Below, in pieces: positions 1 to 64,000 of a stretch of DNA of 64,000 bases (the stretch's first letter is position 1; each line of letters starts with the position of its first letter). The notes under the pieces were generated by a model. The model had not been told where the DNA came from. It saw only the letters and a program-made list of their open reading frames with translations, and searched no databases. Source of the DNA: a virus. The DNA is taken from positions 1 to 64,000 of IMG/VR virus record IMGVR_UViG_3300028388_002189; one strand, given 5' to 3'. A program made the position numbers and the translations under genes.

Positions 1-119
1 GGTGGGTGGAGTTGTTGAAAAGTCTGACATAGTACCGCGCCACCGATCGTTCGTATATTGCGATATGCGCGGCTCTTAGTATCTCGTGGGTGCAAGGGCT
101 ATTCGTGGGGGTGCGAAAG

Positions 120-800
120 TGAGCGCTCATCGCGTCTCAGCCCCTTGCTTGAAGTCGAACTACCAAAGGTAGGCGGGGCGGTGGGTGTATTTTTGAACAG
201 GGGTACGTTCGCCTCATCGCATTCTCGACCTCCTCATCCCTCGCTCCGCGTGACGGCTCATCCTCACCTGGCAGACCTAGAAAGGTGGAACCCCTTCTAC
301 CTTATGCCACCTTAGCTCGCCACCTGGTGGGGGTCATTTTTGAAGAGTCCTCAGATTGCGCTGTGCGCCACGTTTCGTTTTTAATAGGCACAGCGGGTAT
401 TCGCGAGGGGTCAGAAACGCGCTCTACGCGCTCGCTACGGTGCTCATCGAGGTTGAACCGCCAAAGGTAGGTGGTACGGTGGGTGGTATTTTTTATTGGG
501 CGACTCTCCGCTCATCGCATCCTAGGTACTGAACATTTGTCTTAGCGCCCCCGCTCCTCATCCGACCGCTAGGTCAGTGCGACGTGCCAAGCTCATCAGT
601 ACCGACTCACCACGCCAGATAGGGGGGCGGTATTTTTTTAAACAAAGTTTGAAATAGTTGTTGACCTACGGAACAGAGGTAGGTAGAGTAGATACATAAG
701 GTGCTACGGCGCTCATCAACTAAGCCCCGAGGGGCAGATAAGGAAACAACAATGGCTACCAAGTTCATCACAGGTGAAGTTAACAAGCTCGCTCATCAAC
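120..800 (+). repeat. Non-coding leader with 10 co-oriented CTCATC hexamers and degenerate ~150-bp units ending in G-rich/T-tract elements
   Basis: CTCATC at 126,213,233,257,443,511,557,592,712,792. CCAAAGGTAGG...GGTGGGTG(G)TATTTTT at ~163-194 and ~461-494, with related elements at ~321-341 and ~615-639. Confidence 0.7.
661..689 (+). promoter_or_regulatory. Sigma70-like early promoter
   Basis: TTGACC-N17-TAGAGT upstream of AAGGA RBS and ATG at 752. Confidence 0.55.
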
Positions 801-1231
801 TCCGCAAGGCATACCCTTCTCTCACCTGGGGGCAGGCATTCCGCTTTGCAATCAAGGGCGTACCCGCGCAACGTTCAATGTACATGAAGGCGACCTCCGT
901 ATTTGGTACTTGGACTCTTCCTTCTCAGCGTAGCCTCGCAGGTCACTTCTGGGCGCTTGCTAAGTCATATGAAGAACTCAACGATGCAGGACGCGCTTAC
1001 AGCTGTAAGCGCGTTGCGGGTCTCCTATATAGCCTATGCGACGAGGGCATCACCCTCACCTTCGGTCAAGCGATCTCTCGCAAGGGATGGGGCGAGTCCA
1101 TTATCTCTGAGATGATCGAGCACTTTGTATGCGGTCTCGACAGTGTAGACACCACTGACCGTATGATGCGCCTTCACACACTCATCCCCTCTCTCCACTC
1201 ACGATACGTTAACCCTCGATGGACCTTCTAA
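752..1231 (+). CDS. Early protein with PolX/Pol-beta N-terminal (8-kDa HhH)-like domain
   Basis: ATG 752 with AAGGA RBS. LAGHFWALAKSYEELNDAGRAYSCKRVAGLL...GWGESIISEMIEHFVCG follows the HHH_8 pattern. Confidence 0.55.
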   Translation: MATKFITGEVNKLAHQLRKAYPSLTWGQAFRFAIKGVPAQRSMYMKATSVFGTWTLPSQRSLAGHFWALAKSYEELNDAGRAYSCKRVAGLLYSLCDEGITLTFGQAISRKGWGESIISEMIEHFVCGLDSVDTTDRMMRLHTLIPSLHSRYVNPRWTF

Positions 1232-1241
1232 GGAAAACACC

Positions 1242-1580
1242 ATGAGACACCAAAGAACACTCTTCGTTAAAGTCCCTCCCCTCATCACTGATACCTTACA
1301 GTCTATATGGGGCGACGTGATGACCTTACGCCTTGACAGCCAACCAGAACTTCTCGGTATCCCTTGTGGGTGCTACTATGGGAAGAGGGGACGCGCTCTC
1401 TACAACGCGCTCCGCACCACCAAGCGTGAACTCTACATCGAAGGGGGCGAACTCACCGCAGAACTTGACCAAGCCATCGCATGGGCGCGAGGTATACACT
1501 GTGGTCACCCCCGCTCTCCACTAGAGGGAGAGATCACTGACGAGTATTACCGCATCATGACCGCCGCACCTACCGAGTAA
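1242..1580 (+). CDS. Hypothetical early protein
   Basis: ORF with AAGGA RBS, in series with neighbours. Confidence 0.7.
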   Translation: MRHQRTLFVKVPPLITDTLQSIWGDVMTLRLDSQPELLGIPCGCYYGKRGRALYNALRTTKRELYIEGGELTAELDQAIAWARGIHCGHPRSPLEGEITDEYYRIMTAAPTE

Positions 1581-1627
1581 ACACTCTCTCGACTTTTCAA
1601 CAACTCATCTCGATTGGAACAACACAT

Positions 1628-2182
1628 ATGTTACTCCCACCTCAGTATATCTCTGTCATCGAAGACTTTGCGCTCACCACAGAACCGATTAACCTTTGGG
1701 TATACCAGTGTTCTGAGGAGTGCAGCTTTCACGCTCCCGAAGAACTCTCCATCTTTGACTACGAACTCAATGAACAAGAGCGCCAAGAATATTCGCTCGT
1801 ATTCAAAAAGCGACATCGTGCTTATGGTATGTATTCGTTTACGAACGAAGGACCACTATACATCGGTATGGGTGCCACAGAAGAGGAAGCCCTTGCACAT
1901 GGCGTGTACCAAATTGTGCGCAAAGAACACTGGGATGGCGGACTTCCCTTCTCCCCTTCCATCGAGTACACAGAAGCATGGATCTCTTATGATGGTAAAG
2001 AGTGTCTGCCTGCACTCTTCGCACCTAAAGTAATGGATGATGAAGAGCTAGGAGAATACAAGGGACTCGACCATGTGTGGTCTGTAGAGTATGCGCCTAA
2101 TCAGTTCCTGTGGGCGAGTGAATATGTAGACGCAGTAGAGACCTTGCTCCTCAATCTCCCAGAGTCTTACGAGGTACACTAA
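1628..2182 (+). CDS. Acidic hypothetical protein
   Basis: 184-aa Glu-rich ORF; TAATG overlap with next gene. Confidence 0.7.
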   Translation: MLLPPQYISVIEDFALTTEPINLWVYQCSEECSFHAPEELSIFDYELNEQERQEYSLVFKKRHRAYGMYSFTNEGPLYIGMGATEEEALAHGVYQIVRKEHWDGGLPFSPSIEYTEAWISYDGKECLPALFAPKVMDDEELGEYKGLDHVWSVEYAPNQFLWASEYVDAVETLLLNLPESYEVH

Positions 2183-2385
2183 TGACCTGTATAGAAATAG
2201 ATGCAATAACCGCGCTCCTCACCGAGATGACTAAACCCGCACCCGCTTCTCGATGGTCTGTTGTGCGACAGTTTGAAGTAGATGAGGGCATGGCGCTTGT
2301 TATCTACGTCGATGAGCTAGAAGCGAATATGATTGTCCTGCGCACAGAAGATGAGGAGGGCAAAGCGAGCTACGCTCTCGTATAG
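2182..2385 (+). CDS. Small hypothetical protein
   Basis: Translationally coupled (TAATG), GAGG RBS. Confidence 0.6.
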   Translation: MTCIEIDAITALLTEMTKPAPASRWSVVRQFEVDEGMALVIYVDELEANMIVLRTEDEEGKASYALV

Positions 2386-2422
2386 TATAATAGACTCATC
2401 ACCAAGCGAGGAAGATGAGCCT

Positions 2423-2758
2423 ATGGATATTATCGTGGATACTGATCTGGCAAAGGACATGGGCATCATCGCCCTGTGTTTACCTGTTATACCTACAACC
2501 TGTATGACCGCTCGCCACTATGGGATCATGCTAGAGAAGGTCAGCGCAGAACTGATGAGTGCGGTTGATGATATTACACAACTCGCCGCTTCAATGGGTT
2601 GCACCTTAGTCACCTCGCCTGTACAAGTCTTCCCCTCTTCGATGAGGAGATACAAGGTAGGCGATAAGACCTCTAGTGATTATATACTGCTAGGTGTGAC
2701 ACTCCGGTGTACACCAAAGTCAAAGGCTGAAGAGGTGATAAACGCGCTCTTCTCATAA
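2423..2758 (+). CDS. Hypothetical protein
   Basis: Probable start MDIIVD at 2423 after GAGGA. Confidence 0.55.
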   Translation: MDIIVDTDLAKDMGIIALCLPVIPTTCMTARHYGIMLEKVSAELMSAVDDITQLAASMGCTLVTSPVQVFPSSMRRYKVGDKTSSDYILLGVTLRCTPKSKAEEVINALFS

Positions 2759-3357
2759 GATGTAGGCAACCGCCCTACAACACTAACTTGCTTTTTATAC
2801 TTCCCACGGGGCAAACCGTACTCGATGACGCTATAATGCGGACTTGTATTTTTGCACTAACCAAGAGGTTGAACACCATCGTGATGACTATGAGTAGCAA
2901 ACAGGGTGTGAAGAGCCGATTTCGACCTATTTTGACCTTGAGGAGCACCTGTAAAAACTTTTCTGAGGTTAACCTTCGATATAAATATATTTCCGAATGT
3001 CAGGTTTCAGACACTTTTTACACCGCCTCTGCCTGCACAAACCCTCAAAATGCCGTTGTCAAAAACGACGACTATAGCGTCATCCATCGCGCTCGCTAGA
3101 CACCAACCGAGGGTATTTAAAGAGTAAGAGGAGGGTCTGAGGTGTTTGATTGGGTGTATTTGAGTGAGTGTACGTTTAGAGTGTGTGACGTAGAGTCTTA
3201 TGTGTATGTGGGGTGTATACTTTGTATATGATAATGTTTGTTTAGCGGTGCTGTGGGTGTATATATTCTTTATACTTCATGGGGGAGGGTGTACTCTACG
3301 CGCTCATATGTCTATGGGGTATCGTATGAATATGTATAGGGGAGTTATTTTAATATT

Positions 3358-3981
3358 GTGAGTATATATGACCTTACGCGCCGCCATGCGCGAATTTGTC
3401 TTGAAGGTGAACCTGGTAGTAACCTTGGCGCGTTTGTGCATCACCTCGCCTCGATCTATACAGCACCGTTTAGTTGCTGGGAGAGAGGTTCTATGAGCCA
3501 TACCTTCTTAGACGGTATAGAGATGCCCTTCTCTGAATGGAAGGATTTGATTGATCTCTACCTTGATGAGTGGTGCCAATCGCCCAAAAATACAATAACC
3601 GCGATTGCGCCGACTAAACACTTTGTCTTCTATGAGCGTAGCGTTTGGTCTCTAGAAGTCTTGCTTAACTATAACTACTGCATATACGCCATAAGTAACG
3701 CTGACTATTTAGCCGCGCTTCATCACTTGAACAATCGGCTACAGGATGAAGAATACCCAGAGGTGATTGTCTACTTTGAGCCTACTGAGTCTGAAAGCCC
3801 GCTGCCTAAACGATCACGACAACTTCTGCTCAACGCTTATAAGAAATGGCTGTCAAGCATGGAACGTCGAGGTGTTACTCTCATTGAAGTCAAAGATCGA
3901 CGAGCTAATGTATATGGATGGGAAGCGAACCTCGTAGCAGAGGTTGAGAATAGATCCCCCTTACCGCCATGTACACTATAA
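3358..3981 (+). CDS. Deoxynucleoside/thymidylate kinase-like protein, degenerate P-loop
   Basis: RICLEGEPGSNLG (P-loop position, no GKS/T), VFYERSVWS (ERS motif), PEVIVYF. Confidence 0.55.
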   Translation: MSIYDLTRRHARICLEGEPGSNLGAFVHHLASIYTAPFSCWERGSMSHTFLDGIEMPFSEWKDLIDLYLDEWCQSPKNTITAIAPTKHFVFYERSVWSLEVLLNYNYCIYAISNADYLAALHHLNNRLQDEEYPEVIVYFEPTESESPLPKRSRQLLLNAYKKWLSSMERRGVTLIEVKDRRANVYGWEANLVAEVENRSPLPPCTL

Positions 3982-4015
3982 AAACTTTTCAACAACTTTT
4001 CTGAAAGACGTAAAG

Positions 4016-4177
4016 ATGAAAAAACCCGCATCAAAATTTAACTACACAATACACAATCTTATTGCTCACCCCTTGATGGAAATTTTCCATCTTATAGGGT
4101 TTACTGAACTAGGTAATAAGATACATGACATGACATTACCAAGGGAAAGAGACACTGATGAAGATATTGAACGGTGA
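4016..4177 (+). CDS. Small phage protein (HNLIAHPLME motif)
   Basis: Start MKKPASK at 4016; His-spaced motif HNLIAHPLME...IHD resembles small phage proteins. Confidence 0.6.
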   Translation: MKKPASKFNYTIHNLIAHPLMEIFHLIGFTELGNKIHDMTLPRERDTDEDIER

Positions 4178-4250
4178 TAGTCTTGAAGTTCTCAAGTCTG
4201 TCGAAGAGGTGCGTGAAGCCTTACCCTTGTTTGAAGGTTTCGACATTTAG
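4158..4250 (+). pseudogene. Probable internally deleted N6/N4 DNA methyltransferase remnant
   Basis: 30-aa ORF MKILNGDSLEVLKSVEEVREALPLFEGFDI: a typical beta-class MTase N-terminus joined to an LPLF tail. Confidence 0.45.
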
Positions 4251-4289
4251 CGCTTGACTAACCTAAACTCAGTGTGCAGTTTATGGTTG

Positions 4290-4404
4290 TGCTGCCTTTG
4301 AACTTAACTTTTTTTGGTGAGTTCCTTGACGCACAAAGGCAGGTTCATTGATCCCATATACTATCTTGGTTATTTGGTTGTTAAACCAAGGTAGTGTATG
4401 GGGC
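4290..4404 (+). other. Two tandem stem-loops between convergent genes (terminator or small structured RNA)
   Basis: CTGCCTTTG...CAAAGGCAG stem; 19-bp stem CCCATATACTATCTTGGTT/AACCAAGGTAGTGTATGGG with two G-U pairs. Confidence 0.55.
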
Positions 4405-4418
4405 ACTTTTCAACAACT

Positions 4419-4874
4419 TTAGACTTTCTTGTCTCGGTCGACGTTAGGCAACCAAGCCTCAATGTCTGGTTCAAGAACAACATCTTCTGGCTTCTTCTTG
4501 GTAGCCACATTTTCTCCCATGAACAAAGAGAGTTTGTTGATCACTGCTGCTTGTAGGTCACTGATCTGATCGTTCTTGATTTGTAACTGTATCTGTGCAT
4601 CACGGAGTCGAGCGATTAATGCTGCTCTGTCTGCGTCAGACTTAGATAGCTTTTCGCGAAGTTCTTCGACTTCCGAAGGATCTCGACCGCTTGCTATTGC
4701 CATCATCGACGAGATACTACCTGTTAGTACACCTAAGATACCAACAAGAACGTCTCGGTTCTTTGGTTCAATCTTAATATAGCTTAAGAACAGGATAAGT
4801 CCCACCATGATGATGAGAAACACTACTGAGAACCACCATCCTCTTTTTGCTTTTATCTCTTGATAGTCTTCCAT
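4419..4874 (-). CDS. Two-TM membrane protein with C-terminal coiled coil
   Basis: Start MEDYQE overlaps the cyclase stop (TAATG); hydrophobic WWFSVVFLIIMVGLILFLSY and VLVGILGVLTGSISSMMAIA; heptad region follows. Confidence 0.75.
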   Translation of the reverse strand: MEDYQEIKAKRGWWFSVVFLIIMVGLILFLSYIKIEPKNRDVLVGILGVLTGSISSMMAIASGRDPSEVEELREKLSKSDADRAALIARLRDAQIQLQIKNDQISDLQAAVINKLSLFMGENVATKKKPEDVVLEPDIEAWLPNVDRDKKV

Positions 4875-5725
4875 TATTTGACTCCGATATCTTCTAGTAC
4901 GCCCTTCCAAGCGCTTTTGACGAGCTCTACAAAGAAGTCTATGTAATCCACCCACCAAAACAGCCAATCATGTCCCCACATTTTACGGACGTTTGGATTA
5001 CTAAGGGCAGGGTACGCTTCTATAAATAACCAAACGACTATAATAAACGCAGTTCTAGTAATGCACCACCAAATCCACTCTTTGATTGCACGATCTCTCG
5101 CTCTCTTTTTGATCTTCTTTGGACCGCCCAGTCGCTTAACCTTCTCTACACTAGGCGGAGGCTGAAGAGATTCTATTGTAGTCCCTACAGCATACAGATC
5201 TTGTGGCTGTTTTATGCCTTTGAACTTGTAAAGACCAACGCAAGCATATCTTGTGTTATCGGGCGTAAAGAGGTTCGTTCTCCCCCTCACTGCTCGCATA
5301 GCATCTCTTGTCAACAAGACTTGTCCTGCTCTGCAAACACTCATTGTCCGAGCAGTTATATTCTTGGCTAACCCTTCTAGTTCGATTCGCTTTGCACCCA
5401 CTCCGACATACAAGTCGTCTTGTACGACCTCAACTACCTTTGCCCAATGAACACCTACGCGAGTGTTTAGTTTAGTTTTTGGAGGGATCGTCAGTTGGTA
5501 GTGTAGGCAGAAGTTGACAGCATTGATGGGTCTTTCAAAAGACAACAAAAATCCATCTGATCGATCGATTTCTCTGCCTTGGAACTTGTAAAGCAAAGAC
5601 CTGGTTAGCTTGTCGTGGTACTGCAACCACTCAGCGGCTCTTCGTGCGCCAACCTTCTCAACGAAGGCAGTGCTTCCTATGATGTCTATTAGTACGATCG
5701 CTAAGACTCTTTCATTGAACTCCAT
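4874..5725 (-). CDS. Class III nucleotide (adenylate/guanylate-family) cyclase with C-terminal membrane anchor
   Basis: IDIIGST (metal Asp1), EIDRSDGFLLSF (Asp2), RVGVH, GLAKNITAR (N/R), GQVLLT, GLYKFKG; TM segment near the C-terminus. Start is ATG 5725 or GTG 5737. Confidence 0.88.
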   Translation of the reverse strand: MEFNERVLAIVLIDIIGSTAFVEKVGARRAAEWLQYHDKLTRSLLYKFQGREIDRSDGFLLSFERPINAVNFCLHYQLTIPPKTKLNTRVGVHWAKVVEVVQDDLYVGVGAKRIELEGLAKNITARTMSVCRAGQVLLTRDAMRAVRGRTNLFTPDNTRYACVGLYKFKGIKQPQDLYAVGTTIESLQPPPSVEKVKRLGGPKKIKKRARDRAIKEWIWWCITRTAFIIVVWLFIEAYPALSNPNVRKMWGHDWLFWWVDYIDFFVELVKSAWKGVLEDIGVK

Positions 5726-5963
5726 CGCTTGGCTCACAGACTATGCAGTCACAAATTTCAACTTGACAGCACGAACACATTAGGGAGCAATCACACTGAG
5801 AATCTTCACAGTTATGAGGAGGATGAACATAGCATGGGCACTGATCTGGACTTAAGCCACACAGAGCACAAATAGTCTCGTCGAGGTCTTCCATATCTTC
5901 AGTGAAGTCCCTAAGAGAATCTGTTATGTATTCATCTGTTTTTAGGTGGCTGAAGTCTTCCAT
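5712..5963 (-). CDS. Cys-rich small protein (acidic N-half, 13 Cys in C-half); metallothionein-like or peptide precursor
   Basis: GGAGG RBS; CALC..CPC..C..CDC..CSCC..CDC..C; overlaps the cyclase start. Confidence 0.7.
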   Translation of the reverse strand: MEDFSHLKTDEYITDSLRDFTEDMEDLDETICALCGLSPDQCPCYVHPPHNCEDSQCDCSLMCSCCQVEICDCIVCEPSDGVQ

Positions 5964-6145
5964 ATAACACCTCCACCAACATTATACTAGACATAGAAGA
6001 AAGAGACACTACACTTTTATGAGTCATATTTTTAACCTTAAAGTAACTTTTTACAAAAACAGGTACGATGGTATAGGTCTGATTGAAAAGTCTCCACAGA
6101 AGTCAAAATATGAACTCGTTTATGAGTTAAAGGATTAGGTAGAGT

Positions 6146-6754
6146 ATGAGGATAATGCTAGAAGGCGTTTGGGGATCCACTGTTGATCATTTACTTGAAG
6201 AGATCATTCGGAGACAAGAGTTCAACTACGACAAGGTTAGTGTATGTATTCCGCCTCCGCCCTTTAATGGAATACGCGGTTGGACTTACGCGCTTACAGA
6301 GAACATGAGACTTTGGCGCGAACATGACGAACAAAACAACAAGATCACTCTTTATCAACATGGTGTATGGTCTAGTTATGCATTCGCCAAAGCTCTTGTA
6401 GGCGATTCACAACTTGAACAAGATGAAATAGATCTATTCAGAGAGATGACTGAAGGTATCGCTGAAGTACACGAACTCCCAGACGTCATTGTCTTCTGCC
6501 ATGACTTCCCCAAGGCATCGTTACAAAGACTTGAAGAGAGAGAGTCAGTGTTGAAAGACTTGTCCATAGAGGATCTTCAACGAACAAGTACCTCTCTTAT
6601 TGAATGGCTTGATGTTATGATAAACAAGGGAGTCAAAGTGGTGGAAATCCCACCACCATACAAGAATGATATCGAGTCATGGACACGATCAGCACTTGTT
6701 ACACTCAAAGAAGTTTTCAACAACTATGGAGTTGACCATGCAAGCAGAGATTGA
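6146..6754 (+). CDS. Second deoxynucleoside-kinase-like protein, degenerate P-loop
   Basis: MRIMLEGVWGSTVD, GVWSSYAFAKAL, LPDVIVF, SLQRLEERE (LID-like); no P-loop Lys. Confidence 0.55.
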   Translation: MRIMLEGVWGSTVDHLLEEIIRRQEFNYDKVSVCIPPPPFNGIRGWTYALTENMRLWREHDEQNNKITLYQHGVWSSYAFAKALVGDSQLEQDEIDLFREMTEGIAEVHELPDVIVFCHDFPKASLQRLEERESVLKDLSIEDLQRTSTSLIEWLDVMINKGVKVVEIPPPYKNDIESWTRSALVTLKEVFNNYGVDHASRD

Positions 6755-7079
6755 CAAAGAAAAGGCGACGTATATTGGCTTTGTTGCATATGTAGCGACG
6801 TGTATGTGGTTTACAAGTCTGACCACAGCATTCCTCATACTGCCATTAGTGCTCTTTGCATGGGGATGGATCTTTTTACACGAACAACCGTATGCCGTTT
6901 GCTTGATCTCAAAAGACAAAGATAAGTGCCTCTCTGTTATGGAAGACCTTGCAGAGAGTCTAGGTGTTCAGAGGGTTATTATCTATGAAGCTAAAGGCGA
7001 AGATGACTATGAACATCTGGGCACGTTAGAGCTCCAAGATGAGATAGAGATAGATCTAGATCTAGAGGATCAAGACTAG
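6726..7079 (+). CDS. Membrane protein with acidic C-terminus
   Basis: Two hydrophobic stretches followed by an acidic domain. Confidence 0.6.
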   Translation: MELTMQAEIDKEKATYIGFVAYVATCMWFTSLTTAFLILPLVLFAWGWIFLHEQPYAVCLISKDKDKCLSVMEDLAESLGVQRVIIYEAKGEDDYEHLGTLELQDEIEIDLDLEDQD

Positions 7080-7156
7080 TCCATTAACTCAAGCATACAG
7101 ATGATTAAGAAGGACGCCATTACATAGATGACCATCAAGTTTTGTAAGGCAATCAT
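7076..7156 (-). CDS. Possible 26-aa hydrophobic micropeptide
   Basis: MIALQNLMVIYVMASFLIICMLELMD; ATGA overlap with the upstream stop. Confidence 0.35.
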   Translation of the reverse strand: MIALQNLMVIYVMASFLIICMLELMD

Positions 7157-7398
7157 CGTGACAGATACACGTTTCGTTGAGCAGTACGAATCTCATGATA
7201 ATCTAGATTAGTCATCCTATTGATCTCACAGGTGCCAACCTTCAAACGAGTGTCTGGCTTCTTCTTACTGACATAAGTCGTATAACCACTTTCGTTTTTG
7301 CAGTGATAAACCTCTACTACTTCTGTGTAGTACCAATGCAATATGACAGCGGAAACAACGCTAAAGATAAGAACACCAAAAATACTTTCTGCATCCAT
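7153..7398 (-). CDS. Small membrane-anchored protein
   Basis: N-terminal TM helix, two Cys. Confidence 0.6.
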   Translation of the reverse strand: MDAESIFGVLIFSVVSAVILHWYYTEVVEVYHCKNESGYTTYVSKKKPDTRLKVGTCEINRMTNLDYHEIRTAQRNVYLSR

Positions 7399-7401
7399 AA
7401 T

Positions 7402-9273
7402 CTAAATCTCCTCTTCCTCTTCCTCTACAACATAAACAGGCGTATATTCACCCATATACGCTCCTGCTATGTTGGAGTCAAACCATTCTACAGGGTGAAA
7501 CCTTGAGGATTCTTTGGGTGTTTGCTCATGACAAGTAAGATCACCATTTAACACGTCTTTTAATCTCTCCTCACCAATAACACAAAGAACGCAATCTTGA
7601 GCATAATGTACTCTACCCTTATCCACCGTAAGAATACATTTATCGAATTCTTTTGGTAATAGTATAGATTCGTTCATGAGTTCGGGGTGATCGCTAAATA
7701 GTTTACGTTCTCTATTTAGTTCAAGGCGCAGTGCTTCCTCTGGAGTAGTGCGATTCTGAGCAGCTTCTACTGCTACCTGTAAAGTAGGCGCAAAAGGTGT
7801 ACCGCCTTCCGATACACGCTTCTTAGTCTTCTTTATATACGTTTTTAAGTCCTCGCCTCTTTGAGAAGCAGGTGGCGTGGGCCAGTTTTGTTCTTTCTCG
7901 GGATATGACTTAAAAGCGTCTCGACGGTCTTGGAAATCTTTAAGTTCTGCTTTCAAGTCAATACCCTTTTCTTGAGCCTCTACTTCAACTTGTAGGTGCG
8001 TAGGAAAAATGCCTTTCCCGTTTGAGATTCTCTTCTTATTCTTAGAAAGATAATAAGTTACGTTATCGCCTCTTTGAGAAGTTGCGGGTGTGGTCCAGTT
8101 TAGGGTTTTCACTTCATCAGGTAAAAGAGCGCCATAACCTCGATCTTTGAACCTCGGCGATTGAGGACCTTTCCAATCTCTAGCAGTAGGCGTGGGCCAG
8201 GTCTCTCCACAAGGTGACGAAGGCTGTTGCGGCGGTGTCTGGCACGACTCCATTTCCCAACATTCGGAGTTCGTCTGTGCGATTGTCACAGGATTCATAC
8301 AACTCGGCATGGTCCAACCAACAGGAATACCCATCAGAGTCTCCACCCAACGAGGATTCAGCTTGCCTCGGTACCCCTCTTGGTGGTGTATCTGCCTCGG
8401 CATTGTGTCCAAACGATGCTTCCCGTCCTTCCTCGTTGGTATTTGGAAGTTCATCTCGATCTCGAAGCAGTCTCTCGCGATGGGTGTTGTCCACCTTACT
8501 TGATTCGGAAGATATGGACTGAATCCCCTTATTTCTTTTCGGCGGTCGACCCCCTTGTAATCTCTCGCTTGTGGAGTGTTCCAAGATAACCCTTGGTGGC
8601 TCAAATAGGTGTTGATCTGCTCCTCGTCCTTTTGGGTAAGCTGTACGGCGTCGACTTGTAGAGTCTTCGATATTTGATCGGATAAGATCAAGACCGTTCT
8701 GCCTGAGATCATCTCTGACACCAAGAATAAACACTCGTTTTCTTTGGTGTGGTGCGCCGACTTCAGACGCTGAGAATACGCCTGCCGTTGCTTTGTAACC
8801 CAACCTTTCCAACTCTCTAAGGACATGGAGCAGAACTGGTGTACCTTCGGGGTCGCTCCAATCGTCGCCTTTGAGTTTAGAACTGATGATGCCTTCGACG
8901 TTTTCAAAGAAAACAAGGGGAGGTCTCCCCAACTCTCTGATACCTCTGGCGATGTAGGGCCAGAGGTGTCTTGGGTCGTCACTTCCTTTGCGTTTTCCTG
9001 CGGCGCTAAATGGCTGACAAGGGAAGCCTCCACTGAGGATGTCAACCTTTCCATGATAGAGTTCCCAAGGGAACTTTTTAAGGTCTGAGAAAACAGGCGC
9101 GGGGTCGAGGAGCTTCGCTTCAATCTTCGAGACCAGGTTTTCGATGACGAAGGCTTCGATCTCCACAAAACAGACTGTTCTAACTGATCGGAGAGCTCTT
9201 GTGAGTCCGAGATCAATGCCTCCGTATCCTGCGCAAAGTGATATATGTGTAAGTTTTTTGGTAGTATCCACAT
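7402..9273 (-). CDS. Overprinted methyltransferase partner: motif IX-like segment and five W-x-T-P TRD-like modules, plus C-terminal small phage domain
   Basis: 623 codons open across the whole MTase gene in another frame; WNTPQARDYKG, WTTPIARD, LNPRWVETLMGIPVGWT, WPTPTARDWKG, WTTPATSQRG, WPTPPASQRG. Confidence 0.75.
   Translation of the reverse strand: MWILPKNLHIYHFAQDTEALISDSQELSDQLEQSVLWRSKPSSSKTWSRRLKRSSSTPRLFSQTLKSSLGNSIMERLTSSVEASLVSHLAPQENAKEVTTQDTSGPTSPEVSESWGDLPLFSLKTSKASSVLNSKATIGATPKVHQFCSMSLESWKGWVTKQRQAYSQRLKSAHHTKENECLFLVSEMISGRTVLILSDQISKTLQVDAVQLTQKDEEQINTYLSHQGLSWNTPQARDYKGVDRRKEIRGFSPYLPNQVRWTTPIARDCFEIEMNFQIPTRKDGKHRLDTMPRQIHHQEGYRGKLNPRWVETLMGIPVGWTMPSCMNPVTIAQTNSECWEMESCQTPPQQPSSPCGETWPTPTARDWKGPQSPRFKDRGYGALLPDEVKTLNWTTPATSQRGDNVTYYLSKNKKRISNGKGIFPTHLQVEVEAQEKGIDLKAELKDFQDRRDAFKSYPEKEQNWPTPPASQRGEDLKTYIKKTKKRVSEGGTPFAPTLQVAVEAAQNRTTPEEALRLELNRERKLFSDHPELMNESILLPKEFDKCILTVDKGRVHYAQDCVLCVIGEERLKDVLNGDLTCHEQTPKESSRFHPVEWFDSNIAGAYMGEYTPVYVVEEEEEEI
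8180..9271 (-). CDS. dcm: DNA (cytosine-5) methyltransferase catalytic polypeptide (motifs I-VIII and X)
   Basis: LCAGYGG (I), GGFPCQPFS (IV), ENV (VI), PHQRKRVF (VIII), LRMLGNGVVP (X); no recognisable TRD or motif IX in this frame. Confidence 0.92.
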   Translation of the reverse strand: MDTTKKLTHISLCAGYGGIDLGLTRALRSVRTVCFVEIEAFVIENLVSKIEAKLLDPAPVFSDLKKFPWELYHGKVDILSGGFPCQPFSAAGKRKGSDDPRHLWPYIARGIRELGRPPLVFFENVEGIISSKLKGDDWSDPEGTPVLLHVLRELERLGYKATAGVFSASEVGAPHQRKRVFILGVRDDLRQNGLDLIRSNIEDSTSRRRTAYPKGRGADQHLFEPPRVILEHSTSERLQGGRPPKRNKGIQSISSESSKVDNTHRERLLRDRDELPNTNEEGREASFGHNAEADTPPRGVPRQAESSLGGDSDGYSCWLDHAELYESCDNRTDELRMLGNGVVPDTAATAFVTLWRDLAHAYC

Positions 9274-9288
9274 TCTTTGTCCTTGTTA

Positions 9289-9483
9289 TTATTTCTGTGG
9301 GAATATGTATTGTAAGTGAACTCTGTGTAGAGTTGAGTTTGGTTTCTCAGACTTGATGATAGCATGACCGTCGTTATCTATTCTGGTAAGCACACCTCTT
9401 AAGATCGTCTGATCATCTAACACGGCAAACACTTGGGTGTTAAGGAACTTTAAGGCTTGAGAGTAAACCATTGTCAGTACCAA
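9289..9483 (-). CDS. Small hypothetical protein (beta-barrel-like)
   Basis: ORF in operon; LRGVLTRIDNDGHAII. Confidence 0.5.
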   Translation of the reverse strand: MVLTMVYSQALKFLNTQVFAVLDDQTILRGVLTRIDNDGHAIIKSEKPNSTLHRVHLQYIFPQK

Positions 9484-9866
9484 TCCTTGTCTTGATAGTT
9501 GTCTTGATATTCGTTGAAGAGATGAATATCAGTATGTAAGACATTCTTTGCCTTGAGCCATCGATCTCTCCAAGTCGAATCTTTGTCCCATGCTACATGA
9601 GTGCGGACTTCTTCATCTGTCATCTCTTGGTCATTCTCTTTGTGTAGTTGATATATGTGCCCTAACACTTCCATAGTAAGTCGGTAGTAGTGAAGTGCTG
9701 AGTACCAACCATTAGGGCACAATGCGCCTTTGTTTTCAGTAGCAATCCTATCCCACTCTTCTCGCTGAGAGTCTGTCAAAAGAGACCTCATGTGAACGTA
9801 ATGCTCTCTTACTTGATCATATGTAAAGGAAGCAGGGAGAGTCCTTGGGTATTTGTGCCCAATCAT
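9474..9866 (-). CDS. Hypothetical protein
   Basis: 130-aa ORF in series. Confidence 0.65.
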   Translation of the reverse strand: MIGHKYPRTLPASFTYDQVREHYVHMRSLLTDSQREEWDRIATENKGALCPNGWYSALHYYRLTMEVLGHIYQLHKENDQEMTDEEVRTHVAWDKDSTWRDRWLKAKNVLHTDIHLFNEYQDNYQDKDWY

Positions 9867-9974
9867 TTTGTTTCTCGTTTCTGACCCGAAGGTCTTTCAG
9901 AGGTTAAGAGCAACTGCTCATGAGACAAACATAGTGCTCTTAGAGGAGTGTGTCAACACTCTTTTGAAAACATT

Positions 9975-10853
9975 TTAATTATTTTCTTCAGCCTCTTCTT
10001 CTTCGCGTAGTTCTTCAATGATCTCTTGTGCTAACTGAGCCATAGGTCCTCTGTACTGAGCGGTAAGTTTAACACCTGCTGCAAAAGGACAATCTAAGAA
10101 AGCATCACTGTGTACTAACTTCCACAACCCTGTCTCGTCTCGCTTTAGCCCAGAGTCAACTTGGTCGGTATCACCCATAACAATCAAGGTGCAATGATTA
10201 CCTACGCGACTGATCGCAGTAAGTAGTTCATGTGGCGTTGTGTTTTGTGCCTCATCAATAATAACTACTGCGTTCTCAAAGTGCTGACCTCGTAGCAACT
10301 CAAATGGCTTGAATAGTATCCGACCTTCCTCTTCCAACTGAAAGAGGTGGTGCTCAAAGGTTTCGCCAATGATCTTCTTCATCGCGGTGAAGTAAGAATC
10401 CATATAGCCCTCTAACTTCTCTCGATGGTCGCCTGGTATTGCTGCAATCGCGTTGCTCCGTAACCCAACAAAAGTTGTGGGTTTACACAAAACAAGGTCT
10501 TTACCGTTCCTAAATACTTCATTTAGTGCGTAAGCAAGAGCAACTGTAGTCTTACCTGTGCCCGCTGCCCCAAGCGCTACAAATAAGTCTAAGTTCTTCA
10601 ACCCCCAAAACATACAGGCTTGAGCGCCGTCTTTAGGCTTAAAACCTTGGTATACTAACTCTTTAGTTTTCAACAACTCTAGGCAATCTTGGTCGTCGTT
10701 GTAGTAGGCTAAAGCGCTCTGTTTACCATTTGGAGTCTTTAGGCAGAAGAAGTAGTTAGGTTTTACCTTTGCTTCTTTATTCTCTAGTGTCCCTTGCTTG
10801 TAAATAAGATCGATCTCTCTTGGTTCAACGGTCAGTTGTGCCAAATCAAACAT
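9975..10853 (-). CDS. phoH: PhoH-family ATPase
   Basis: GAAGTGKT, LRGQHF, IIDEAQN, MGDTDQVD. Confidence 0.93.
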   Translation of the reverse strand: MFDLAQLTVEPREIDLIYKQGTLENKEAKVKPNYFFCLKTPNGKQSALAYYNDDQDCLELLKTKELVYQGFKPKDGAQACMFWGLKNLDLFVALGAAGTGKTTVALAYALNEVFRNGKDLVLCKPTTFVGLRSNAIAAIPGDHREKLEGYMDSYFTAMKKIIGETFEHHLFQLEEEGRILFKPFELLRGQHFENAVVIIDEAQNTTPHELLTAISRVGNHCTLIVMGDTDQVDSGLKRDETGLWKLVHSDAFLDCPFAAGVKLTAQYRGPMAQLAQEIIEELREEEEAEENN

Positions 10854-10892
10854 AAGTAACTCCCTCGTTTAGTAGTACGAGAGATTTTATCA

Positions 10893-11537
10893 TTATAGAG
10901 AGAGCGAGATTGGAAAATGTTCTACAGCAAGTTCACGAATCGCCCTTGCGTATTCTTGGATCTCCAACTGAGCGTGACTATCTTCTCTAAGTTCAAGAAA
11001 GTGCATAATCGCTTGCAGACTCGCAGTCCAATAACACTCAGTGTAGAGAGACAAAGGGAGTACCATACGAGCTTGCTCTTTACACACACCCTTATCAAGA
11101 AGTTCTCGATAATGACTAAGCGCACCCGCCATAGAGTCTCCATATGTGAGGTTACAAGCACCTTGGTCTCCAACGGAACCCTTTGATCCCTGTTTGTTTG
11201 ACTCATGCTGTTCTCGCCAGTTAGAAGGCGTATAGAACTCTGCGTCAAACTCCACATATCGACCGCTCACTTCATTCCATGCACAGCCTATTTGGTGCTT
11301 CATCCACTGTCTCAAAACAAAGATAGGTGCCTTGACATGAAACTGAAGTGTAGCGTGTCTAAAAGGACTTGTATGTCTGTGTTCCCATAGGTATCGAATC
11401 AGCTTCTCGTCTCGATCCCCGATCTCTGTGACCTCTTTAGCAAAGCTAATCCGCGCAGAGTTAACCACACTGAGATCAGACCCCATCACATCGACAAGTC
11501 TGACAAATCCTTTATCTAATACTTTCTTATCCATCAA
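10893..11537 (-). CDS. thyX: FAD-dependent thymidylate synthase
   Basis: NSARISF, HTSPF, RQWMKH, NEVSGRY, EQARMVLP, HAQLEI. Confidence 0.96.
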   Translation of the reverse strand: MMDKKVLDKGFVRLVDVMGSDLSVVNSARISFAKEVTEIGDRDEKLIRYLWEHRHTSPFRHATLQFHVKAPIFVLRQWMKHQIGCAWNEVSGRYVEFDAEFYTPSNWREQHESNKQGSKGSVGDQGACNLTYGDSMAGALSHYRELLDKGVCKEQARMVLPLSLYTECYWTASLQAIMHFLELREDSHAQLEIQEYARAIRELAVEHFPISLSL

Positions 11538-12957
11538 TACCCTCTACGAGTTCTACTCCGACTACGCCAGAGTTTGGTTCTACTCGGAACATCGCTAACT
11601 GCTTCTTGTTCAGCGAGTAAGCGTTTAACTTGTGCCACCTATCAGTACCACTGAGCGCAGGCATAGTCCACACTCGACAGCCATTATGTTCTTGCACTTT
11701 CAAGATCAAAGTATGCAAGTGACCACAGAACCAATCCCAGTTCCCAGAGCACTCTCCCCAATCTTTAGGCCGCTCTGCGGACATCACTGAAGGTAGACGT
11801 TCGGGTCTAATGGAATCACCATGGTTGAACCCAAGCAATGAGTTACCGTATCGGAGGTAAGCACTGCCCCGACTCCCATCGATAACCTCGATGTCTTCGT
11901 CTTGGTTGAAGCGAGCTTGGATCATCATACCCAACAGCGCTGATAGCATACGGTCATGGTTACCTGTCATCGCAACAACCTTTACAGGTGCTGTTTGCTG
12001 AAGATGTAGTACCATGGTCTCCATCGTTCGATAGGCAATAGCCATCATCTCAACAGGGTCTACGTCCGTATCCATAGGCGTGCCCTTTTGTGTGGTTCCT
12101 TGGTAGTTATCGACGTGAAGCATATCGCTACCACAGGTAAGCACCCAATAATCGGGCACACCCCAAGCAGTTTGCGCATATTGCGCCGCTTTAGCTACCG
12201 TATGCATCGCTCTCTTAGAGGCAACGTGGGAGTTATACCCATCTACCCCTCGCTTACCAATGTGCAAGTCTGTGAGACCAATAACGGCGATGTACTCCTT
12301 AGCTTCCCCTCGTAACTTATACTTTCTGACTTTTGGAGGATCGAGGTCTACTTCCCCTTTGAGCTCTGTGTAGAGTTCTGAGATGTAGTGCTTCACAAGG
12401 TCTACTTGATCGAGGTAGTTCTCATGTCTCCTCAACCGCCGCTTCTGCGCCTTAATCAGAACTCTCTGCTCTTTAGCCCTCAGCACAGAACTAGCGAGGT
12501 CATCCTCGTCTTGGTGCCGCAACGTCTCATCTGAGAAGGGGGCAGAGTCGTGAGTCTTACCAAGCCAGCTAAGGATTGTCTTTACGGTCGATCGAGAGAG
12601 TTCATACTTATTTGCGAGTTGGTTTACAGTCGCCCCTCCCGCTTCGTTAGAGTAATCACTGATAAGTTCGTCTATCCGAGACCGACTAACCTTGACCACA
12701 GGCGGCTGACTAGGGAGACCAAAGAACAGATAAGTGTCTGTCTGTTCGTCAAAGACATACCGATCAGAAGTCTTCTCAAAGAAGTCTACGCCTTCTCCCT
12801 CTGAAGGTTCGACGACTTGATCGTCGGCGACACCGTAGAGTTTTAGTCTGCCTTGATACTTAGTTGGTATCTCTCCTTTATCGGCTAAAGTCCTTACCGC
12901 TCGATATTTAATACCTAATGCTATTGCCGCCTCACCTCTTCTTAACCATCTCATCAT
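11527..12957 (-). CDS. Calcineurin-like metallophosphoesterase with N-terminal HTH regions
   Basis: DLHIG, GSDMLH, GNHD, HGD, GHLH; N-terminal excisionase-like EAAIALGI. Confidence 0.85.
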   Translation of the reverse strand: MMRWLRRGEAAIALGIKYRAVRTLADKGEIPTKYQGRLKLYGVADDQVVEPSEGEGVDFFEKTSDRYVFDEQTDTYLFFGLPSQPPVVKVSRSRIDELISDYSNEAGGATVNQLANKYELSRSTVKTILSWLGKTHDSAPFSDETLRHQDEDDLASSVLRAKEQRVLIKAQKRRLRRHENYLDQVDLVKHYISELYTELKGEVDLDPPKVRKYKLRGEAKEYIAVIGLTDLHIGKRGVDGYNSHVASKRAMHTVAKAAQYAQTAWGVPDYWVLTCGSDMLHVDNYQGTTQKGTPMDTDVDPVEMMAIAYRTMETMVLHLQQTAPVKVVAMTGNHDRMLSALLGMMIQARFNQDEDIEVIDGSRGSAYLRYGNSLLGFNHGDSIRPERLPSVMSAERPKDWGECSGNWDWFCGHLHTLILKVQEHNGCRVWTMPALSGTDRWHKLNAYSLNKKQLAMFRVEPNSGVVGVELVEGIDG

Positions 12958-13015
12958 GCATTATCCTACTTTTATGTTTTAGGACTTGCATGATAACCGA
13001 GATTAAAGAGGTGTG

Positions 13016-15997
13016 CTAGAGTTCACAAGTCCCGCCTGTACAAGCTAACGTTTGCGCACCTTCTCCTTGATCGTACTTTTCAAAGTCTGACAACTTAGTA
13101 AAGTCGATCTTTGGGAAGTCCTTCATGGCATCTTCATACTCATCTTTTGAGATCTCCTCATAAGGAGCAAGTTTGTAGTTTCCGCCATCATATGGGAGGA
13201 ATGACAAACCGACTACCTCATCGAAGTGATCCCAAACCCACTGTCCAACTCGATCCCAATCTTCGTCCTTGACATAGATAGTCGCAGATTGGTTGTGCCC
13301 TCGTTCCTTTAGCCAACCTTTCATGATAGTGAGGTATCTCTCCATCTGATCAAAAGAAGTCTCATCATCTCTAGTCATAGAACCTTCGGGTGACTTGATA
13401 GGGAATCGTGCTACCCAAGTCTTGACCTGTGAAGACTCCACTCCTTCTTGACCAACCTCTGGGAACATAGGGACCCCTTGACTTTTCAACAACTCTGAAA
13501 GGGGGTCGTCAGCACTGACGCGCACATGGCGGAAGTAGTATTCGCTGTAACGAGGATGGAACCCACTCGCACAATCCACCATTTGCGAGGTGTTACCCGA
13601 TGGTTTCCCACAAGTAACCGCCGCAGGAACGTTGATACCAAGCCGAGCAGACATCTCTTGAGCAGTAGCGACAGCGACATCGTTTAGAACAGATAGCGTT
13701 TCAATGTTGTTCATTAACTGAGGATTGTCACACTGACCTGTGAGGTCTACACCGATTAAGCGATCCTCTTCACAGAGTTCACGCCATGCGGGACGTAGAT
13801 ACGGGAACTTGGTGAAGGTCGCCTGGACGCACCCAATAATCGTTGCGAGTCGGACTTTCTCTTTGAGCGTATCGAGGGTGTCTTCGGGACGGACAACAAC
13901 AGCGCTCAAGTTGCAGAACTGACCACCGCCGCCTTCACCCGTCCAAGGGTCGTTTGACTCTTTGAAGCGGAGTCCGATCTCATGACAGTTATGTACAACG
14001 AGACCGTTAGCAATAAAGGAGTGTGTTGTCTCTTCTGTGAGATCATACACTGTTTCTACACCTAAAGGTTCTAACCCGATAAAGTCAGCAACAAACTTAT
14101 CTGCGTTTGGCTTACGCTTGTAAGAATCGATGATAGACAAGAGAGCCTCTTGCTTGTCATGTCGCATAAACCCTATACGATTTGCAAAAGTCACTAGACT
14201 CTTACAGGAGATCGCTAACTCAGCAGACTCTTTACAGTAGTATTCCTTTAGACCTCCTTTGCCGTCGGGCATTAATCGGAAGCCTTCCTTCATACGACCT
14301 TGATAGATCTTTGAGTAAACATTGAAGTTCAAAAGAAGCTGCTGAACAGCTTGGAGATGCTCCACTTTAGTGGAATGTAGACGAATAGAAGCACCCTTCT
14401 TTTGATTACCAAGGACACAGCCATCGGCAGAGAATAGTGCAGATAGATAACCCTTTTGACATTCTTCAGTACCTTGCCAAACAAACTCTGGGAGAACTGT
14501 CCTGTCTTCAGTAGAGAGGAATTCTCTCAAAGAAGAAGTTTGAATAGAGTCTCTTTGTGTATCTTCATAAGTAGCAACAGAAACTTCATGCCCGACTGAC
14601 GCTTCAATAGCGTTCTTAAACCACTCAGTAAGTTTTCTGTCTTCGTGGTAGAAATATAGTCTAGGCGCATTATCCGCAACAGTACCATCGCCAGCATACC
14701 AACCTGCAATAGCACCCAAGCCTTCGGTACCTTGTTTACCGAATAAGCCTTCTTTGTTACAGATATGGATTTTATCACCCATCTCAAGTTCTTGAGCTTC
14801 TACCCAACCTCTTGAAGTCATTACTCTGTGATCTGCTGTCAGTTTTACTTCATAACCTTGCTTAGTCGTTAATCTGAAAACTTCACGCTCTCCTGTTACA
14901 AATGCCCCTTTATCAGAAGTATAGCCGTTCTCTTCAGTACCAAACCTAGAATCAATCACAAGTTGTTTAGGCGTACCTAAGAAGTCTTTGATTTGGACAA
15001 GACCGTCTTCTGTCATCACACGGGTATCGCCTGTTACACATGGATTCGATCGGCACTCTCCTTTAGGACGAGGTGCGTACTTGTGCCAGTTATCAATAGA
15101 GAACCCTCGCTCACCAGAACCACTCTCAGCAAGTTGTTTCCATTCTCGATCAAACACTTCTTTAGTCGGTCGATCAGCAAAGTAAGCAGAGTTATTACTC
15201 ATGTAGCGCTTGAGAGGGAAACTACCCCTCTTCCAATCCTTAGCGTGACGCATTGACTCGTCATCGGGATCAGAGAAAGAGATCATAGCAGAGCGCCTAA
15301 CCCCTCCCACAACAACCACTTCTGCTAATGCACAACAGATGTCGTAAACTTCTAAAGTTTTTAACTGTCTGCCCTCTGCATCTTTGATGGTTTGGATAAT
15401 GAATTCGATCGCGTCTTTTAGAGGTTGTGGACCACTCGCACGACCACCCTTGGTCTTTAGTCGTGATCCCCTAGGACGGACTAACGAGTAATCAATCTCG
15501 ATACTGCCGTACCCCTTCCAAGCATGGGTAACGACAAAGAAAACAGCATCTGCCCAACCTACAGAGCTATCACCTACTTGGTGCTTAGCGGTCTTAGACT
15601 CATCGAACTCAGCGATAAGTGGCAGTTTGTTAACAAACTTACTCTCTACAGAGAACCCAACCCCTGTGCCCTGCATAAGCACATAGATTAGTTCTGAGAA
15701 AGCCTTCAAGTTATCGATGGGCAAGAACGAACAGTTGTAGATAGCTGTATTATCGATAGAGGCAAAGTCACCGCTTGCCCATAGCGAACGCATAGAAGGC
15801 ATGATTTGGTGGTGGGTGATCAAGTCGTGAATCATCTCTTTGTCTTCTTCAGACACAGGTTGATCTTTTAGTAAGAAGTCGGTGACCCGATCCACAGTCT
15901 CTACCCAATTTTCACGTCGATTTTCTTTTTCAAGCCATCGAGCATATGATCGTAGATAGACAAGTTCACCTAAAGCGTTGTTGAAGTATTCAGTCAT
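13016..15997 (-). CDS. nrdJ: Class II (B12-dependent) ribonucleotide reductase, intein-containing
   Basis: PSMRSLW, YNCSF, GTGVGFS, GGRASGP, GGVRRSA, NP[intein]CHEI, FCNLS, KPSGNTS, C-terminal ACTGGTC. Start MTEYFNN at 15997. Confidence 0.92.
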   Translation of the reverse strand: MTEYFNNALGELVYLRSYARWLEKENRRENWVETVDRVTDFLLKDQPVSEEDKEMIHDLITHHQIMPSMRSLWASGDFASIDNTAIYNCSFLPIDNLKAFSELIYVLMQGTGVGFSVESKFVNKLPLIAEFDESKTAKHQVGDSSVGWADAVFFVVTHAWKGYGSIEIDYSLVRPRGSRLKTKGGRASGPQPLKDAIEFIIQTIKDAEGRQLKTLEVYDICCALAEVVVVGGVRRSAMISFSDPDDESMRHAKDWKRGSFPLKRYMSNNSAYFADRPTKEVFDREWKQLAESGSGERGFSIDNWHKYAPRPKGECRSNPCVTGDTRVMTEDGLVQIKDFLGTPKQLVIDSRFGTEENGYTSDKGAFVTGEREVFRLTTKQGYEVKLTADHRVMTSRGWVEAQELEMGDKIHICNKEGLFGKQGTEGLGAIAGWYAGDGTVADNAPRLYFYHEDRKLTEWFKNAIEASVGHEVSVATYEDTQRDSIQTSSLREFLSTEDRTVLPEFVWQGTEECQKGYLSALFSADGCVLGNQKKGASIRLHSTKVEHLQAVQQLLLNFNVYSKIYQGRMKEGFRLMPDGKGGLKEYYCKESAELAISCKSLVTFANRIGFMRHDKQEALLSIIDSYKRKPNADKFVADFIGLEPLGVETVYDLTEETTHSFIANGLVVHNCHEIGLRFKESNDPWTGEGGGGQFCNLSAVVVRPEDTLDTLKEKVRLATIIGCVQATFTKFPYLRPAWRELCEEDRLIGVDLTGQCDNPQLMNNIETLSVLNDVAVATAQEMSARLGINVPAAVTCGKPSGNTSQMVDCASGFHPRYSEYYFRHVRVSADDPLSELLKSQGVPMFPEVGQEGVESSQVKTWVARFPIKSPEGSMTRDDETSFDQMERYLTIMKGWLKERGHNQSATIYVKDEDWDRVGQWVWDHFDEVVGLSFLPYDGGNYKLAPYEEISKDEYEDAMKDFPKIDFTKLSDFEKYDQGEGAQTLACTGGTCEL
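13988..15040 (-). mobile_element. Intein (351 aa) with LAGLIDADG homing endonuclease
   Basis: Begins CVTGDT, block B LTADH, GWYAGDG and ALFSADG motifs, ends VYDL...VHN followed by Cys. Confidence 0.95.
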
Positions 15998-17372
15998 TTT
16001 CAGACTCCAAAGGCGAGACATCAATAATAGTCTCTGAGGTAGAAGGTTTTGTGCCTCCACCTGCCCTTCCGTAACCTCCAAACAATCTGGAGATTACACC
16101 CGATCCTTTTGCTTTTATCATTACTTCATCACTACCAACAGGAGACGCGATCTCTCTTGCGTCTTTCATGAGCTTCGTCAAAGTCTCCATCTCTGATGAT
16201 ACCTCGGGATTGAGGCCTGCGTTTTGCATCCGTTCAGACATGGAAGCAAACAAGACTCTTTCGCCCTGTATTTGTATGACTTTATTGAGAAGCTGTTGTA
16301 TGTCTTCTGGCGTATCTACTTTCGGAGTAGACGATAGTTTGCAGTTAGAATCTGGCTCAAATACAGGACAAGTTGCACTGAGATAACATGAGTTACAATT
16401 CCGTAAGTATGAACCAAGATCACTTGAACTTGCAAGGTCAGTTTTTGAGATCACAGAGATCTGCTTGTCCTTTTCGTTGTTCATAGTTTTTTCTTTCTTT
16501 GTCCAATACCCACCGACACGACTCGCGTCTGCTGATAGGGCACCCCACTGAGAGAGATTCCACTTATCAACTGTTATACGGTCATCGCTCAACAAGAGAT
16601 CATGGTCAAGACCTAAAGTTTCACATTTAGCTTTTAGCTTCTGTCGTATCGATTTTCCTGCACCTTTAGACCCATGATAAGTAACAAGTTTTAGGTTGCC
16701 GACATACTCAAAGGTCACGCCATACTTAGACCCGCTAATCCAGTTAGAACTACTTGAACTCCAAAAAAGCCCAGAGAGAAGCGTTTCTTTATCAACCCTA
16801 CCCCATCTATGCGTTTTAACGTTAAACGATGTTAGAGAGGCAATATAAGGCTTCATTTGAACCTTTACGTCTTCAAGGTCGAGGTGGTCGGGTATACCTA
16901 GATAAGAATATTGGTGAACAACCTCTTCAAGTTCATCCAAAGAGGACAAAGACCACCCTATCTTAAAACTTTTCAACAACTTTTTCCAACGGTCAGAAGC
17001 ACCAATCGGTAGGTAAGGCAACCATATAACATCGACTAAGTGTTCGATACCTCTACAGAAGTCTAGGTACAGCCTAACTTTTGCGTCGATCTTACACAGA
17101 GCTTTCTCCTGTGCTTCTTCGATAGAACCATGCTTCTGAACTGCCTTTTCAGTCCTTTGGCTAGGCGCACCCCATAGATACTTCACCCTAGACCATGTAG
17201 AACTTAAGTCGTACTCAACCATCAACAGGTCAAATCGATCTCGGTGATCCTCAAACCAACTAGCGTCTAAACTCTTGAAGACTGAATAATCTAAAACAAC
17301 GTCTTTCACTTCTGAGTCTAGAATACTTTGAAGTCTGTCTTCTCTGACAACTCCACTAAGACATACCCTCAT
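15990..17372 (-). CDS. DpdA/TGT-like TIM-barrel protein (apparently degenerate) with C-terminal Cys4 domain
   Basis: KTHRWG and SSSSNWISGSKYG align with the HGFG and DSTSW..RYG segments of TGT-like phage proteins; CNSC..TC..NC zinc site. Confidence 0.45.
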   Translation of the reverse strand: MRVCLSGVVREDRLQSILDSEVKDVVLDYSVFKSLDASWFEDHRDRFDLLMVEYDLSSTWSRVKYLWGAPSQRTEKAVQKHGSIEEAQEKALCKIDAKVRLYLDFCRGIEHLVDVIWLPYLPIGASDRWKKLLKSFKIGWSLSSLDELEEVVHQYSYLGIPDHLDLEDVKVQMKPYIASLTSFNVKTHRWGRVDKETLLSGLFWSSSSSNWISGSKYGVTFEYVGNLKLVTYHGSKGAGKSIRQKLKAKCETLGLDHDLLLSDDRITVDKWNLSQWGALSADASRVGGYWTKKEKTMNNEKDKQISVISKTDLASSSDLGSYLRNCNSCYLSATCPVFEPDSNCKLSSTPKVDTPEDIQQLLNKVIQIQGERVLFASMSERMQNAGLNPEVSSEMETLTKLMKDAREIASPVGSDEVMIKAKGSGVISRLFGGYGRAGGGTKPSTSETIIDVSPLESEND

Positions 17373-17381
17373 GTCACAACT

Positions 17382-17540
17382 CTCTTATATAGTCTGTCTT
17401 ATATATATATATAATATATTAGTGCCGACCGTTAAAATCTATCGATGTTTTTTAGGCAAAACACACTTTTTGATAAAATGTATCGATGTTTTTTATCGTC
17501 TCAGAGTACGGTAAAATCTATCGATAGATTTTAACGATAT
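17382..17540. repeat. AT-rich intergenic region with iteron-like repeats and a 20-bp palindrome (candidate origin/operator)
   Basis: TAAAAT(C/G)TATCGAT at 17433, 17474 and 17512; AAAATCTATCGATAGATTTT palindrome; (AT)n tract ~17400-17420. Confidence 0.65.
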
Positions 17541-17550
17541 ATTTTATACA

Positions 17551-17928
17551 TTATCTCTTCTTAGTCTGTTCATCTGCACGCTTCATTTTGCGATCAACGG
17601 ACTCTGCCCACCTTTTTCCAGCATCACCCCCCCAAAGCGACCAAGCAATTTTTCCAGCACCTGGTGTTCCGTCTGGTTTACGAGAGTTCTTGTTTCTCTC
17701 ATGACGTGCAAAGAAACTCTTCATCCTTCGGATCGTCTGAGGAGAAACTTTATTGCCATTCTTCAGATTAACGGCACGTTGAACACCCGAACCAATACCT
17801 TGTTCAGATGCTTGTTTGTTTGAGAGACCTCCGCGACCGTATTTTTTACGGTCTTTTAGACCTCTCTCCGCTGCACGTTGAACACCCTTTGGGGGAACAA
17901 ACCATTCGTCTTTGTATTTCTTAGCCAT
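17551..17928 (-). CDS. Basic phage protein with IAWxLWGGDAG motif
   Basis: RMKSFFARH...KIAWSLWGGDAGKRWA, a domain often seen in head-associated phage proteins. Confidence 0.7.
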   Translation of the reverse strand: MAKKYKDEWFVPPKGVQRAAERGLKDRKKYGRGGLSNKQASEQGIGSGVQRAVNLKNGNKVSPQTIRRMKSFFARHERNKNSRKPDGTPGAGKIAWSLWGGDAGKRWAESVDRKMKRADEQTKKR

Positions 17929-17975
17929 AACTTGACCTCCTTGTCATAGGAGTATCTCATTATGGTCATATACAT

Positions 17976-18401
17976 TCAACTCTCGGAACTATCTCCACTG
18001 ACGTTCTGATTCATCTTAACGTTCAAGAGTTCAGCAATTCCTTTAAGAGAAGATTGGTTCAGATGTTGGAAGATCTGAGCAAGTTCCCCAACGATACGAA
18101 TCGCACCAATTTGGTCTTGAACGTCCGCACACATACGAAGAACTTCATGTGCATTTGCTTGTCTATCCATCTTCAAAGACTGAAGGTTGGTGACAGGCAA
18201 AACAGCGCCCTGTCTGTTTTTCACCAAAAGAACGGCAGTGACAATATCTTCGTCGATATCGTTCTCGCCTAAGTTAGAGTTCGTAGGGTTGAACTCTGTA
18301 TCCTCGTTTACCTCAACAGGCTCTTTTGGTGCCTCAGTGGTTTCTGTATCTGTAGTTGTGTCGTCGATGAAGTTATCTTCATTCTCTCTGTAATCAGACA
18401 T
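17976..18401 (-). CDS. Hypothetical protein, acidic N-terminus
   Basis: Coupled ORF in operon. Confidence 0.65.
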   Translation of the reverse strand: MSDYRENEDNFIDDTTTDTETTEAPKEPVEVNEDTEFNPTNSNLGENDIDEDIVTAVLLVKNRQGAVLPVTNLQSLKMDRQANAHEVLRMCADVQDQIGAIRIVGELAQIFQHLNQSSLKGIAELLNVKMNQNVSGDSSES

Positions 18402-18717
18402 ATAGCTTACTCCATGTGTCTTCTGTTGGTGTGAATTGTACTTTGTGACCAGATGTTTCTAATAGAACCCTAGAGCATTGAACTCTTCCGTGGTCTCGTT
18501 GAGCAACTAAGTAATCAGTTATACACGCCCAAGCGCCAAGGCAAGCCTCTTCTGGAGTTCTTCTTGGTGCTTCGGGGTCTTCCCACCACTTAACAAGTGC
18601 GTCCTTAAGGCTAGGCGCATTACACGCCTCACCCTCTTTTAGCTCAGTAACCATTAGGTCTATTTCAAACATAAGGATACCCGAAGGCATCTGCATTTTA
18701 TATGTTACGGTAAACAT
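18394..18717 (-). CDS. QueD/PTPS-like T-fold protein lacking the Zn-binding His motif
   Basis: RTPEEACLGAWACITDYL...SRVLLETSGHKVQF resembles QueD PTAE.LA..IW..L...V.V.ET; no HGH motif. Confidence 0.4.
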   Translation of the reverse strand: MFTVTYKMQMPSGILMFEIDLMVTELKEGEACNAPSLKDALVKWWEDPEAPRRTPEEACLGAWACITDYLVAQRDHGRVQCSRVLLETSGHKVQFTPTEDTWSKLYV

Positions 18718-18986
18718 TAGCTTTGCTTTATAAAGATCCTCATAGCTGTCTTCTCTTCACCACTGATAATCTCAGTAGCAAATCCGCTAGTAAAGTATAA
18801 GTCTTTACCACCGCTTGCTGACATTGAACGCGCTATGGTAACTGCTTTTAACATTTGATTAACAGCACCTGCACCAATGGCAGTCAAAGATACTTGTGTA
18901 CCTTCGTTGATGTTTTTAACTATACTACCCGCTACTGAACTAGGGTCAGATCGACCAGCTACTTTCAAGTTTATGTCTTCAGCCAT
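18717..18986 (-). CDS. spoVS: Stage V sporulation protein S family (Alba-like fold)
   Basis: LKVAGRSDPSSVAGSI...AIGAGAVNQMLKAVTIAR...GEEKTAMRI closely parallels Bacillus SpoVS. Confidence 0.92.
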   Translation of the reverse strand: MAEDINLKVAGRSDPSSVAGSIVKNINEGTQVSLTAIGAGAVNQMLKAVTIARSMSASGGKDLYFTSGFATEIISGEEKTAMRIFIKQS

Positions 18987-19443
18987 CTCTAAGATTCCTC
19001 TCGTTATGTCTTCTTGTTATCTCTCTGCTTATAGCAGAATTCTTAAGATCATAACCGATGAGGATAGATTTTAACACTTTTAGATCTGCTTCTATCGTTG
19101 TGACGCGAACTTTCATAGCTCTAAGCATCTTAGACGCCCCTAGAGCAATCTTGCGCTCTGAGATACTACTACCTTGCTTGTTATACAAACGTAAGTCGTA
19201 TTCTTGGTCATATTCATTCTTAGCATGAATAAGCGCACCTTCAAGAACGGCAACCTTTTGGTGAGCATACGCTGTCATTGAAGCCCAATAACTAAGGTGC
19301 TCTGCAATCTCTTGATCACTAAGTCTACTCAAGTCACTTGGGAAGATTAACTCGATACCAGGAGAAGCAGGTGCTTGGAGACCGAGCGCAGATATTAACT
19401 GTCTACTGTGTAGACCAAAGTCTACTACCTTCTGATCTACCAT
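18979..19443 (-). CDS. Helical protein, UvsY-like recombination mediator candidate
   Basis: Coiled-coil ending in AISREITRR; located in the recombination cluster. Confidence 0.45.
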   Translation of the reverse strand: MVDQKVVDFGLHSRQLISALGLQAPASPGIELIFPSDLSRLSDQEIAEHLSYWASMTAYAHQKVAVLEGALIHAKNEYDQEYDLRLYNKQGSSISERKIALGASKMLRAMKVRVTTIEADLKVLKSILIGYDLKNSAISREITRRHNERNLRDG

Positions 19444-19451
19444 GACTTACC

Positions 19452-20279
19452 TCAAGAAAAGCATACGCTACAAGCAATGCAATCTTTTGCTCGTTTTGAT
19501 CGGTTAGACTTACAGTCATCTACTCGCATAGGAATGACCTCTGACTCTAAAGAGTCAATCGCTACATCAATCTGTTCAAGCAAAGGATCGACAATCGAAG
19601 TGTCGTTCTCAATAAATAAGTCTAGTTCTTCGCCCGTATCTTTATTGACGTACAAGATAAAAGCACCTTCAAACTTAGGCTTCTTCTCTAGGTCATGTGG
19701 TGCCATCATATATAACTGAGCCTGTCGCTTGTGGTAAGGTCGTGGCTCTCTTGTGCGCTTCAGATACCTAAACGATTGATCATTACTGCTCTTGATCTCT
19801 AACAGGTACCATCTGCCATTAATCATTAGGAACCCGTCGCAGTAACCGCTAATCCTTTTGTCAGTCCACCAAATACGAGGCTCGACATATGCCCACTCTG
19901 GGGAAGGTTGAAACCCTTCTACCTCGGTGTCACCTAACTTCCACTTGCCATATAAGATACCCGCAGGTCCAAGAACCTTATCTTGGTAAAGAGAGTGGAT
20001 AGAATGACCGTGTTCAAAGATACGCAATAGAGAAGTCTCATGTGGTTCTGGGCGCAACAGGGTGATCCCTAGTTCTTCACGCTTCATCACCAAGTAGTAT
20101 GCCCTAGGACATACACCCCAATAACTGATACTGCTAGGATGAAAGCGTGTTAGACGGTCTTCAAACTTCTCTTGATCAAACTCTTTCGACTTACGAAGAA
20201 AGAACTTCTCTATCTCAGCGCCAAGCGAAGGTCGATCGCCTGCATTGTGGATGCTTTTCATTAAGTCCATTAAACTCAT
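19452..20279 (-). CDS. Cas4-like PD-(D/E)XK exonuclease
   Basis: HPSSI..CPR, GHSIH, GYCDG, LEIKS, QAQLYM, C-terminal C..CIAC..C; ATGA-coupled start. Confidence 0.88.
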   Translation of the reverse strand: MSLMDLMKSIHNAGDRPSLGAEIEKFFLRKSKEFDQEKFEDRLTRFHPSSISYWGVCPRAYYLVMKREELGITLLRPEPHETSLLRIFEHGHSIHSLYQDKVLGPAGILYGKWKLGDTEVEGFQPSPEWAYVEPRIWWTDKRISGYCDGFLMINGRWYLLEIKSSNDQSFRYLKRTREPRPYHKRQAQLYMMAPHDLEKKPKFEGAFILYVNKDTGEELDLFIENDTSIVDPLLEQIDVAIDSLESEVIPMRVDDCKSNRSKRAKDCIACSVCFS

Positions 20280-21190
20280 GAGCGTCTTTGCGCCTCTCCC
20301 CAAGCATCAAGACCATGCTCTCCAGCTAAGGTGCGCATAGCGTTAACAAGACTCGCTAGTTCGCCTTGAGGTAGTTTTGAGAAGTCGATGGCTTGTACCG
20401 CTACGCTATACGCAAACCATGCAGAAGGGTCTTGTAACACCTTAGCGCCAACGTCTAGCATATTAGCAACAATAAGGTTTGAGTTCGCTTCAGCAATCGC
20501 CTTTCGATCTGTGAAGTCGCAATCGATCTCCTCTTCATCGTCATCATCTATGTAGATAGAGTCATCGTCATCACTTAAGACAAAGACTTCCTCTTCGTCA
20601 GAGCCAACGTTGTTAATCTGCTCGATCTCGTCTTTGATTGTACGAACAGTCGCACCCTCTTCAGCGAGTTTGATTAGCGACTCATGATGGTTATGGTCTG
20701 CCTCGTTGATCGCTCTCGCCTGGTTTACTGAGATTGAATCTCTGTCTAGTGCGTCTTGAATCTCAAGCGCCATATCAAGAAGAGCGAGACGTTGTGTGAT
20801 CAAGGTCTTGGACCACCCAAGAGCTACTCGGAACTCTTCAACGTCTTTTCCTGCAGCCATAATGCGCTTGATCGCATAGGCCTCTTCCATAGGTGTTAAG
20901 TTCTGTCGAGAGACGTTCTCCTGTAGGTTCATCACCAACAAGTCTGCTTGGTCTTGAGCAGATACAACTTGAGCGGGGATTGTCTCCCAACCTAACTGCT
21001 CACAAGCGCTGAATCGACGAAATCCGTAGATGAGACCATAACTGCCATCGTCACCCATAGATACGCCCACAGGGATCTGTAAACCTGTCGCCTCAATCGA
21101 TTGAACCAAGTCTTCAACATTGACGTTATTTCGACAATTTACAATCAAGTCTTTATGAATTTTGCGAAGAGGTATGTTGTGAATTTCCAT
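20276..21190 (-). CDS. ParB/Spo0J-like protein
   Basis: LVQSIEATGLQIPV, YGFRRFSA, ENVSRQNLTPMEEA, HTH. Confidence 0.9.
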   Translation of the reverse strand: MEIHNIPLRKIHKDLIVNCRNNVNVEDLVQSIEATGLQIPVGVSMGDDGSYGLIYGFRRFSACEQLGWETIPAQVVSAQDQADLLVMNLQENVSRQNLTPMEEAYAIKRIMAAGKDVEEFRVALGWSKTLITQRLALLDMALEIQDALDRDSISVNQARAINEADHNHHESLIKLAEEGATVRTIKDEIEQINNVGSDEEEVFVLSDDDDSIYIDDDDEEEIDCDFTDRKAIAEANSNLIVANMLDVGAKVLQDPSAWFAYSVAVQAIDFSKLPQGELASLVNAMRTLAGEHGLDAWGEAQRRS

Positions 21191-21222
21191 GTCTGTTCCT
21201 TTAAGTTGTTGAAAAGTATTTT

Positions 21223-21621
21223 TTAGTGTGTCGTGTAGTTGTCTAATAGTTCTGCAAATACGGAAGCGGGCACCATTACCCAATCCTTTTCTAAGTGGTT
21301 AGGTAAGCCCTCCAAAGTCAAAGCAACCCCCGCCCATTTAGAGTTGAGACTCGCTTGTCTCTTTAACTCTACTAGCACATCTGAAGTGATTGTAAAACGG
21401 TCTTTGTCAGTCAACTTAGCTTGCCATACAAAGAGTTCGTCTTGTAGATCTCCCTTAAAACTGATGTTAGGTAGAGCCCCGCTGTTTGGAGTTGTCTTAC
21501 TGCGCAAGACCTCTTGTAAACGATCTTCATGCACAACTGACCTGCTCTTATTGCACATAGGCTCTTTATCATCAAAAGTGTTAGGGCGAGGTCTTTTGCC
21601 TCCTAGACTGCTTTGTCGCAT
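21223..21621 (-). CDS. Holliday junction resolvase-like PD-(D/E)XK nuclease
   Basis: HEDRL, TPNSGA..KGD, QAK; TAATG overlap with recA. Confidence 0.7.
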   Translation of the reverse strand: MRQSSLGGKRPRPNTFDDKEPMCNKSRSVVHEDRLQEVLRSKTTPNSGALPNISFKGDLQDELFVWQAKLTDKDRFTITSDVLVELKRQASLNSKWAGVALTLEGLPNHLEKDWVMVPASVFAELLDNYTTH

Positions 21622-22736
21622 TAGGTGTCTCCATCCATCCAATCAACTTCTCTTCGCCAGATCTCATCCTTCATATCAAAGAAAGTGGGCTCATCGTTGG
21701 CAAGAGCTTCCGCAGTCTTGATCAGTCCTTGGTACTTCTCGCCATTAGGTAACTTGTACCAAGCACCCGTCTTCTCAACGAGACCCCAATATTCACCAAC
21801 CGCCACAATCTGTTCGGCGATATTAGACGCACCTGCAACATAGGGCATAGAGTCTCTAAAGAAGATACTGAAGAGACACGATCTGTTCGGTGGCGCTGTC
21901 TTGTTCTTCTGCATAGTAACTTCCATATCTTGACCAAACGGAGCGCTACCCGACTTGTCCTCGATAAACCCTTTACGTTTAACCTTGCAGATCACACTAG
22001 AGGCAAAGTCAATCCCTTTCCCACCAGGTGAAGTTTCGGGCGAACCGTAAATAACGCCGACTTTATGTCTAATCTGATTGATCAGCAATATGGTAGGTGG
22101 AACCACCTTTGTCATGCCCACAGCGTTCTGAGCGCTAACCCACTTACGCATCGCCTTGTTCATTAATCGAGCATGGACACCAACTTGCCACTTCTCTGAA
22201 GACTGCTCTATCTCAACACTCGGTGTAAGGTGAGCAACGGAGTCTACAACAAGTAGGTCGCACTCGCCCGAACGAATCACGCTGTCTGCGATATCAATGC
22301 CCTGTTCAGCGAACTCGGTACGAATGACATAAGTCTTGTCGTTCTTCATGCCTAGTCTTTCTGCCCAAGAGTTCTGATAAGAACCTTCTGCGTCAAACCA
22401 AACAACGCGCATAGACTCTGGATTGTCACAACACGCTACCTCTGCACCATCCTGTACAATCTCATTCCAAAGTACAAGAGGCTGACCGCAGTTGCGACAC
22501 GTTCTCTGAAAAGACGCACCTATACGGTGTGCAAGCGCTGACTTGCCAGAGGAATACTCACCTTTTAAGGTGATAATCGTACCAAGAGGTATACCGCCGC
22601 CTAGCGCAAGATCAAAACTCATGATCCCTGTCTCAATCCGCTTTCTGACGTTTAACTTGGCAGACTTTGACGCTTGAACAAAGCAATCATCGCCATAGCT
22701 CTTGTTGATCTTCTTGATCAGTGAATCAAGGCTCAT
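21621..22736 (-). CDS. recA: RecA/UvsX recombinase
   Basis: DLALGGG, GEYSSGKS, DAE, VVDSVA, INQIR, ETSPGG, KNK, GAWY; Cys-containing insertion CRNC..CC. Confidence 0.95.
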   Translation of the reverse strand: MSLDSLIKKINKSYGDDCFVQASKSAKLNVRKRIETGIMSFDLALGGGIPLGTIITLKGEYSSGKSALAHRIGASFQRTCRNCGQPLVLWNEIVQDGAEVACCDNPESMRVVWFDAEGSYQNSWAERLGMKNDKTYVIRTEFAEQGIDIADSVIRSGECDLLVVDSVAHLTPSVEIEQSSEKWQVGVHARLMNKAMRKWVSAQNAVGMTKVVPPTILLINQIRHKVGVIYGSPETSPGGKGIDFASSVICKVKRKGFIEDKSGSAPFGQDMEVTMQKNKTAPPNRSCLFSIFFRDSMPYVAGASNIAEQIVAVGEYWGLVEKTGAWYKLPNGEKYQGLIKTAEALANDEPTFFDMKDEIWRREVDWMDGDT

Positions 22737-22945
22737 TGTTTATTACCCTTCATGCCTTGACGTATCTCAGCCGCTTTAATCTCAAGTTGTCTGTAAACTT
22801 CTCCCCAAGCGCGTTCAAACTCTTTGGGAACATCCTTTACGTCACAGGGAAGTTCGATGCCCGCTTCAATCCCTGCGCTTTCATAGTTACCAAGGTTAAT
22901 CTTCAGAGAAGCGTATGCTTTAACTTTTGCTTTGTCATCACTCAT
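22733..22945 (-). CDS. Small phage protein (NLGNYES motif)
   Basis: KINLGNYESAGIE; likely start MSDDK. Confidence 0.7.
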   Translation of the reverse strand: MSDDKAKVKAYASLKINLGNYESAGIEAGIELPCDVKDVPKEFERAWGEVYRQLEIKAAEIRQGMKGNKQ

Positions 22946-22949
22946 GTCT

Positions 22950-23522
22950 TTATCCTTCTTCTGTATATTCACTTGCGGGTACACCACCTACAAGGTTGCT
23001 GAACTTCTCTTCTACATACTGACAAAGTTCTTTGGTCACTCGGAACTTGTAGTTGTTTAGTGTCGCCTGTTTACGGAATCGTTTAAACGCCCTCACCAAG
23101 ATGTCTACTTGATACTGAGTGTACACTCGCCATCCCTGTGGGTTACGGTAAAGTGCCCTTGGGATCTTTCTCTGGTAGATCAAGTGCTCCAAGCGCTTCT
23201 TGTCGAGCTTTAGCTTCATTGCTACAGCAGTTATCGTGTACATCTTGCAGACATGACCTTTGGTCTGATCCGCAGATAAAACTTTCATCATGCAGTTGTA
23301 TTCCACTTCAACCTCTTCGTTACTCGGTAACTCTGGCGCACTTTGGTAACTGTCTTGTTCTTTCCTAAGACGTGCGGTGCGTCGTTGTCTGTTTACTCTG
23401 TTTCGGTATTCTTCATCATTCTGAAAACGCTTCTTACGGTGCGATAAGATACGTTCTTTATTTTTTAAGTAGTATTCGCGCTGATAGCCTTTTCTACTCT
23501 TGGTTTGTACGTCCTCAGACAT
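22950..23522 (-). CDS. MerR-like HTH DNA-binding protein
   Basis: YTITAVAMKL...RNPQGWRVYTQYQV. Confidence 0.7.
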   Translation of the reverse strand: MSEDVQTKSRKGYQREYYLKNKERILSHRKKRFQNDEEYRNRVNRQRRTARLRKEQDSYQSAPELPSNEEVEVEYNCMMKVLSADQTKGHVCKMYTITAVAMKLKLDKKRLEHLIYQRKIPRALYRNPQGWRVYTQYQVDILVRAFKRFRKQATLNNYKFRVTKELCQYVEEKFSNLVGGVPASEYTEEG

Positions 23523-23902
23523 TATGCGTCTTCCTTTACTGTCAAAGTCTTGATGGTCTTAACGTCAGAGTATTCTGCGATCTCCATCGGATCGACTAAC
23601 CCCTCTGCGATCAAGTCCTCAACCTTCTTTAGATCTACCTTTGAGGCTAAGAACTTAGTTGTGGGTATACCCTTGTGGAGTAATAAATGTTCGATCCCTT
23701 CAAGGTCATACTTGACCCTTTGAGATGATGACATCACAGCACTGTAGTGCCCATCTTTGAACTTGTTTGTGTCTTCTGCGGATAAGGCAAGATCGATCCT
23801 CGCCTTTAAGTCTTTTTTCTGTGACTCAAGAATCTTAATTTCTTGGTTCACCTTGTGATAATCAATCACTAGTTCTTTGAGTGTCATAGAACCTCCTATC
23901 AT
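23522..23902 (-). CDS. Hypothetical coiled-coil protein
   Basis: N-terminal coiled coil; common type in phage replication regions. Confidence 0.6.
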   Translation of the reverse strand: MIGGSMTLKELVIDYHKVNQEIKILESQKKDLKARIDLALSAEDTNKFKDGHYSAVMSSSQRVKYDLEGIEHLLLHKGIPTTKFLASKVDLKKVEDLIAEGLVDPMEIAEYSDVKTIKTLTVKEDA

Positions 23903-23932
23903 TGAGGAAGATAGGGCACTCAGTAACGTATG

Positions 23933-25201
23933 TCAAATAAAATAATAACCTAAGTTAGTGTAGGTCTTCTTCCTTGCATACCAGTAAGCATTCATTATGG
24001 GTATGTTGTGGTCTACAAAGTCTACGACAACAGGGTCTTTTTTATCGGGAGCATCCCTCAGTATACGACCTACACTTTGTGTGATTGATGTTTTCGGTGT
24101 AGCTAATATCAGTGTGTCTAGGGCGGGGATGTCAAGTCCCTCTTGCGCCATCGCATAAGTGCCACAGATGACGTCAGCTTCCGCTGCCCTCTCTCGCTGC
24201 GCTTGTTTCATGCCTCCAATGTAGACTGCACAAGTGAAGTCATCACTAACTTTACTTTTCAACAACTCGCACATCTCTTTTGTGTGCGCGACTCGCTCTG
24301 AGAGTATCAGAACTCGTCGTCCCTTCTTTAAAGCTCGATACGCAAAGTCAACGATGCGATCAGTTCGACCCTCTACTTTAGAGATCATAGTGACCAACTT
24401 TGAAGTGTTCACTTCGCCGTCGTACCTTAAGTATGAGTTCTGTGGGAAAGAGGTATCAGTGTCTATACGCCAGATAGCAGGCTGACGCTTGTGACCTTCC
24501 ATCCAATAAACGATAGGACCTATGTGTAAATAAAACACATGATGCAGTCCGTCCTTACGCTCTGGAGTTGCGGTTAGTCCTATACGATATGCAGCACCAA
24601 AGTTGCTTATCGCATCTTGCCACATAGGAGCAGCGTATCTATGTGTCTCGTCGGCTACAATCGTACCAAACATCTCATAGATCTCTTCGGGATACTCACG
24701 CCTTGGATTGACAATAGACTGCACCATACCAATGACAATATCTTCATCACCTGTAGGTATGGTGTCTCTTTGCCAAAGACCAACCTTAGCGTTAGGAAGA
24801 AAAGTAGAAACACGCTCTACCCACTGATCGACCAAGAAAGACTTGTGAACTAAGACAAGCGCCTTCCGACCAATGCGACGAATCATCTCCAACCCCATGA
24901 CAGTCTTACCTTTGCCACAGGGCGCAAACAGAATAGCGCCTTTACCTGGTCGGTCTAAAGCATTAATCACGGCTTCCACCGCAGGCACTTGCTCATCTCT
25001 TAAGTTAATAGGTTCCATATCTCTTATGGAGTCACCAAGCCAAAGTTGGCTGTCACCATAACTAAAGTCTTGGTAGGCTCTAGGCACCAAGAGTCCGTCT
25101 TCGACTTCTCGAAAGACTTCACAACGAAAGTCACCTTCACCAAACGTCAAAGATTCCTTGTCTAGTTCTGACCAAGAGGTCTTCTTTGCCCAACCTCTCA
25201 T
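23933..25201 (-). CDS. Superfamily II DNA helicase (UvsW/A18-like)
   Basis: PCGKGKT, DETH, TATP, EGLDIP, QSVGRILR. Confidence 0.93.
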   Translation of the reverse strand: MRGWAKKTSWSELDKESLTFGEGDFRCEVFREVEDGLLVPRAYQDFSYGDSQLWLGDSIRDMEPINLRDEQVPAVEAVINALDRPGKGAILFAPCGKGKTVMGLEMIRRIGRKALVLVHKSFLVDQWVERVSTFLPNAKVGLWQRDTIPTGDEDIVIGMVQSIVNPRREYPEEIYEMFGTIVADETHRYAAPMWQDAISNFGAAYRIGLTATPERKDGLHHVFYLHIGPIVYWMEGHKRQPAIWRIDTDTSFPQNSYLRYDGEVNTSKLVTMISKVEGRTDRIVDFAYRALKKGRRVLILSERVAHTKEMCELLKSKVSDDFTCAVYIGGMKQAQRERAAEADVICGTYAMAQEGLDIPALDTLILATPKTSITQSVGRILRDAPDKKDPVVVDFVDHNIPIMNAYWYARKKTYTNLGYYFI

Positions 25202-27024
25202 TTTGCTTCTCCCCAAGAATCGCCAATACATGGCTCTGCGATAAGAGGTACATCGAGTTGTACGCAGTTCTCCATCTCATGCTGAAGAGTCGCGCTCACA
25301 CGCTCTGCTAGATGTTCTTTGACCTCTACAACAACTTCGTCGTGTACTTGCCCGATCACTCGGAAGTCAGCGCTTGTAAGACCTTCTGCTCTCAGCCTTC
25401 GATAAAAGTTCCTCATACCGATCTTAATCAGATCTGCCGCGCTACCTTGGACTTGGGTGTTGATTGCTTTGCGCTCGTCACCATTCTTTAGACCGAACTT
25501 AGCGCTGTTGATATTAGGCAAAGGACGATGGCGACCTGTGATTGTCCAAGTGAACCCCTTTCGCCTACATTTAGCGACGAGATTATCTTGGAACTTAGCA
25601 ACACCGCTGTAGTTTTGGAAGTAACGATCAATGTAGTCTTGAGCCTCAGACTCTGTTTTACTTATTGCCTTTGCAAGAGTCTTAGCACCCATCTTGTAGA
25701 TCAACCCAAAGTTGATCGCTTTGGCGTCAAAACGAGCACAGTTACAAGCGTCAGCAGTCATTTGGTGGATGTCGCCATTCTCTCGATAGATCTTAGACAT
25801 AATAGGATCGCTAGACAGGTGAGCGGTAACCCTTAGCTCAATCTGAGAATAGTCAGCTACGATTAACTTATAGCCTTTCTCAGCAATGAAAGACTTACGA
25901 ATCAAGTCGCCTTCTTCAGTTCTCGATGAGGGTATGTTTTGCAAGTTTGGGTTAGACGAAGAGAAGCGCCCTGTACCTGTGCCCCATTGATTGAATGAGC
26001 CATGAACGCGCCCTTGAGAGTCTGCCGCATCGACAAGTTTCTTACAGTACGTTGTATACAGTTTACTGACCTTGCGATAACGCAATACGTCTTTAGCCAC
26101 TTGGCGACCAATTTCTGTAGTCCCAGAAGCGTCTCCAATAGACCAATCTTCAAGAGCCTCTTTATCTGTGCTATAGCAACCGTTTTTCCCCTTAGTGCCC
26201 CGCACGCCCCATATCTTACCTACGAGGTTCTCTGAGAGCCATTGAGTAGAACTGATAAGCGCTCGGTCTCCGAACATCTTTCGGAACTTCGACTCTAGTT
26301 GCTCTGTCTCTTCCTTCAAGGCTATGCCCGCAGTATATAGCTTTTCAGTGTCTACCTTGAACCCGAAGTGCTCCATCTCCTCAACGATTCTCATCATAGG
26401 CATCTCTAAGTCATGAAGTACCTTTGACAACTGAGGACTTAACTGTGGATACAGCCTGTGAGCGAGTTCTAGTAGAAACACAACGTCATCGATGGCGTAT
26501 TTACCCATAGGACCTACAGGGGCATAAGCGTTCTTTCCATACATCTTAAACTGATTGAATGACCCCATCTCTTTACCTAAGACTTTAGGTACTAGGTTCT
26601 TTAACCCATGCCCACCTAGTCTTTCGGGTTCAAGCAACCAACTGACAGCAATGGTGTCCAACACCTCACACTTAAGATTCTCAATATCGAACCCCTCGTT
26701 ACGAAGTACCTTTAGATCAAACTTAGCGTTATGTATCCAAACGCGATTACCTTCAACGAACATCGCCTCGATGAGTCTGAAGGCAACGTCTTTGTCTACG
26801 TTAGACGGTTCGACAGCGAACAGGTCATCCCCACGCTCATGACGTAAGGGGACATACCAACCAATATATTGACCTTCATGCTGTACTGCGAATGAGAACC
26901 CGATACATATACGGTCATGCGAAAGACCATCGGTCTCTGTGTCAAAAGCAAACTCTTGATGAGATTGTATAAAAGACAAGACTTCTCTTACTTGCTCATC
27001 GCTTGTAATGATTGAACTTTGCAC
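25198..27024 (-). CDS. polA: Family A DNA polymerase with 3'-5' exonuclease
   Basis: FDTET, HNAKFD, YAIDD; DYSQIELR, AKAINFGLIY (Phe762 type), VHDE. Confidence 0.96.
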   Translation of the reverse strand: MQSSIITSDEQVREVLSFIQSHQEFAFDTETDGLSHDRICIGFSFAVQHEGQYIGWYVPLRHERGDDLFAVEPSNVDKDVAFRLIEAMFVEGNRVWIHNAKFDLKVLRNEGFDIENLKCEVLDTIAVSWLLEPERLGGHGLKNLVPKVLGKEMGSFNQFKMYGKNAYAPVGPMGKYAIDDVVFLLELAHRLYPQLSPQLSKVLHDLEMPMMRIVEEMEHFGFKVDTEKLYTAGIALKEETEQLESKFRKMFGDRALISSTQWLSENLVGKIWGVRGTKGKNGCYSTDKEALEDWSIGDASGTTEIGRQVAKDVLRYRKVSKLYTTYCKKLVDAADSQGRVHGSFNQWGTGTGRFSSSNPNLQNIPSSRTEEGDLIRKSFIAEKGYKLIVADYSQIELRVTAHLSSDPIMSKIYRENGDIHQMTADACNCARFDAKAINFGLIYKMGAKTLAKAISKTESEAQDYIDRYFQNYSGVAKFQDNLVAKCRRKGFTWTITGRHRPLPNINSAKFGLKNGDERKAINTQVQGSAADLIKIGMRNFYRRLRAEGLTSADFRVIGQVHDEVVVEVKEHLAERVSATLQHEMENCVQLDVPLIAEPCIGDSWGEAK

Positions 27025-27138
27025 TTATTTATCCTTGTAAAAGTAAATGCCCCAAAGGGCTAAGATAGGCGGGGCATCTGTCTTAAGGCACACCCATGCC
27101 CCCCTGCGGTGCGGAGAAACCCATGAACTAGGATAGCC

Positions 27139-27942
27139 TTAGAACGGGATTGGATCGCTTCCGTTGTTACCACTGGTACTACCAAACACTCGGTTCTCTT
27201 GTTGAGGTGGCGTGTTGTTGATCGGACTCTGCCAGTTGTTAGCAGGTTCACTTGTCTGCGCTCCCCAACCATTATGATTAGTAGCACCAAACGAGTTATT
27301 GTCGTTACTCTTACCTTGCTTGAAAGGATCATTAGCGTCTGGGTTGAAGATGGCTTCGATCTCAGACTTTGACTTTGGCTTCAAGATCTCAAGGTAGTTA
27401 AATGGAACATGAACATTTGGATCAAGAGGGAAGTTCTCAGAGTGCTTCTCAAGCATAGAACCACTGCCTGGAGACTTGTCACCCATGCGACTGACCAAGA
27501 AAGTTTGACCGCTTAAGTCCATGCCGCGCTCCATAAATCGCTCAATCTGCTTCCAAACCTGTGAAGACCGCTTGACGACATAGAGGCAGAGTTCGTCTCT
27601 GTGTGCGACGCCATTTCGATCCGTCCACTCAGCATGGTCGATCGCAGTAAGCACAGCAACCTTTGAAGCACGATACCCCATGTCTTTGAGTACATCGTCA
27701 CTTGGATCAATCGGCTGTGTAAACCAGTTTCTCCAACTGCCGTTAAGTTGGAGTTGATACTCATTGTACTTGAATGGTGTTTGTACCTTGAGTCCATCGA
27801 GTTCGATTGTTGGAGTGTCAATGAACGTGATAAGACGCTCGGTGTCATTTGGCATCCAAAAGCGCTTTGTGTATTTCTTCTGTGTGTTTTGGGCAAAGCC
27901 CGCATCGTTATTAAACCAACTCATCTGTGATCCTTTCGTCAA
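27139..27942 (-). CDS. Single-stranded DNA-binding protein
   Basis: RFW motif; disordered N/G-rich tail ending DPIPF; between primase and polymerase. Confidence 0.75.
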   Translation of the reverse strand: MTKGSQMSWFNNDAGFAQNTQKKYTKRFWMPNDTERLITFIDTPTIELDGLKVQTPFKYNEYQLQLNGSWRNWFTQPIDPSDDVLKDMGYRASKVAVLTAIDHAEWTDRNGVAHRDELCLYVVKRSSQVWKQIERFMERGMDLSGQTFLVSRMGDKSPGSGSMLEKHSENFPLDPNVHVPFNYLEILKPKSKSEIEAIFNPDANDPFKQGKSNDNNSFGATNHNGWGAQTSEPANNWQSPINNTPPQQENRVFGSTSGNNGSDPIPF

Positions 27943-28003
27943 CTATGTTGGGAGTAGTATTAATACTACAAATGTTAGTGTCATACAATAGTTTTCAACA
28001 ACT

Positions 28004-28969
28004 TTATAAAAGAGTGGCAGATTGTATTACAGACACAATCTGCTGAGCAGAGCACTCACCGAAGTCCTTCTTTCCCACAGAACCTATATGAGCGACCTTA
28101 GCCATCAAACGGGTAGACAGTAAGTCCTTTGCTTTAGCAAGTCCTCTTTGTCCCGCTTCGTCAGCATCAAGAGCAATCACGACTTGATTGGAACATCGGA
28201 CTAACAGATTGGCTTGTTGCTCAGTTAAAGTAGCGCCCAAGATGCTCACCACGTTATAGTCTTCGGAAAGACCTGCTTGATGTATCGCTTGATCTGCTAA
28301 TAGTGCATCTAAACTACCCTCAACGATGATGGTCGTCTTAGACTTCTTAATGAGATGAGCGCCAAGTAGTTGAGTGCCTTTCTTCATCTCCCAGTAGTTC
28401 ATGTACTTGGGTGTTTCATTAGCGTATGAGCGACCTACTGCGCCCCACAACTTGCCAGAGAAGTCTCTCACAGGGATAACTGCTCTCTTCTGTGATACAT
28501 CAACTCCTACGCCCCAACGCTTACCTGTCTCTAAAGATATACCTCGCCTTTGAAGATACGGAGCAAACTTGCGAGCGAACGGTTCAAACAAACACTCATC
28601 GATCGACTTTGGCTTTGGACTATCGTTTCGATATAGACCCATCGCCTTTAGGTTCTGTATACCAAGCGCGAGATACTGTTTCTCAAGTTCTAGTACAGCG
28701 TCTAAAGCACCACCCCACCTTAAGTCATGACTTGCTAAACGACTAAACAGGTAAGATAACTGACCGCTCTTGAATCGACAAGTGAAGCAGTTAACGAGAA
28801 CTGCACCTTCAGTTACCTTGATACCCATAGAAGGATGACTGTCATAGTTGTTCCTGTGCAAAGGAGTATAGGGCGCAAGAGGACACGGGATCGACAGGTT
28901 TTGGGCACCCTGCCGTACTCGGAAGTTACACTTCTGCAATATGTCTAAAACAGCTTGTTGCTTGTCCAT
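28004..28969 (-). CDS. DNA primase (Zn finger + TOPRIM)
   Basis: CP..H..CFTC, IVEGSLD, LDADEAG. Confidence 0.92.
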   Translation of the reverse strand: MDKQQAVLDILQKCNFRVRQGAQNLSIPCPLAPYTPLHRNNYDSHPSMGIKVTEGAVLVNCFTCRFKSGQLSYLFSRLASHDLRWGGALDAVLELEKQYLALGIQNLKAMGLYRNDSPKPKSIDECLFEPFARKFAPYLQRRGISLETGKRWGVGVDVSQKRAVIPVRDFSGKLWGAVGRSYANETPKYMNYWEMKKGTQLLGAHLIKKSKTTIIVEGSLDALLADQAIHQAGLSEDYNVVSILGATLTEQQANLLVRCSNQVVIALDADEAGQRGLAKAKDLLSTRLMAKVAHIGSVGKKDFGECSAQQIVSVIQSATLL

Positions 28970-30195
28970 CAGAAACCTACAGGATTCAATCCGCTGTCTT
29001 GTACCTCAGAGAACTTCATGTTTGCCATGTCCCAATCAAGTTCAATCTCTGGGCGTGAACCTTCACGCTGCTTCAACACTCTTAAGGTCATACGCTTATC
29101 AAGTCTCTGATCTTCGTCTTGAAAGAGACCAAGGATCACATCAGCATCCTTAGCAATGTCACCATAAGCAATATTTGAAGCGTCACCTTTTGCGTTATCA
29201 GCGCTTCGGTTAAACTGCACAGTTGCAATGATCGGAATCATCACTCTCTTAGCGAGTCGCTTCATGTCTCGACTAATGTTACTGATCTTCAGCCAGTTAT
29301 CTCTAGCTCGCTGATCATCATCCATTAGGTACATACCATCGATAAAGATGATGTCGGGCTTATGGCGTTCGATCTTCGCCGCGACTTGAGATACGCCACC
29401 TGTCTCTTCACCTACGATCATGAGCTTGCCGTTAGGCAATCCATTCTTGACCTTTTGTCGCCACTCGGTCTCGATGAACGAGTTCAAGTTACCGCTTCGT
29501 AAGTCTTGGTAGGGCAGATTATACTCTAGCGCGTCAAAACGTCTCGCGACCTGTTTAGAAGGCATCTCTTTGGTGAAGTAAAGAACACGCAAACCGTCTT
29601 GGTAGTTCTTGTGCGCCATGATGTTTGTTAACCAAGTCTTACCAACACCCTGTCGAGCAACGACAAGTATAAACTCACCGTCATGCCAACCCTGTGTGGC
29701 ATTGTCGAGTGTCTGAAAAGGTGTTCGATACCCATCAATACCACCCTTCTTTTGTATATCGAGGTAGTCATTGTAGCGATCTTCAGCAGAAGCACCCCAA
29801 TCAAGATCCGCCTCGCTTGCGGTAGCGTCTTCGATTTTCCTAAGCGCATCTCTTAAGTCATCAACCGCAGACTCGACTTCACGTTTATTTAAGTTGTCGT
29901 AAGCGCTCTGAATACCAACTAAGGTCAAGTTGAATGCGTGTTTACGCTTAAGTTGCTCTACATAGTAAGAGAGCGGTTCTGGTGCTGGGAAGTCCCAAGA
30001 GTATTCTTGGAACTGTGCGGTGATCGCCTCGTCAGTAGGACCTGTCCCATGTGCCTTCATGTGCTTGAGAGCGTACTCCCAAATGTCTCTTGCAACGCCA
30101 CTGAACATTTCGGGTATGACCGCTTGATCGATCGCCTCTGCGTATAAGGCAGTGTTTTCAGCGCACTTGTCTATAATCTTCTTTTCAATATCCAT
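28969..30195 (-). CDS. dnaB: DnaB-like replicative helicase
   Basis: ARQGVGKT, KEM, IDGMYLM, QFNR, KQR. Confidence 0.92.
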   Translation of the reverse strand: MDIEKKIIDKCAENTALYAEAIDQAVIPEMFSGVARDIWEYALKHMKAHGTGPTDEAITAQFQEYSWDFPAPEPLSYYVEQLKRKHAFNLTLVGIQSAYDNLNKREVESAVDDLRDALRKIEDATASEADLDWGASAEDRYNDYLDIQKKGGIDGYRTPFQTLDNATQGWHDGEFILVVARQGVGKTWLTNIMAHKNYQDGLRVLYFTKEMPSKQVARRFDALEYNLPYQDLRSGNLNSFIETEWRQKVKNGLPNGKLMIVGEETGGVSQVAAKIERHKPDIIFIDGMYLMDDDQRARDNWLKISNISRDMKRLAKRVMIPIIATVQFNRSADNAKGDASNIAYGDIAKDADVILGLFQDEDQRLDKRMTLRVLKQREGSRPEIELDWDMANMKFSEVQDSGLNPVGF

Positions 30196-30198
30196 GTC

Positions 30199-30549
30199 TT
30201 AGCAATATCTCTTAAGGCTTGATGTGTATAGGACGGTTTCAGATGTAACGAGAGCGGGATCGTTCACCACCATCTCAACCGCACGATGATTGCGCCGTAG
30301 CGCGTCACGACACTCAGCAAAAGTGTCGAAAGTTAGACTGTCATAGTCTGACAGTAGTTTGTTAGGTTCTTGTCCAATGTAGACAATGACAGGTCTTAGT
30401 AGGTAGGAGACACCCCATAACCAACTTTCATTCTGAAGGGCGTACTTCTTTGGACCCACCAAGAAAACTCTCCCCTCGTACTTAAGGACACAATCGCTGT
30501 GTATCCAAAGCGTAGGGGATAGAGTGTTTGCGATGCTACCTCTCATCAT
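30199..30549 (-). CDS. Hypothetical protein
   Basis: Coupled ORF between loader and helicase. Confidence 0.6.
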   Translation of the reverse strand: MMRGSIANTLSPTLWIHSDCVLKYEGRVFLVGPKKYALQNESWLWGVSYLLRPVIVYIGQEPNKLLSDYDSLTFDTFAECRDALRRNHRAVEMVVNDPALVTSETVLYTSSLKRYC

Positions 30550-31172
30550 TTGAGCATCTCCGCAGTCATAGACTGACCAAGGACTTTGCGACGGTCTTGT
30601 CCCTTCATCTCACAAGCAACCATACATTCCATAGCCAAAGAAGCCGCAGATTGCTTATAGCGCTCTTGAAAAGCCTTTGGAGATAGATTGGTAGTCACAA
30701 TCGTTGGAAGACACTCTCTTGATCGTTTACGAAGCATATTCTCAAAGCAAAGCTCTGCAAAGCCACTGCCCTTGCCAGAGTATTCTTTACCGAGATCCTC
30801 TAAGAGAAGGAAGTCTACCGACTCAACACGCTGTACAACGGAGTTGTCTCTATCGAATCGCTGCCCATCAATGTAAGCAACCTTCAGCACGTCAGATAAG
30901 ACACAGTATGTTGAGTAACCGCGCTTCTGTATCTCTTTCAGCAGAGCACAGGAAGCATGAGTCTTACCCACACCGTTTCCACCATATAGAAAGATACCCC
31001 AACCTTGGTTGTAGTTCGCTGTTAAGTCTTTGACGTAGTTCCGAAAGATCTGCTTTGCACTGCACTCTTCAACCTGTGACATATCAGCGCTCCAAAAGCG
31101 TCTGCCTATGTTCATCCGTGTGAGAGTCGTTTCACTTAGACTTCTTGGCTTTGGGTTTGTTGTTCTGCTCAT
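30546..31172 (-). CDS. DnaC/IstB-like AAA+ helicase loader
   Basis: GGNGVGKT, LLLEDLGKE, PTIVTTN, DRR. Confidence 0.9.
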   Translation of the reverse strand: MSRTTNPKPRSLSETTLTRMNIGRRFWSADMSQVEECSAKQIFRNYVKDLTANYNQGWGIFLYGGNGVGKTHASCALLKEIQKRGYSTYCVLSDVLKVAYIDGQRFDRDNSVVQRVESVDFLLLEDLGKEYSGKGSGFAELCFENMLRKRSRECLPTIVTTNLSPKAFQERYKQSAASLAMECMVACEMKGQDRRKVLGQSMTAEMLK

Positions 31173-31425
31173 CTTCAATAACCTGTATGTTTTGTCTGAG
31201 GATACGCCACTTGCGAGCATATTCTCTTGCTTGTCTAGGGATTGATATTGTGGGGTGTGTTTCTTTTCGGACTAAAGGACGTTTGCCCATCTTCTCGGGA
31301 CCATATAGTTCTAAGTGTGAACGTGTCTCTTTAAGAATAATCTTCATAGCGTAAAGGCGACTTAGGTGATTCTTAGGGTCATCTTTAACCACAACGCCAA
31401 TCTTCTGCTTTTCTAGGTAACTCAT
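31132..31425 (-). CDS. Basic hypothetical protein
   Basis: Abuts the initiator stop; overlaps the loader start. Confidence 0.55.
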   Translation of the reverse strand: MSYLEKQKIGVVVKDDPKNHLSRLYAMKIILKETRSHLELYGPEKMGKRPLVRKETHPTISIPRQAREYARKWRILRQNIQVIEDEQNNKPKAKKSK

Positions 31426-32283
31426 CTACCAACCAATCTCGCCTCCATCTGGGCGACTGTCTTTTTCGTTGTTGAACTGAGAACCCCACGTCGGTTGACC
31501 TTGGAGCTCTCCGTCTATCATAAGGGGGAATAAACTGTTTCGGAACCCCCAAAAGATAGGCATTGAAGGGTATCCTTTGATATTGAAACGAGGTGCGATC
31601 GTTTCCCAATCTTTAACACAGCGCTTGATAACATCAGTCACCACCTCTGCGCTATAGATACTGATCAAGTCTTTAGCGTGTTTTAAGTCTCGACCAAAGA
31701 ACCTTGGCGGAGGAGACTTCCACTTCTCTCTCCACTCAATCGCCATCACGAACTCAAGATCTTTAGCGTTGTACTGCTCTGGAGTCTTCTCGTTGAATGC
31801 TTGTAGCCTACGCCAATGTTGAGGCTTTGTTTGAACAGGAGTACGTTTCTTAGACTTGTCACGCGCCATATCGAGGGAAGTGTCGATGAGGTTCTTAAGA
31901 GGATCGATCGCTTTATTTGGCTCATCGTGTAGAGGCTTTGTGATCTCCTCTTCAGCAACAGGTACACCTGCAAGATCTTTCAATGCACCAAGTAGCGGAG
32001 CATAGTCATAGGTCTTCTCGTTAGTCTCTGTTCGTACAGGCGTTAGATAACCCTTATGGCTAAGTGATCTTAGATAAGCTCTGACGGTCTGACCCGACTT
32101 ACCAGTCATCTTCGCGAAGTATTCAGCGCTTGGGAAGTCGCGATTCCCAAACCAAGAATGGTCTAGTAGGTGAAGCACAAGCATTGCCTCTTCCATCGAG
32201 ATATTGAGTTTACGATAGTTGGTGAGAAACACACGACTGATAGGCATAAAGCCTTGCTCTGAAAGGTTAGTGAACTCAATCAT
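31426..32283 (-). CDS. Replication initiator with DnaD-like N-terminal winged helix
   Basis: FLTNYRKLNISMEEAMLVLHL..FPSAEYFAKMTG..LSHKGYL; upstream of loader and helicase. Confidence 0.75.
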   Translation of the reverse strand: MIEFTNLSEQGFMPISRVFLTNYRKLNISMEEAMLVLHLLDHSWFGNRDFPSAEYFAKMTGKSGQTVRAYLRSLSHKGYLTPVRTETNEKTYDYAPLLGALKDLAGVPVAEEEITKPLHDEPNKAIDPLKNLIDTSLDMARDKSKKRTPVQTKPQHWRRLQAFNEKTPEQYNAKDLEFVMAIEWREKWKSPPPRFFGRDLKHAKDLISIYSAEVVTDVIKRCVKDWETIAPRFNIKGYPSMPIFWGFRNSLFPLMIDGELQGQPTWGSQFNNEKDSRPDGGEIGW

Positions 32284-32530
32284 CAGACTTCACCTCACGA
32301 TTGTCTTTGAGGTAGTCTTTGAGATCAATCGTAGCTTTAGGCTCTTCACCTTGTACCATGCGAGCCATCTGGCGAAGGATTGCTCTGTCTTGATCTGTCT
32401 CTGCTCCATACAGATAAACCGCTTGGAGGATCATCTCAGCCAACTGTTGCCCTGTGGGGTGCTTCAAGTCGATGAGTAGTTTGTTCTTTTTGCTGTCTAG
32501 GCGAACCATGTTTTCTCCTTTGTGTACCAT
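32276..32530 (-). CDS. Hypothetical protein
   Basis: ORF overlapping the initiator start. Confidence 0.55.
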   Translation of the reverse strand: MVHKGENMVRLDSKKNKLLIDLKHPTGQQLAEMILQAVYLYGAETDQDRAILRQMARMVQGEEPKATIDLKDYLKDNREVKSDD

Positions 32531-32577
32531 AGACTGTACTCAGAGATAATCGTTTGCCTCCAAAACGTCAATAGATT

Positions 32578-32847
32578 TTATCGATGTTTTTTATACACAC
32601 CCATCGTGATCATACTACCCTTGACCTCTGTGGACTGTACCCAACTACCTATTTTGTAAGGTAAAGCACCTCCACCTACAAGGTGAACGACCGCTAAAGA
32701 AAGATCCATTTTTATTTTTAGATCTGAAGATCTACTACAGGTAAGTAGGTACGCATTGAAGTCTTTCTCAAACTGATCTTCTTTGTTGACCGCTGAGTAT
32801 TCAATCGACCTAGCTATCAAAAGTTGGTCGTTAACGTTCTCTGTCAT
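32578..32847 (-). CDS. Hypothetical protein
   Basis: GGAG RBS, 89 aa. Confidence 0.55.
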   Translation of the reverse strand: MTENVNDQLLIARSIEYSAVNKEDQFEKDFNAYLLTCSRSSDLKIKMDLSLAVVHLVGGGALPYKIGSWVQSTEVKGSMITMGVYKKHR

Positions 32848-32922
32848 CTTGGTAGCTCCGCTCTTATATATATAGGTTATCTTATAGTATATATAATATA
32901 TAAGAGCGAGTACCTCTAAAAC

Positions 32923-33279
32923 CTACTTCCTTAGACCTGTCCAAGCATAACGCTTCCTAGTGTCAAGGTAGTTGATATATTCGTCATTGTCGTAGGCTTC
33001 CTGCTCAAAGCAGATCATACGATAAGCTGTTTTACCGTCTCTATGCTTCAGTAACCTAAACAGGTAGTCCGCATAGTAGAGGACGATAAACCCAATAACG
33101 CCAGTCTCTAAGAACTGTTGGAAGTGTATTGTCTCATGCCTCTTGGTTCTCTCAGAAAGTTCACCCCTAGAGAACACAAAGCAAAACAGAGTGATTGCGT
33201 TGATCTCTATAGGCGTAAACTTGCTTAACCAAATAGGAACTTTGCTATTCTCAAAGAACCAAGGTTTCCAATGTCTCAT
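32923..33279 (-). CDS. HExxH zincin-like small protein
   Basis: RHETIHFQQ...FEQEAY. Confidence 0.7.
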   Translation of the reverse strand: MRHWKPWFFENSKVPIWLSKFTPIEINAITLFCFVFSRGELSERTKRHETIHFQQFLETGVIGFIVLYYADYLFRLLKHRDGKTAYRMICFEQEAYDNDEYINYLDTRKRYAWTGLRK

Positions 33280-33281
33280 AA

Positions 33282-33611
33282 CTACACTACCTCGGACTTT
33301 TCAACAACTTTTTTGAGTTTTACCAACTCTGACTTAGTTACCATAAGTTCATGTAGTAAAACATTAATTACGGTTTCTACGTCTAGGTAACCTTCCTCTC
33401 CTTCGGGGACTTCTTCAGTAGAAAGTCGGTTTTCACCCGTATACTTGTAACCCCTCGTACCAAATAATGCATAAGCAGACTTGTTCTCATAAATAGTCCT
33501 ACTTGCTTTAGTAAAAGGCAAGTTGGCTTCTTTTGTCCTCTTATGATTAGTAAATGGGTGCTTCGATTCTTTAGGTTTCTTTATACTTTTCAAGTGTTTA
33601 TTACCTTTCAA
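33282..33611 (-). CDS. Hypothetical protein, possible fibre chaperone
   Basis: Directly after a fibre gene; C-terminal coiled coil. Confidence 0.4.
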   Translation of the reverse strand: MKGNKHLKSIKKPKESKHPFTNHKRTKEANLPFTKASRTIYENKSAYALFGTRGYKYTGENRLSTEEVPEGEEGYLDVETVINVLLHELMVTKSELVKLKKVVEKSEVV

Positions 33612-33630
33612 TGTCTATAAAAGTTTGTCT

Positions 33631-35241
33631 TTACTCCACAACAATATAGTCAAGGTCAGCGGTTGAAGCTGACCCACTTTCAACAGTATATCTAGCAGAT
33701 AAATATATCCGAGAAGCAGGACCTATTGTATATGTATAAGCACCATCATACGGGGTTTGTAATCCTGCCGAGGTATACAATCGAGTCCTGCCGTTGTTTT
33801 TACTGGAGCTTGCTCTTGCATCTGTTATTTTTAAAAATAAATCCGCTTGACTCTCGTTAACAATCTCCATCACTGCGCCGTTTAACCATGTAATCGGATA
33901 GTAAAAACCCGAAATAAATCCTGTAGTAACTAAAGGCAAGGTGATCGTTTTATTTGTCGCGCCGCTCTCATGTGCAAGGCGATAGTTCAATATATCACTC
34001 TCGCCTGCGATCGTTACATTCGCCGTGAGATCCGTATATTGTAAACCTGTAGCCTTTGGCACATCTCCGAAAGAGAGAGCACCGTTTCCACTTGTTTGTA
34101 GTATTTGATTCGCCGTTCCGTCTGAACTTGGGAATGTATAGGGGAGTGCTCTCATCGCAAGTTCTGTCGCATTATATGCGAAGACCTCACCCGTCTGTGT
34201 CAGCGTGCTTTCGTCAAGTTCTAGCTGTGGAATGATCACATACTCCCACTTATATGTGCCTGTCGCGATAAGCTCCACTAAGGCGGTACTGTTAATATCT
34301 CGCTCTGCGTTATATGTCCCGCTTGACGTGGTGGGGTCTAGGTTAGGTCCCGAGTTAAGAGAGTTTTCATAGAGCCTAAGAGTCCCCCCTCCCTTATTAT
34401 AAATCTTGATCCTTTGACCTACTGTGAGCGTCTGGTCTGTAACGATTACGGACGCTCTAAAAATCTTGTCCGCCTCAGTCTCTACGATATAAAAAGTATC
34501 GACACTGTTCGCGTTAAAGTCATAAATGTCATCTCCAGCGTGTGTAGTATCTGCGAGTGTGATCGTCTCGACCGTCATCCCGCCGCCCACATCGGAAAAC
34601 GTCACAGCACCCGCCCCGTCTGTGGTGAGTACCTGTCCTGCTGACCCGTCTCCTACAGGTAACGTATAAACACTCTCAGAACTCTTATTGTCAGTGTCGC
34701 CAATAAAGAACTTGCCTTCATCGAGGTTAGGCGTAGCAGCGGTACGTCCCGCACCTCCGACTTTTATAATACCTGCGCTACTGTGTTCTCTTACGATTTG
34801 ACCTATATTTTGCAACTTAGCAGAACTACCCGCAGGTTTGTCGATTGTAATTTGTCCTGGTGTCGTCCCAATAAATACAGACCGACCAACAATAGACTCA
34901 ACAGGGTTTGTTGTGTTCAATGAAGCGGTGTCAAGTCCTGTTAGGTTACCAAAACTAACGACAAACACTTCGGCGCTTGCATTTGCTGCGCTTTCAGTTA
35001 AGCCAATCGCAGGGACAGTACCTGCCCCATCAGCATCAGCGAGTTTAACCTCTGGTACATCTCCACTTACGCCACTAATGTAAACAGCCTGTCCTTTTGA
35101 CAGAGCGGTGGTTTCAGCATTTTTGCACTTAAACCTAAGAGATCCGTCCATCGCACCCACAAACTGTGAAGCATGAATCGCCTCAAAAGGATTGTCTGCG
35201 GTTCTTAAGGTATCTTCTAGTTGTTTGCCTTTTATTCTCAT
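33631..35241 (-). CDS. Tail fibre/virion structural protein
   Basis: KGQAVYISG...ADA..PAIG module; DGSAGQVLTTDGAG and DGTANQILQTSGNG fibre repeats. Confidence 0.8.
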   Translation of the reverse strand: MRIKGKQLEDTLRTADNPFEAIHASQFVGAMDGSLRFKCKNAETTALSKGQAVYISGVSGDVPEVKLADADGAGTVPAIGLTESAANASAEVFVVSFGNLTGLDTASLNTTNPVESIVGRSVFIGTTPGQITIDKPAGSSAKLQNIGQIVREHSSAGIIKVGGAGRTAATPNLDEGKFFIGDTDNKSSESVYTLPVGDGSAGQVLTTDGAGAVTFSDVGGGMTVETITLADTTHAGDDIYDFNANSVDTFYIVETEADKIFRASVIVTDQTLTVGQRIKIYNKGGGTLRLYENSLNSGPNLDPTTSSGTYNAERDINSTALVELIATGTYKWEYVIIPQLELDESTLTQTGEVFAYNATELAMRALPYTFPSSDGTANQILQTSGNGALSFGDVPKATGLQYTDLTANVTIAGESDILNYRLAHESGATNKTITLPLVTTGFISGFYYPITWLNGAVMEIVNESQADLFLKITDARASSSKNNGRTRLYTSAGLQTPYDGAYTYTIGPASRIYLSARYTVESGSASTADLDYIVVE

Positions 35242-35256
35242 TTTAAGTCTCCATAC

Positions 35257-35293
35257 AAGAAAGGGCGAGTCACCATATTGGTAGACCCGCCCT
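35257..35293 (-). terminator. Rho-independent terminator candidate
   Basis: AGGGCGGGTCTACCAATATGGTGACTCGCCCT followed by TTCTT on the minus strand. Confidence 0.55.
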
Positions 35294-35353
35294 AACTAGT
35301 CAATCATAAACAGTGTTTGTTAGATATGACTGCGCGTCACCTACAATACGTTA

Positions 35354-36691
35354 TTAGTTGATCTTTGCGTAAACAATATCAAGAACGTCTGTGTTGTCTA
35401 GCGCGTAAGCAGAAGCACCATTCCAGTAGAGATCGTCACCCGCAGTAATATCAGCGATAGCGCGAGCGGTAACACCTGCGTCATTAGTGAAGTAGCAATC
35501 CTTAGTTTTAACTCCGTCACCAAGTTCTGCACCAATACCATTAACAAAGATACGAACTGCGCCGTCAGCCGCAGGAGTATGAGTAATGTTAATAGTAGTG
35601 TCGGTGTCGTCAGCAGAAACAGCACCGGGAGTCTGTCCAAGGTCATCGCTAGTCATAACAGGAGCAGCTAGACCCGCAGCACCCTTGATCGCGATTGAAC
35701 CTTCAGCATTAAGACTAACTTTAAGTCCGCTTTCGTCACTTGAGAGTGAAGAGTCTGCTTTCTTAACTTGTAACTCGTCACTGCTGATCTCAACACCACC
35801 TGTCGAAACGACTGCGACGTTTAGGGCACCAGCTGCTGAAGAAAGACCATTACCCGCGAGAGCGCTTGAGAAGTCTACAACAGACTCACGCTTAGTGCCA
35901 CCGTCAGCGTCGATGAAGACTAGTTCGTCAGCCGCAACAGCGATGGTGCCATCATCAAGTTCAGACGCTTGGATCTTAAGACCAGAACCGCTAACTGCTA
36001 GACCCGAGTTCAAGTCGAGTGCGACAGAAAGTTCGTTAGCATCTTTTGATAGACCGTCGCCTGCTGTAATCTGACCTGCGCCCGAGAACTGAGTGAAGGT
36101 AAGTGCAGTGGTGTCGAGAGTGATGGTCTCATTAGTGGTGAGGACAAAGCCTTGGTCACCATTAGAAGTACCTTCCTCGATGAAGCAAAATGCACCCGAA
36201 GAAATATCAGCGTCTGAGTTAAAGTCGTCTGCGCGTGTGAGTTCATATGCGCTAGTACCGTCTACACCTACTTGAGTAACAGTATAGATACCATTCTCAG
36301 AAGCATCATTAGCAATGCCTTGGTCTTTAACAAGAACACGATCACCGCTTGATAGTGCAACGCCATCAATAGAGATTGCGCCGTTAGCAGTCGCGGTCAA
36401 AACACCGTTAGAATAGGTAACACCTAGTTCTGAAGTGGTTGCTGCGCGTACACTCTCTTTGATGTCGAGCGCCTGTTTTACACTGTCAACGTAACCCTTG
36501 TTAGCTGCGTGACTTGCCTGTGTAGGCGTAGCGACAGAAACAGTACTACTAGACAGATCAAAGTCAGTAGTGAGATCGAGTTTACTTGAAGGGATAGAAC
36601 CTGCAAGTTTTGCTGCCTCGATGGTCGCGTCAGCGATTTTAGCATTGACGATCGTACCGTCAGCAAGTTGTTTTCCTTTAATAAAAGCCAT
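35354..36691 (-). CDS. Virion fibre/decoration protein
   Basis: AANKGYVD, LDIKESVRAATT, DRVLVKDQ..ENGIY, FTQFSGAGQITAGDGL; highly expressed codon style. Confidence 0.8.
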   Translation of the reverse strand: MAFIKGKQLADGTIVNAKIADATIEAAKLAGSIPSSKLDLTTDFDLSSSTVSVATPTQASHAANKGYVDSVKQALDIKESVRAATTSELGVTYSNGVLTATANGAISIDGVALSSGDRVLVKDQGIANDASENGIYTVTQVGVDGTSAYELTRADDFNSDADISSGAFCFIEEGTSNGDQGFVLTTNETITLDTTALTFTQFSGAGQITAGDGLSKDANELSVALDLNSGLAVSGSGLKIQASELDDGTIAVAADELVFIDADGGTKRESVVDFSSALAGNGLSSAAGALNVAVVSTGGVEISSDELQVKKADSSLSSDESGLKVSLNAEGSIAIKGAAGLAAPVMTSDDLGQTPGAVSADDTDTTINITHTPAADGAVRIFVNGIGAELGDGVKTKDCYFTNDAGVTARAIADITAGDDLYWNGASAYALDNTDVLDIVYAKIN

Positions 36692-36733
36692 TTTAGACTC
36701 CTTTATAGTTCAACGTTAAGTAAAAAAGTTTTG

Positions 36734-39580
36734 TTAATAAGTAAAGTCGGTGACCAAGTGCCAAGATCTGTTATCTAAGGCGACAAAAGTATAACGCTTA
36801 TACTTAGTTAATGTGTAGGTAGCGGGACCATCTATGCGTGCGCCTTGAAGTCCGTACACCCGTACACCCGTAGGAATAGACAATTGACTATTATTTTGCC
36901 CACCACTTAGTATAAAACTAAATACAAATCTATAGCTGTAGTAATCTGGATTTAGTAAATCATTATGCTCCGATTGAGTGGGCAATGTAACAGATACCCC
37001 ACTAGGAACATTATACAAAAGAAAAGTTGTATTTTGACCGTTCCAAATACTTGCAGTCAAAGCACCAGAAATTGGAGTGAAAGGAGAAGCGCCTCCTCCA
37101 CCTGCTTGGTCTACCCAACTTAAAGCGCCACTACCATCAGTCTTGAGGACTTGGTCGGGAGCGCCTGCATCATCTGGCAAAGTAAGTGTATAGTTTGCTT
37201 CAGCATCATGAGCAGGACCTTGAATAGTTACGCCATGACTGTTTTGCTCACAGTTAAGTTTAATAGCACCGCTAGTAGTAGTGCCCTTTACAGTTAGTAA
37301 GTTGTCCTCTTGTAAGTTTATGCTAGATTCGGAAACAATCCATTCGTTGTTCCCGATATATGTAAACTTATATAGTACGTTATTATGCACTCTATATCTA
37401 AGACTTACTACTTCATAGTAAGAAGAGTTTGTAGTGACAAACTCAGAGCCATTTGGAAAGATGAATTTGCTATTAGGTAAAGCAAAAATTGCTTTATAAG
37501 TAAAAGATGCACTATAGACTGAAATAAAGTTATAGGAGTCACCAACTACAAGATCATTTGTATTGTCGGGTAAATATATTCTTGGCAGATAATTGCCGTC
37601 CAAGATAAATAGAGAGTCTTTATTTGCTAACCAGTCAGCATATTGAAGATAGTTAACTGCGCTATCAGAAAGAGCATTCCTAATAATCTTGGGGAAAGAA
37701 GACCAAGAAGTACCATCATAGAAAAGTCTATCTTCAGTGCTAGGGTTAGCAGCATCTACATCTGATAAGTCACCTAATGCTATATTAGCGGCTGTAGAAC
37801 TAACAGGCTCTGGTCTCCAATAACCGCCATCAGAATCTTCATAAGTAAGAACATATCCATCGGTGAGAGTAGCACTGGTTGCATATAGGTCTACATCTGA
37901 AAGAGAAGTTAGATTCATGCTTACAGTACCATTAATACTAGAACCATCACTTAGCTGAGTCGCGACTGTATTGTTACTAATGGCTAGAGTAGTAACTGAA
38001 GCGCCTGCTGCACCTGCGGGACCTTGCGCACCATCTGCACCATTGATACCGTTAGCACCCGCCTCACCTTGAATACCTTGCGGACCTTGTGGTCCAACCT
38101 CGCCCTGTAGTCCTTGTGGACCTTGTGGTCCTTGTTCGCCTTGGAGACCTTGTGGTCCTTGTGGTCCAACCTCGCCCTGTGGACCTTGTGGACCAACCGC
38201 ACCGTCAGCACCCGCAGGACCTTGGGGACCTTGTATTGATCCACCACTAACAAAGCTAGTACCGTCATGAATGTGTAAACTGTCATCTGCTTGTACTAAA
38301 TAAGCGTCCCCTTGTGACGCTTGTGCAGGTAAGTCATTTACGGTTGCAACGCTACCTTGGAAAGTTACACCACTTCCCGCAACACCTTGGATACCCTGTG
38401 GACCGACTTCGCCCTGTGGACCTTGTGGACCAACCGCACCCTGTGGTCCTGCTTCGCCTTGTGGTCCTTGTGGACCTGCGGAACCTTGAAGACCTTGAAT
38501 CCCCTGCTCACCTTGTGGACCTGCTTCGCCTTGTGGTCCTTGTGGACCTGCGGGACCTACTTCACCTTGTGGACCTTGTGGACCAACCGCGCCATCAGCG
38601 CCATCAGCACCAGAAAGACCCTGTGGTCCTTGAATACCTTGGATACCTTGTAGACCTTGCTCACCTTGTGGTCCTTGTTCACCCTGTGGACCTTGTGGTC
38701 CTTGTGGACCTTGTGGTCCTTGTGGACCTTGCTCACCTTGTGGTCCTTGTGGTCCTGCCACAGCATTGGTAAAGGTCGCGGATGCAATCAAAACTTCTGG
38801 AGCTACGTCCTCTTTGGTTGCAATCGTCTTAGTCTCTAAGTCTTTTACAAACTGTAGGGAATCGCCGTTTACAGAGAGCGCAGCATCGCCAATGTAAAGA
38901 GTGTTTCCGCTCATATATAAGTCACGGATCTTATTAGCAGGTGAACCGATGTCATACTGACTGTCTAGGGTAGGCACTAGGTGGTTGTTAGCCACACTCC
39001 AGTTAGTAGCGTTAAACCCTCCTACTCCATCAGCAACTTGAACGGTACCTTGAGCTCCATTACTGTCACTTCCGCCTCCACCTGTAGAAGCAATCGTTAC
39101 GCCGTTAGCATTAGAGGTAATGGTGACATTATCTCCCGCATTAAGGAACTTGTTAACAAAGTCGCCGTTGCCATCTCGGACTAGAACTTGCCCCGCTTGT
39201 GGACCTGCTAGAGACACGTCATTAAGGTCGTTTAGGTTAGCAACTTCTCCGCTACCAGGTACACTTCCGTAAATGGTTTTAGGAGAGTACCAAACGATCA
39301 GTTCTTCGCCTGCCTCAAGAGGGATAGCACTAATCCAAGTGATCACACTTCCATCAAGAGTAAAGTCTTCGCCGTATACAGAAGCGGTACTGTTAAAGGT
39401 GACTTGAAGCACGAAGTCGCCATCTCGATCTACGGCAACCTCTTGACCAATGTCAAAAGTATTAACCACAGGATCGGGTACTGTAAAAGTAACCTTCTCC
39501 CAAGTCGCCTCTACAGGTACTGAGATCGGGTTCTCATAGACTTCAACATTTGTAATATTTGGGTATACGTCAACTTTCAT
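36734..39580 (-). CDS. Collagen-like tail fibre
   Basis: Long GPQGPQ/GEQ triplet tracts; L.DL.DV repeats. Confidence 0.88.
38005..38757 (-). repeat. Collagen Gly-X-Y coding tandem repeats (two blocks)
   Basis: 9-bp units GGACCACAA/GGTCCACAA. Confidence 0.92.
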
Positions 39581-39930
39581 CGTGTCACTTCTCCTTCGAT
39601 CCTACAGCGTCCCTTTAGTAACTTAGTTCTTACACCTTCGGGTGAGGTGACCTCTAAGTCATAAACCGCAACAGATGGCGGCAAGTTTTCTGTTTGTTCA
39701 TAACCAATCGTTAAGTTGATTGCGCCTTGGTTCTCGTAGATCTGGATCTGATCTGAATCTTCACTAGATAGTTCTAGTAAGACTACACTTGCGCCCGTCG
39801 ATGCCCTAATCTGCATTTTAGCAGAATAGTTCACCAACGGTATAGGTCTGTTTGCGCTATTCTTCCAATAGAGAGCTAACTTATAGGTAGAACCTTGCTC
39901 AATCGTAATATTATAAATGCCAGAGATCAT
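39577..39930 (-). CDS. Fibre-associated adaptor (Ig-like)
   Basis: [24 protein letters not shown] pattern, upstream of the fibre gene. Confidence 0.7.
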
Positions 39931-40190
39931 TATTCACCCTCCAAACACATATTAAGAGCACTACCGAGTCTACGCTCCATGTCCATCCGTTCTACCATCC
40001 AACCCTTAGACACAGTGAAAGTCCCATCGGGGTTCTCCACTATGTCTGAGTTTTCAACAACTATTACAGGGTCACTTTCTAGATCGGGTCTTGGCTTTAA
40101 GCAGCAAGCGCTCAAGAGAAGCGTCATGGCGCTTCCAAGAAGCGTCAACTTGAACAGTGCTTTTAGCCCTATACAGTTTCTTAACTTCAT
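39930..40190 (-). CDS. Lipoprotein, o-spanin (Rz1-like) candidate
   Basis: Signal peptide with lipobox LLLSAC; overlaps the upstream TM gene; next to the holin. Confidence 0.6.
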   Translation of the reverse strand: MKLRNCIGLKALFKLTLLGSAMTLLLSACCLKPRPDLESDPVIVVENSDIVENPDGTFTVSKGWMVERMDMERRLGSALNMCLEGE

Positions 40191-40290
40191 TCGTGTCTCT
40201 CCTCGGCATAGTTGGCTTCATTCTATCAGATAAAGCCTCCATTATAATAGGGATTATTGCCGAGAGGAGTGCAGTAAATACAGTGATCAA
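40072..40290 (-). CDS. i-spanin (Rz-like) candidate
   Basis: N-terminal TM; overlaps the holin stop; overlaps the lipoprotein gene in another frame. Confidence 0.45.
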   Translation of the reverse strand: MITVFTALLSAIIPIIMEALSDRMKPTMPRRDTNEVKKLYRAKSTVQVDASWKRHDASLERLLLKAKTRSRK

Positions 40291-40655
40291 ACGTCTAAAC
40301 CCTTGTCGCCGCTAGAACCGACACCCTTAATAGATCCTAGTTCTTCGTCGATAAGATTATCGAGTTCGTCTGAAGTAAGGTCGGGGAACATTGCCTTAAT
40401 ACGACCATGTACCCAAAGCGCCTTCTCTGCTCCTTCAACTGAACGCTCTTCGATCTTTGCTTTACGGTGCGCCCACTCTTCAGCGCCAGAGATCGCTTTA
40501 CGGATCGCGAGACGCATGAGAATTTGGTGCTCCTCGTTAAGCTGAATCTTGTAACGCTTAGTAAGCAAAGATACGCCGTAAGTAGCAAGCGCGGTTAATA
40601 GAGCTCCCAAGACAGGAAGTACTTCTTTAATAATGTGCTGTGCGATCTCTTCCAT
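40287..40655 (-). CDS. Holin (LL-H-like)
   Basis: Single TM, then AISGAEE...GAEK...LIDE pattern. Confidence 0.7.
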   Translation of the reverse strand: MEEIAQHIIKEVLPVLGALLTALATYGVSLLTKRYKIQLNEEHQILMRLAIRKAISGAEEWAHRKAKIEERSVEGAEKALWVHGRIKAMFPDLTSDELDNLIDEELGSIKGVGSSGDKGLDV

Positions 40656-40666
40656 CGTCAGCCTCC

Positions 40667-43600
40667 TTATTTAGTGCTAGGAATAGAGTAAGTGTTGATA
40701 GGATCATCATCACTGTTCATCGTGACGCCATAGTGAACGTTGCTTTGAGCAGTTGAGTTTGTTCGCTCTGAAGGTCGGTTGATCTCCAAAGTCGCTGTTA
40801 AGTGACAACCCGCAACAGGTGGAATATTCTCAATGGAAACTTCGTCGTTCGTATCGAACATCTTAGCTCCATAGTGACCTGTATATAAAACGAATACTAA
40901 CTCATGATCGCCTGGTAGAGTTAGTTCATTAGCTGTAGGCATCATAGATTGGAAAGATAACCCTGTAACAGAGTCTACTTCATCTAAGTTGTGTACGTCT
41001 GGAGAACTATGAATCGCTTGCAGTTCACTTAAGATATCTACCTCGATACCAGAGTTCTTTTCTAAGAGATCATGCTCACGAAGTGGATTGTCTGCCCCTA
41101 ATACAAATTCATTTAGCGCATAATCAAATGGGTCAGCAGCATATGTGTCACCCATTGAAGCGGTCTTTACAATCGCATTAGAATAATCAAGAGAAGTCGT
41201 CTCTGAGTTTGGATAGTAAGTAAAGCCTTCACTTGTCGGTCCACCCGTAGAATCACTCACCATTGGGTATAAGTGGTCTATCTGATTCTTGTTTGGGAAG
41301 TTTGCTTGAGTAGCAGGATGCGTAGACATTAAGTGAATAAATGGCTTCTTTGTTGGACCACTTGGTGTAAAGTTTAACTGCTTGTTACCATTACTAATAC
41401 GGTCTTTGACAAGGAACATCTCTGTTAAACTCTTAGGCGCAGTAGATGCCCCTTGGTTTACAGAACCCGATGGTCTTGCATGAAGAACTCGGAAAGAACA
41501 GTTCCACATTAACTTCTGCTGTAGTCCCATATTCGCAATAGAACTGAAACTGACAAATAGACCCGTCGAAGGAGGGTTAGCCACTGCGATTTCAAAGTAA
41601 TCTCGCGCACAAACACCTCCGTTGGGAACAAGACCGCTGTTGTCCACAGGTACACCAAAAGCCAAAGGACTAATAAACCCTTTTCGATTACTAAACCCGC
41701 CTAGCGCTGTCCCCGTATCACCCACAAATAAGGTGTCTAATGGGTTATCGGGACCAACACCTGGCACTTGGTTACTAGGAGCAGCGCTAATAGGCATTGT
41801 GAATGAATAGTCGCTGCTGAGAGTGACCGTCTCTAAACCTGTTTCAAAAGAGGTTCTAACAAGATCAACAATCCCCGAAACAGTGTTTGTAGAGATAGAA
41901 GCTCTCAAAACGGGGGTAGACCAAGAAGAATATTCTCTTTGGAAAGCAAATGGCAACTCCGCCGCGCCCCCAGCTTCCAACTCATAGTATGTTGACTTTT
42001 CATCGTATGGGAAGTTGTCCTCTTCTAACGAAGAAACGTCATTCCATTGTGAAAATAATGAGTCCGTCATCAAAGGATTAAATCCGACATCTAACTCGGT
42101 AGCAGAACCTGTCTGTTGTGCATAAACTCTACCCGCAGGTATGAAAACAGGCGTAGGGGTCAAAGGATCGCTATGAGTGCCAATTGCTGGGAATGTTATT
42201 TGGTTATTCCTAACAGTAATAGAACCCGTATCTGCACTATAACTTGTCGTACCTGTATCGCTAGAAGGATTAGTACCATGATAAGGGTAAGGGATTATGG
42301 GAGAACCGTCTACCAAACCTGTTGCGTCGGTCTCGTTGCTAATATCTACGGTAAAGCCTTGTTTTACATCAGACTCTGAAGAGTCTCCAATCCTAGTCGG
42401 GAAAGTTTCATAATTGTTTTCCCTAGTTATAGGGAAAACGTGTGACTGGACGCTGTCATCATATAATCTTTTTTCAAAGATAGAGGGAACAAGTGCAGGA
42501 ACAATCAAGGACCTTCGACCAAACTTAGGATATACCGTTATGTCGTAGTCTAAATTGTCGCTGTTGGTATATTTTGTATTAGTCCCATCGGGATGTGGCG
42601 CTTTGATCTTGTGCATCATTGGGTGGTACCAATGAACAAAAGGCTGCTTATAGTGCTCAAAAGGTAAGTTAAGTGGGTCTACATCGCCCACTGATCTTGA
42701 TTGGTAGTCTCCGCCTTCTGATAAAGAAGGAGAACTATCTTGAATCAAAGGCTGGTTAGAACCATTTACCAACTTCTGCGTATCACCAAGTCCGTGAGAT
42801 ACTTTTAGGAGAGCTTCGATACCTTCAGCAAAAGATATCGAGTTCTCAAGGATTGAGTGTTGGTGCTTAGGCATGGTCATCCAGTGCGCAAGACTGAGCG
42901 GCTCTACCTTCATGAACAAGTTCATAGAGTCTACAAGTAGATTCCGAGGTACTCCTCTGCTGTCAAGCTCTCCTGGGTAGAAGTCCCCTACATGATAACG
43001 AAGTCTCATTGCAGTACATCGGTTCTGCCAAAGATCATTAACAACAGTTAGAGGGTCGCCATTAGAGGTGAAGTTAGCGGAGTTAACAATATCAAGCTGA
43101 TTGAACCTATTCCAAGGACCATAGTTTTTGTTAACCGTTCTATCTTGATTAGAAATACCCGTAAATCCTTTAACACCTCCTGTTGGTTGATAGTTACTCA
43201 ATAAAGGTTTTACGGAAAACTCAGTTAAGTTGGTTGGTATAAAGTTAGAAGGCAGATAGTCAGAATCCGACTCATCTGTTCTCCCAACAGCACTATAAGA
43301 GTCTATAAATAGGTTACCACTATAGTCCCTTGTTTGATCGTCGGGGATCATAAGTGCCGAAGTAATTGCATCTTGAGGTCTTACTGCACCAATATCAGAG
43401 TTAATCTGAGCGGGTTGCTCACTAATCGTAAACAAGTCCATGCTCTTATGTGCGGTAGTCTTGATCGCCAATTTACGGAAGTTAATACCTTGTTGGAAGG
43501 CAGTCGCTTGCGCCATACCTTCTTCCCACCCACGAAGAGTCAAGTCACTCTTGTTTGTAACAGGGTCAACAAGTTTACTGTCTTCTTTCTTGTATAGACT

Positions 43601-45553
43601 CCAACCCAAGTCTTCGTCGTAAACGTTTACAGTGTGCGAACTTCTGTTACCTTTGTCTCTTAAAAGGTAAGAAGAAGACCCTGTTAAGAATGATCCTATC
43701 GTACCCGCAGTTACTGTAGCCGCAGAAATAGGACTAAGCATCTTGATCGCGCCTAACCCTGTACCAGACTGCGCAACAGAAGCCGTTGTGTTAGCAAGCG
43801 TAAAGTCAATCGCAGAAGGGATCGCATCGCCAAGACGTGTCTGTCCTTGCGCAGAACCTAAACCTGTGTAGCCAAGTAACATTTGGTCGATCATCGAGAG
43901 ATGCGAGTTAACTGAAGGGAAGACTAAGGGTGTGTTCGTGTTAGTACCGTAGATGATACCGCCACGAAGTCCGTGAAGAGTACGACTCTTCATGTTGTCT
44001 GCGCTCAAGTCTGCTTGAGTATGGAAGACCCTAGAGGGTGCTTTGAATGTTGCAGGAACTGCATTACTGTCAATACCTTCAAATGCACTACCCGTAGATA
44101 ACCAAGCGTGTACAAGAGGCTGAACAGAGGTATCCGTGACTGCGCCAGGAACAAAGTATTCGCTTAGCGACTCTTGATCAGCTTGGTTTGATGTAGACTT
44201 ACTCTCACTGTTAAATACGTTGAGTACTACAAAGTCATTGTAATCAGAGCCACTAATCTTAAGGAATAGCGCCTTTAGGAAAGACCAATACATACGGTCA
44301 ATGGCGTTCTCTTCTGCCCCAAAGAAGTGCATAGGAGTAAGTCCAAGATCCGCATAAGGCGATTCTTGGTCGCTTAAGAAGTTTGAACTTCGGACACCTT
44401 GAGAGTTTGTTTGCGCCCAAAACTGAGATTGCTCATAAGCGTTGTGCTGACTTGCGTTAGCGTCCACCGAATCAAGCAATACTTGGTAATCTACAAACTT
44501 GTTATCTGCAAGCAAAGCAAAGATGTGCTCTTGGCTCAATGCTGAAGTTACACCTTGATAATTAGGGTCATTGTCAATCGATGACCGAACCATAGCGACA
44601 CGCGCACACCACCTAAGTTGAGACCTATGTGTCGTTTCAAAACCAAGAGCGCTTGATTGGATTTCTGTATCCTCGATTGAAGATACGTCTTCTTCAAATA
44701 CTTGGATATAAGTAACAAGTCTTGGTAAACCGCCGATGCCTTCACTTTTACTAGCCGCTTGATCGACGGCACTGTCATAAAGAGATCTGTATTCTTCAAG
44801 AGTGTTTGGTGGAAGGATCACATACTCACTGCCGACTTCAGCAGGTGATGGTAGGTTACACGTTACATTAGTTGCGGACGCACCTAGAATATCGAACTCT
44901 TGCCCTGCAAGATTGCCTGTTAAGAATCTTACTCGACACGCCCCTTCTTGTACTTGAACAACATGGTCATTTGTCGCCCGTGTAAACGAAGGTGTAGTTG
45001 TAGAAGATACGTTAGCGTAACTTGGACTGACAACTTCTACATGACTCATCAGTGTCAAGCGATGCTCTGGAGAAAAGTTCTTTTCACTATCAACGATCTT
45101 ATTAGTAGTCGATTCACTAACAACACCTTTGAAGAGGTAATTCTCATATGGGCGGTCAGAGGTGTCAGTCGCTACATTGTCAACAATCTTACCGTAGTCA
45201 AAGATGATCGAAGGGGATAGATTGTCCGAACTCCTAAACGAAGAAGTATCAATGACACCTTTGCGAGTATCAAGACGACCAAGCGTTAGCGCAAAGTTGT
45301 CTTTGTTACGATCAGATAATGGAGTTACGCCATCAACAGCAGTCATCGCCCACTCGCGATAGTCTAACTGACTAGGACCGTAACCCATCTTCTCAATCAA
45401 CGCTGAAGTAGCTTGCGCTTGGAGCGCTGCACTCATATCGTTGAGGTCTACATCAAGGATAGGCTTACCTTGCTGAAACACTACCTTGTTATACTGCTTT
45501 GTCTTATCGAACTCATGGTTCGGATTACTTAGATTCGGTGATGAAGCCATCAT
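40667..45553 (-). CDS. Large baseplate/fibre protein with DUF6519-like N-terminus
   Basis: FDKTKQYNKVVFQQGKPILDVDLND, EEDVSSIED..ETTHR; 1628 aa. Confidence 0.7.
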   Translation of the reverse strand: MMASSPNLSNPNHEFDKTKQYNKVVFQQGKPILDVDLNDMSAALQAQATSALIEKMGYGPSQLDYREWAMTAVDGVTPLSDRNKDNFALTLGRLDTRKGVIDTSSFRSSDNLSPSIIFDYGKIVDNVATDTSDRPYENYLFKGVVSESTTNKIVDSEKNFSPEHRLTLMSHVEVVSPSYANVSSTTTPSFTRATNDHVVQVQEGACRVRFLTGNLAGQEFDILGASATNVTCNLPSPAEVGSEYVILPPNTLEEYRSLYDSAVDQAASKSEGIGGLPRLVTYIQVFEEDVSSIEDTEIQSSALGFETTHRSQLRWCARVAMVRSSIDNDPNYQGVTSALSQEHIFALLADNKFVDYQVLLDSVDANASQHNAYEQSQFWAQTNSQGVRSSNFLSDQESPYADLGLTPMHFFGAEENAIDRMYWSFLKALFLKISGSDYNDFVVLNVFNSESKSTSNQADQESLSEYFVPGAVTDTSVQPLVHAWLSTGSAFEGIDSNAVPATFKAPSRVFHTQADLSADNMKSRTLHGLRGGIIYGTNTNTPLVFPSVNSHLSMIDQMLLGYTGLGSAQGQTRLGDAIPSAIDFTLANTTASVAQSGTGLGAIKMLSPISAATVTAGTIGSFLTGSSSYLLRDKGNRSSHTVNVYDEDLGWSLYKKEDSKLVDPVTNKSDLTLRGWEEGMAQATAFQQGINFRKLAIKTTAHKSMDLFTISEQPAQINSDIGAVRPQDAITSALMIPDDQTRDYSGNLFIDSYSAVGRTDESDSDYLPSNFIPTNLTEFSVKPLLSNYQPTGGVKGFTGISNQDRTVNKNYGPWNRFNQLDIVNSANFTSNGDPLTVVNDLWQNRCTAMRLRYHVGDFYPGELDSRGVPRNLLVDSMNLFMKVEPLSLAHWMTMPKHQHSILENSISFAEGIEALLKVSHGLGDTQKLVNGSNQPLIQDSSPSLSEGGDYQSRSVGDVDPLNLPFEHYKQPFVHWYHPMMHKIKAPHPDGTNTKYTNSDNLDYDITVYPKFGRRSLIVPALVPSIFEKRLYDDSVQSHVFPITRENNYETFPTRIGDSSESDVKQGFTVDISNETDATGLVDGSPIIPYPYHGTNPSSDTGTTSYSADTGSITVRNNQITFPAIGTHSDPLTPTPVFIPAGRVYAQQTGSATELDVGFNPLMTDSLFSQWNDVSSLEEDNFPYDEKSTYYELEAGGAAELPFAFQREYSSWSTPVLRASISTNTVSGIVDLVRTSFETGLETVTLSSDYSFTMPISAAPSNQVPGVGPDNPLDTLFVGDTGTALGGFSNRKGFISPLAFGVPVDNSGLVPNGGVCARDYFEIAVANPPSTGLFVSFSSIANMGLQQKLMWNCSFRVLHARPSGSVNQGASTAPKSLTEMFLVKDRISNGNKQLNFTPSGPTKKPFIHLMSTHPATQANFPNKNQIDHLYPMVSDSTGGPTSEGFTYYPNSETTSLDYSNAIVKTASMGDTYAADPFDYALNEFVLGADNPLREHDLLEKNSGIEVDILSELQAIHSSPDVHNLDEVDSVTGLSFQSMMPTANELTLPGDHELVFVLYTGHYGAKMFDTNDEVSIENIPPVAGCHLTATLEINRPSERTNSTAQSNVHYGVTMNSDDDPINTYSIPSTK

Positions 45554-46119
45554 TAACTCCTGTTGATTGAGAACTGAATGTCGATCACTCGCTCAATAAC
45601 TAGCGTAGCGTCTTTTTGAATGAGAGGATGTGTAATCCAATTAAACATGATCCCAGAGTCGTCAGCGACGGTAGCGTCCCCTCCAAATAACCCAAACTCC
45701 CTTAAGTCACCATTTGCGTCATTCTCTCCGAGTATACGAATAATCTTGAATCGAGGACTGAGCTCTTGAGGGTCAAGAACAGAACCGCTTTGGTTTAAGA
45801 ACTGAAAGTCGTCTGCGGCAAGGGCAAACCTAGTAAGTTCGTTTGTTAGTGAAGTCTGTGTTACAGGTTTCACCACATTATTGGGATCAGAGTCCCACGA
45901 AGGATTACCTGTGCCAAGCGCGAGGTAACGGATCGGACTAAAGTTGTTGAAAAGTCCCGATGTAGTGTCTTCTACCCCTGCAACAGAACCTGCGATCTGC
46001 AAGAGTGCGGAGTCTTGGATTTGGTTGAAAGACCAACCCCGATCTTCAATACGCTCTGATCCTGTGTGAGACTTCCATCTCAGCCTATCTCTAAACTTAC
46101 CTACCATGTGTAACTGCAT
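45553..46119 (-). CDS. Tail collar/baseplate protein
   Basis: YLALGTG, LTNELTR, ANGDLREFGLFGG. Confidence 0.75.
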   Translation of the reverse strand: MQLHMVGKFRDRLRWKSHTGSERIEDRGWSFNQIQDSALLQIAGSVAGVEDTTSGLFNNFSPIRYLALGTGNPSWDSDPNNVVKPVTQTSLTNELTRFALAADDFQFLNQSGSVLDPQELSPRFKIIRILGENDANGDLREFGLFGGDATVADDSGIMFNWITHPLIQKDATLVIERVIDIQFSINRS

Positions 46120-47565
46120 TTATAATCCCTCGTTTAATACGTTGTGGTAAAGTCTACCAACATTACCAACAGCAGAGGAGTCCCAAGTGATATTAGTAGC
46201 CGACTCGTTACTGTCAGAGTGTGGGTAAGTATATAATACACCTGTATTACTTTCATTAGAAATTGACTCGGTGATTATGAGGTCTCCCGATTCGTCAGCG
46301 CCTCTACTTCTTGAATCATCAAAGGACTCTGAGACTGAAAGAGTCAAAGACTCATTGTATATGTCAGCTACTTGGACGCTAAAGTTTGCATAGTGAATCG
46401 CCAAGTAATCTAGGAGCCTTTCAATCTTTTCTTTAGCCAAGTCCCTTAGAAGAGGAGACCCATTACTAAGAGGAGAAGATAGATTAATCAAAACACCAAA
46501 GATGTTTAACCAAGTACTACCATCATGGATTACTCTGAATGGAGAAGAACTAGAGCCTGGGGTATATCCGTGATTAGGGTTAGACAGATCGGGAGTGCCA
46601 TTAAAAGGACTCGCGTTTACTTGATCCGCCCAAACACCATCCACCTGCTCATCCCAATCAGAAGGTGGGGTATTAGGATCTAATGCGTCTTCAGCAGTCG
46701 CTGTCGTGATCACATAGTCATAGCCAGACACCAACTCAACGTCCCAACCTGTGATCCTTTGAAGCACTAGCTCAAAAGCGTCGTTCGTACCCTTACTCTT
46801 CCAAACATTTACTGCGTCAGCAGTCTCAGATCTCCTTCTAGACTCTTTAAGTTCAAAGTTGGTGGGCCAACCTAGAATATTATCTATGTAAGGAATAAAA
46901 GCTGCGTCAACTTCGTTGATATCGAAACGCTTGCCTTTATATTGATTAATTCTCTCTTTGACTTCATCAAGAGGCTTACCCAATATTTGGCATAGTCTAT
47001 ACAGAGTGTCTGAGCCTTCAGACTTGTCTTTTATACGGATACCTCTTGGGAAGTAGTCAAACATCTGTTGACCTAGACTAGAGGAACCAGAGCTCAACGG
47101 AAACGCACGATCATGTCCATTAATAGGAGAGAATAACCAAGAAGTTACTCCTTGGTCACTTATCGCCTCGTAAAAGACAGTATAGTACCAAACTGTTCTT
47201 TCCTTACTGACGTCATGGTCGAGTAGGAGTTGATACTCGTTCAGTGTTAATCCAGATAAGTCTTGATCAAGCACAACGCTCGCTTGACTATCCGCAAAAG
47301 ACCTAGGGAACTCTTTTGGTTTCTTAAGGATCTTAGTGTTACCCGTAAGCGTGTAACCTTGTGGAGATGTCGGGAAAGCATAATTTACCCTTATATGGTC
47401 TCCGTTGACTACAACGTTAGGCTGATCCTCTTCGGGAATAGCACCAACAGTTAAGTTCGACTCTTCTACTTTAAGAGGAGCGTTAAAACCTAGTCTTGGC
47501 ACTGCTATCGTGCCGTCACCTATCTCTCGGACAAAAGCAAACTGCCAATATTCATGTGTAGCCAT
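46120..47565 (-). CDS. Baseplate wedge protein (P2 gpI-like)
   Basis: FIPYIDNILGW...WKSKGT...ITGW. Confidence 0.75.
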   Translation of the reverse strand: MATHEYWQFAFVREIGDGTIAVPRLGFNAPLKVEESNLTVGAIPEEDQPNVVVNGDHIRVNYAFPTSPQGYTLTGNTKILKKPKEFPRSFADSQASVVLDQDLSGLTLNEYQLLLDHDVSKERTVWYYTVFYEAISDQGVTSWLFSPINGHDRAFPLSSGSSSLGQQMFDYFPRGIRIKDKSEGSDTLYRLCQILGKPLDEVKERINQYKGKRFDINEVDAAFIPYIDNILGWPTNFELKESRRRSETADAVNVWKSKGTNDAFELVLQRITGWDVELVSGYDYVITTATAEDALDPNTPPSDWDEQVDGVWADQVNASPFNGTPDLSNPNHGYTPGSSSSPFRVIHDGSTWLNIFGVLINLSSPLSNGSPLLRDLAKEKIERLLDYLAIHYANFSVQVADIYNESLTLSVSESFDDSRSRGADESGDLIITESISNESNTGVLYTYPHSDSNESATNITWDSSAVGNVGRLYHNVLNEGL

Positions 47566-49466
47566 TAGATGCCCCCTAGATAGGTGAGCTTAAACTGACT
47601 CTGAATAAGTCTCCCATCATTTTGGATGGGTGCAACAACGATCTCATGTGGTCGAGTTTCAATGTTCCCTAAATAGTTATCAACAGAGAACTCCCAACTA
47701 TCCCCATAAGAAGGAGTAACAACGCCTACATCAATCGCAATCTTAAACTGATCTTCTTGAGAAGGCTCTGTTTCACTTGGACTTTGGTTGTAGATGGACA
47801 CCAAGTTGCTTGCTTGGGTTAAGAAGGTCTCAATGTTACCGTTGATATCTGTGACAAGATTACCATCAGACTTCCTAAGTCTAAACGAGTCTGCGTTTAA
47901 CCACTCTACTGTGTAGGTCTCTCTGCGCATCTGGGGTTTGATGTCCGTCACGTTCAAAGTTGCGCCTTCAAAGGCGACTTCGTTCCCACTCAAAAATCTA
48001 AGTCGGGGTAACCTATGGAATGCAGTGACATTCACATAGTCCACACCTCTAGTATTTTCGATAGCCTGTACGACAGCAGACATTGGAATATCCTCGCCAA
48101 AGTCGTCTGTGATCTTGTTGAATAAGACTTGTAATGCTTGGTCAACATCAAACTCTACGGTCTGCCTTAGCAAGTTCGGATAAACATGGATGGTAGCCTC
48201 TAAGAAAGGATTGACCGCTGTTGGCTTTAATACCGACAAGCGTGTGGGTACAGGTTTCTTTTGATTTAACCACCGACCGACTGCGCCTACCGTCCCATAC
48301 CCATTTTGAAGACGATCAAACCACTTACCGTCGGGTATCGGATTTTCCCCTTCGACAGCGACATATACATTAACCTCTAAAGGAGAGTCTCCTTGAACGG
48401 CTCTAGCAGTTCTAATCGCACGACCAGGTGTTTGAAGAGATAGTGTCTCAAAGTCTTCTAGAGTTACGCAACGGTCAAGCGCCCTAAGAGTCAAAGGTGC
48501 TCGTTTCTTTGCAGTGACAATATCTTCGGGATCGCTGCCCCCAGAAGGTTGACTCACGTTGTAGACTTCAGTCACTCCTTCTAAGTTGTCGTACTCTATG
48601 ATGCTACCAATGCCCGCTCTGTTGGTGAACTCACCCCCATCAACACGATAAGAGGCTATGATTGTAGAGTTCACAGAAGGAATACGACCATTAACACCAT
48701 CGCCAAACTTGATCAGAACTTCCTGTGTATCTAAGAATCGATACACAAACACATTATCATCGGGTTCTGTTCCTAAGAATGATGTTCTTGCTTCATAGAT
48801 ATCCCCATTTATGATCACTTTTATAGACTCGGCACCATTGACACCTAAGCACACAGGAGAACTTGGTAGAAGGAATACTTGATCGGGATTACCGTTCGAT
48901 ACTCCAATACCTTCTGTTACAGACCTCCCTGCGACAAAGATTAAACGATCGTCTACTGCGCTTGGCTCAGCAAAGATCCTAGTAACTTTGGACTGCTCGT
49001 AAGATAAGCAATATAAGCCCGCAGGTCCTAGTTGGACGTCTTCAGTCAGTTCATATTCTAAAGGATCAACATCTCCACCTTCAGACGTCCTAACCTTAAA
49101 CCCTGTCGGCAAGGTAACATTATCAAGATTAGTGCGAACCACCATACCTACAGTCGCAGGAGTCGCTGGCGCGAGTTCGTAACCAATCAGCCTTAATAAG
49201 TCTACAACAGCTTCTCTAGTCTGTGCAGTTGCAAGATAGGATTCGTTTTGAGCTCTATCTAGTTGGTACGAGAGAATGTCTGCGACATATGCCATAGACT
49301 CGATCAGAGTAACTCCGATATCACCAGGTTCTCTATCCGTCCATTCGGGAGTCAAGGTATCGGCTAACTTCAACATCTCCGCTCTTAGAGCATCATAATC
49401 TCTAGCGGTATAGTCGATCTGAATAGGCAATCCACCTAGCGAGGTCGTTGGATTTCTTAAAGGCAT
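47565..49466 (-). CDS. Baseplate J-like protein
   Basis: DYTARDYD, PEWTD..DIGVTLIE, FGDGVNGRIP, DRCVTLEDF. Confidence 0.92.
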   Translation of the reverse strand: MPLRNPTTSLGGLPIQIDYTARDYDALRAEMLKLADTLTPEWTDREPGDIGVTLIESMAYVADILSYQLDRAQNESYLATAQTREAVVDLLRLIGYELAPATPATVGMVVRTNLDNVTLPTGFKVRTSEGGDVDPLEYELTEDVQLGPAGLYCLSYEQSKVTRIFAEPSAVDDRLIFVAGRSVTEGIGVSNGNPDQVFLLPSSPVCLGVNGAESIKVIINGDIYEARTSFLGTEPDDNVFVYRFLDTQEVLIKFGDGVNGRIPSVNSTIIASYRVDGGEFTNRAGIGSIIEYDNLEGVTEVYNVSQPSGGSDPEDIVTAKKRAPLTLRALDRCVTLEDFETLSLQTPGRAIRTARAVQGDSPLEVNVYVAVEGENPIPDGKWFDRLQNGYGTVGAVGRWLNQKKPVPTRLSVLKPTAVNPFLEATIHVYPNLLRQTVEFDVDQALQVLFNKITDDFGEDIPMSAVVQAIENTRGVDYVNVTAFHRLPRLRFLSGNEVAFEGATLNVTDIKPQMRRETYTVEWLNADSFRLRKSDGNLVTDINGNIETFLTQASNLVSIYNQSPSETEPSQEDQFKIAIDVGVVTPSYGDSWEFSVDNYLGNIETRPHEIVVAPIQNDGRLIQSQFKLTYLGGI

Positions 49467-49475
49467 GGTCTTCTC

Positions 49476-49841
49476 CTATAGGTAGAACGTCAAGTTCTCA
49501 AACTCGGTACTCGTATCTAGTTTGATGGTCATGTTAACGATTAACTGCCCATCAATGTCTGGTTGCGCTAACTCCACATCGAGAACGGATACCCTACTCT
49601 CTCCCGCTTCAACGCCCATTCTTATTCTGTGCTTCAACAGTTGACTCTCTGAGAAGTCTAAGTTTCTAAATAAGGCTTGATGACCTAAAGACCCCACTGA
49701 GGGGTTCATCAAACGCTCCCCAATGGAGGTTAAAACAATGGCTCTTATGTTCTCTTTGATCTTATCAACACCTTCAGATGTGCGCAAAGATCCTCGACTA
49801 TTGAACCTAAGAGGAAAGGATAACCCTTTTAGTAATGGCAT
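49476..49841 (-). CDS. gp25/GPW-like baseplate protein
   Basis: GLSFPLR, LTSIGERLMNP..GS, ESRV. Confidence 0.9.
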   Translation of the reverse strand: MPLLKGLSFPLRFNSRGSLRTSEGVDKIKENIRAIVLTSIGERLMNPSVGSLGHQALFRNLDFSESQLLKHRIRMGVEAGESRVSVLDVELAQPDIDGQLIVNMTIKLDTSTEFENLTFYL

Positions 49842-49852
49842 AGTAAGTCTCC

Positions 49853-51130
49853 TTAAGCCTCAAAGTTGTTAGCATTATAGTCGTCTGGTCGGTTAACGTC
49901 AGTCCGAATAAGACTTGTAGGGAATCTCTCCGCCGCTCTGTCTAAGGTATCTTCTACTTGATCAACTTCTTTGACGAACGACTTAAACATATTAACAATA
50001 TTTTCATAGTTCACAGTTGGATTAGGTGCTTGGACATGGAGAAGCACAGCACCACTATAGAGTATTTCTTTACCCGTCCTTAACTTTTCGTCAGTAACAA
50101 TACCTCTATCACGAAGGAGATCTTCGACTTTATTACTTAACGAGGACTGAGGATAGTTAGGATGGTTAACGCTGTTCATCAATGCCCGACTAAAGTCTTG
50201 ATCTTTACCAGTGCCAGATAGCACTAAAACGGCGTTCGCATCCCCAAAAGCAAACAGTTGAGCGATACCGTTTATAGCGTCAAGGATTGCTTGTACCCTA
50301 TTAGATATAATGTTTACCCTACGTCGTGCAAGTTCAAGTATTTCACTTATGGCATCAAGTCTCGACTTGGCGCTTGATAGACCATTGATTGCCTCTGTAA
50401 GTGCGACAACTAAGTTTTTTATCGCCCCAAACTCTAAGAGGTCTATCTTGTAGTTGAAGTCGGGAGCAGAACCTTGTCCGCCCTTCAAAACACTATCGAG
50501 GTCTAAGACCTCCGTGACTGCGCTGTACTTTGTAGACGTAAAACCATCGAACAGGTCTTCACCTATCCCCTCAATCTGACTCTTTAGCCTACCAAATACA
50601 TTTAATAACTCTTCTATATTAGGAAGACTCCAAAGGGCAAGGAGAGCTACTGCGGAAGTATCTGATACTGTGACAGGTCTATTACCATCCTCTAGGTCTG
50701 TATACGCATTAGCTACGTCATAGAGGATTTCGTCGGGAGTACGCCTTGACTTTGGACTGCTTGGGAAGTGGTAAAGTGTGCTTATGGATAACCCTGTAAA
50801 TAAGTTTAGAATACCTGTCACTACTTCTCTGAGAGCAGTTATGAAGGCGGAAAAGGCATCTGTAGCAAAGCCTAATGCGATCGCCACAATATCAACAATA
50901 ACCTCTAGGGTTTCAATCAAAGCGTTGATTGTAAATGCTACGTTATCTACGCCTTCTACTACGCTGGCAATTGAATCTACGTCTATCCCTATGACCTCAA
51001 GAACCTCTGAGAGATTTATCCCTTTACCCCATCGCAATTCAAAAGGAGTATCTCCGTACTCTTTGACGTATTCTTTCCAAGTTGACTCCCTAGTCAACCC
51101 TCTCTGTCTTGATTCTATGGGACTTGTCAT
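49853..51130 (-). CDS. Hypothetical virion protein
   Basis: 425-aa helical ORF within the baseplate cluster. Confidence 0.65.
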   Translation of the reverse strand: MTSPIESRQRGLTRESTWKEYVKEYGDTPFELRWGKGINLSEVLEVIGIDVDSIASVVEGVDNVAFTINALIETLEVIVDIVAIALGFATDAFSAFITALREVVTGILNLFTGLSISTLYHFPSSPKSRRTPDEILYDVANAYTDLEDGNRPVTVSDTSAVALLALWSLPNIEELLNVFGRLKSQIEGIGEDLFDGFTSTKYSAVTEVLDLDSVLKGGQGSAPDFNYKIDLLEFGAIKNLVVALTEAINGLSSAKSRLDAISEILELARRRVNIISNRVQAILDAINGIAQLFAFGDANAVLVLSGTGKDQDFSRALMNSVNHPNYPQSSLSNKVEDLLRDRGIVTDEKLRTGKEILYSGAVLLHVQAPNPTVNYENIVNMFKSFVKEVDQVEDTLDRAAERFPTSLIRTDVNRPDDYNANNFEA

Positions 51131-51404
51131 GTGGTTTTCTGCCTTGCGCCTTCATTAAATGTGCTCGTATGAGGGCGACCGCAGAAGTCATCTCCTTCTT
51201 TGCGCTTGCCCAAGCAATAAACTCTAGTGTGTCTTTAACTGTTGATTTTACTATCGTAGCGTCGGTACGTCTACCATTGATCAGATCGTTTACTGCATTA
51301 AGGCGAGAAGTTAAGTCTTCTGCATACGACTCCATTGATAAGCCGCGTTGATCCCAAGGTGTGGGAATACAGTTCTCTAATTTCTTTATTGTATCTTCGT
51401 CCAT
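51090..51404 (-). CDS. Hypothetical protein
   Basis: ORF in tail operon. Confidence 0.55.
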   Translation of the reverse strand: MDEDTIKKLENCIPTPWDQRGLSMESYAEDLTSRLNAVNDLINGRRTDATIVKSTVKDTLEFIAWASAKKEMTSAVALIRAHLMKAQGRKPHDKSHRIKTERVD

Positions 51405-51428
51405 GACTCACCGAGTTGTTGAAAAGTT

Positions 51429-51758
51429 TTAACTTAGCGTACCTATGCCTGTGCCAGTACCTGTCGCTGTTCCTATGATTGGTGCAGGATTTGACTGTGC
51501 AACCGCTGTACCTGTTACGTTAACAGTACCTGTTGGATTAGTAGTCGTCGAGGTAGTTGTCACGTTGGTGTTTACAGTAGCGGTCAATATCCAAGCATGA
51601 ATCGCTGTGGCATACGCTTGTGATCTTTGTTCTATAGCTGTTAACGTTACGGGATCTATCACAGGTGGAATAGCGCCCCTCGCTGCATACTGTTGATTAA
51701 GAAAGTTAATATCTACTTGAGCTAACGCCTGTCCTAAAGTTACGGGATTCAAAGCCAT
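51429..51758 (-). CDS. Small spike-associated protein
   Basis: Thr/Gly-rich C-terminus GTATGTGTGIG; follows the spike gene. Confidence 0.6.
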   Translation of the reverse strand: MALNPVTLGQALAQVDINFLNQQYAARGAIPPVIDPVTLTAIEQRSQAYATAIHAWILTATVNTNVTTTSTTTNPTGTVNVTGTAVAQSNPAPIIGTATGTGTGIGTLS

Positions 51759-51761
51759 GTC

Positions 51762-53153
51762 TTATGCCTTACTTAAATATACACACTCTGAGAGTATTAG
51801 AGGTTGTGTGGGAGTTGGAGTTAAGAAGGTCGCCCTTGCGCTAGTGATTGCTGTTTGGGCAGCGATAGAGGCAGTAGCTAAAACAGGGTTAGGACCGCCA
51901 AAACCAGGAGTTACGCCACCAGAACTCATCGTTGAGAAGAAAACGTCAAGCGAAGACAATAAAGCCTCCATGAATAGTTGGAGTTGAGTACCCATAACCG
52001 CAGGTTCTTTGATTAAAGGAACGCTTGTTGCACCCATTAAAGGAATCGTGTTTAGTAAGTTACCTAGATAAACATGACCGCCTAGTGCAGCAGGTACACC
52101 ACCTCTTAAGTTAATACCATATCTTGCAATACCTGCGATATCCGCACTCGATATCGTGACATTTCCGTTAAGTCCTTGAACAGACAACGAGTCCTGTGCA
52201 AAGATTCCTGTAGTAATAGAAGTCGCATTAGAGAAACTCATAAACCCTTTGGACGCGCTAACAAGATCAATGTTACCAAAAGAGTTAACAGATAGGTCGC
52301 CCCCAGAAGACAGATCTAATAAGTTAGCCATTGTCGCTTTCAAAGACCCACCGTCTACTTGAACTAGACCTTCAATCGTCGCTTGAAGGCTGTCAGAAGA
52401 AGAAACAACAGGTCCAGACACATCTACTTGTTTTGTCCCAAGTATCTGCGAGGTGTAGTTGCCATCCACAGTTTCTGTATGAGAGCCCACCTCTTCTACT
52501 CGGTTATCAATTACGACCTCTTTACGATGCTTTGATCTTGTTAGCACCTTAGACTCTGTAACAATATTGATGGAACCGTCGGGCAGAATCTCAATATGAG
52601 CGCCATTCGCATGGTGTAGTTGTATACGCTCTCCGCCATCAGTGTCGTCGAACTCAAGACGGTGACCTGTCTTAGTCTGTAAGATTGTAACCTCACCATA
52701 CTCCCCTTCAAAAGAAGAAGTCGGTACACCATAACGACCTTTCAAAGCACCGTAGTCCGACCCGTCAAAGTGCCCTCGACCATGAGCAGGAACTGAGCTC
52801 GGTTCGCGCTGAAACGCATCACTCTGTTCTAAGTCAGATCCGTCACTTAGATGTCCATCTGTTACCAGATCAAAGTAACCACCCGAATAAATAGGGTAAG
52901 AAGTTAAACCTTCTTCACACTCAATCCAAACAACAGAACCGACAGGAGGGACTGAGAAAAACCCACAATCACGACCTCCGTAAAAAGGCATACAAGGAAG
53001 TGCCCAAGGCGACTCACCCGCTCCATAGAGCTCTACATTTTCAACCTTTATTCGACCTCTACGCTCTGGGTCTTGATTGTTAGAGACCCTCGCTTTTCTC
53101 TTACCGTATACACGCCCATAATAGCGTCTTTCGTATTCATTCTCGTCTATCAT
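51762..53153 (-). CDS. Baseplate central spike (gp5/VgrG/gpV-like)
   Basis: DPERRGRIKV, WALPC, PPVGSVVW, TGHRLEFDDT, beta-helix repeats. Confidence 0.9.
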   Translation of the reverse strand: MIDENEYERRYYGRVYGKRKARVSNNQDPERRGRIKVENVELYGAGESPWALPCMPFYGGRDCGFFSVPPVGSVVWIECEEGLTSYPIYSGGYFDLVTDGHLSDGSDLEQSDAFQREPSSVPAHGRGHFDGSDYGALKGRYGVPTSSFEGEYGEVTILQTKTGHRLEFDDTDGGERIQLHHANGAHIEILPDGSINIVTESKVLTRSKHRKEVVIDNRVEEVGSHTETVDGNYTSQILGTKQVDVSGPVVSSSDSLQATIEGLVQVDGGSLKATMANLLDLSSGGDLSVNSFGNIDLVSASKGFMSFSNATSITTGIFAQDSLSVQGLNGNVTISSADIAGIARYGINLRGGVPAALGGHVYLGNLLNTIPLMGATSVPLIKEPAVMGTQLQLFMEALLSSLDVFFSTMSSGGVTPGFGGPNPVLATASIAAQTAITSARATFLTPTPTQPLILSECVYLSKA

Positions 53154-53155
53154 AT

Positions 53156-55624
53156 TTATAACAAGTCCCTTGTAGCAGAATACCTAGTAGCCTCAACTCG
53201 ACCTTGAGTCTGCAACCTTGCCTCTTCTTTTTTAGCTTCAGCTTCGATCTTTGCTCTTTCTTTATCCTGTTCTCTTGCTATAGCATCCATATCTCTTATC
53301 TGAATCTTATCCTCTGAATTCGGTCTCTCATCGCCCGCAGCTTTACGAGTTGAATCACTGCCCTTAGAGGTATTCCGACCTGTACCACTTATCCGAGATT
53401 TACCATAAGAGTTCTTCTGTTTAGCCGTTGCTTTTCGACATACGATCCGAGTGTTAAAACCACTAGTTGAGATAGAGTGCTCTTCCTTAGCAATGTACCA
53501 CACACCATCTAGCTTCTCATATAGATCAACAATTTCAATCAACTTACCAACGCGCATGGTCCAATCGCCTGCTTTAAGGTCAACGGTTAACTTAGTGACT
53601 GCCTTTTTACTACGCCCTGTTCCACTCCCACGCTTTTGGGAAACAGGTTCAAAAGAAGCAGCACCTACGCTACCATCTGTAGACGACGTAGTATCTGAAG
53701 TGTTCTTTTCTTGTTCCCCATCCTTAGCATTAGGTTTACTTGGATCTTTTCTAGTCTTAGTAGGCACACTCCGTGTTTGTATTTCTATCTGCGCTTGAGT
53801 ATAAGTCCCCTTTTGAAACTGCCTTACACGATATTTGAAGGAGCCATCTTTATTAAGTTCTTTCGCCTGTTCCTGTAATGCTTGGAGTTCTTCTCTATAG
53901 TCGTCACCCCTCTCAGTGTTTAGGTACTCAGTCCTAACCAAAGTGGCTTTAGTTTGAGGTGCCCTTTCCCAAACATAAACGTCTTCTGTCTCTTCACCTT
54001 CGGGAGCATCTTCATCCCCTGTAGGTTTGGCTTCAACAGTAGTCGTCGGCGGGGTATTGTCTTTCTTCTGTTTATCTTCTTCCTTTTTCTCTCTCGCTTC
54101 TTTCTGTTCGGGAGTTTCTTTGCCTATCGTGTATTGAACTAGTCTAACCTTACCCTCCTCAGTTACACCCAAGATCTTACCAATGACATTACCCGCAATA
54201 ACTCCCCTAACAAATGTTTTGTACCCCTCTGCGCCAAGTACCTTTTCTTCGGATTCTAGAATCCGATGACCTTTAGGTAACTTGGTTACCTTTTTAACTA
54301 CAACTGACGTTAGATATACATCGGCAGGGTCTGTTTCGGGTGTACCATTCTGAGTATTGAAAACTTCTACTCTGTAGCCGTCTTCTGCCTTCCAAACCTT
54401 AGCGGCATTCAAAAGCACATTTGCATCGCTTGGTTCTTTAGTTCTGTCGTCATTCTTACCACTATCGTTTGTAGGATATCTACTAAACCTCCAATATCCC
54501 TTAGCTTGACCAGAAGCACTACTGGGACCTAGTTCAAAGCGAGTGTTATTGTATACTACAGGTCCTGCAACCACTACTGTAAACGTCGTGTTAGGAGCAC
54601 TTCCGTCACCCTTCGCCCAAGTTTGATTTAAGGGCTTAGACCCTTTCGGTGAAGTTCCTTTCTTCTTAGGAAACTTCGTACTTAAAGATACTTTTGAGAT
54701 ATTAGAAGCAGGGTAACCGTAAAGCATCTTAGTGGGCTTCTGCCCACGTTTGACTAGCTCTTTTTTGAAAGGTGTTGAAAATTTCAAAGCGCCAAGTTCT
54801 GGATTAAAAAACATCTCTACGTCAGCTAACTGAGTCGCCACAGTTAATCCAAAACCTAAATCTTGTCCCGATAGCGTGATCGGTCTTGTTTGCTCGTCTA
54901 TGATTCTTTGGTATTCCTCTTCTAAGAGTTGACTGTAATCTGTACTAATATCTACTAGAGACGCAATCGTGTCTACGGCAGACAAGCCATACTCATTGCT
55001 AAACACTTCGGCGCTTGTTGTTGCTGATAAGCGACTACCTATCGCACCTTTAACACTTAGTATGGCAGTACCTTCATCAAACTTAATACCTCGCTCGACG
55101 ACACGCAAGTTACGCCAACGTGTATGCGCTTTAGAATACCCCCACTTTACACTGAACCTTTTACCTATGCGGAACTTATCCAAATTATTGGCAGTCGAAG
55201 CGCCATCTTTATATAAAGCACCAACCTCTAGTTTGTTCTTGTAGTCTGGGATATATAGTTCAAAGGCGACCGTAGGGTACTTACCAACCTCATTAGTAAA
55301 GGAGATCGACTTTAAAGAATAAGTTGTCGGACGATAAGAACCACCCTTAGAACCAAACAACTGAAAGGAAGCGTCAAACTCTTCCTCGCTGTCTAAAGTC
55401 ACCCAAGCATAAGGTTCTAGATCTAACTCACCTATTTGACTATGTAGAGGCAGATTAAACCGATCGTTTTCACCTAAATAGTTACGATCTTCGATTTCCG
55501 CTTCTATATTTATAGGTATGTAAGACTTCTTAGTCTTTGCGAAAACTCGCCTTCTACTCTTTCGGGGAGTCCTCTTCTTAGTCGTGACTTTAGCCTTTGG
55601 CTTTTTGGGTGTTGGTTTTCCCAT
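53156..55624 (-). CDS. Baseplate hub (gp27/gpD-like) with large insertion
   Basis: VKWGY near N-terminus; GDWTMRVGKLI..DGVWYI..EHSISTSGFNT near C-terminus. Confidence 0.7.
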   Translation of the reverse strand: MGKPTPKKPKAKVTTKKRTPRKSRRRVFAKTKKSYIPINIEAEIEDRNYLGENDRFNLPLHSQIGELDLEPYAWVTLDSEEEFDASFQLFGSKGGSYRPTTYSLKSISFTNEVGKYPTVAFELYIPDYKNKLEVGALYKDGASTANNLDKFRIGKRFSVKWGYSKAHTRWRNLRVVERGIKFDEGTAILSVKGAIGSRLSATTSAEVFSNEYGLSAVDTIASLVDISTDYSQLLEEEYQRIIDEQTRPITLSGQDLGFGLTVATQLADVEMFFNPELGALKFSTPFKKELVKRGQKPTKMLYGYPASNISKVSLSTKFPKKKGTSPKGSKPLNQTWAKGDGSAPNTTFTVVVAGPVVYNNTRFELGPSSASGQAKGYWRFSRYPTNDSGKNDDRTKEPSDANVLLNAAKVWKAEDGYRVEVFNTQNGTPETDPADVYLTSVVVKKVTKLPKGHRILESEEKVLGAEGYKTFVRGVIAGNVIGKILGVTEEGKVRLVQYTIGKETPEQKEAREKKEEDKQKKDNTPPTTTVEAKPTGDEDAPEGEETEDVYVWERAPQTKATLVRTEYLNTERGDDYREELQALQEQAKELNKDGSFKYRVRQFQKGTYTQAQIEIQTRSVPTKTRKDPSKPNAKDGEQEKNTSDTTSSTDGSVGAASFEPVSQKRGSGTGRSKKAVTKLTVDLKAGDWTMRVGKLIEIVDLYEKLDGVWYIAKEEHSISTSGFNTRIVCRKATAKQKNSYGKSRISGTGRNTSKGSDSTRKAAGDERPNSEDKIQIRDMDAIAREQDKERAKIEAEAKKEEARLQTQGRVEATRYSATRDLL

Positions 55625-55634
55625 ATATACCCCC

Positions 55635-55964
55635 TTAGTAAGCGTTTACTTCAGTATTAGGAGGAATCATAACCTTATCACCCTCTTTTAAGTAAGAGGC
55701 ATCGATTAAAGGATTATAGTCAGCGATAAACCACCATAAACGAGCGTCTCCGTAGTAATGAAGCGCTAACTTGTGGATCGTTTCACCTTGCTTTACTGTA
55801 TGGTTGAGAAGTTCAAGGACAGATCTGTAGGTAGTAGGTCTTAAGAGACAAGTTAAAACTTCCTTCTCGGGTGCGCTCTCAATAGACCTAGCCTCTTCCT
55901 TGTACTCAAAGTAAGTCACAAAACCGTATTCTTTATAACGACTCTTTCGTGTAATGAGACTCAT
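55635..55964 (-). CDS. LysM/tail X protein
   Basis: HTVKQGETIHKLALHYYGDARLWWFIADYN. Confidence 0.9.
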   Translation of the reverse strand: MSLITRKSRYKEYGFVTYFEYKEEARSIESAPEKEVLTCLLRPTTYRSVLELLNHTVKQGETIHKLALHYYGDARLWWFIADYNPLIDASYLKEGDKVMIPPNTEVNAY

Positions 55965-56476
55965 GAATAACCCCCTTGTACTTTCAACATAGAGACATCA
56001 GTAGACAACCCAGAACTTATCACAGTACATTCTATGGCAGCCGTTAGTCGTATCGGAGCTAAAGTTGTCTTATGATACTGAGTGGTCGTTATATCAATAC
56101 GATCAATCGCCACATGGAACATCCCATATTGTTTAAGATCTAGTAAGTATTTATGAGGCTTGACCTGTTCATAATAAGTTAAACGAGTAATATGCTTAGG
56201 TAGCGTCAGTCTTCTAAGACTTTTTAACTGCTTAGTCACGCCTGTGTGATCAAACATAAACAGTTCAAAAGATAACTTTGTAGGTTCCGCCATACCATAT
56301 TGAGCAAGAGGCATCATCTGACCTTGACCTTCTGAGTAGTTGTACTTAACACCTCTCTGCTCAGAGATACTCGATGGGTTAAAATCAAATATTAGTTCAT
56401 GATTCTCTTGATTAGTACTGTTGGTAACGGAGAGAAGCCGACCCTTAGTAGATTTTGGCTGTGCGCTAGAGATCAT
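55961..56476 (-). CDS. Tail tube initiator (CIS-tube-like)
   Basis: FDFNPSSI, LSFELFMFD, PIRLTA. Confidence 0.8.
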   Translation of the reverse strand: MISSAQPKSTKGRLLSVTNSTNQENHELIFDFNPSSISEQRGVKYNYSEGQGQMMPLAQYGMAEPTKLSFELFMFDHTGVTKQLKSLRRLTLPKHITRLTYYEQVKPHKYLLDLKQYGMFHVAIDRIDITTTQYHKTTLAPIRLTAAIECTVISSGLSTDVSMLKVQGGYS

Positions 56477-56494
56477 TTATAACTCCTAAGTTGC

Positions 56495-59400
56495 TCATGT
56501 GGTACCTGTCGCTATTCCGTCTGCCTGTAGATTAGCAAGAACAGTGGATACCTCTTCGGGACTATCCACCTTTATTTCCAAATTGCTAATGTTGTACTTA
56601 TTCCCTTGAACATTCTCTTTGATGTTCTGTGTACTCCCACCAGCAGAGGAGGTATTGGCATAGTAACTAGTAGAGTTATTGACCATAGGTTGGGTAGTGG
56701 AAGGACTACTGCTGTAAGTACCCGCATTACCACTATTTAGACTATCCATAGTACTTTGAGTAGACATAGCCACTTGATTAATGGTCTTTATAGGAGTAGC
56801 CTCAGCAGTTTTTGCCAAAGAAGCCGTTTCTTCAGTATCCGTCGAGTCGCTAAAGTACGAAAACAAAGAAGCAAGACCATATATTGCAAGACCGATACCA
56901 GCGATCCAACCAAAGGCAGCGGCTACGCTAAGACCAAATACAGTCATAACAGTCGATGCTAGTTGTATAATAGGTATTAAGAATAACATAGCACCGCCTA
57001 CGGTGGTCAAAGCGTCACCTATACCATATAAAGCGCTTCCTTCTTGAGAAAAGCTCTTAATCCCTGCGCCTACTGTTAAGAAGCCAGCACCTGCTGCGGC
57101 TAAACCTGTATTCATCTTACTAAGAGTACCTACTAAAGCCTGTTTCTTGGTGAGAAATTGATCCGAAACACTCGTAGACTGACTAACAGCCCTATTATAG
57201 TTATCTACTTTCCCTCTTAGCGCATCATACTTCAACTTCAACCTCTCAAGGAAGGTGAGTTGTTTTTGACTAGTATTTTGAGCCGAGTTCATAGCGATGC
57301 TCATTTTATTCAGTCGAGTCCCAGCACCCTCTAAAGAACCTGTCAATGCTTTGAACTTGGTACCCATCAAAGTGATCATACTTGTGAAGAAAGTATAAGA
57401 CTTAAAGATAAGCATACCACTCAACAAGATACCAAGTGCGCCACCTACAAGTCTCAATGCAAAAGCCGTCACGGATGCTTCATCACTCGCACCAGAGAAG
57501 ATAACGGCTAAGAACTTAAACGGCATTAACATTAAGTTGAGAGCGCCGCCCACTAAAGTAAAGATGACATGGAGAGACATCATAACAGGTACTAACATAC
57601 CTTCGGCAATTCTACCGAATCCCATAAAGAGACTTCTCATGATGTCCATAGCAGAGCCTAAACTATAGACAAGACCCTCAAGTCCGTAAGTTTGCATGAA
57701 CTGCATACCTTCTCTACCACTTGTCCCAATAGCAGAGTTAAGAGAGTTAAGTCGGTCTTCTAACTTTTTGATAGCATCTTCTTGTTTTGTGTAAACAGGT
57801 GAACCCTTTTGCATACCTAAAAGAGATTGTTGCGCTGTGTCTATTTGGTTCCTCAAAGAGAAGAACTGTTTCGATAACTCTTTTACACTTTTACCTTGTA
57901 GATCCTTACTGAACATCGCTTGGAATAAACCACCGACAGACTTAGCAGCATTCTTGATTCTCTCTAGGATGATCGCGAAACCTTCACCGATAGTCTCTGC
58001 GCCAGAGAAGTACTTCATCACAGCCACGATAGCTACGCCTAATAGGAATAAACCTCCTGTTAACTGTACGACAACCGCTAAAGTAGGTGCTAGGAACACT
58101 TTACCAAAGGCAGACATGGTTGCGCCGAGACCTTTTGCTGCACCACCTGCTTGCGTCATCGAGTGCCTCAGTGCAATACTAAAGGTTGCCGATGCCGTTA
58201 ACATGAACCCAAGATTAGTACCTATACCTGTTAGCATCTGTAGACTTCGCCCTAAGAACGAAGTCGTTGACGCTAAAGTTTGGTTGTTCGTCATCAACGT
58301 ACCTGTTGCTTTAACAAGTTCAGTATAAGTGTCAAGACCTGCCCTAGCATAAACATCGTGCTTAAAGATTGCTTCAGACAATGCAGATTCAGCAGACTCA
58401 GATAACTTGATTCGCTTATCTAGCGTTTTTAGAGCATCTGCTTGAGCTCTATCTAGCTCTCCTAAATCGTTATTAATCCCTTTGGCATATTCTTTGAGAC
58501 TAGTGCCTCTCTTTTTCAAGAAGAGGTCTAATGCTTTGATTGTTTGAGAACCAGACTCTGTACCAAATGCTTGTTTTAATGTTGCCTGTGCTTCGACTAC
58601 ACCCTTCTGTTTTGCGATCTGCCTATATCTATTTAGCAAGTCTGTACCAAAGTCTTCAACACTCTTTAATGCACGTTTCCCTGTTTCTGAATCTATTGTG
58701 AAAAGTTGCTCTATAGCATATTCGTTTCTGGCTCGCATGACTCCTGCATAGTTATATTTAAGAGCATCTGCGACACTTTTGTAATTTTTTTCTAACGCCT
58801 TATTTATATATCCTATATCTAAGTCACTAGCGCCTGTTAGTCTTTGAATAGCTATATTCTTTAAGTTAGACCTCTTTGAGAGTTTACCTGTCGCTTGTAA
58901 TTTTCTATCTAAACTTTTTAAGTTGTTATACATCGACAATATAGAACCACCAAAGTTCTTAAACTTTAGACCTGCATTAGCCGCAGATTCACCACCTTCC
59001 ATAAGAGCAGCGATGAAGGTATTAATGGTGGCTTCTCGCAGCTCAGACTTAGCAAAATACTGTGCGCCTATTCTTAAACCACTTAACGATTCCCTAATCC
59101 CATCGAAACCTAAACTTGTATCAGTAGTAACTTTGTATAACGAGTTTAGATTCTTGCCCATATTCTTAGTGTCACCACCAAGTGTCTTAAAGGTAAGTGT
59201 TGTTATCTTTGCAGCTTCTTCAAGAGATAACATACCACCCGAAGCAGTAGCGAACTGTAGAGTGTCTCCAATAACACCAAGAGTATCATCTAGGCTGAGT
59301 CCGTCTTGCTTCATGCTTTGGAAAGCACCCGCAATCTCTGCCTTGGTGTACTCAGTAGTCATTGCTAGTCGGCTAATTGTATCTTCTGCCTTCGTGAAGT

Positions 59401-59758
59401 CTCCAAGCGCAGAAATTTCAGTCTCTCCTGCAAGTCCCATAGTACTCTTTAACAAGTTCATGGCGGTCTCAGTCTTCGCAAAACCTTTCTGCATACTCTC
59501 AAACACGTTGTTAATCTTAACATTCATGTTCAATAAGTAAGTAGACAACTGGACAAGACCCGCTTGGATATTAGCAAGACCCTGGTCTGACAACTTCCTA
59601 GCGGACTCTCGATTTTGGTTTTGGTTTTTACGTGTAGTTAAAAGGGCTTCCGAATACTTTCGATTAGAGTTCTCTAACTGCTTTATGGCAGAAACCATCT
59701 GTTGTGTGCCTAAGATTTGTAGTTGTAACGTCTGTTTTAATGTTTGACCATCTGCCAT
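56495..59758 (-). CDS. Tape measure protein
   Basis: 1087-aa helical protein with LAMTTEYT..EIA core and hydrophobic C-terminal segments; follows the chaperone. Confidence 0.92.
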   Translation of the reverse strand: MADGQTLKQTLQLQILGTQQMVSAIKQLENSNRKYSEALLTTRKNQNQNRESARKLSDQGLANIQAGLVQLSTYLLNMNVKINNVFESMQKGFAKTETAMNLLKSTMGLAGETEISALGDFTKAEDTISRLAMTTEYTKAEIAGAFQSMKQDGLSLDDTLGVIGDTLQFATASGGMLSLEEAAKITTLTFKTLGGDTKNMGKNLNSLYKVTTDTSLGFDGIRESLSGLRIGAQYFAKSELREATINTFIAALMEGGESAANAGLKFKNFGGSILSMYNNLKSLDRKLQATGKLSKRSNLKNIAIQRLTGASDLDIGYINKALEKNYKSVADALKYNYAGVMRARNEYAIEQLFTIDSETGKRALKSVEDFGTDLLNRYRQIAKQKGVVEAQATLKQAFGTESGSQTIKALDLFLKKRGTSLKEYAKGINNDLGELDRAQADALKTLDKRIKLSESAESALSEAIFKHDVYARAGLDTYTELVKATGTLMTNNQTLASTTSFLGRSLQMLTGIGTNLGFMLTASATFSIALRHSMTQAGGAAKGLGATMSAFGKVFLAPTLAVVVQLTGGLFLLGVAIVAVMKYFSGAETIGEGFAIILERIKNAAKSVGGLFQAMFSKDLQGKSVKELSKQFFSLRNQIDTAQQSLLGMQKGSPVYTKQEDAIKKLEDRLNSLNSAIGTSGREGMQFMQTYGLEGLVYSLGSAMDIMRSLFMGFGRIAEGMLVPVMMSLHVIFTLVGGALNLMLMPFKFLAVIFSGASDEASVTAFALRLVGGALGILLSGMLIFKSYTFFTSMITLMGTKFKALTGSLEGAGTRLNKMSIAMNSAQNTSQKQLTFLERLKLKYDALRGKVDNYNRAVSQSTSVSDQFLTKKQALVGTLSKMNTGLAAAGAGFLTVGAGIKSFSQEGSALYGIGDALTTVGGAMLFLIPIIQLASTVMTVFGLSVAAAFGWIAGIGLAIYGLASLFSYFSDSTDTEETASLAKTAEATPIKTINQVAMSTQSTMDSLNSGNAGTYSSSPSTTQPMVNNSTSYYANTSSAGGSTQNIKENVQGNKYNISNLEIKVDSPEEVSTVLANLQADGIATGTT

Positions 59759-59763
59759 AACTA

Positions 59764-59991
59764 CTATCTCCTACGCGCAGCTTCTTGTTCTTTTTCTATG
59801 ATTTCTTCATATAACTCTAAGTATATAGCCCTTTGGCGAGTGGGTAAACTAAGTATATCATACCTTGTCCAATGCCAACGTTCAGCAACTGCGACAACGG
59901 TCTGTATTAGTGCCTTTTGCGTTTTCTCCGCCCAGTCTTCCCAACGCTTGATGGCTTCGGGGTCTTTGACTGCCCCAAATTGGAAAAACCC
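59764..59991 (-). CDS. -1 frameshift extension of the tail assembly chaperone (gpGT-like)
   Basis: Slippery G GGT TTT at 59991-59985; start-less -1 frame GFFQ...WHWTRYDILSLPTRQRAIY...RRR ends just before the tape measure start. Confidence 0.8.
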   Translation of the reverse strand, partial: GFFQFGAVKDPEAIKRWEDWAEKTQKALIQTVVAVAERWHWTRYDILSLPTRQRAIYLELYEEIIEKEQEAARRR

Positions 59992-60734
59992 ACCGTGTTG
60001 ACCTCCGTATGGAACTCATGCCCACAGGACTCGCAAGCGATATCAATCTTAGTATCAACACCAACCGCGTTCTCTACAATTGCGTTAGCAAACGCATTGC
60101 GGTCTCTGATACTTAACTTGCGGACATCATCGGGCGAAGGAATAGTATCTAAACCGTCTACTTGCTTGAGTCCAATCGCGATCAAGTTAGTACCGATCTC
60201 GTTCTCTGGTAGAGAAGCAATACGTTCTTGGCTAAATCCTTTTAGGAATCCCCAAACAACGTGCTTCTTATACTCGCTAGATTTGTGGTCGTAGAAACCT
60301 CTAGCGAGCTCCACGTCTAACTCTACAGGGGAGTTTTCGTCCCACTCATAAACGTCCATGTCTTTTAGATCGACCAACTCATCGTGAGAACTCCCACAAC
60401 TTGGGCAATCTACCGAAGTGAGAATCTCAGAATCTCCACTAAGGACACGGATACATAGAACCAAGAAGTCCCGATCGGCTACATACATATTGCGTACCAG
60501 TTGTTCACTAATAAGTGATAGCGGATCCGTCTTGCGCTCTAACACTCCTGGCACTTCTTGAATACATCTCCTAAGAAGGAGTGTAATCGCTTTAGCACCA
60601 TTGTTCTTAACTTTACGAGAAGACAGATTCTCTTCATCGAGTCCTGTCATCTCGTCAATATAAACCTCTCGGTAACGAACACCGTTGTACTCGATACCGA
60701 TAGGTAGAATTACCTTGTCGCTGTCTGTAATCAT
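59907..60734 (-). CDS. Tail assembly chaperone
   Basis: LPIG, MTGLDEE, DRDFL, CPSC, CESC; between tube and tape measure. Confidence 0.82.
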   Translation of the reverse strand: MITDSDKVILPIGIEYNGVRYREVYIDEMTGLDEENLSSRKVKNNGAKAITLLLRRCIQEVPGVLERKTDPLSLISEQLVRNMYVADRDFLVLCIRVLSGDSEILTSVDCPSCGSSHDELVDLKDMDVYEWDENSPVELDVELARGFYDHKSSEYKKHVVWGFLKGFSQERIASLPENEIGTNLIAIGLKQVDGLDTIPSPDDVRKLSIRDRNAFANAIVENAVGVDTKIDIACESCGHEFHTEVNTVGFSNLGQSKTPKPSSVGKTGRRKRKRH

Positions 60735-60812
60735 ATTATTACCTATGTTTTAAAAGTTGTTGAAAACTATTTTATAGTGTGTGTCTTGGTGTAACTAAGC
60801 AGTACGCCGTTA

Positions 60813-61328
60813 TTAGCTTACTTGGTTAGTCTCTTCAATGCCGTGGTGCTGTAAGACTAGGCTAGAGATCACAACGTCATTTGAAGTGGCGTCAAAGTCA
60901 CCAATCGTATACTCACTTGGGAAAGCGTCTTTTAGTTTATATTTCTTTACGGCTTCGCCTTGCTTGTTGTGGAGTGTAATCTCCACATCACAGCGATAAC
61001 CATTAGCCCCAAAGTCTGGTCTACCGCTATTCGGGACAACGTCGCCCGCATTAGAAACCACGTCACAAACACGTTTCATCCATGTGTTGAAGTCGTCGTC
61101 ATGGGAGATACCGCGCTCTAGCGTAACAGAGTCATAGGTCATCATTCCTGCGAACTTCTCCATACGATCGGGCATATTACCCTCACGGTACTCAACGACC
61201 TCTACAGAGGACTTCATGCCTGTTACCTTTTGAAAGGCTCCTCTAGCAAAATTGAACTGAGAATCTTGTGACAAAATCTGAACAGAGAACTTAAAGCCTC
61301 TATATACGTCTTTTGATAATACTGGCAT
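60813..61328 (-). CDS. Tail tube protein (T4 gp19-like)
   Basis: FQKVTGM..EVVEYREG, VTLERGI, AFPSEY..DATSNDV. Confidence 0.93.
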   Translation of the reverse strand: MPVLSKDVYRGFKFSVQILSQDSQFNFARGAFQKVTGMKSSVEVVEYREGNMPDRMEKFAGMMTYDSVTLERGISHDDDFNTWMKRVCDVVSNAGDVVPNSGRPDFGANGYRCDVEITLHNKQGEAVKKYKLKDAFPSEYTIGDFDATSNDVVISSLVLQHHGIEETNQVS

Positions 61329-61341
61329 TTTCTATAACTCC

Positions 61342-63171
61342 TTAGTTAGCTTGGATCTGACTGAAGCGGAAGATGATGAACTCCGCAGGACGGAGAAGCG
61401 CAACACCGATCTCGCCGACCAAGATACCTTGTCGAATGTTATCAGCCGTGTTGGTCTCAGAATCGATCTTAATGAAGAACGCCTCGCTCTTGGCGTTACC
61501 CGCAAGTTCACCATTCTCAAAGCGCTTAGTTAGGAAAGAATCAATCTCGCTCGTAAGTTGTGCCCATAGGATAGGACTATTGTTACGGAACAAGCTACGC
61601 TCACCGATCTGTTTAACATTCTTCTCGATGAATGTCATCATACGTCGAACGTTGATATAACGGAAGTCAAGCGTACTACTCAAGGTTCTAGCGCCAAGTA
61701 CGTTTACGCTAGGAAGACCTGTTGCTCGATCAACTACACGAAGACAGTTGATACCCATAACGTTTAGATCACCGTGAGCGCTGTCGCTCACTTCTACCTC
61801 AACGCCACTAAGACCTTGAAGTTGTCCTAACTCGTCGAAACCCGCAGGCGAACTTGAAACGCCACCTCTTGGAGCAGGTGTTGAATCGACCTTAGAGTAC
61901 AAACCAGCAACCGCACCACTTGGTGGAACAGTGATCAACTGAGTGCCGCCAATGACTTTAGGCATCTTGACGTTTGGATAGTAAAGAGCACCCCAATAAG
62001 TGTCGATACCTAGAGTGGTTGTGCGGTACTCACCAACACTACCTGCCCCTGTTGACTTAGCATCCAAACCTACAGGAGCGTCTAGGATAGCGAACATATC
62101 CATACGGTTTCCGCAGAACTCTAGCATAGCTGCATGGAGAACAGGTACGTCCGTTGAAGGAATCTTACCACCTACAGTATCTAGTGAAGGCGGTACAGAA
62201 AGTAGGTTAATCGCTCGCTTGCTAGATAGTTTAGGAAGCGCTGAGTCGATCAAGTCTGCTTGAAGATCGAAGTTAGCAATCTCATCTTCACCGTTCAGTA
62301 GAAGTTGATAGTTGCCTTGCATAAGGAGCTCTCTATCGTTTGAGATAAGAGAACCTGTCTCAAGATCTTCAGCCAAGATATATCGTGAACCAACTTGCTC
62401 GTCATTGATCACAGTCTCGATGTAACGATCTGACTCTGGGTTCATGGTCAAACGGTCAAAAGACTCTAAAGTCTCTCCATCAAGAATGACCTTAAGGTCA
62501 TATGCAAGCAGAGATACAGAAGAACCTGCCGCAGCGATGGCGGCTGCCGCGCTAGAAGATACTTCTACTTGGCGAACAATCGAACCTGCCTCAACTACCG
62601 AACTAGACTTAACTACCTTGAAGTATGAGTCAGCGTTAGCTGCGTCAGTGACTTTGATAATGTCGCCTTCGATAAGACCGTTAGTCGAGTTCAACTTAAG
62701 AACCGTATCACCAATCGCAACGTCTGCTGATAGTGACGTTGGCGCAAAAGAACCATTGAGTCTAAAGTCAACGATCAAGTTGCGACCCGCAGAGCCGTAT
62801 GAAGGCAATCCACGGTAACCCGCTGAGAACTTTAAGAAGTCAGCGCCATCTGCATTATCTACAAGTTGATTTGCTGCGATAACAGTTGCGCCTGCGCCTT
62901 CAGTAGCGCTTACATCGATCATACGAACGATGTAACACGCGGCACCGCCATTCTCAAAGAATGAGCGAACGCTGTAGTAGAGAGACTCACCCTCAACAGC
63001 ATCACCAAAAGTGCTCTTAAATGCAGAGAAACTATTGATGAAAATAGGTTGGTTAGCAGGACCTCTTTGAGCAAAGCCCAAGAAAGCTGCAATACTTGTT
63101 GAAACACCTGTAGGTGCGATCTCGGGCGTGAGAATCTCTTCAACATAAACATCTGGGCGAGTATACGCCAT
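61342..63171 (-). CDS. Tail sheath protein
   Basis: PDVYVEE, GFAQRGP, FFENGG, ALYYP, PPSG, GINC, GARTL, YINVRR, PAEF. Confidence 0.96.
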   Translation of the reverse strand: MAYTRPDVYVEEILTPEIAPTGVSTSIAAFLGFAQRGPANQPIFINSFSAFKSTFGDAVEGESLYYSVRSFFENGGAACYIVRMIDVSATEGAGATVIAANQLVDNADGADFLKFSAGYRGLPSYGSAGRNLIVDFRLNGSFAPTSLSADVAIGDTVLKLNSTNGLIEGDIIKVTDAANADSYFKVVKSSSVVEAGSIVRQVEVSSSAAAAIAAAGSSVSLLAYDLKVILDGETLESFDRLTMNPESDRYIETVINDEQVGSRYILAEDLETGSLISNDRELLMQGNYQLLLNGEDEIANFDLQADLIDSALPKLSSKRAINLLSVPPSLDTVGGKIPSTDVPVLHAAMLEFCGNRMDMFAILDAPVGLDAKSTGAGSVGEYRTTTLGIDTYWGALYYPNVKMPKVIGGTQLITVPPSGAVAGLYSKVDSTPAPRGGVSSSPAGFDELGQLQGLSGVEVEVSDSAHGDLNVMGINCLRVVDRATGLPSVNVLGARTLSSTLDFRYINVRRMMTFIEKNVKQIGERSLFRNNSPILWAQLTSEIDSFLTKRFENGELAGNAKSEAFFIKIDSETNTADNIRQGILVGEIGVALLRPAEFIIFRFSQIQAN

Positions 63172-63179
63172 AATTCACC

Positions 63180-63899
63180 TCACTTTTTATTAGGAAACCA
63201 ATATTTTTGGTCGTCAAAGGCAATAACACGATGTAAGGTCTTTGCTGCTTCTTGGGCGGTGTCTGCGTCTTTAGGTGCATCATACTTGTAAGTAGTGTGT
63301 TGATTGCCGATAGGTTCGATAGTCTTAGGTACTGTCTTAACGACGTTAGATTCTATTCTAACCTCATTTACGCCTTTTTGGTAGACATCATTGTCAGTGT
63401 CTTCAATATCTGCCTTGATACTAAACGTCCAAGTCTTTTCATAGATCACTGTATCTACATCCACAGAGTCGCTGACAGTAAAAGACTCTCTGAATACATG
63501 GTAAGCGTCACCATTTACTTCGATTGAATCTCTAGGTAGCAAACGAGACTCAACCCAACGAGTCAACTCTCGATCTTCCCAGGCGCTAAGCGAGTAACTT
63601 GTAACTTCATAGGTGATGTCATAGTACTCAGCCATGCGCCTCATCACAAAAGTTGGAGGTGTCGTATTAAAGTCTACGTCTACAACCCGATCCATATCAG
63701 AGTCGTACAATTCAGTATCGGGTACCATGCCTTGGAATAATACTGAGATTGAAGGGAACCTTCTTTCGGGTGCTTCTTCTAGGTCGGGGTAGTCTACAAA
63801 GACAGGGACACCAATCTCCCGACCATTACGATCTCTCATTACTTTACCTGCGAAGCGATTAACAAACGCTTCTTCTAGCTTCCAAAAGGGCACCGCCAT
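63180..63899 (-). CDS. Tail terminator/completion protein
   Basis: FPSISV, YDITYEVT; directly upstream of the sheath. Confidence 0.65.
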   Translation of the reverse strand: MAVPFWKLEEAFVNRFAGKVMRDRNGREIGVPVFVDYPDLEEAPERRFPSISVLFQGMVPDTELYDSDMDRVVDVDFNTTPPTFVMRRMAEYYDITYEVTSYSLSAWEDRELTRWVESRLLPRDSIEVNGDAYHVFRESFTVSDSVDVDTVIYEKTWTFSIKADIEDTDNDVYQKGVNEVRIESNVVKTVPKTIEPIGNQHTTYKYDAPKDADTAQEAAKTLHRVIAFDDQKYWFPNKK

Positions 63900-63900
63900 C

Positions 63901-63999
63901 TTACTTGCCCTCTCTCAGATACTTTTTAAATCGAGCAGTCATCGTCTTTTGACTCTGTGTTAGCCATATATCTAAGATCTTATCTTTATGACCTTCTTG
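63901..63999 (-). CDS. 3' end of an upstream gene (partial)
   Basis: Open frame ...KKYLREGK* runs off the window edge. Confidence 0.5.
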   Translation of the reverse strand, partial: QEGHKDKILDIWLTQSQKTMTARFKKYLREGK

Positions 64000-64000
64000 G

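What the first reader, a model, noticed from the sequence alone, without database searches (positions are those of the whole stretch)
4419..5963. Phage-encoded cyclic-nucleotide cassette: Cys-rich peptide + membrane-anchored class III cyclase + 2TM protein
Seen: three overlapping minus-strand genes (TAATG junction at 4874; peptide stop overlaps the cyclase start) inserted against the surrounding + strand genes. The cyclase keeps both metal-binding Asp residues and the N...R transition-state pair. Its base-specificity loop reads EIDRSDG rather than K..GD (adenylate) or E..GD (guanylate), and it has Glu at the second specificity position. Known: Pycsar defence pairs a class III pyrimidine cyclase with a TM effector. 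From memory, the EID(R/K)(S/T)DGFL and GAK..E.EGL motifs resemble the cyclase domain of the putative peptide-modification-system cyclase (TIGR04510), which occurs next to peptide precursors. Inference: this could be an undescribed phage signalling, superinfection-exclusion or host-manipulation module making a non-canonical cNMP, with the Cys-rich peptide as regulator or metal sensor. Unlike PycTM, the 2TM partner shows no cNMP-binding domain.
Basis: partly seen in the sequence, partly recalled or inferred. Interest (0 to 1): 0.85.

Follow-up and report, generated by a model that had tools for sequence, protein, structure and literature searches.

The report
Phage membrane cyclase with holin-like partner
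An uncultured marine phage carries a membrane-anchored enzyme that probably makes a cyclic-nucleotide signal (most likely cGMP), always paired with a small membrane protein whose relatives sit among cell-bursting genes, and here preceded by an optional cysteine-rich mini-protein; nothing has been tested at the bench.

Summary
Three overlapping minus-strand genes lie at 4419-5963 of an 81-kb IMG/VR myovirus-like record: an 83-aa peptide with 12 invariant Cys and 2 invariant His, a 283-aa cyclase with one C-terminal membrane helix, and a 151-aa two-helix membrane protein with a coiled-coil-like tail.

The conserved unit is two genes, not three. The 2-TM gene follows the cyclase in 78 of 78 testable viral loci. 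The peptide is present in only 13 of 81, although every testable peptide gene (14 of 14) precedes a cyclase.

The cyclase keeps all catalytic residues. Its closest solved folds are the mycobacterial cyclases Ma1120 and Rv1900c. By sequence it is closest to the N-terminal domain of TIGR04510 (E 1.4e-40). I show that TIGR04510 includes the layout of Xanthomonas XC_0250, a proven GTP-to-cGMP cyclase, so cGMP is the best guess rather than an exotic cNMP.

Cyclase-less relatives of the 2-TM partner (0 of 160 loci carry a cyclase) often abut an M15 endolysin (42 of 160 within 150 nt) and a holin, so the partner belongs to a lysis-cassette family.

It is not Pycsar: PADLOC gives no PycC match and the partner has no cNMP-binding domain. 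My searches found no paper describing it. The scan had already found this module on other DNA. The role is untested.

The parts
5712..5963 (-). 83-aa Cys-rich mini-protein with an acidic N-terminal part followed by 12 invariant Cys and 2 invariant His; an optional accessory gene
   Evidence: ORF. Alignment of 11 homologues has C32, C35, C42, H47, H50, C52, C57, C59, C63, C65, C66, C71 and C73 invariant. dN 0.25-0.46 with dS saturated. 14 of 14 testable homologous loci are followed directly by the cyclase. No family match in Pfam, NCBIfam, PADLOC or PHROGs. The AF2 model is unusable (pLDDT 56.7).
4874..5725 (-). 283-aa membrane-anchored class III nucleotidyl cyclase (start ATG at 5725; the GTG at 5737 is the longest ORF)
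   Evidence: TIGR04510 N-terminal domain E 1.4e-40 and LipJ cyclase 9.3e-15. Pfam Guanylate_cyc E 3.9e-4, just under its cut-off. AF2 pLDDT 89.7. Foldseek top hits are Ma1120 and Rv1900c, E about 1e-13, TM 0.87-0.90 by target. 690 database homologues.
5171..5725 (-). Catalytic cyclase-homology domain (about aa 1-185): D14, D57 (metals), D54/E115 (specificity positions), N122, R126, K169
   Evidence: Invariant columns; residue-by-residue alignment to 1ybt and 4wp8; fold match.
5018..5077 (-). Single hydrophobic transmembrane helix of the cyclase (about aa 217-236). It is preceded by the conserved basic linker LQPPPS..KVKRLGGPKKIKSRxRDRK and followed by a variable Trp-rich tail of about 45 aa
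   Evidence: Kyte-Doolittle windows of 1.6 or more only at aa 217-218 outside the catalytic beta-strand; long helix 214-242 in the AF2 model; linker conservation.
4419..4874 (-). 151-aa 2-TM protein with a cytoplasmic coiled-coil-like tail; the obligate partner of the cyclase
   Evidence: Directly downstream in 78 of 81 viral loci, and the other 3 loci end at the cyclase. Start overlaps the cyclase stop by 4 nt in 40 of 78. 1467 database homologues at 62-100% identity among the 120 listed. TM1 about aa 12-35 and TM2 about aa 42-62. 49 invariant columns in 31 sequences.
5964..6145 (.). Divergent intergenic region between the cassette and the + strand dNK-like gene. It has a GGAGG ribosome-binding site 9 nt before the peptide ATG; the promoter was not identified
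   Evidence: Sequence. The consensus scan found no - strand sigma-70-like site and no terminator, with counts at or below the shuffled expectation.

Best explanation
This is a phage-specific two-gene membrane signalling module, here with an optional third gene. The cyclase is a class III nucleotidyl cyclase with a complete catalytic set. A single C-terminal helix tethers it to the cytoplasmic face of the host inner membrane. As a dimer it most probably converts GTP to cGMP; cAMP is the second choice. Its gene is translationally coupled to a 2-TM protein with a cytoplasmic coiled-coil-like tail. That protein belongs to a wider phage family whose cyclase-less members sit next to endolysin and holin genes, and its layout (two helices plus a C-terminal coiled coil) is that of the validated mycobacteriophage D29 holin gp11. 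I infer that the two proteins work together in the membrane. Either oligomerisation of the holin-like partner controls pairing of the cyclase, or the cyclase product modulates the partner, so that a phage-made second messenger is tied to membrane state or lysis timing. The 83-aa Cys/His-rich protein is probably a metal-binding (zinc or iron-sulfur) accessory regulator. It was acquired in one cyclase clade and is always translated just ahead of the cyclase. Shown: gene structure, coupling, conservation, catalytic residues, fold, homology to a proven cGMP synthase domain, and lysis-cassette context of the partner's relatives. Inferred: product, physical interaction, direction of control, biological role.
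For: Active-site residues are invariant in 17 phage homologues and map onto Rv1900c and Ma1120. The AF2 model has pLDDT 89.7 and matches the class III fold. For the product: TIGR04510 N-terminal domain E 1.4e-40. True TIGR04510 members, over the 400-bit cut-off, are among the cellular relatives. In L143 the best such member (1237 bits, 875 aa) lies between a cNMP_binding+GGDEF gene and a SagB/nitroreductase gene. This is the XC_0250/XC_0249 layout of PMC3770947, and the six residues the paper names fit this ORF with a +7 offset (my reading). It is 38% identical to the phage cyclase over 193 aa (E 2e-33), and the paper reports cGMP synthesis from GTP with no activity on ATP. For the partner: adjacent in 78 of 78 testable loci, with overlapping stop and start. 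It occurs in three or more genome types: a complete 85-kb genome, a complete 312-kb genome, and contigs with the terminase-portal context in 68 of 81 loci. For the lysis link: 0 of 160 loci of distant partner relatives hold a cyclase. 56 of 160 hold an M15 endolysin-like ORF (Pfam Peptidase_M15_3, phrog_894), 42 within 150 nt, and 23 of 160 hold a phrog_3427-like holin. D29 gp11 architecture comes from PMC9671378 (passages read). For the peptide: invariant Cys/His, confined to one starred 20-row clade of the cyclase tree, and 14 of 14 next to a cyclase.
Against: No biochemical or genetic data exist for any member. In the window and in the 81 cyclase loci, no M15 endolysin or phrog_3427-type holin lies near the module (0 hits). 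Four endolysin Pfam families were not found in the 81-kb record, so this copy is not in a recognisable lysis cassette. In most loci it sits between the terminase and portal genes. 104 of 160 loci of partner relatives showed no M15 endolysin; other lysin types were not tested. The partner matches no named holin family (only phrog_9990, unknown function, E 0.0068). The partner has no known cNMP-binding domain, and none was found in six cassette-bearing records, two of them complete, so no receptor is identified. For the product: the phage enzyme has the canonical Asn where the XC_0250-type protein has Pro. The nearest solved structures are adenylyl cyclases. Two acidic residues at the specificity positions match neither the Lys/Asp (AC) nor the Glu/Cys (GC) rule, which I cite from recall of class III cyclase literature.
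Confidence: 0.5

Rival explanations
1. Host take-over signal. The phage makes cGMP or cAMP to drive host cNMP receptors (CRP-family regulators, cNMP-GGDEF proteins) and reprogram metabolism, motility or biofilm during infection. The 2-TM protein only anchors or regulates the enzyme and has nothing to do with lysis.
For: No phage-encoded cNMP-binding or GAF domain was found in the window's record, and no cNMP-binding domain in five other cassette-bearing records, so a host receptor is the simplest target. In Xanthomonas the homologous cyclase domain feeds a cNMP-GGDEF protein (PMC3770947; layout seen). The module lies outside lysis cassettes. A pelagiphage paper reports adenylate cyclase genes as putative regulators in phage curli clusters (PMC9599517, passages read).
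Against: It does not explain why a 2-TM partner from a lysis-cassette family is kept in 78 of 78 loci at 57-79% identity. It also does not explain why the enzyme is membrane-tethered. No CsgG was found in six records carrying the module, so it is not the curli context. The host is unknown.
Confidence: 0.25
2. Pycsar-like exclusion or abortive-infection module carried by the phage. The cyclase senses a competing phage and makes a cNMP that triggers the 2-TM protein to damage the membrane.
For: The layout of a cyclase plus a small TM protein resembles PycC plus PycTM. There is a weak, non-significant likeness of the 2-TM region to SLATT (E 0.08-0.09) and to a CARF_TM model (E 0.061).
Against: PADLOC gave no match for the cyclase at E up to 1. 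The partner has no cNMP-binding domain. In a pattern-based scan of 185,579 species genomes, all 54 relatives were at most 44% identical and covered the cyclase domain only, so this is not a bacterial defence gene. It is absent from GenBank phages (tblastn found no match). It often sits between the terminase and portal genes of small phages.
Confidence: 0.12
3. A peptide-modification (RiPP-like) system, as the TIGR04510 name suggests, with the Cys-rich peptide as the precursor.
For: The cyclase domain is of the TIGR04510 type. True TIGR04510 genes lie next to the TIGR04511 SagB-like dehydrogenase. A Cys-rich peptide is encoded directly upstream here.
Against: The phage protein has only the first 200 or so of the 814 model positions and scores 139.6 bits against a 400-bit cut-off. 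No dehydrogenase gene is adjacent. The peptide is missing from 68 of 81 loci. The characterised relative is a cGMP synthase (PMC3770947).
Confidence: 0.03
4. The cyclase domain is a non-catalytic scaffold or receptor (pseudo-enzyme) in a membrane complex.
For: The Pfam score is just below the gathering threshold, and the specificity loop is unusual.
Against: Every catalytic residue is invariant across 59-100% identical homologues, which is not expected of a dead enzyme.
Confidence: 0.05

Closest known systems
XC_0250-type guanylate cyclase of Xanthomonas campestris (NCBIfam TIGR04510, 'putative peptide modification system cyclase')
   Same: The N-terminal cyclase domain is 38% identical over 193 aa (E 2e-33). 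It shares the IDRSDG loop, the GAK..E.EGLAK segment and the Arg. It is the best family match (E 1.4e-40). The isolated domain makes cGMP from GTP and does not use ATP (PMC3770947, passages read).
   Different: The cellular proteins are 830-890 aa with a TPR-rich C-terminal part and no membrane anchor. They lie beside a SagB-like dehydrogenase and, in L143, a cNMP-GGDEF gene. The phage protein is 283 aa, scores 139.6 bits against a 400-bit cut-off, ends in a TM helix, keeps the canonical Asn where the cellular one has Pro, and has a 2-TM partner.
Mycobacterial class III adenylyl cyclases Ma1120 (PDB 4WP8, 5D0E) and Rv1900c/LipJ (PDB 1YBT, 1YBU)
   Same: These are the closest solved folds (Foldseek E about 1e-13, TM 0.87-0.90 by target, 22-25% identity) and the best PDB sequence matches (E 2.3e-10 and 1.5e-9). 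They share the short cyclase-homology domain and the metal Asp pair.
   Different: They are soluble or fused to other domains, and they are adenylyl cyclases. Ma1120 has Lys where the phage enzyme has D54. No membrane tail and no 2-TM partner.
Pycsar (PycC cyclase plus PycTM or PycTIR effector)
   Same: A class III-type cyclase gene sits next to a small membrane protein gene.
   Different: No PADLOC match for the cyclase. The partner lacks a cNMP-binding domain. The genes are viral, not bacterial. The cyclase itself is membrane-anchored.
Mycobacteriophage D29 holin gp11 (2 TM helices plus C-terminal coiled coil)
   Same: The overall layout of the partner matches: short N-terminus, two TM helices, and a long C-terminal helical, coiled-coil-like region. 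PMC9671378 (passages read) says that this region in gp11 matters for oligomerisation and lysis timing. Cyclase-less relatives of the partner sit beside endolysin and holin genes.
   Different: No sequence similarity was tested or shown. The partner matches no holin family in PHROGs or Pfam. In the window it is not next to an endolysin.

Membership tests
Class III nucleotidyl cyclase (Pfam PF00211 Guanylate_cyc) | Cyclase-homology-domain fold | tested here: met
   AF2 pLDDT 89.7. Foldseek found 188 PDB matches at E up to 0.001; the 29 matches listed are all adenylyl or guanylyl cyclases.
Class III nucleotidyl cyclase (Pfam PF00211 Guanylate_cyc) | Two metal-binding Asp, the transition-state Asn and Arg, and the phosphate Lys | tested here: met
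   D14, D57, N122, R126 and K169 are invariant in 17 homologues. D14, D57, N122 and R126 align with the corresponding positions of 1ybt. The assignment of K169 rests on the recalled KGK motif.
Class III nucleotidyl cyclase (Pfam PF00211 Guanylate_cyc) | Score over Pfam's gathering threshold | tested here: not met
   20.5 bits against 21.9 (E 3.9e-4). Some homologues carry a precomputed PF00211 hit.
Class III nucleotidyl cyclase (Pfam PF00211 Guanylate_cyc) | Cyclase activity and dimeric active site | not testable with these tools
TIGR04510 (putative peptide modification system cyclase) | N-terminal cyclase domain of this subtype | tested here: met
   E 1.4e-40, residues 10-202 against model positions 4-204.
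TIGR04510 (putative peptide modification system cyclase) | Full-length match over the 400-bit cut-off, including the TPR-rich C-terminal 600 positions | tested here: not met
   139.6 bits, and only positions 4-204 of 814 are matched. The protein ends in a TM helix instead.
TIGR04510 (putative peptide modification system cyclase) | Neighbouring TIGR04511 SagB-like dehydrogenase | tested here: not met
   Present next to true members. The window's neighbours are the peptide and the 2-TM protein, neither with an NCBIfam match of that kind.
Pycsar | Cyclase matching PycC models | tested here: not met
   PADLOC returned 0 families at E up to 1.
Pycsar | Effector with a cNMP-binding domain fused to TM or TIR | tested here: not met
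   No cNMP_binding match in the partner or anywhere in the record.
Holin (for the 2-TM partner) | Small membrane protein with one or more TM helices and a cytoplasmic C-terminal tail | tested here: met
   Two hydrophobic helices followed by about 90 aa of charged, heptad-like sequence. The coiled coil is inferred, not computed.
Holin (for the 2-TM partner) | Gene in a lysis cassette next to an endolysin | tested here: not met
   Not met for this gene or for any of the 81 cyclase loci. Met for distant relatives: 42 of 160 lie within 150 nt of an M15 endolysin-like ORF.
Holin (for the 2-TM partner) | Match to a named holin family | tested here: not met
   Only phrog_9990 (unknown function; E 0.0068 for the window protein, 2.8e-7 for relative P0279).
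Holin (for the 2-TM partner) | Timed lethal hole formation | not testable with these tools
   Needs expression experiments.
Zinc-ribbon or metallothionein-like metal-binding mini-protein (for the peptide) | Conserved Cys/His ligand sets and a metal-dependent fold | tested here: inconclusive
   12 Cys and 2 His are invariant. The AF2 model has pLDDT 56.7, and Atlas structure rows for zinc-ribbon or RING clusters have TM below 0.5. No family match.

The most novel reading that the evidence does not exclude
Diverse lytic marine phages (85-kb myovirus-like, 312-kb jumbo and small terminase-portal types) make their own cGMP-type second messenger at the host membrane. A holin-family partner couples this signal to the decision when to lyse. 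That would be a virus-encoded second-messenger lysis clock, with a Cys-rich metal or redox sensor as an add-on input in one lineage.
Probability: 0.25. Interest if true: 0.85.

Novelty: new variant of a known kind. Interest (0 to 1): 0.6.

Why it matters
Cyclic nucleotides are known in phage biology as bacterial defence signals (Pycsar, CBASS) that phages destroy. Here phages themselves appear to synthesise a cyclic mononucleotide: a conserved, widespread marine phage module (290 viral contigs matched). My literature searches found no description of it. If the product is cGMP and the partner is a holin-type protein, this would be the first link between a second messenger and phage lysis or membrane control. 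It would also give a simple pair of proteins for testing how class III cyclases are regulated through a membrane tether. The tie to XC_0250 further suggests that the 'peptide modification system cyclase' label of TIGR04510 covers a cGMP synthase.

Tried and rejected
The three-gene cassette as the conserved unit is rejected: the peptide is in 13 of 81 loci.

Pycsar membership is rejected.

A curli/T8SS context like that of the pelagiphage adenylate cyclases (PMC9599517) was not found. No CsgG over the cut-off appeared in six records. Whether that paper's cyclase is the same family could not be checked, because its sequences would be in supplements, which are closed.

A phage-encoded cNMP receptor was not found (PF00027 in six records, PF01590 in one).

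The promoter and terminator scan of 4000-6400 gave nothing on the minus strand, and counts were at or below the shuffled expectation.

The peptide fold came out at AF2 pLDDT 56.7, so I ran no fold search on it. Atlas leads to zinc-ribbon and RING clusters are all TM below 0.5. The Atlas search for the partner returned only its own viral family.

SLATT likeness of the partner is not significant (E 0.08-0.09).

GenBank phages: tblastn with the cyclase found no match. blastn of 3000-9500 found only stretches of about 100 nt.

Expression: no RNA holder was listed, and the one DNA holder has a small share (0.18). I did not lay reads.

Methyltransferase remnant at 4158-4250: tblastn E 0.17, so it is only a lead.

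dN/dS could be computed for one pair only (0.077). dS was saturated in the other 17.

Of the endolysin types near relatives of the partner, I tested only the M15 type. I searched protein lengths in 'near' mode only, so I make no claim about fused or split forms beyond the long cellular TIGR04510 proteins.

The supplementary alignment of PMC3770947 (its Figure S1) could bear on the residue mapping and was not seen.
Full report
WHAT IS THERE. The window is the first 64 kb of an 81,258-bp IMG/VR virus record, which CheckV rates 65% complete. Its large ORFs include a tail sheath, a baseplate J protein, a tape-measure-like protein, a family A DNA polymerase, a class II ribonucleotide reductase with an intein, and a collagen-repeat protein. 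No GenBank phage is close: the polymerase is at most 35% identical to anything there.

At 4419-5963 lie three overlapping minus-strand genes:
- an 83-aa peptide (5712-5963);
- a cyclase, whose real start is the ATG at 5725, where all homologues begin, giving 283 aa (4874-5725);
- a 151-aa membrane protein (4419-4874).

The peptide's stop lies 14 nt inside the cyclase gene. The cyclase stop and the next start share a base (TAATG). The immediate neighbours are on the + strand, but most of the window runs on the - strand.

THE CYCLASE. Family searches:
- Pfam Guanylate_cyc scores just under its threshold (E 3.9e-4).
- NCBIfam gives the N-terminal 200 positions of TIGR04510 at E 1.4e-40, and the LipJ cyclase at 9.3e-15.
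- PADLOC and PHROGs give nothing.

A profile of 17 homologues finds Rv1900c/LipJ (E 2.3e-10) and Ma1120 (1.5e-9) in the PDB. An AF2 model built on 60 sequences has pLDDT 89.7, and Foldseek ranks the same two enzymes first (E about 1e-13, TM 0.87-0.90 by target).

In 283-aa numbering, D14, D57, N122, R126 and K169 are invariant among the phage proteins. The alignments put D54 on the Lys of Ma1120 and the Asn of Rv1900c, E115 on the Asp of Rv1900c, N122 on its His, and R126 on its Arg. That these are the specificity and transition-state positions is established knowledge of class III cyclases, which I recalled rather than took from a call. After the catalytic domain come a strongly conserved basic linker, one hydrophobic helix (about aa 217-236) and a variable Trp-rich tail.

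WHAT IT PROBABLY MAKES. I tested that lead as follows.
- The pattern-based scan of species genomes returned 54 relatives, all at most 44% identical and covering the cyclase domain only. They are mostly Rubrivivax and Xanthomonadaceae.
- Three of them lie in genomes with true TIGR04510 members over the 400-bit cut-off, at the same places. These sit next to the TIGR04511 SagB-like dehydrogenase.
- In 121 genomes of that family, 76 have a member over the cut-off.
- The best-scoring one (1237 bits, 875-aa ORF, locus L143) lies directly beside a cNMP_binding+GGDEF gene of 347 aa and a nitroreductase/SagB-type gene.

This is the layout that An et al. describe for XC_0250 (886 aa, cyclase domain plus TPR) and XC_0249 (PMC3770947, passages read). 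All six residues the paper names (D41, D71, L73, A150, L157, A161) fall on the same letters in the L143 ORF with an offset of +7 (my reading). The phage cyclase is 38% identical to this protein over 193 aa (E 2e-33). It shares GR.IDRSDG.LL.FERPI and VGAK..E.EGLAK...AR, but has Asn where the cellular protein has Pro.

The paper reports that residues 1-220 convert GTP to cGMP and do not act on ATP. So cGMP is the best homology-based guess. The acidic pair D54/E115 fits neither textbook rule, so cAMP or another NTP cannot be excluded. My rough odds are cGMP 45%, cAMP 25%, other 15%, inactive 15%.

HOW CONSERVED IS THE CASSETTE. The cyclase has 690 database homologues at E up to 0.001, and the best 120 are 59-100% identical and 260-307 aa long. 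A scan of IMG/VR found 290 relatives, of which 80 were kept, plus L002. L002 and L010 are the same contig.

In these 81 loci the 2-TM gene follows the cyclase in 78. The other three loci end at the cyclase. In L014 the two genes are about 760 nt apart; I did not examine that gap. The start overlaps the cyclase stop by 4 nt in 40 of 78.

The peptide is present in 13 of 81. On a cyclase tree of 66 distinct rows, all 11 peptide-bearing rows lie in one starred 20-row clade, and none lie in the other 46 rows. The tree needs at least two and most parsimoniously four gains or losses. Conversely, a scan with the peptide alignment found 15 loci. In all 14 with sequence downstream, the cyclase follows directly. 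The large protein database held only four peptide homologues.

dN is 0.21-0.46 for all three genes while synonymous sites are saturated, so the small ORF is a real gene.

GENOMIC SETTINGS. 68 of 81 loci carry a relative of the L008 457-aa protein, and 47 also carry a Mu-type portal. The L008 protein matches phrog_5653, terminase large subunit, at E 5.2e-7. In L008 the pair sits exactly between the two. The other 13 loci include the window's relatives L002 and L003, and L004 from a complete 312-kb record. L002 comes from a complete 84,945-bp genome with terminal repeats and has the same flanking dNK-like gene. So the pair moves between unrelated phage genomes as a unit.

THE PARTNER. It has 1467 homologues at E up to 0.001, and the 120 listed are 62-100% identical. 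49 columns are invariant in 31 sequences. It has two hydrophobic helices (about aa 12-35 and 42-62), followed by RDPSEVEEL and a long heptad-like segment. The coiled coil is my inference.

A profile search of 1.84 billion representatives found only 123 proteins at E up to 0.001, 17 of them at 1e-30 or better. The weaker ones are 110-205-aa proteins with the same layout. I fetched 160 viral loci for two groups of these distant relatives. None of the 160 has a cyclase within 3.5 kb. The commonest neighbour cluster is an M15 peptidase (Pfam Peptidase_M15_3 E 3.1e-12; phrog_894 endolysin E 9.9e-22). Another is a phrog_3427 holin (E 2e-18). By HMM, 56 of 160 loci have the endolysin-like ORF, 42 of them within 150 nt of the 2-TM gene. 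23 of 160 have the holin-like ORF, and 17 have both.

The validated D29 holin gp11 has the same plan of two helices plus a C-terminal coiled coil that affects oligomerisation and timing (PMC9671378, passages read). Against a direct lysis role here: neither HMM hits any of the 81 cyclase loci or the window's whole record. Four endolysin Pfam families are also not found in that record, which may be incomplete.

THE PEPTIDE. It has an acidic N-terminal part, followed by 12 invariant Cys and 2 invariant His. No family matches it. The AF2 model is poor (pLDDT 56.7), and Atlas structural rows pointing to zinc-ribbon and RING clusters are all below TM 0.5. A metal-binding accessory regulator of the cyclase is a reasonable but untested reading.

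MECHANISM. I commit to the following. The cyclase dimer, tethered at the inner face of the membrane, makes cGMP (or another cNMP). It acts together with the holin-family partner, so that the signal is tied to membrane state or lysis timing. The peptide adds a metal or redox input in one lineage.
- Shown: structure, coupling, conservation, intact active site, homology to a proven cGMP synthase domain, and lysis context of the partner's relatives.
- Inferred: product, physical contact, direction of control, role.
- Receptor: none is known. No cNMP-binding domain was found in six records, two of them complete, and no GAF domain in the window's own record.
- Rivals: host take-over through host receptors (0.25), Pycsar-like exclusion (0.12), a dead enzyme (0.05) and a RiPP system (0.03).

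NOVELTY. Seven full-text searches found no paper describing a phage-encoded class III cyclase with such a partner. 'TIGR04510' occurs in no held paper, and six phrases for a phage cyclase occur in none. PMC9599517 mentions adenylate cyclase genes in pelagiphage curli clusters. The module here is not in that setting, and I could not compare the sequences. The library lacks most subscription journals.

Earlier agents of this scan reported the same pair on other DNA. I re-tested their leads on XC_0250 and on the lysis context. I add the peptide's strict one-way linkage and single-clade distribution. I also add the L143 evidence that joins TIGR04510 to the XC_0250 layout.

I rate it a new variant of a known kind, built from known parts in an undescribed combination and host (a virus), with interest 0.6.

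TOOLS NOT AVAILABLE. The look-up of encoding contigs, complex prediction and the viral fold library were closed, so no co-fold and no check against known viral structures was made.

Noticed in passing
window 13016-16081 (-): Class II (B12-type) ribonucleotide reductase interrupted by an intein with a LAGLIDADG homing-endonuclease domain (Pfam Intein_splicing 7.2e-16, LAGLIDADG_3 2.9e-18).
   Followed up: no
window 36734-39580 (-): 948-aa protein with five stretches of collagen triple-helix repeats (Pfam Collagen 3.4e-30), probably a tail fibre.
   Followed up: no
window 4158-4250 (+): A 30-aa ORF convergent with the 2-TM gene resembles the N-terminus of the 490-aa DNA methyltransferase that occupies the same position in the complete relative L002. 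The tblastn match is 59% over 17 aa at E 0.17. It may be a deletion remnant, but the support is weak.
   Followed up: partly
window 5944-6047: About 100 nt just upstream of, and overlapping, the peptide start match genes annotated as DNA methyltransferase in Mycobacterium, Gordonia and Rhodococcus phages at 73-75% identity (E 2e-7 to 7e-6; 9 records). Unexplained.
   Followed up: no
window 3358-3981 (+) and 6146-6754 (+): Two + strand genes flank the cassette. The second has weak deoxynucleoside or thymidylate kinase matches (Pfam dNK 1.9e-4, phrog_761 4.8e-4). A homologue of it also flanks the cassette in L002.
   Followed up: partly
L014 about 3825-4586: In this one viral locus the cyclase and its 2-TM partner are separated by about 760 nt instead of overlapping. 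I did not examine the inserted sequence.
   Followed up: no
L143 3407-8741 (unnamed Xanthomonadaceae-family genome G013): The best-scoring TIGR04510 gene lies between a cNMP_binding+GGDEF gene and a SagB/nitroreductase-type gene. So the 'peptide modification system' label and the published cGMP signalling pair XC_0250/XC_0249 seem to describe the same locus.
   Followed up: partly
L131 3659-6898 (Rubrivivax sp. RP6-9): A 1079-aa protein joins the same cyclase-domain subtype (TIGR04510 positions 5-204, 168.7 bits) to an AfsR-like/TPR region. One Rubrivivax MAG contributes 9 of the 54 loci, which suggests a large paralogous expansion.
   Followed up: no
window 7402-9273 (-) and 9975-10853 (-): A 623-aa protein with a DNA methyltransferase match (phrog_1008, 4.1e-16) and a PhoH-like protein (phrog_170, 2.3e-45) lie just beyond the cassette.
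   Followed up: no
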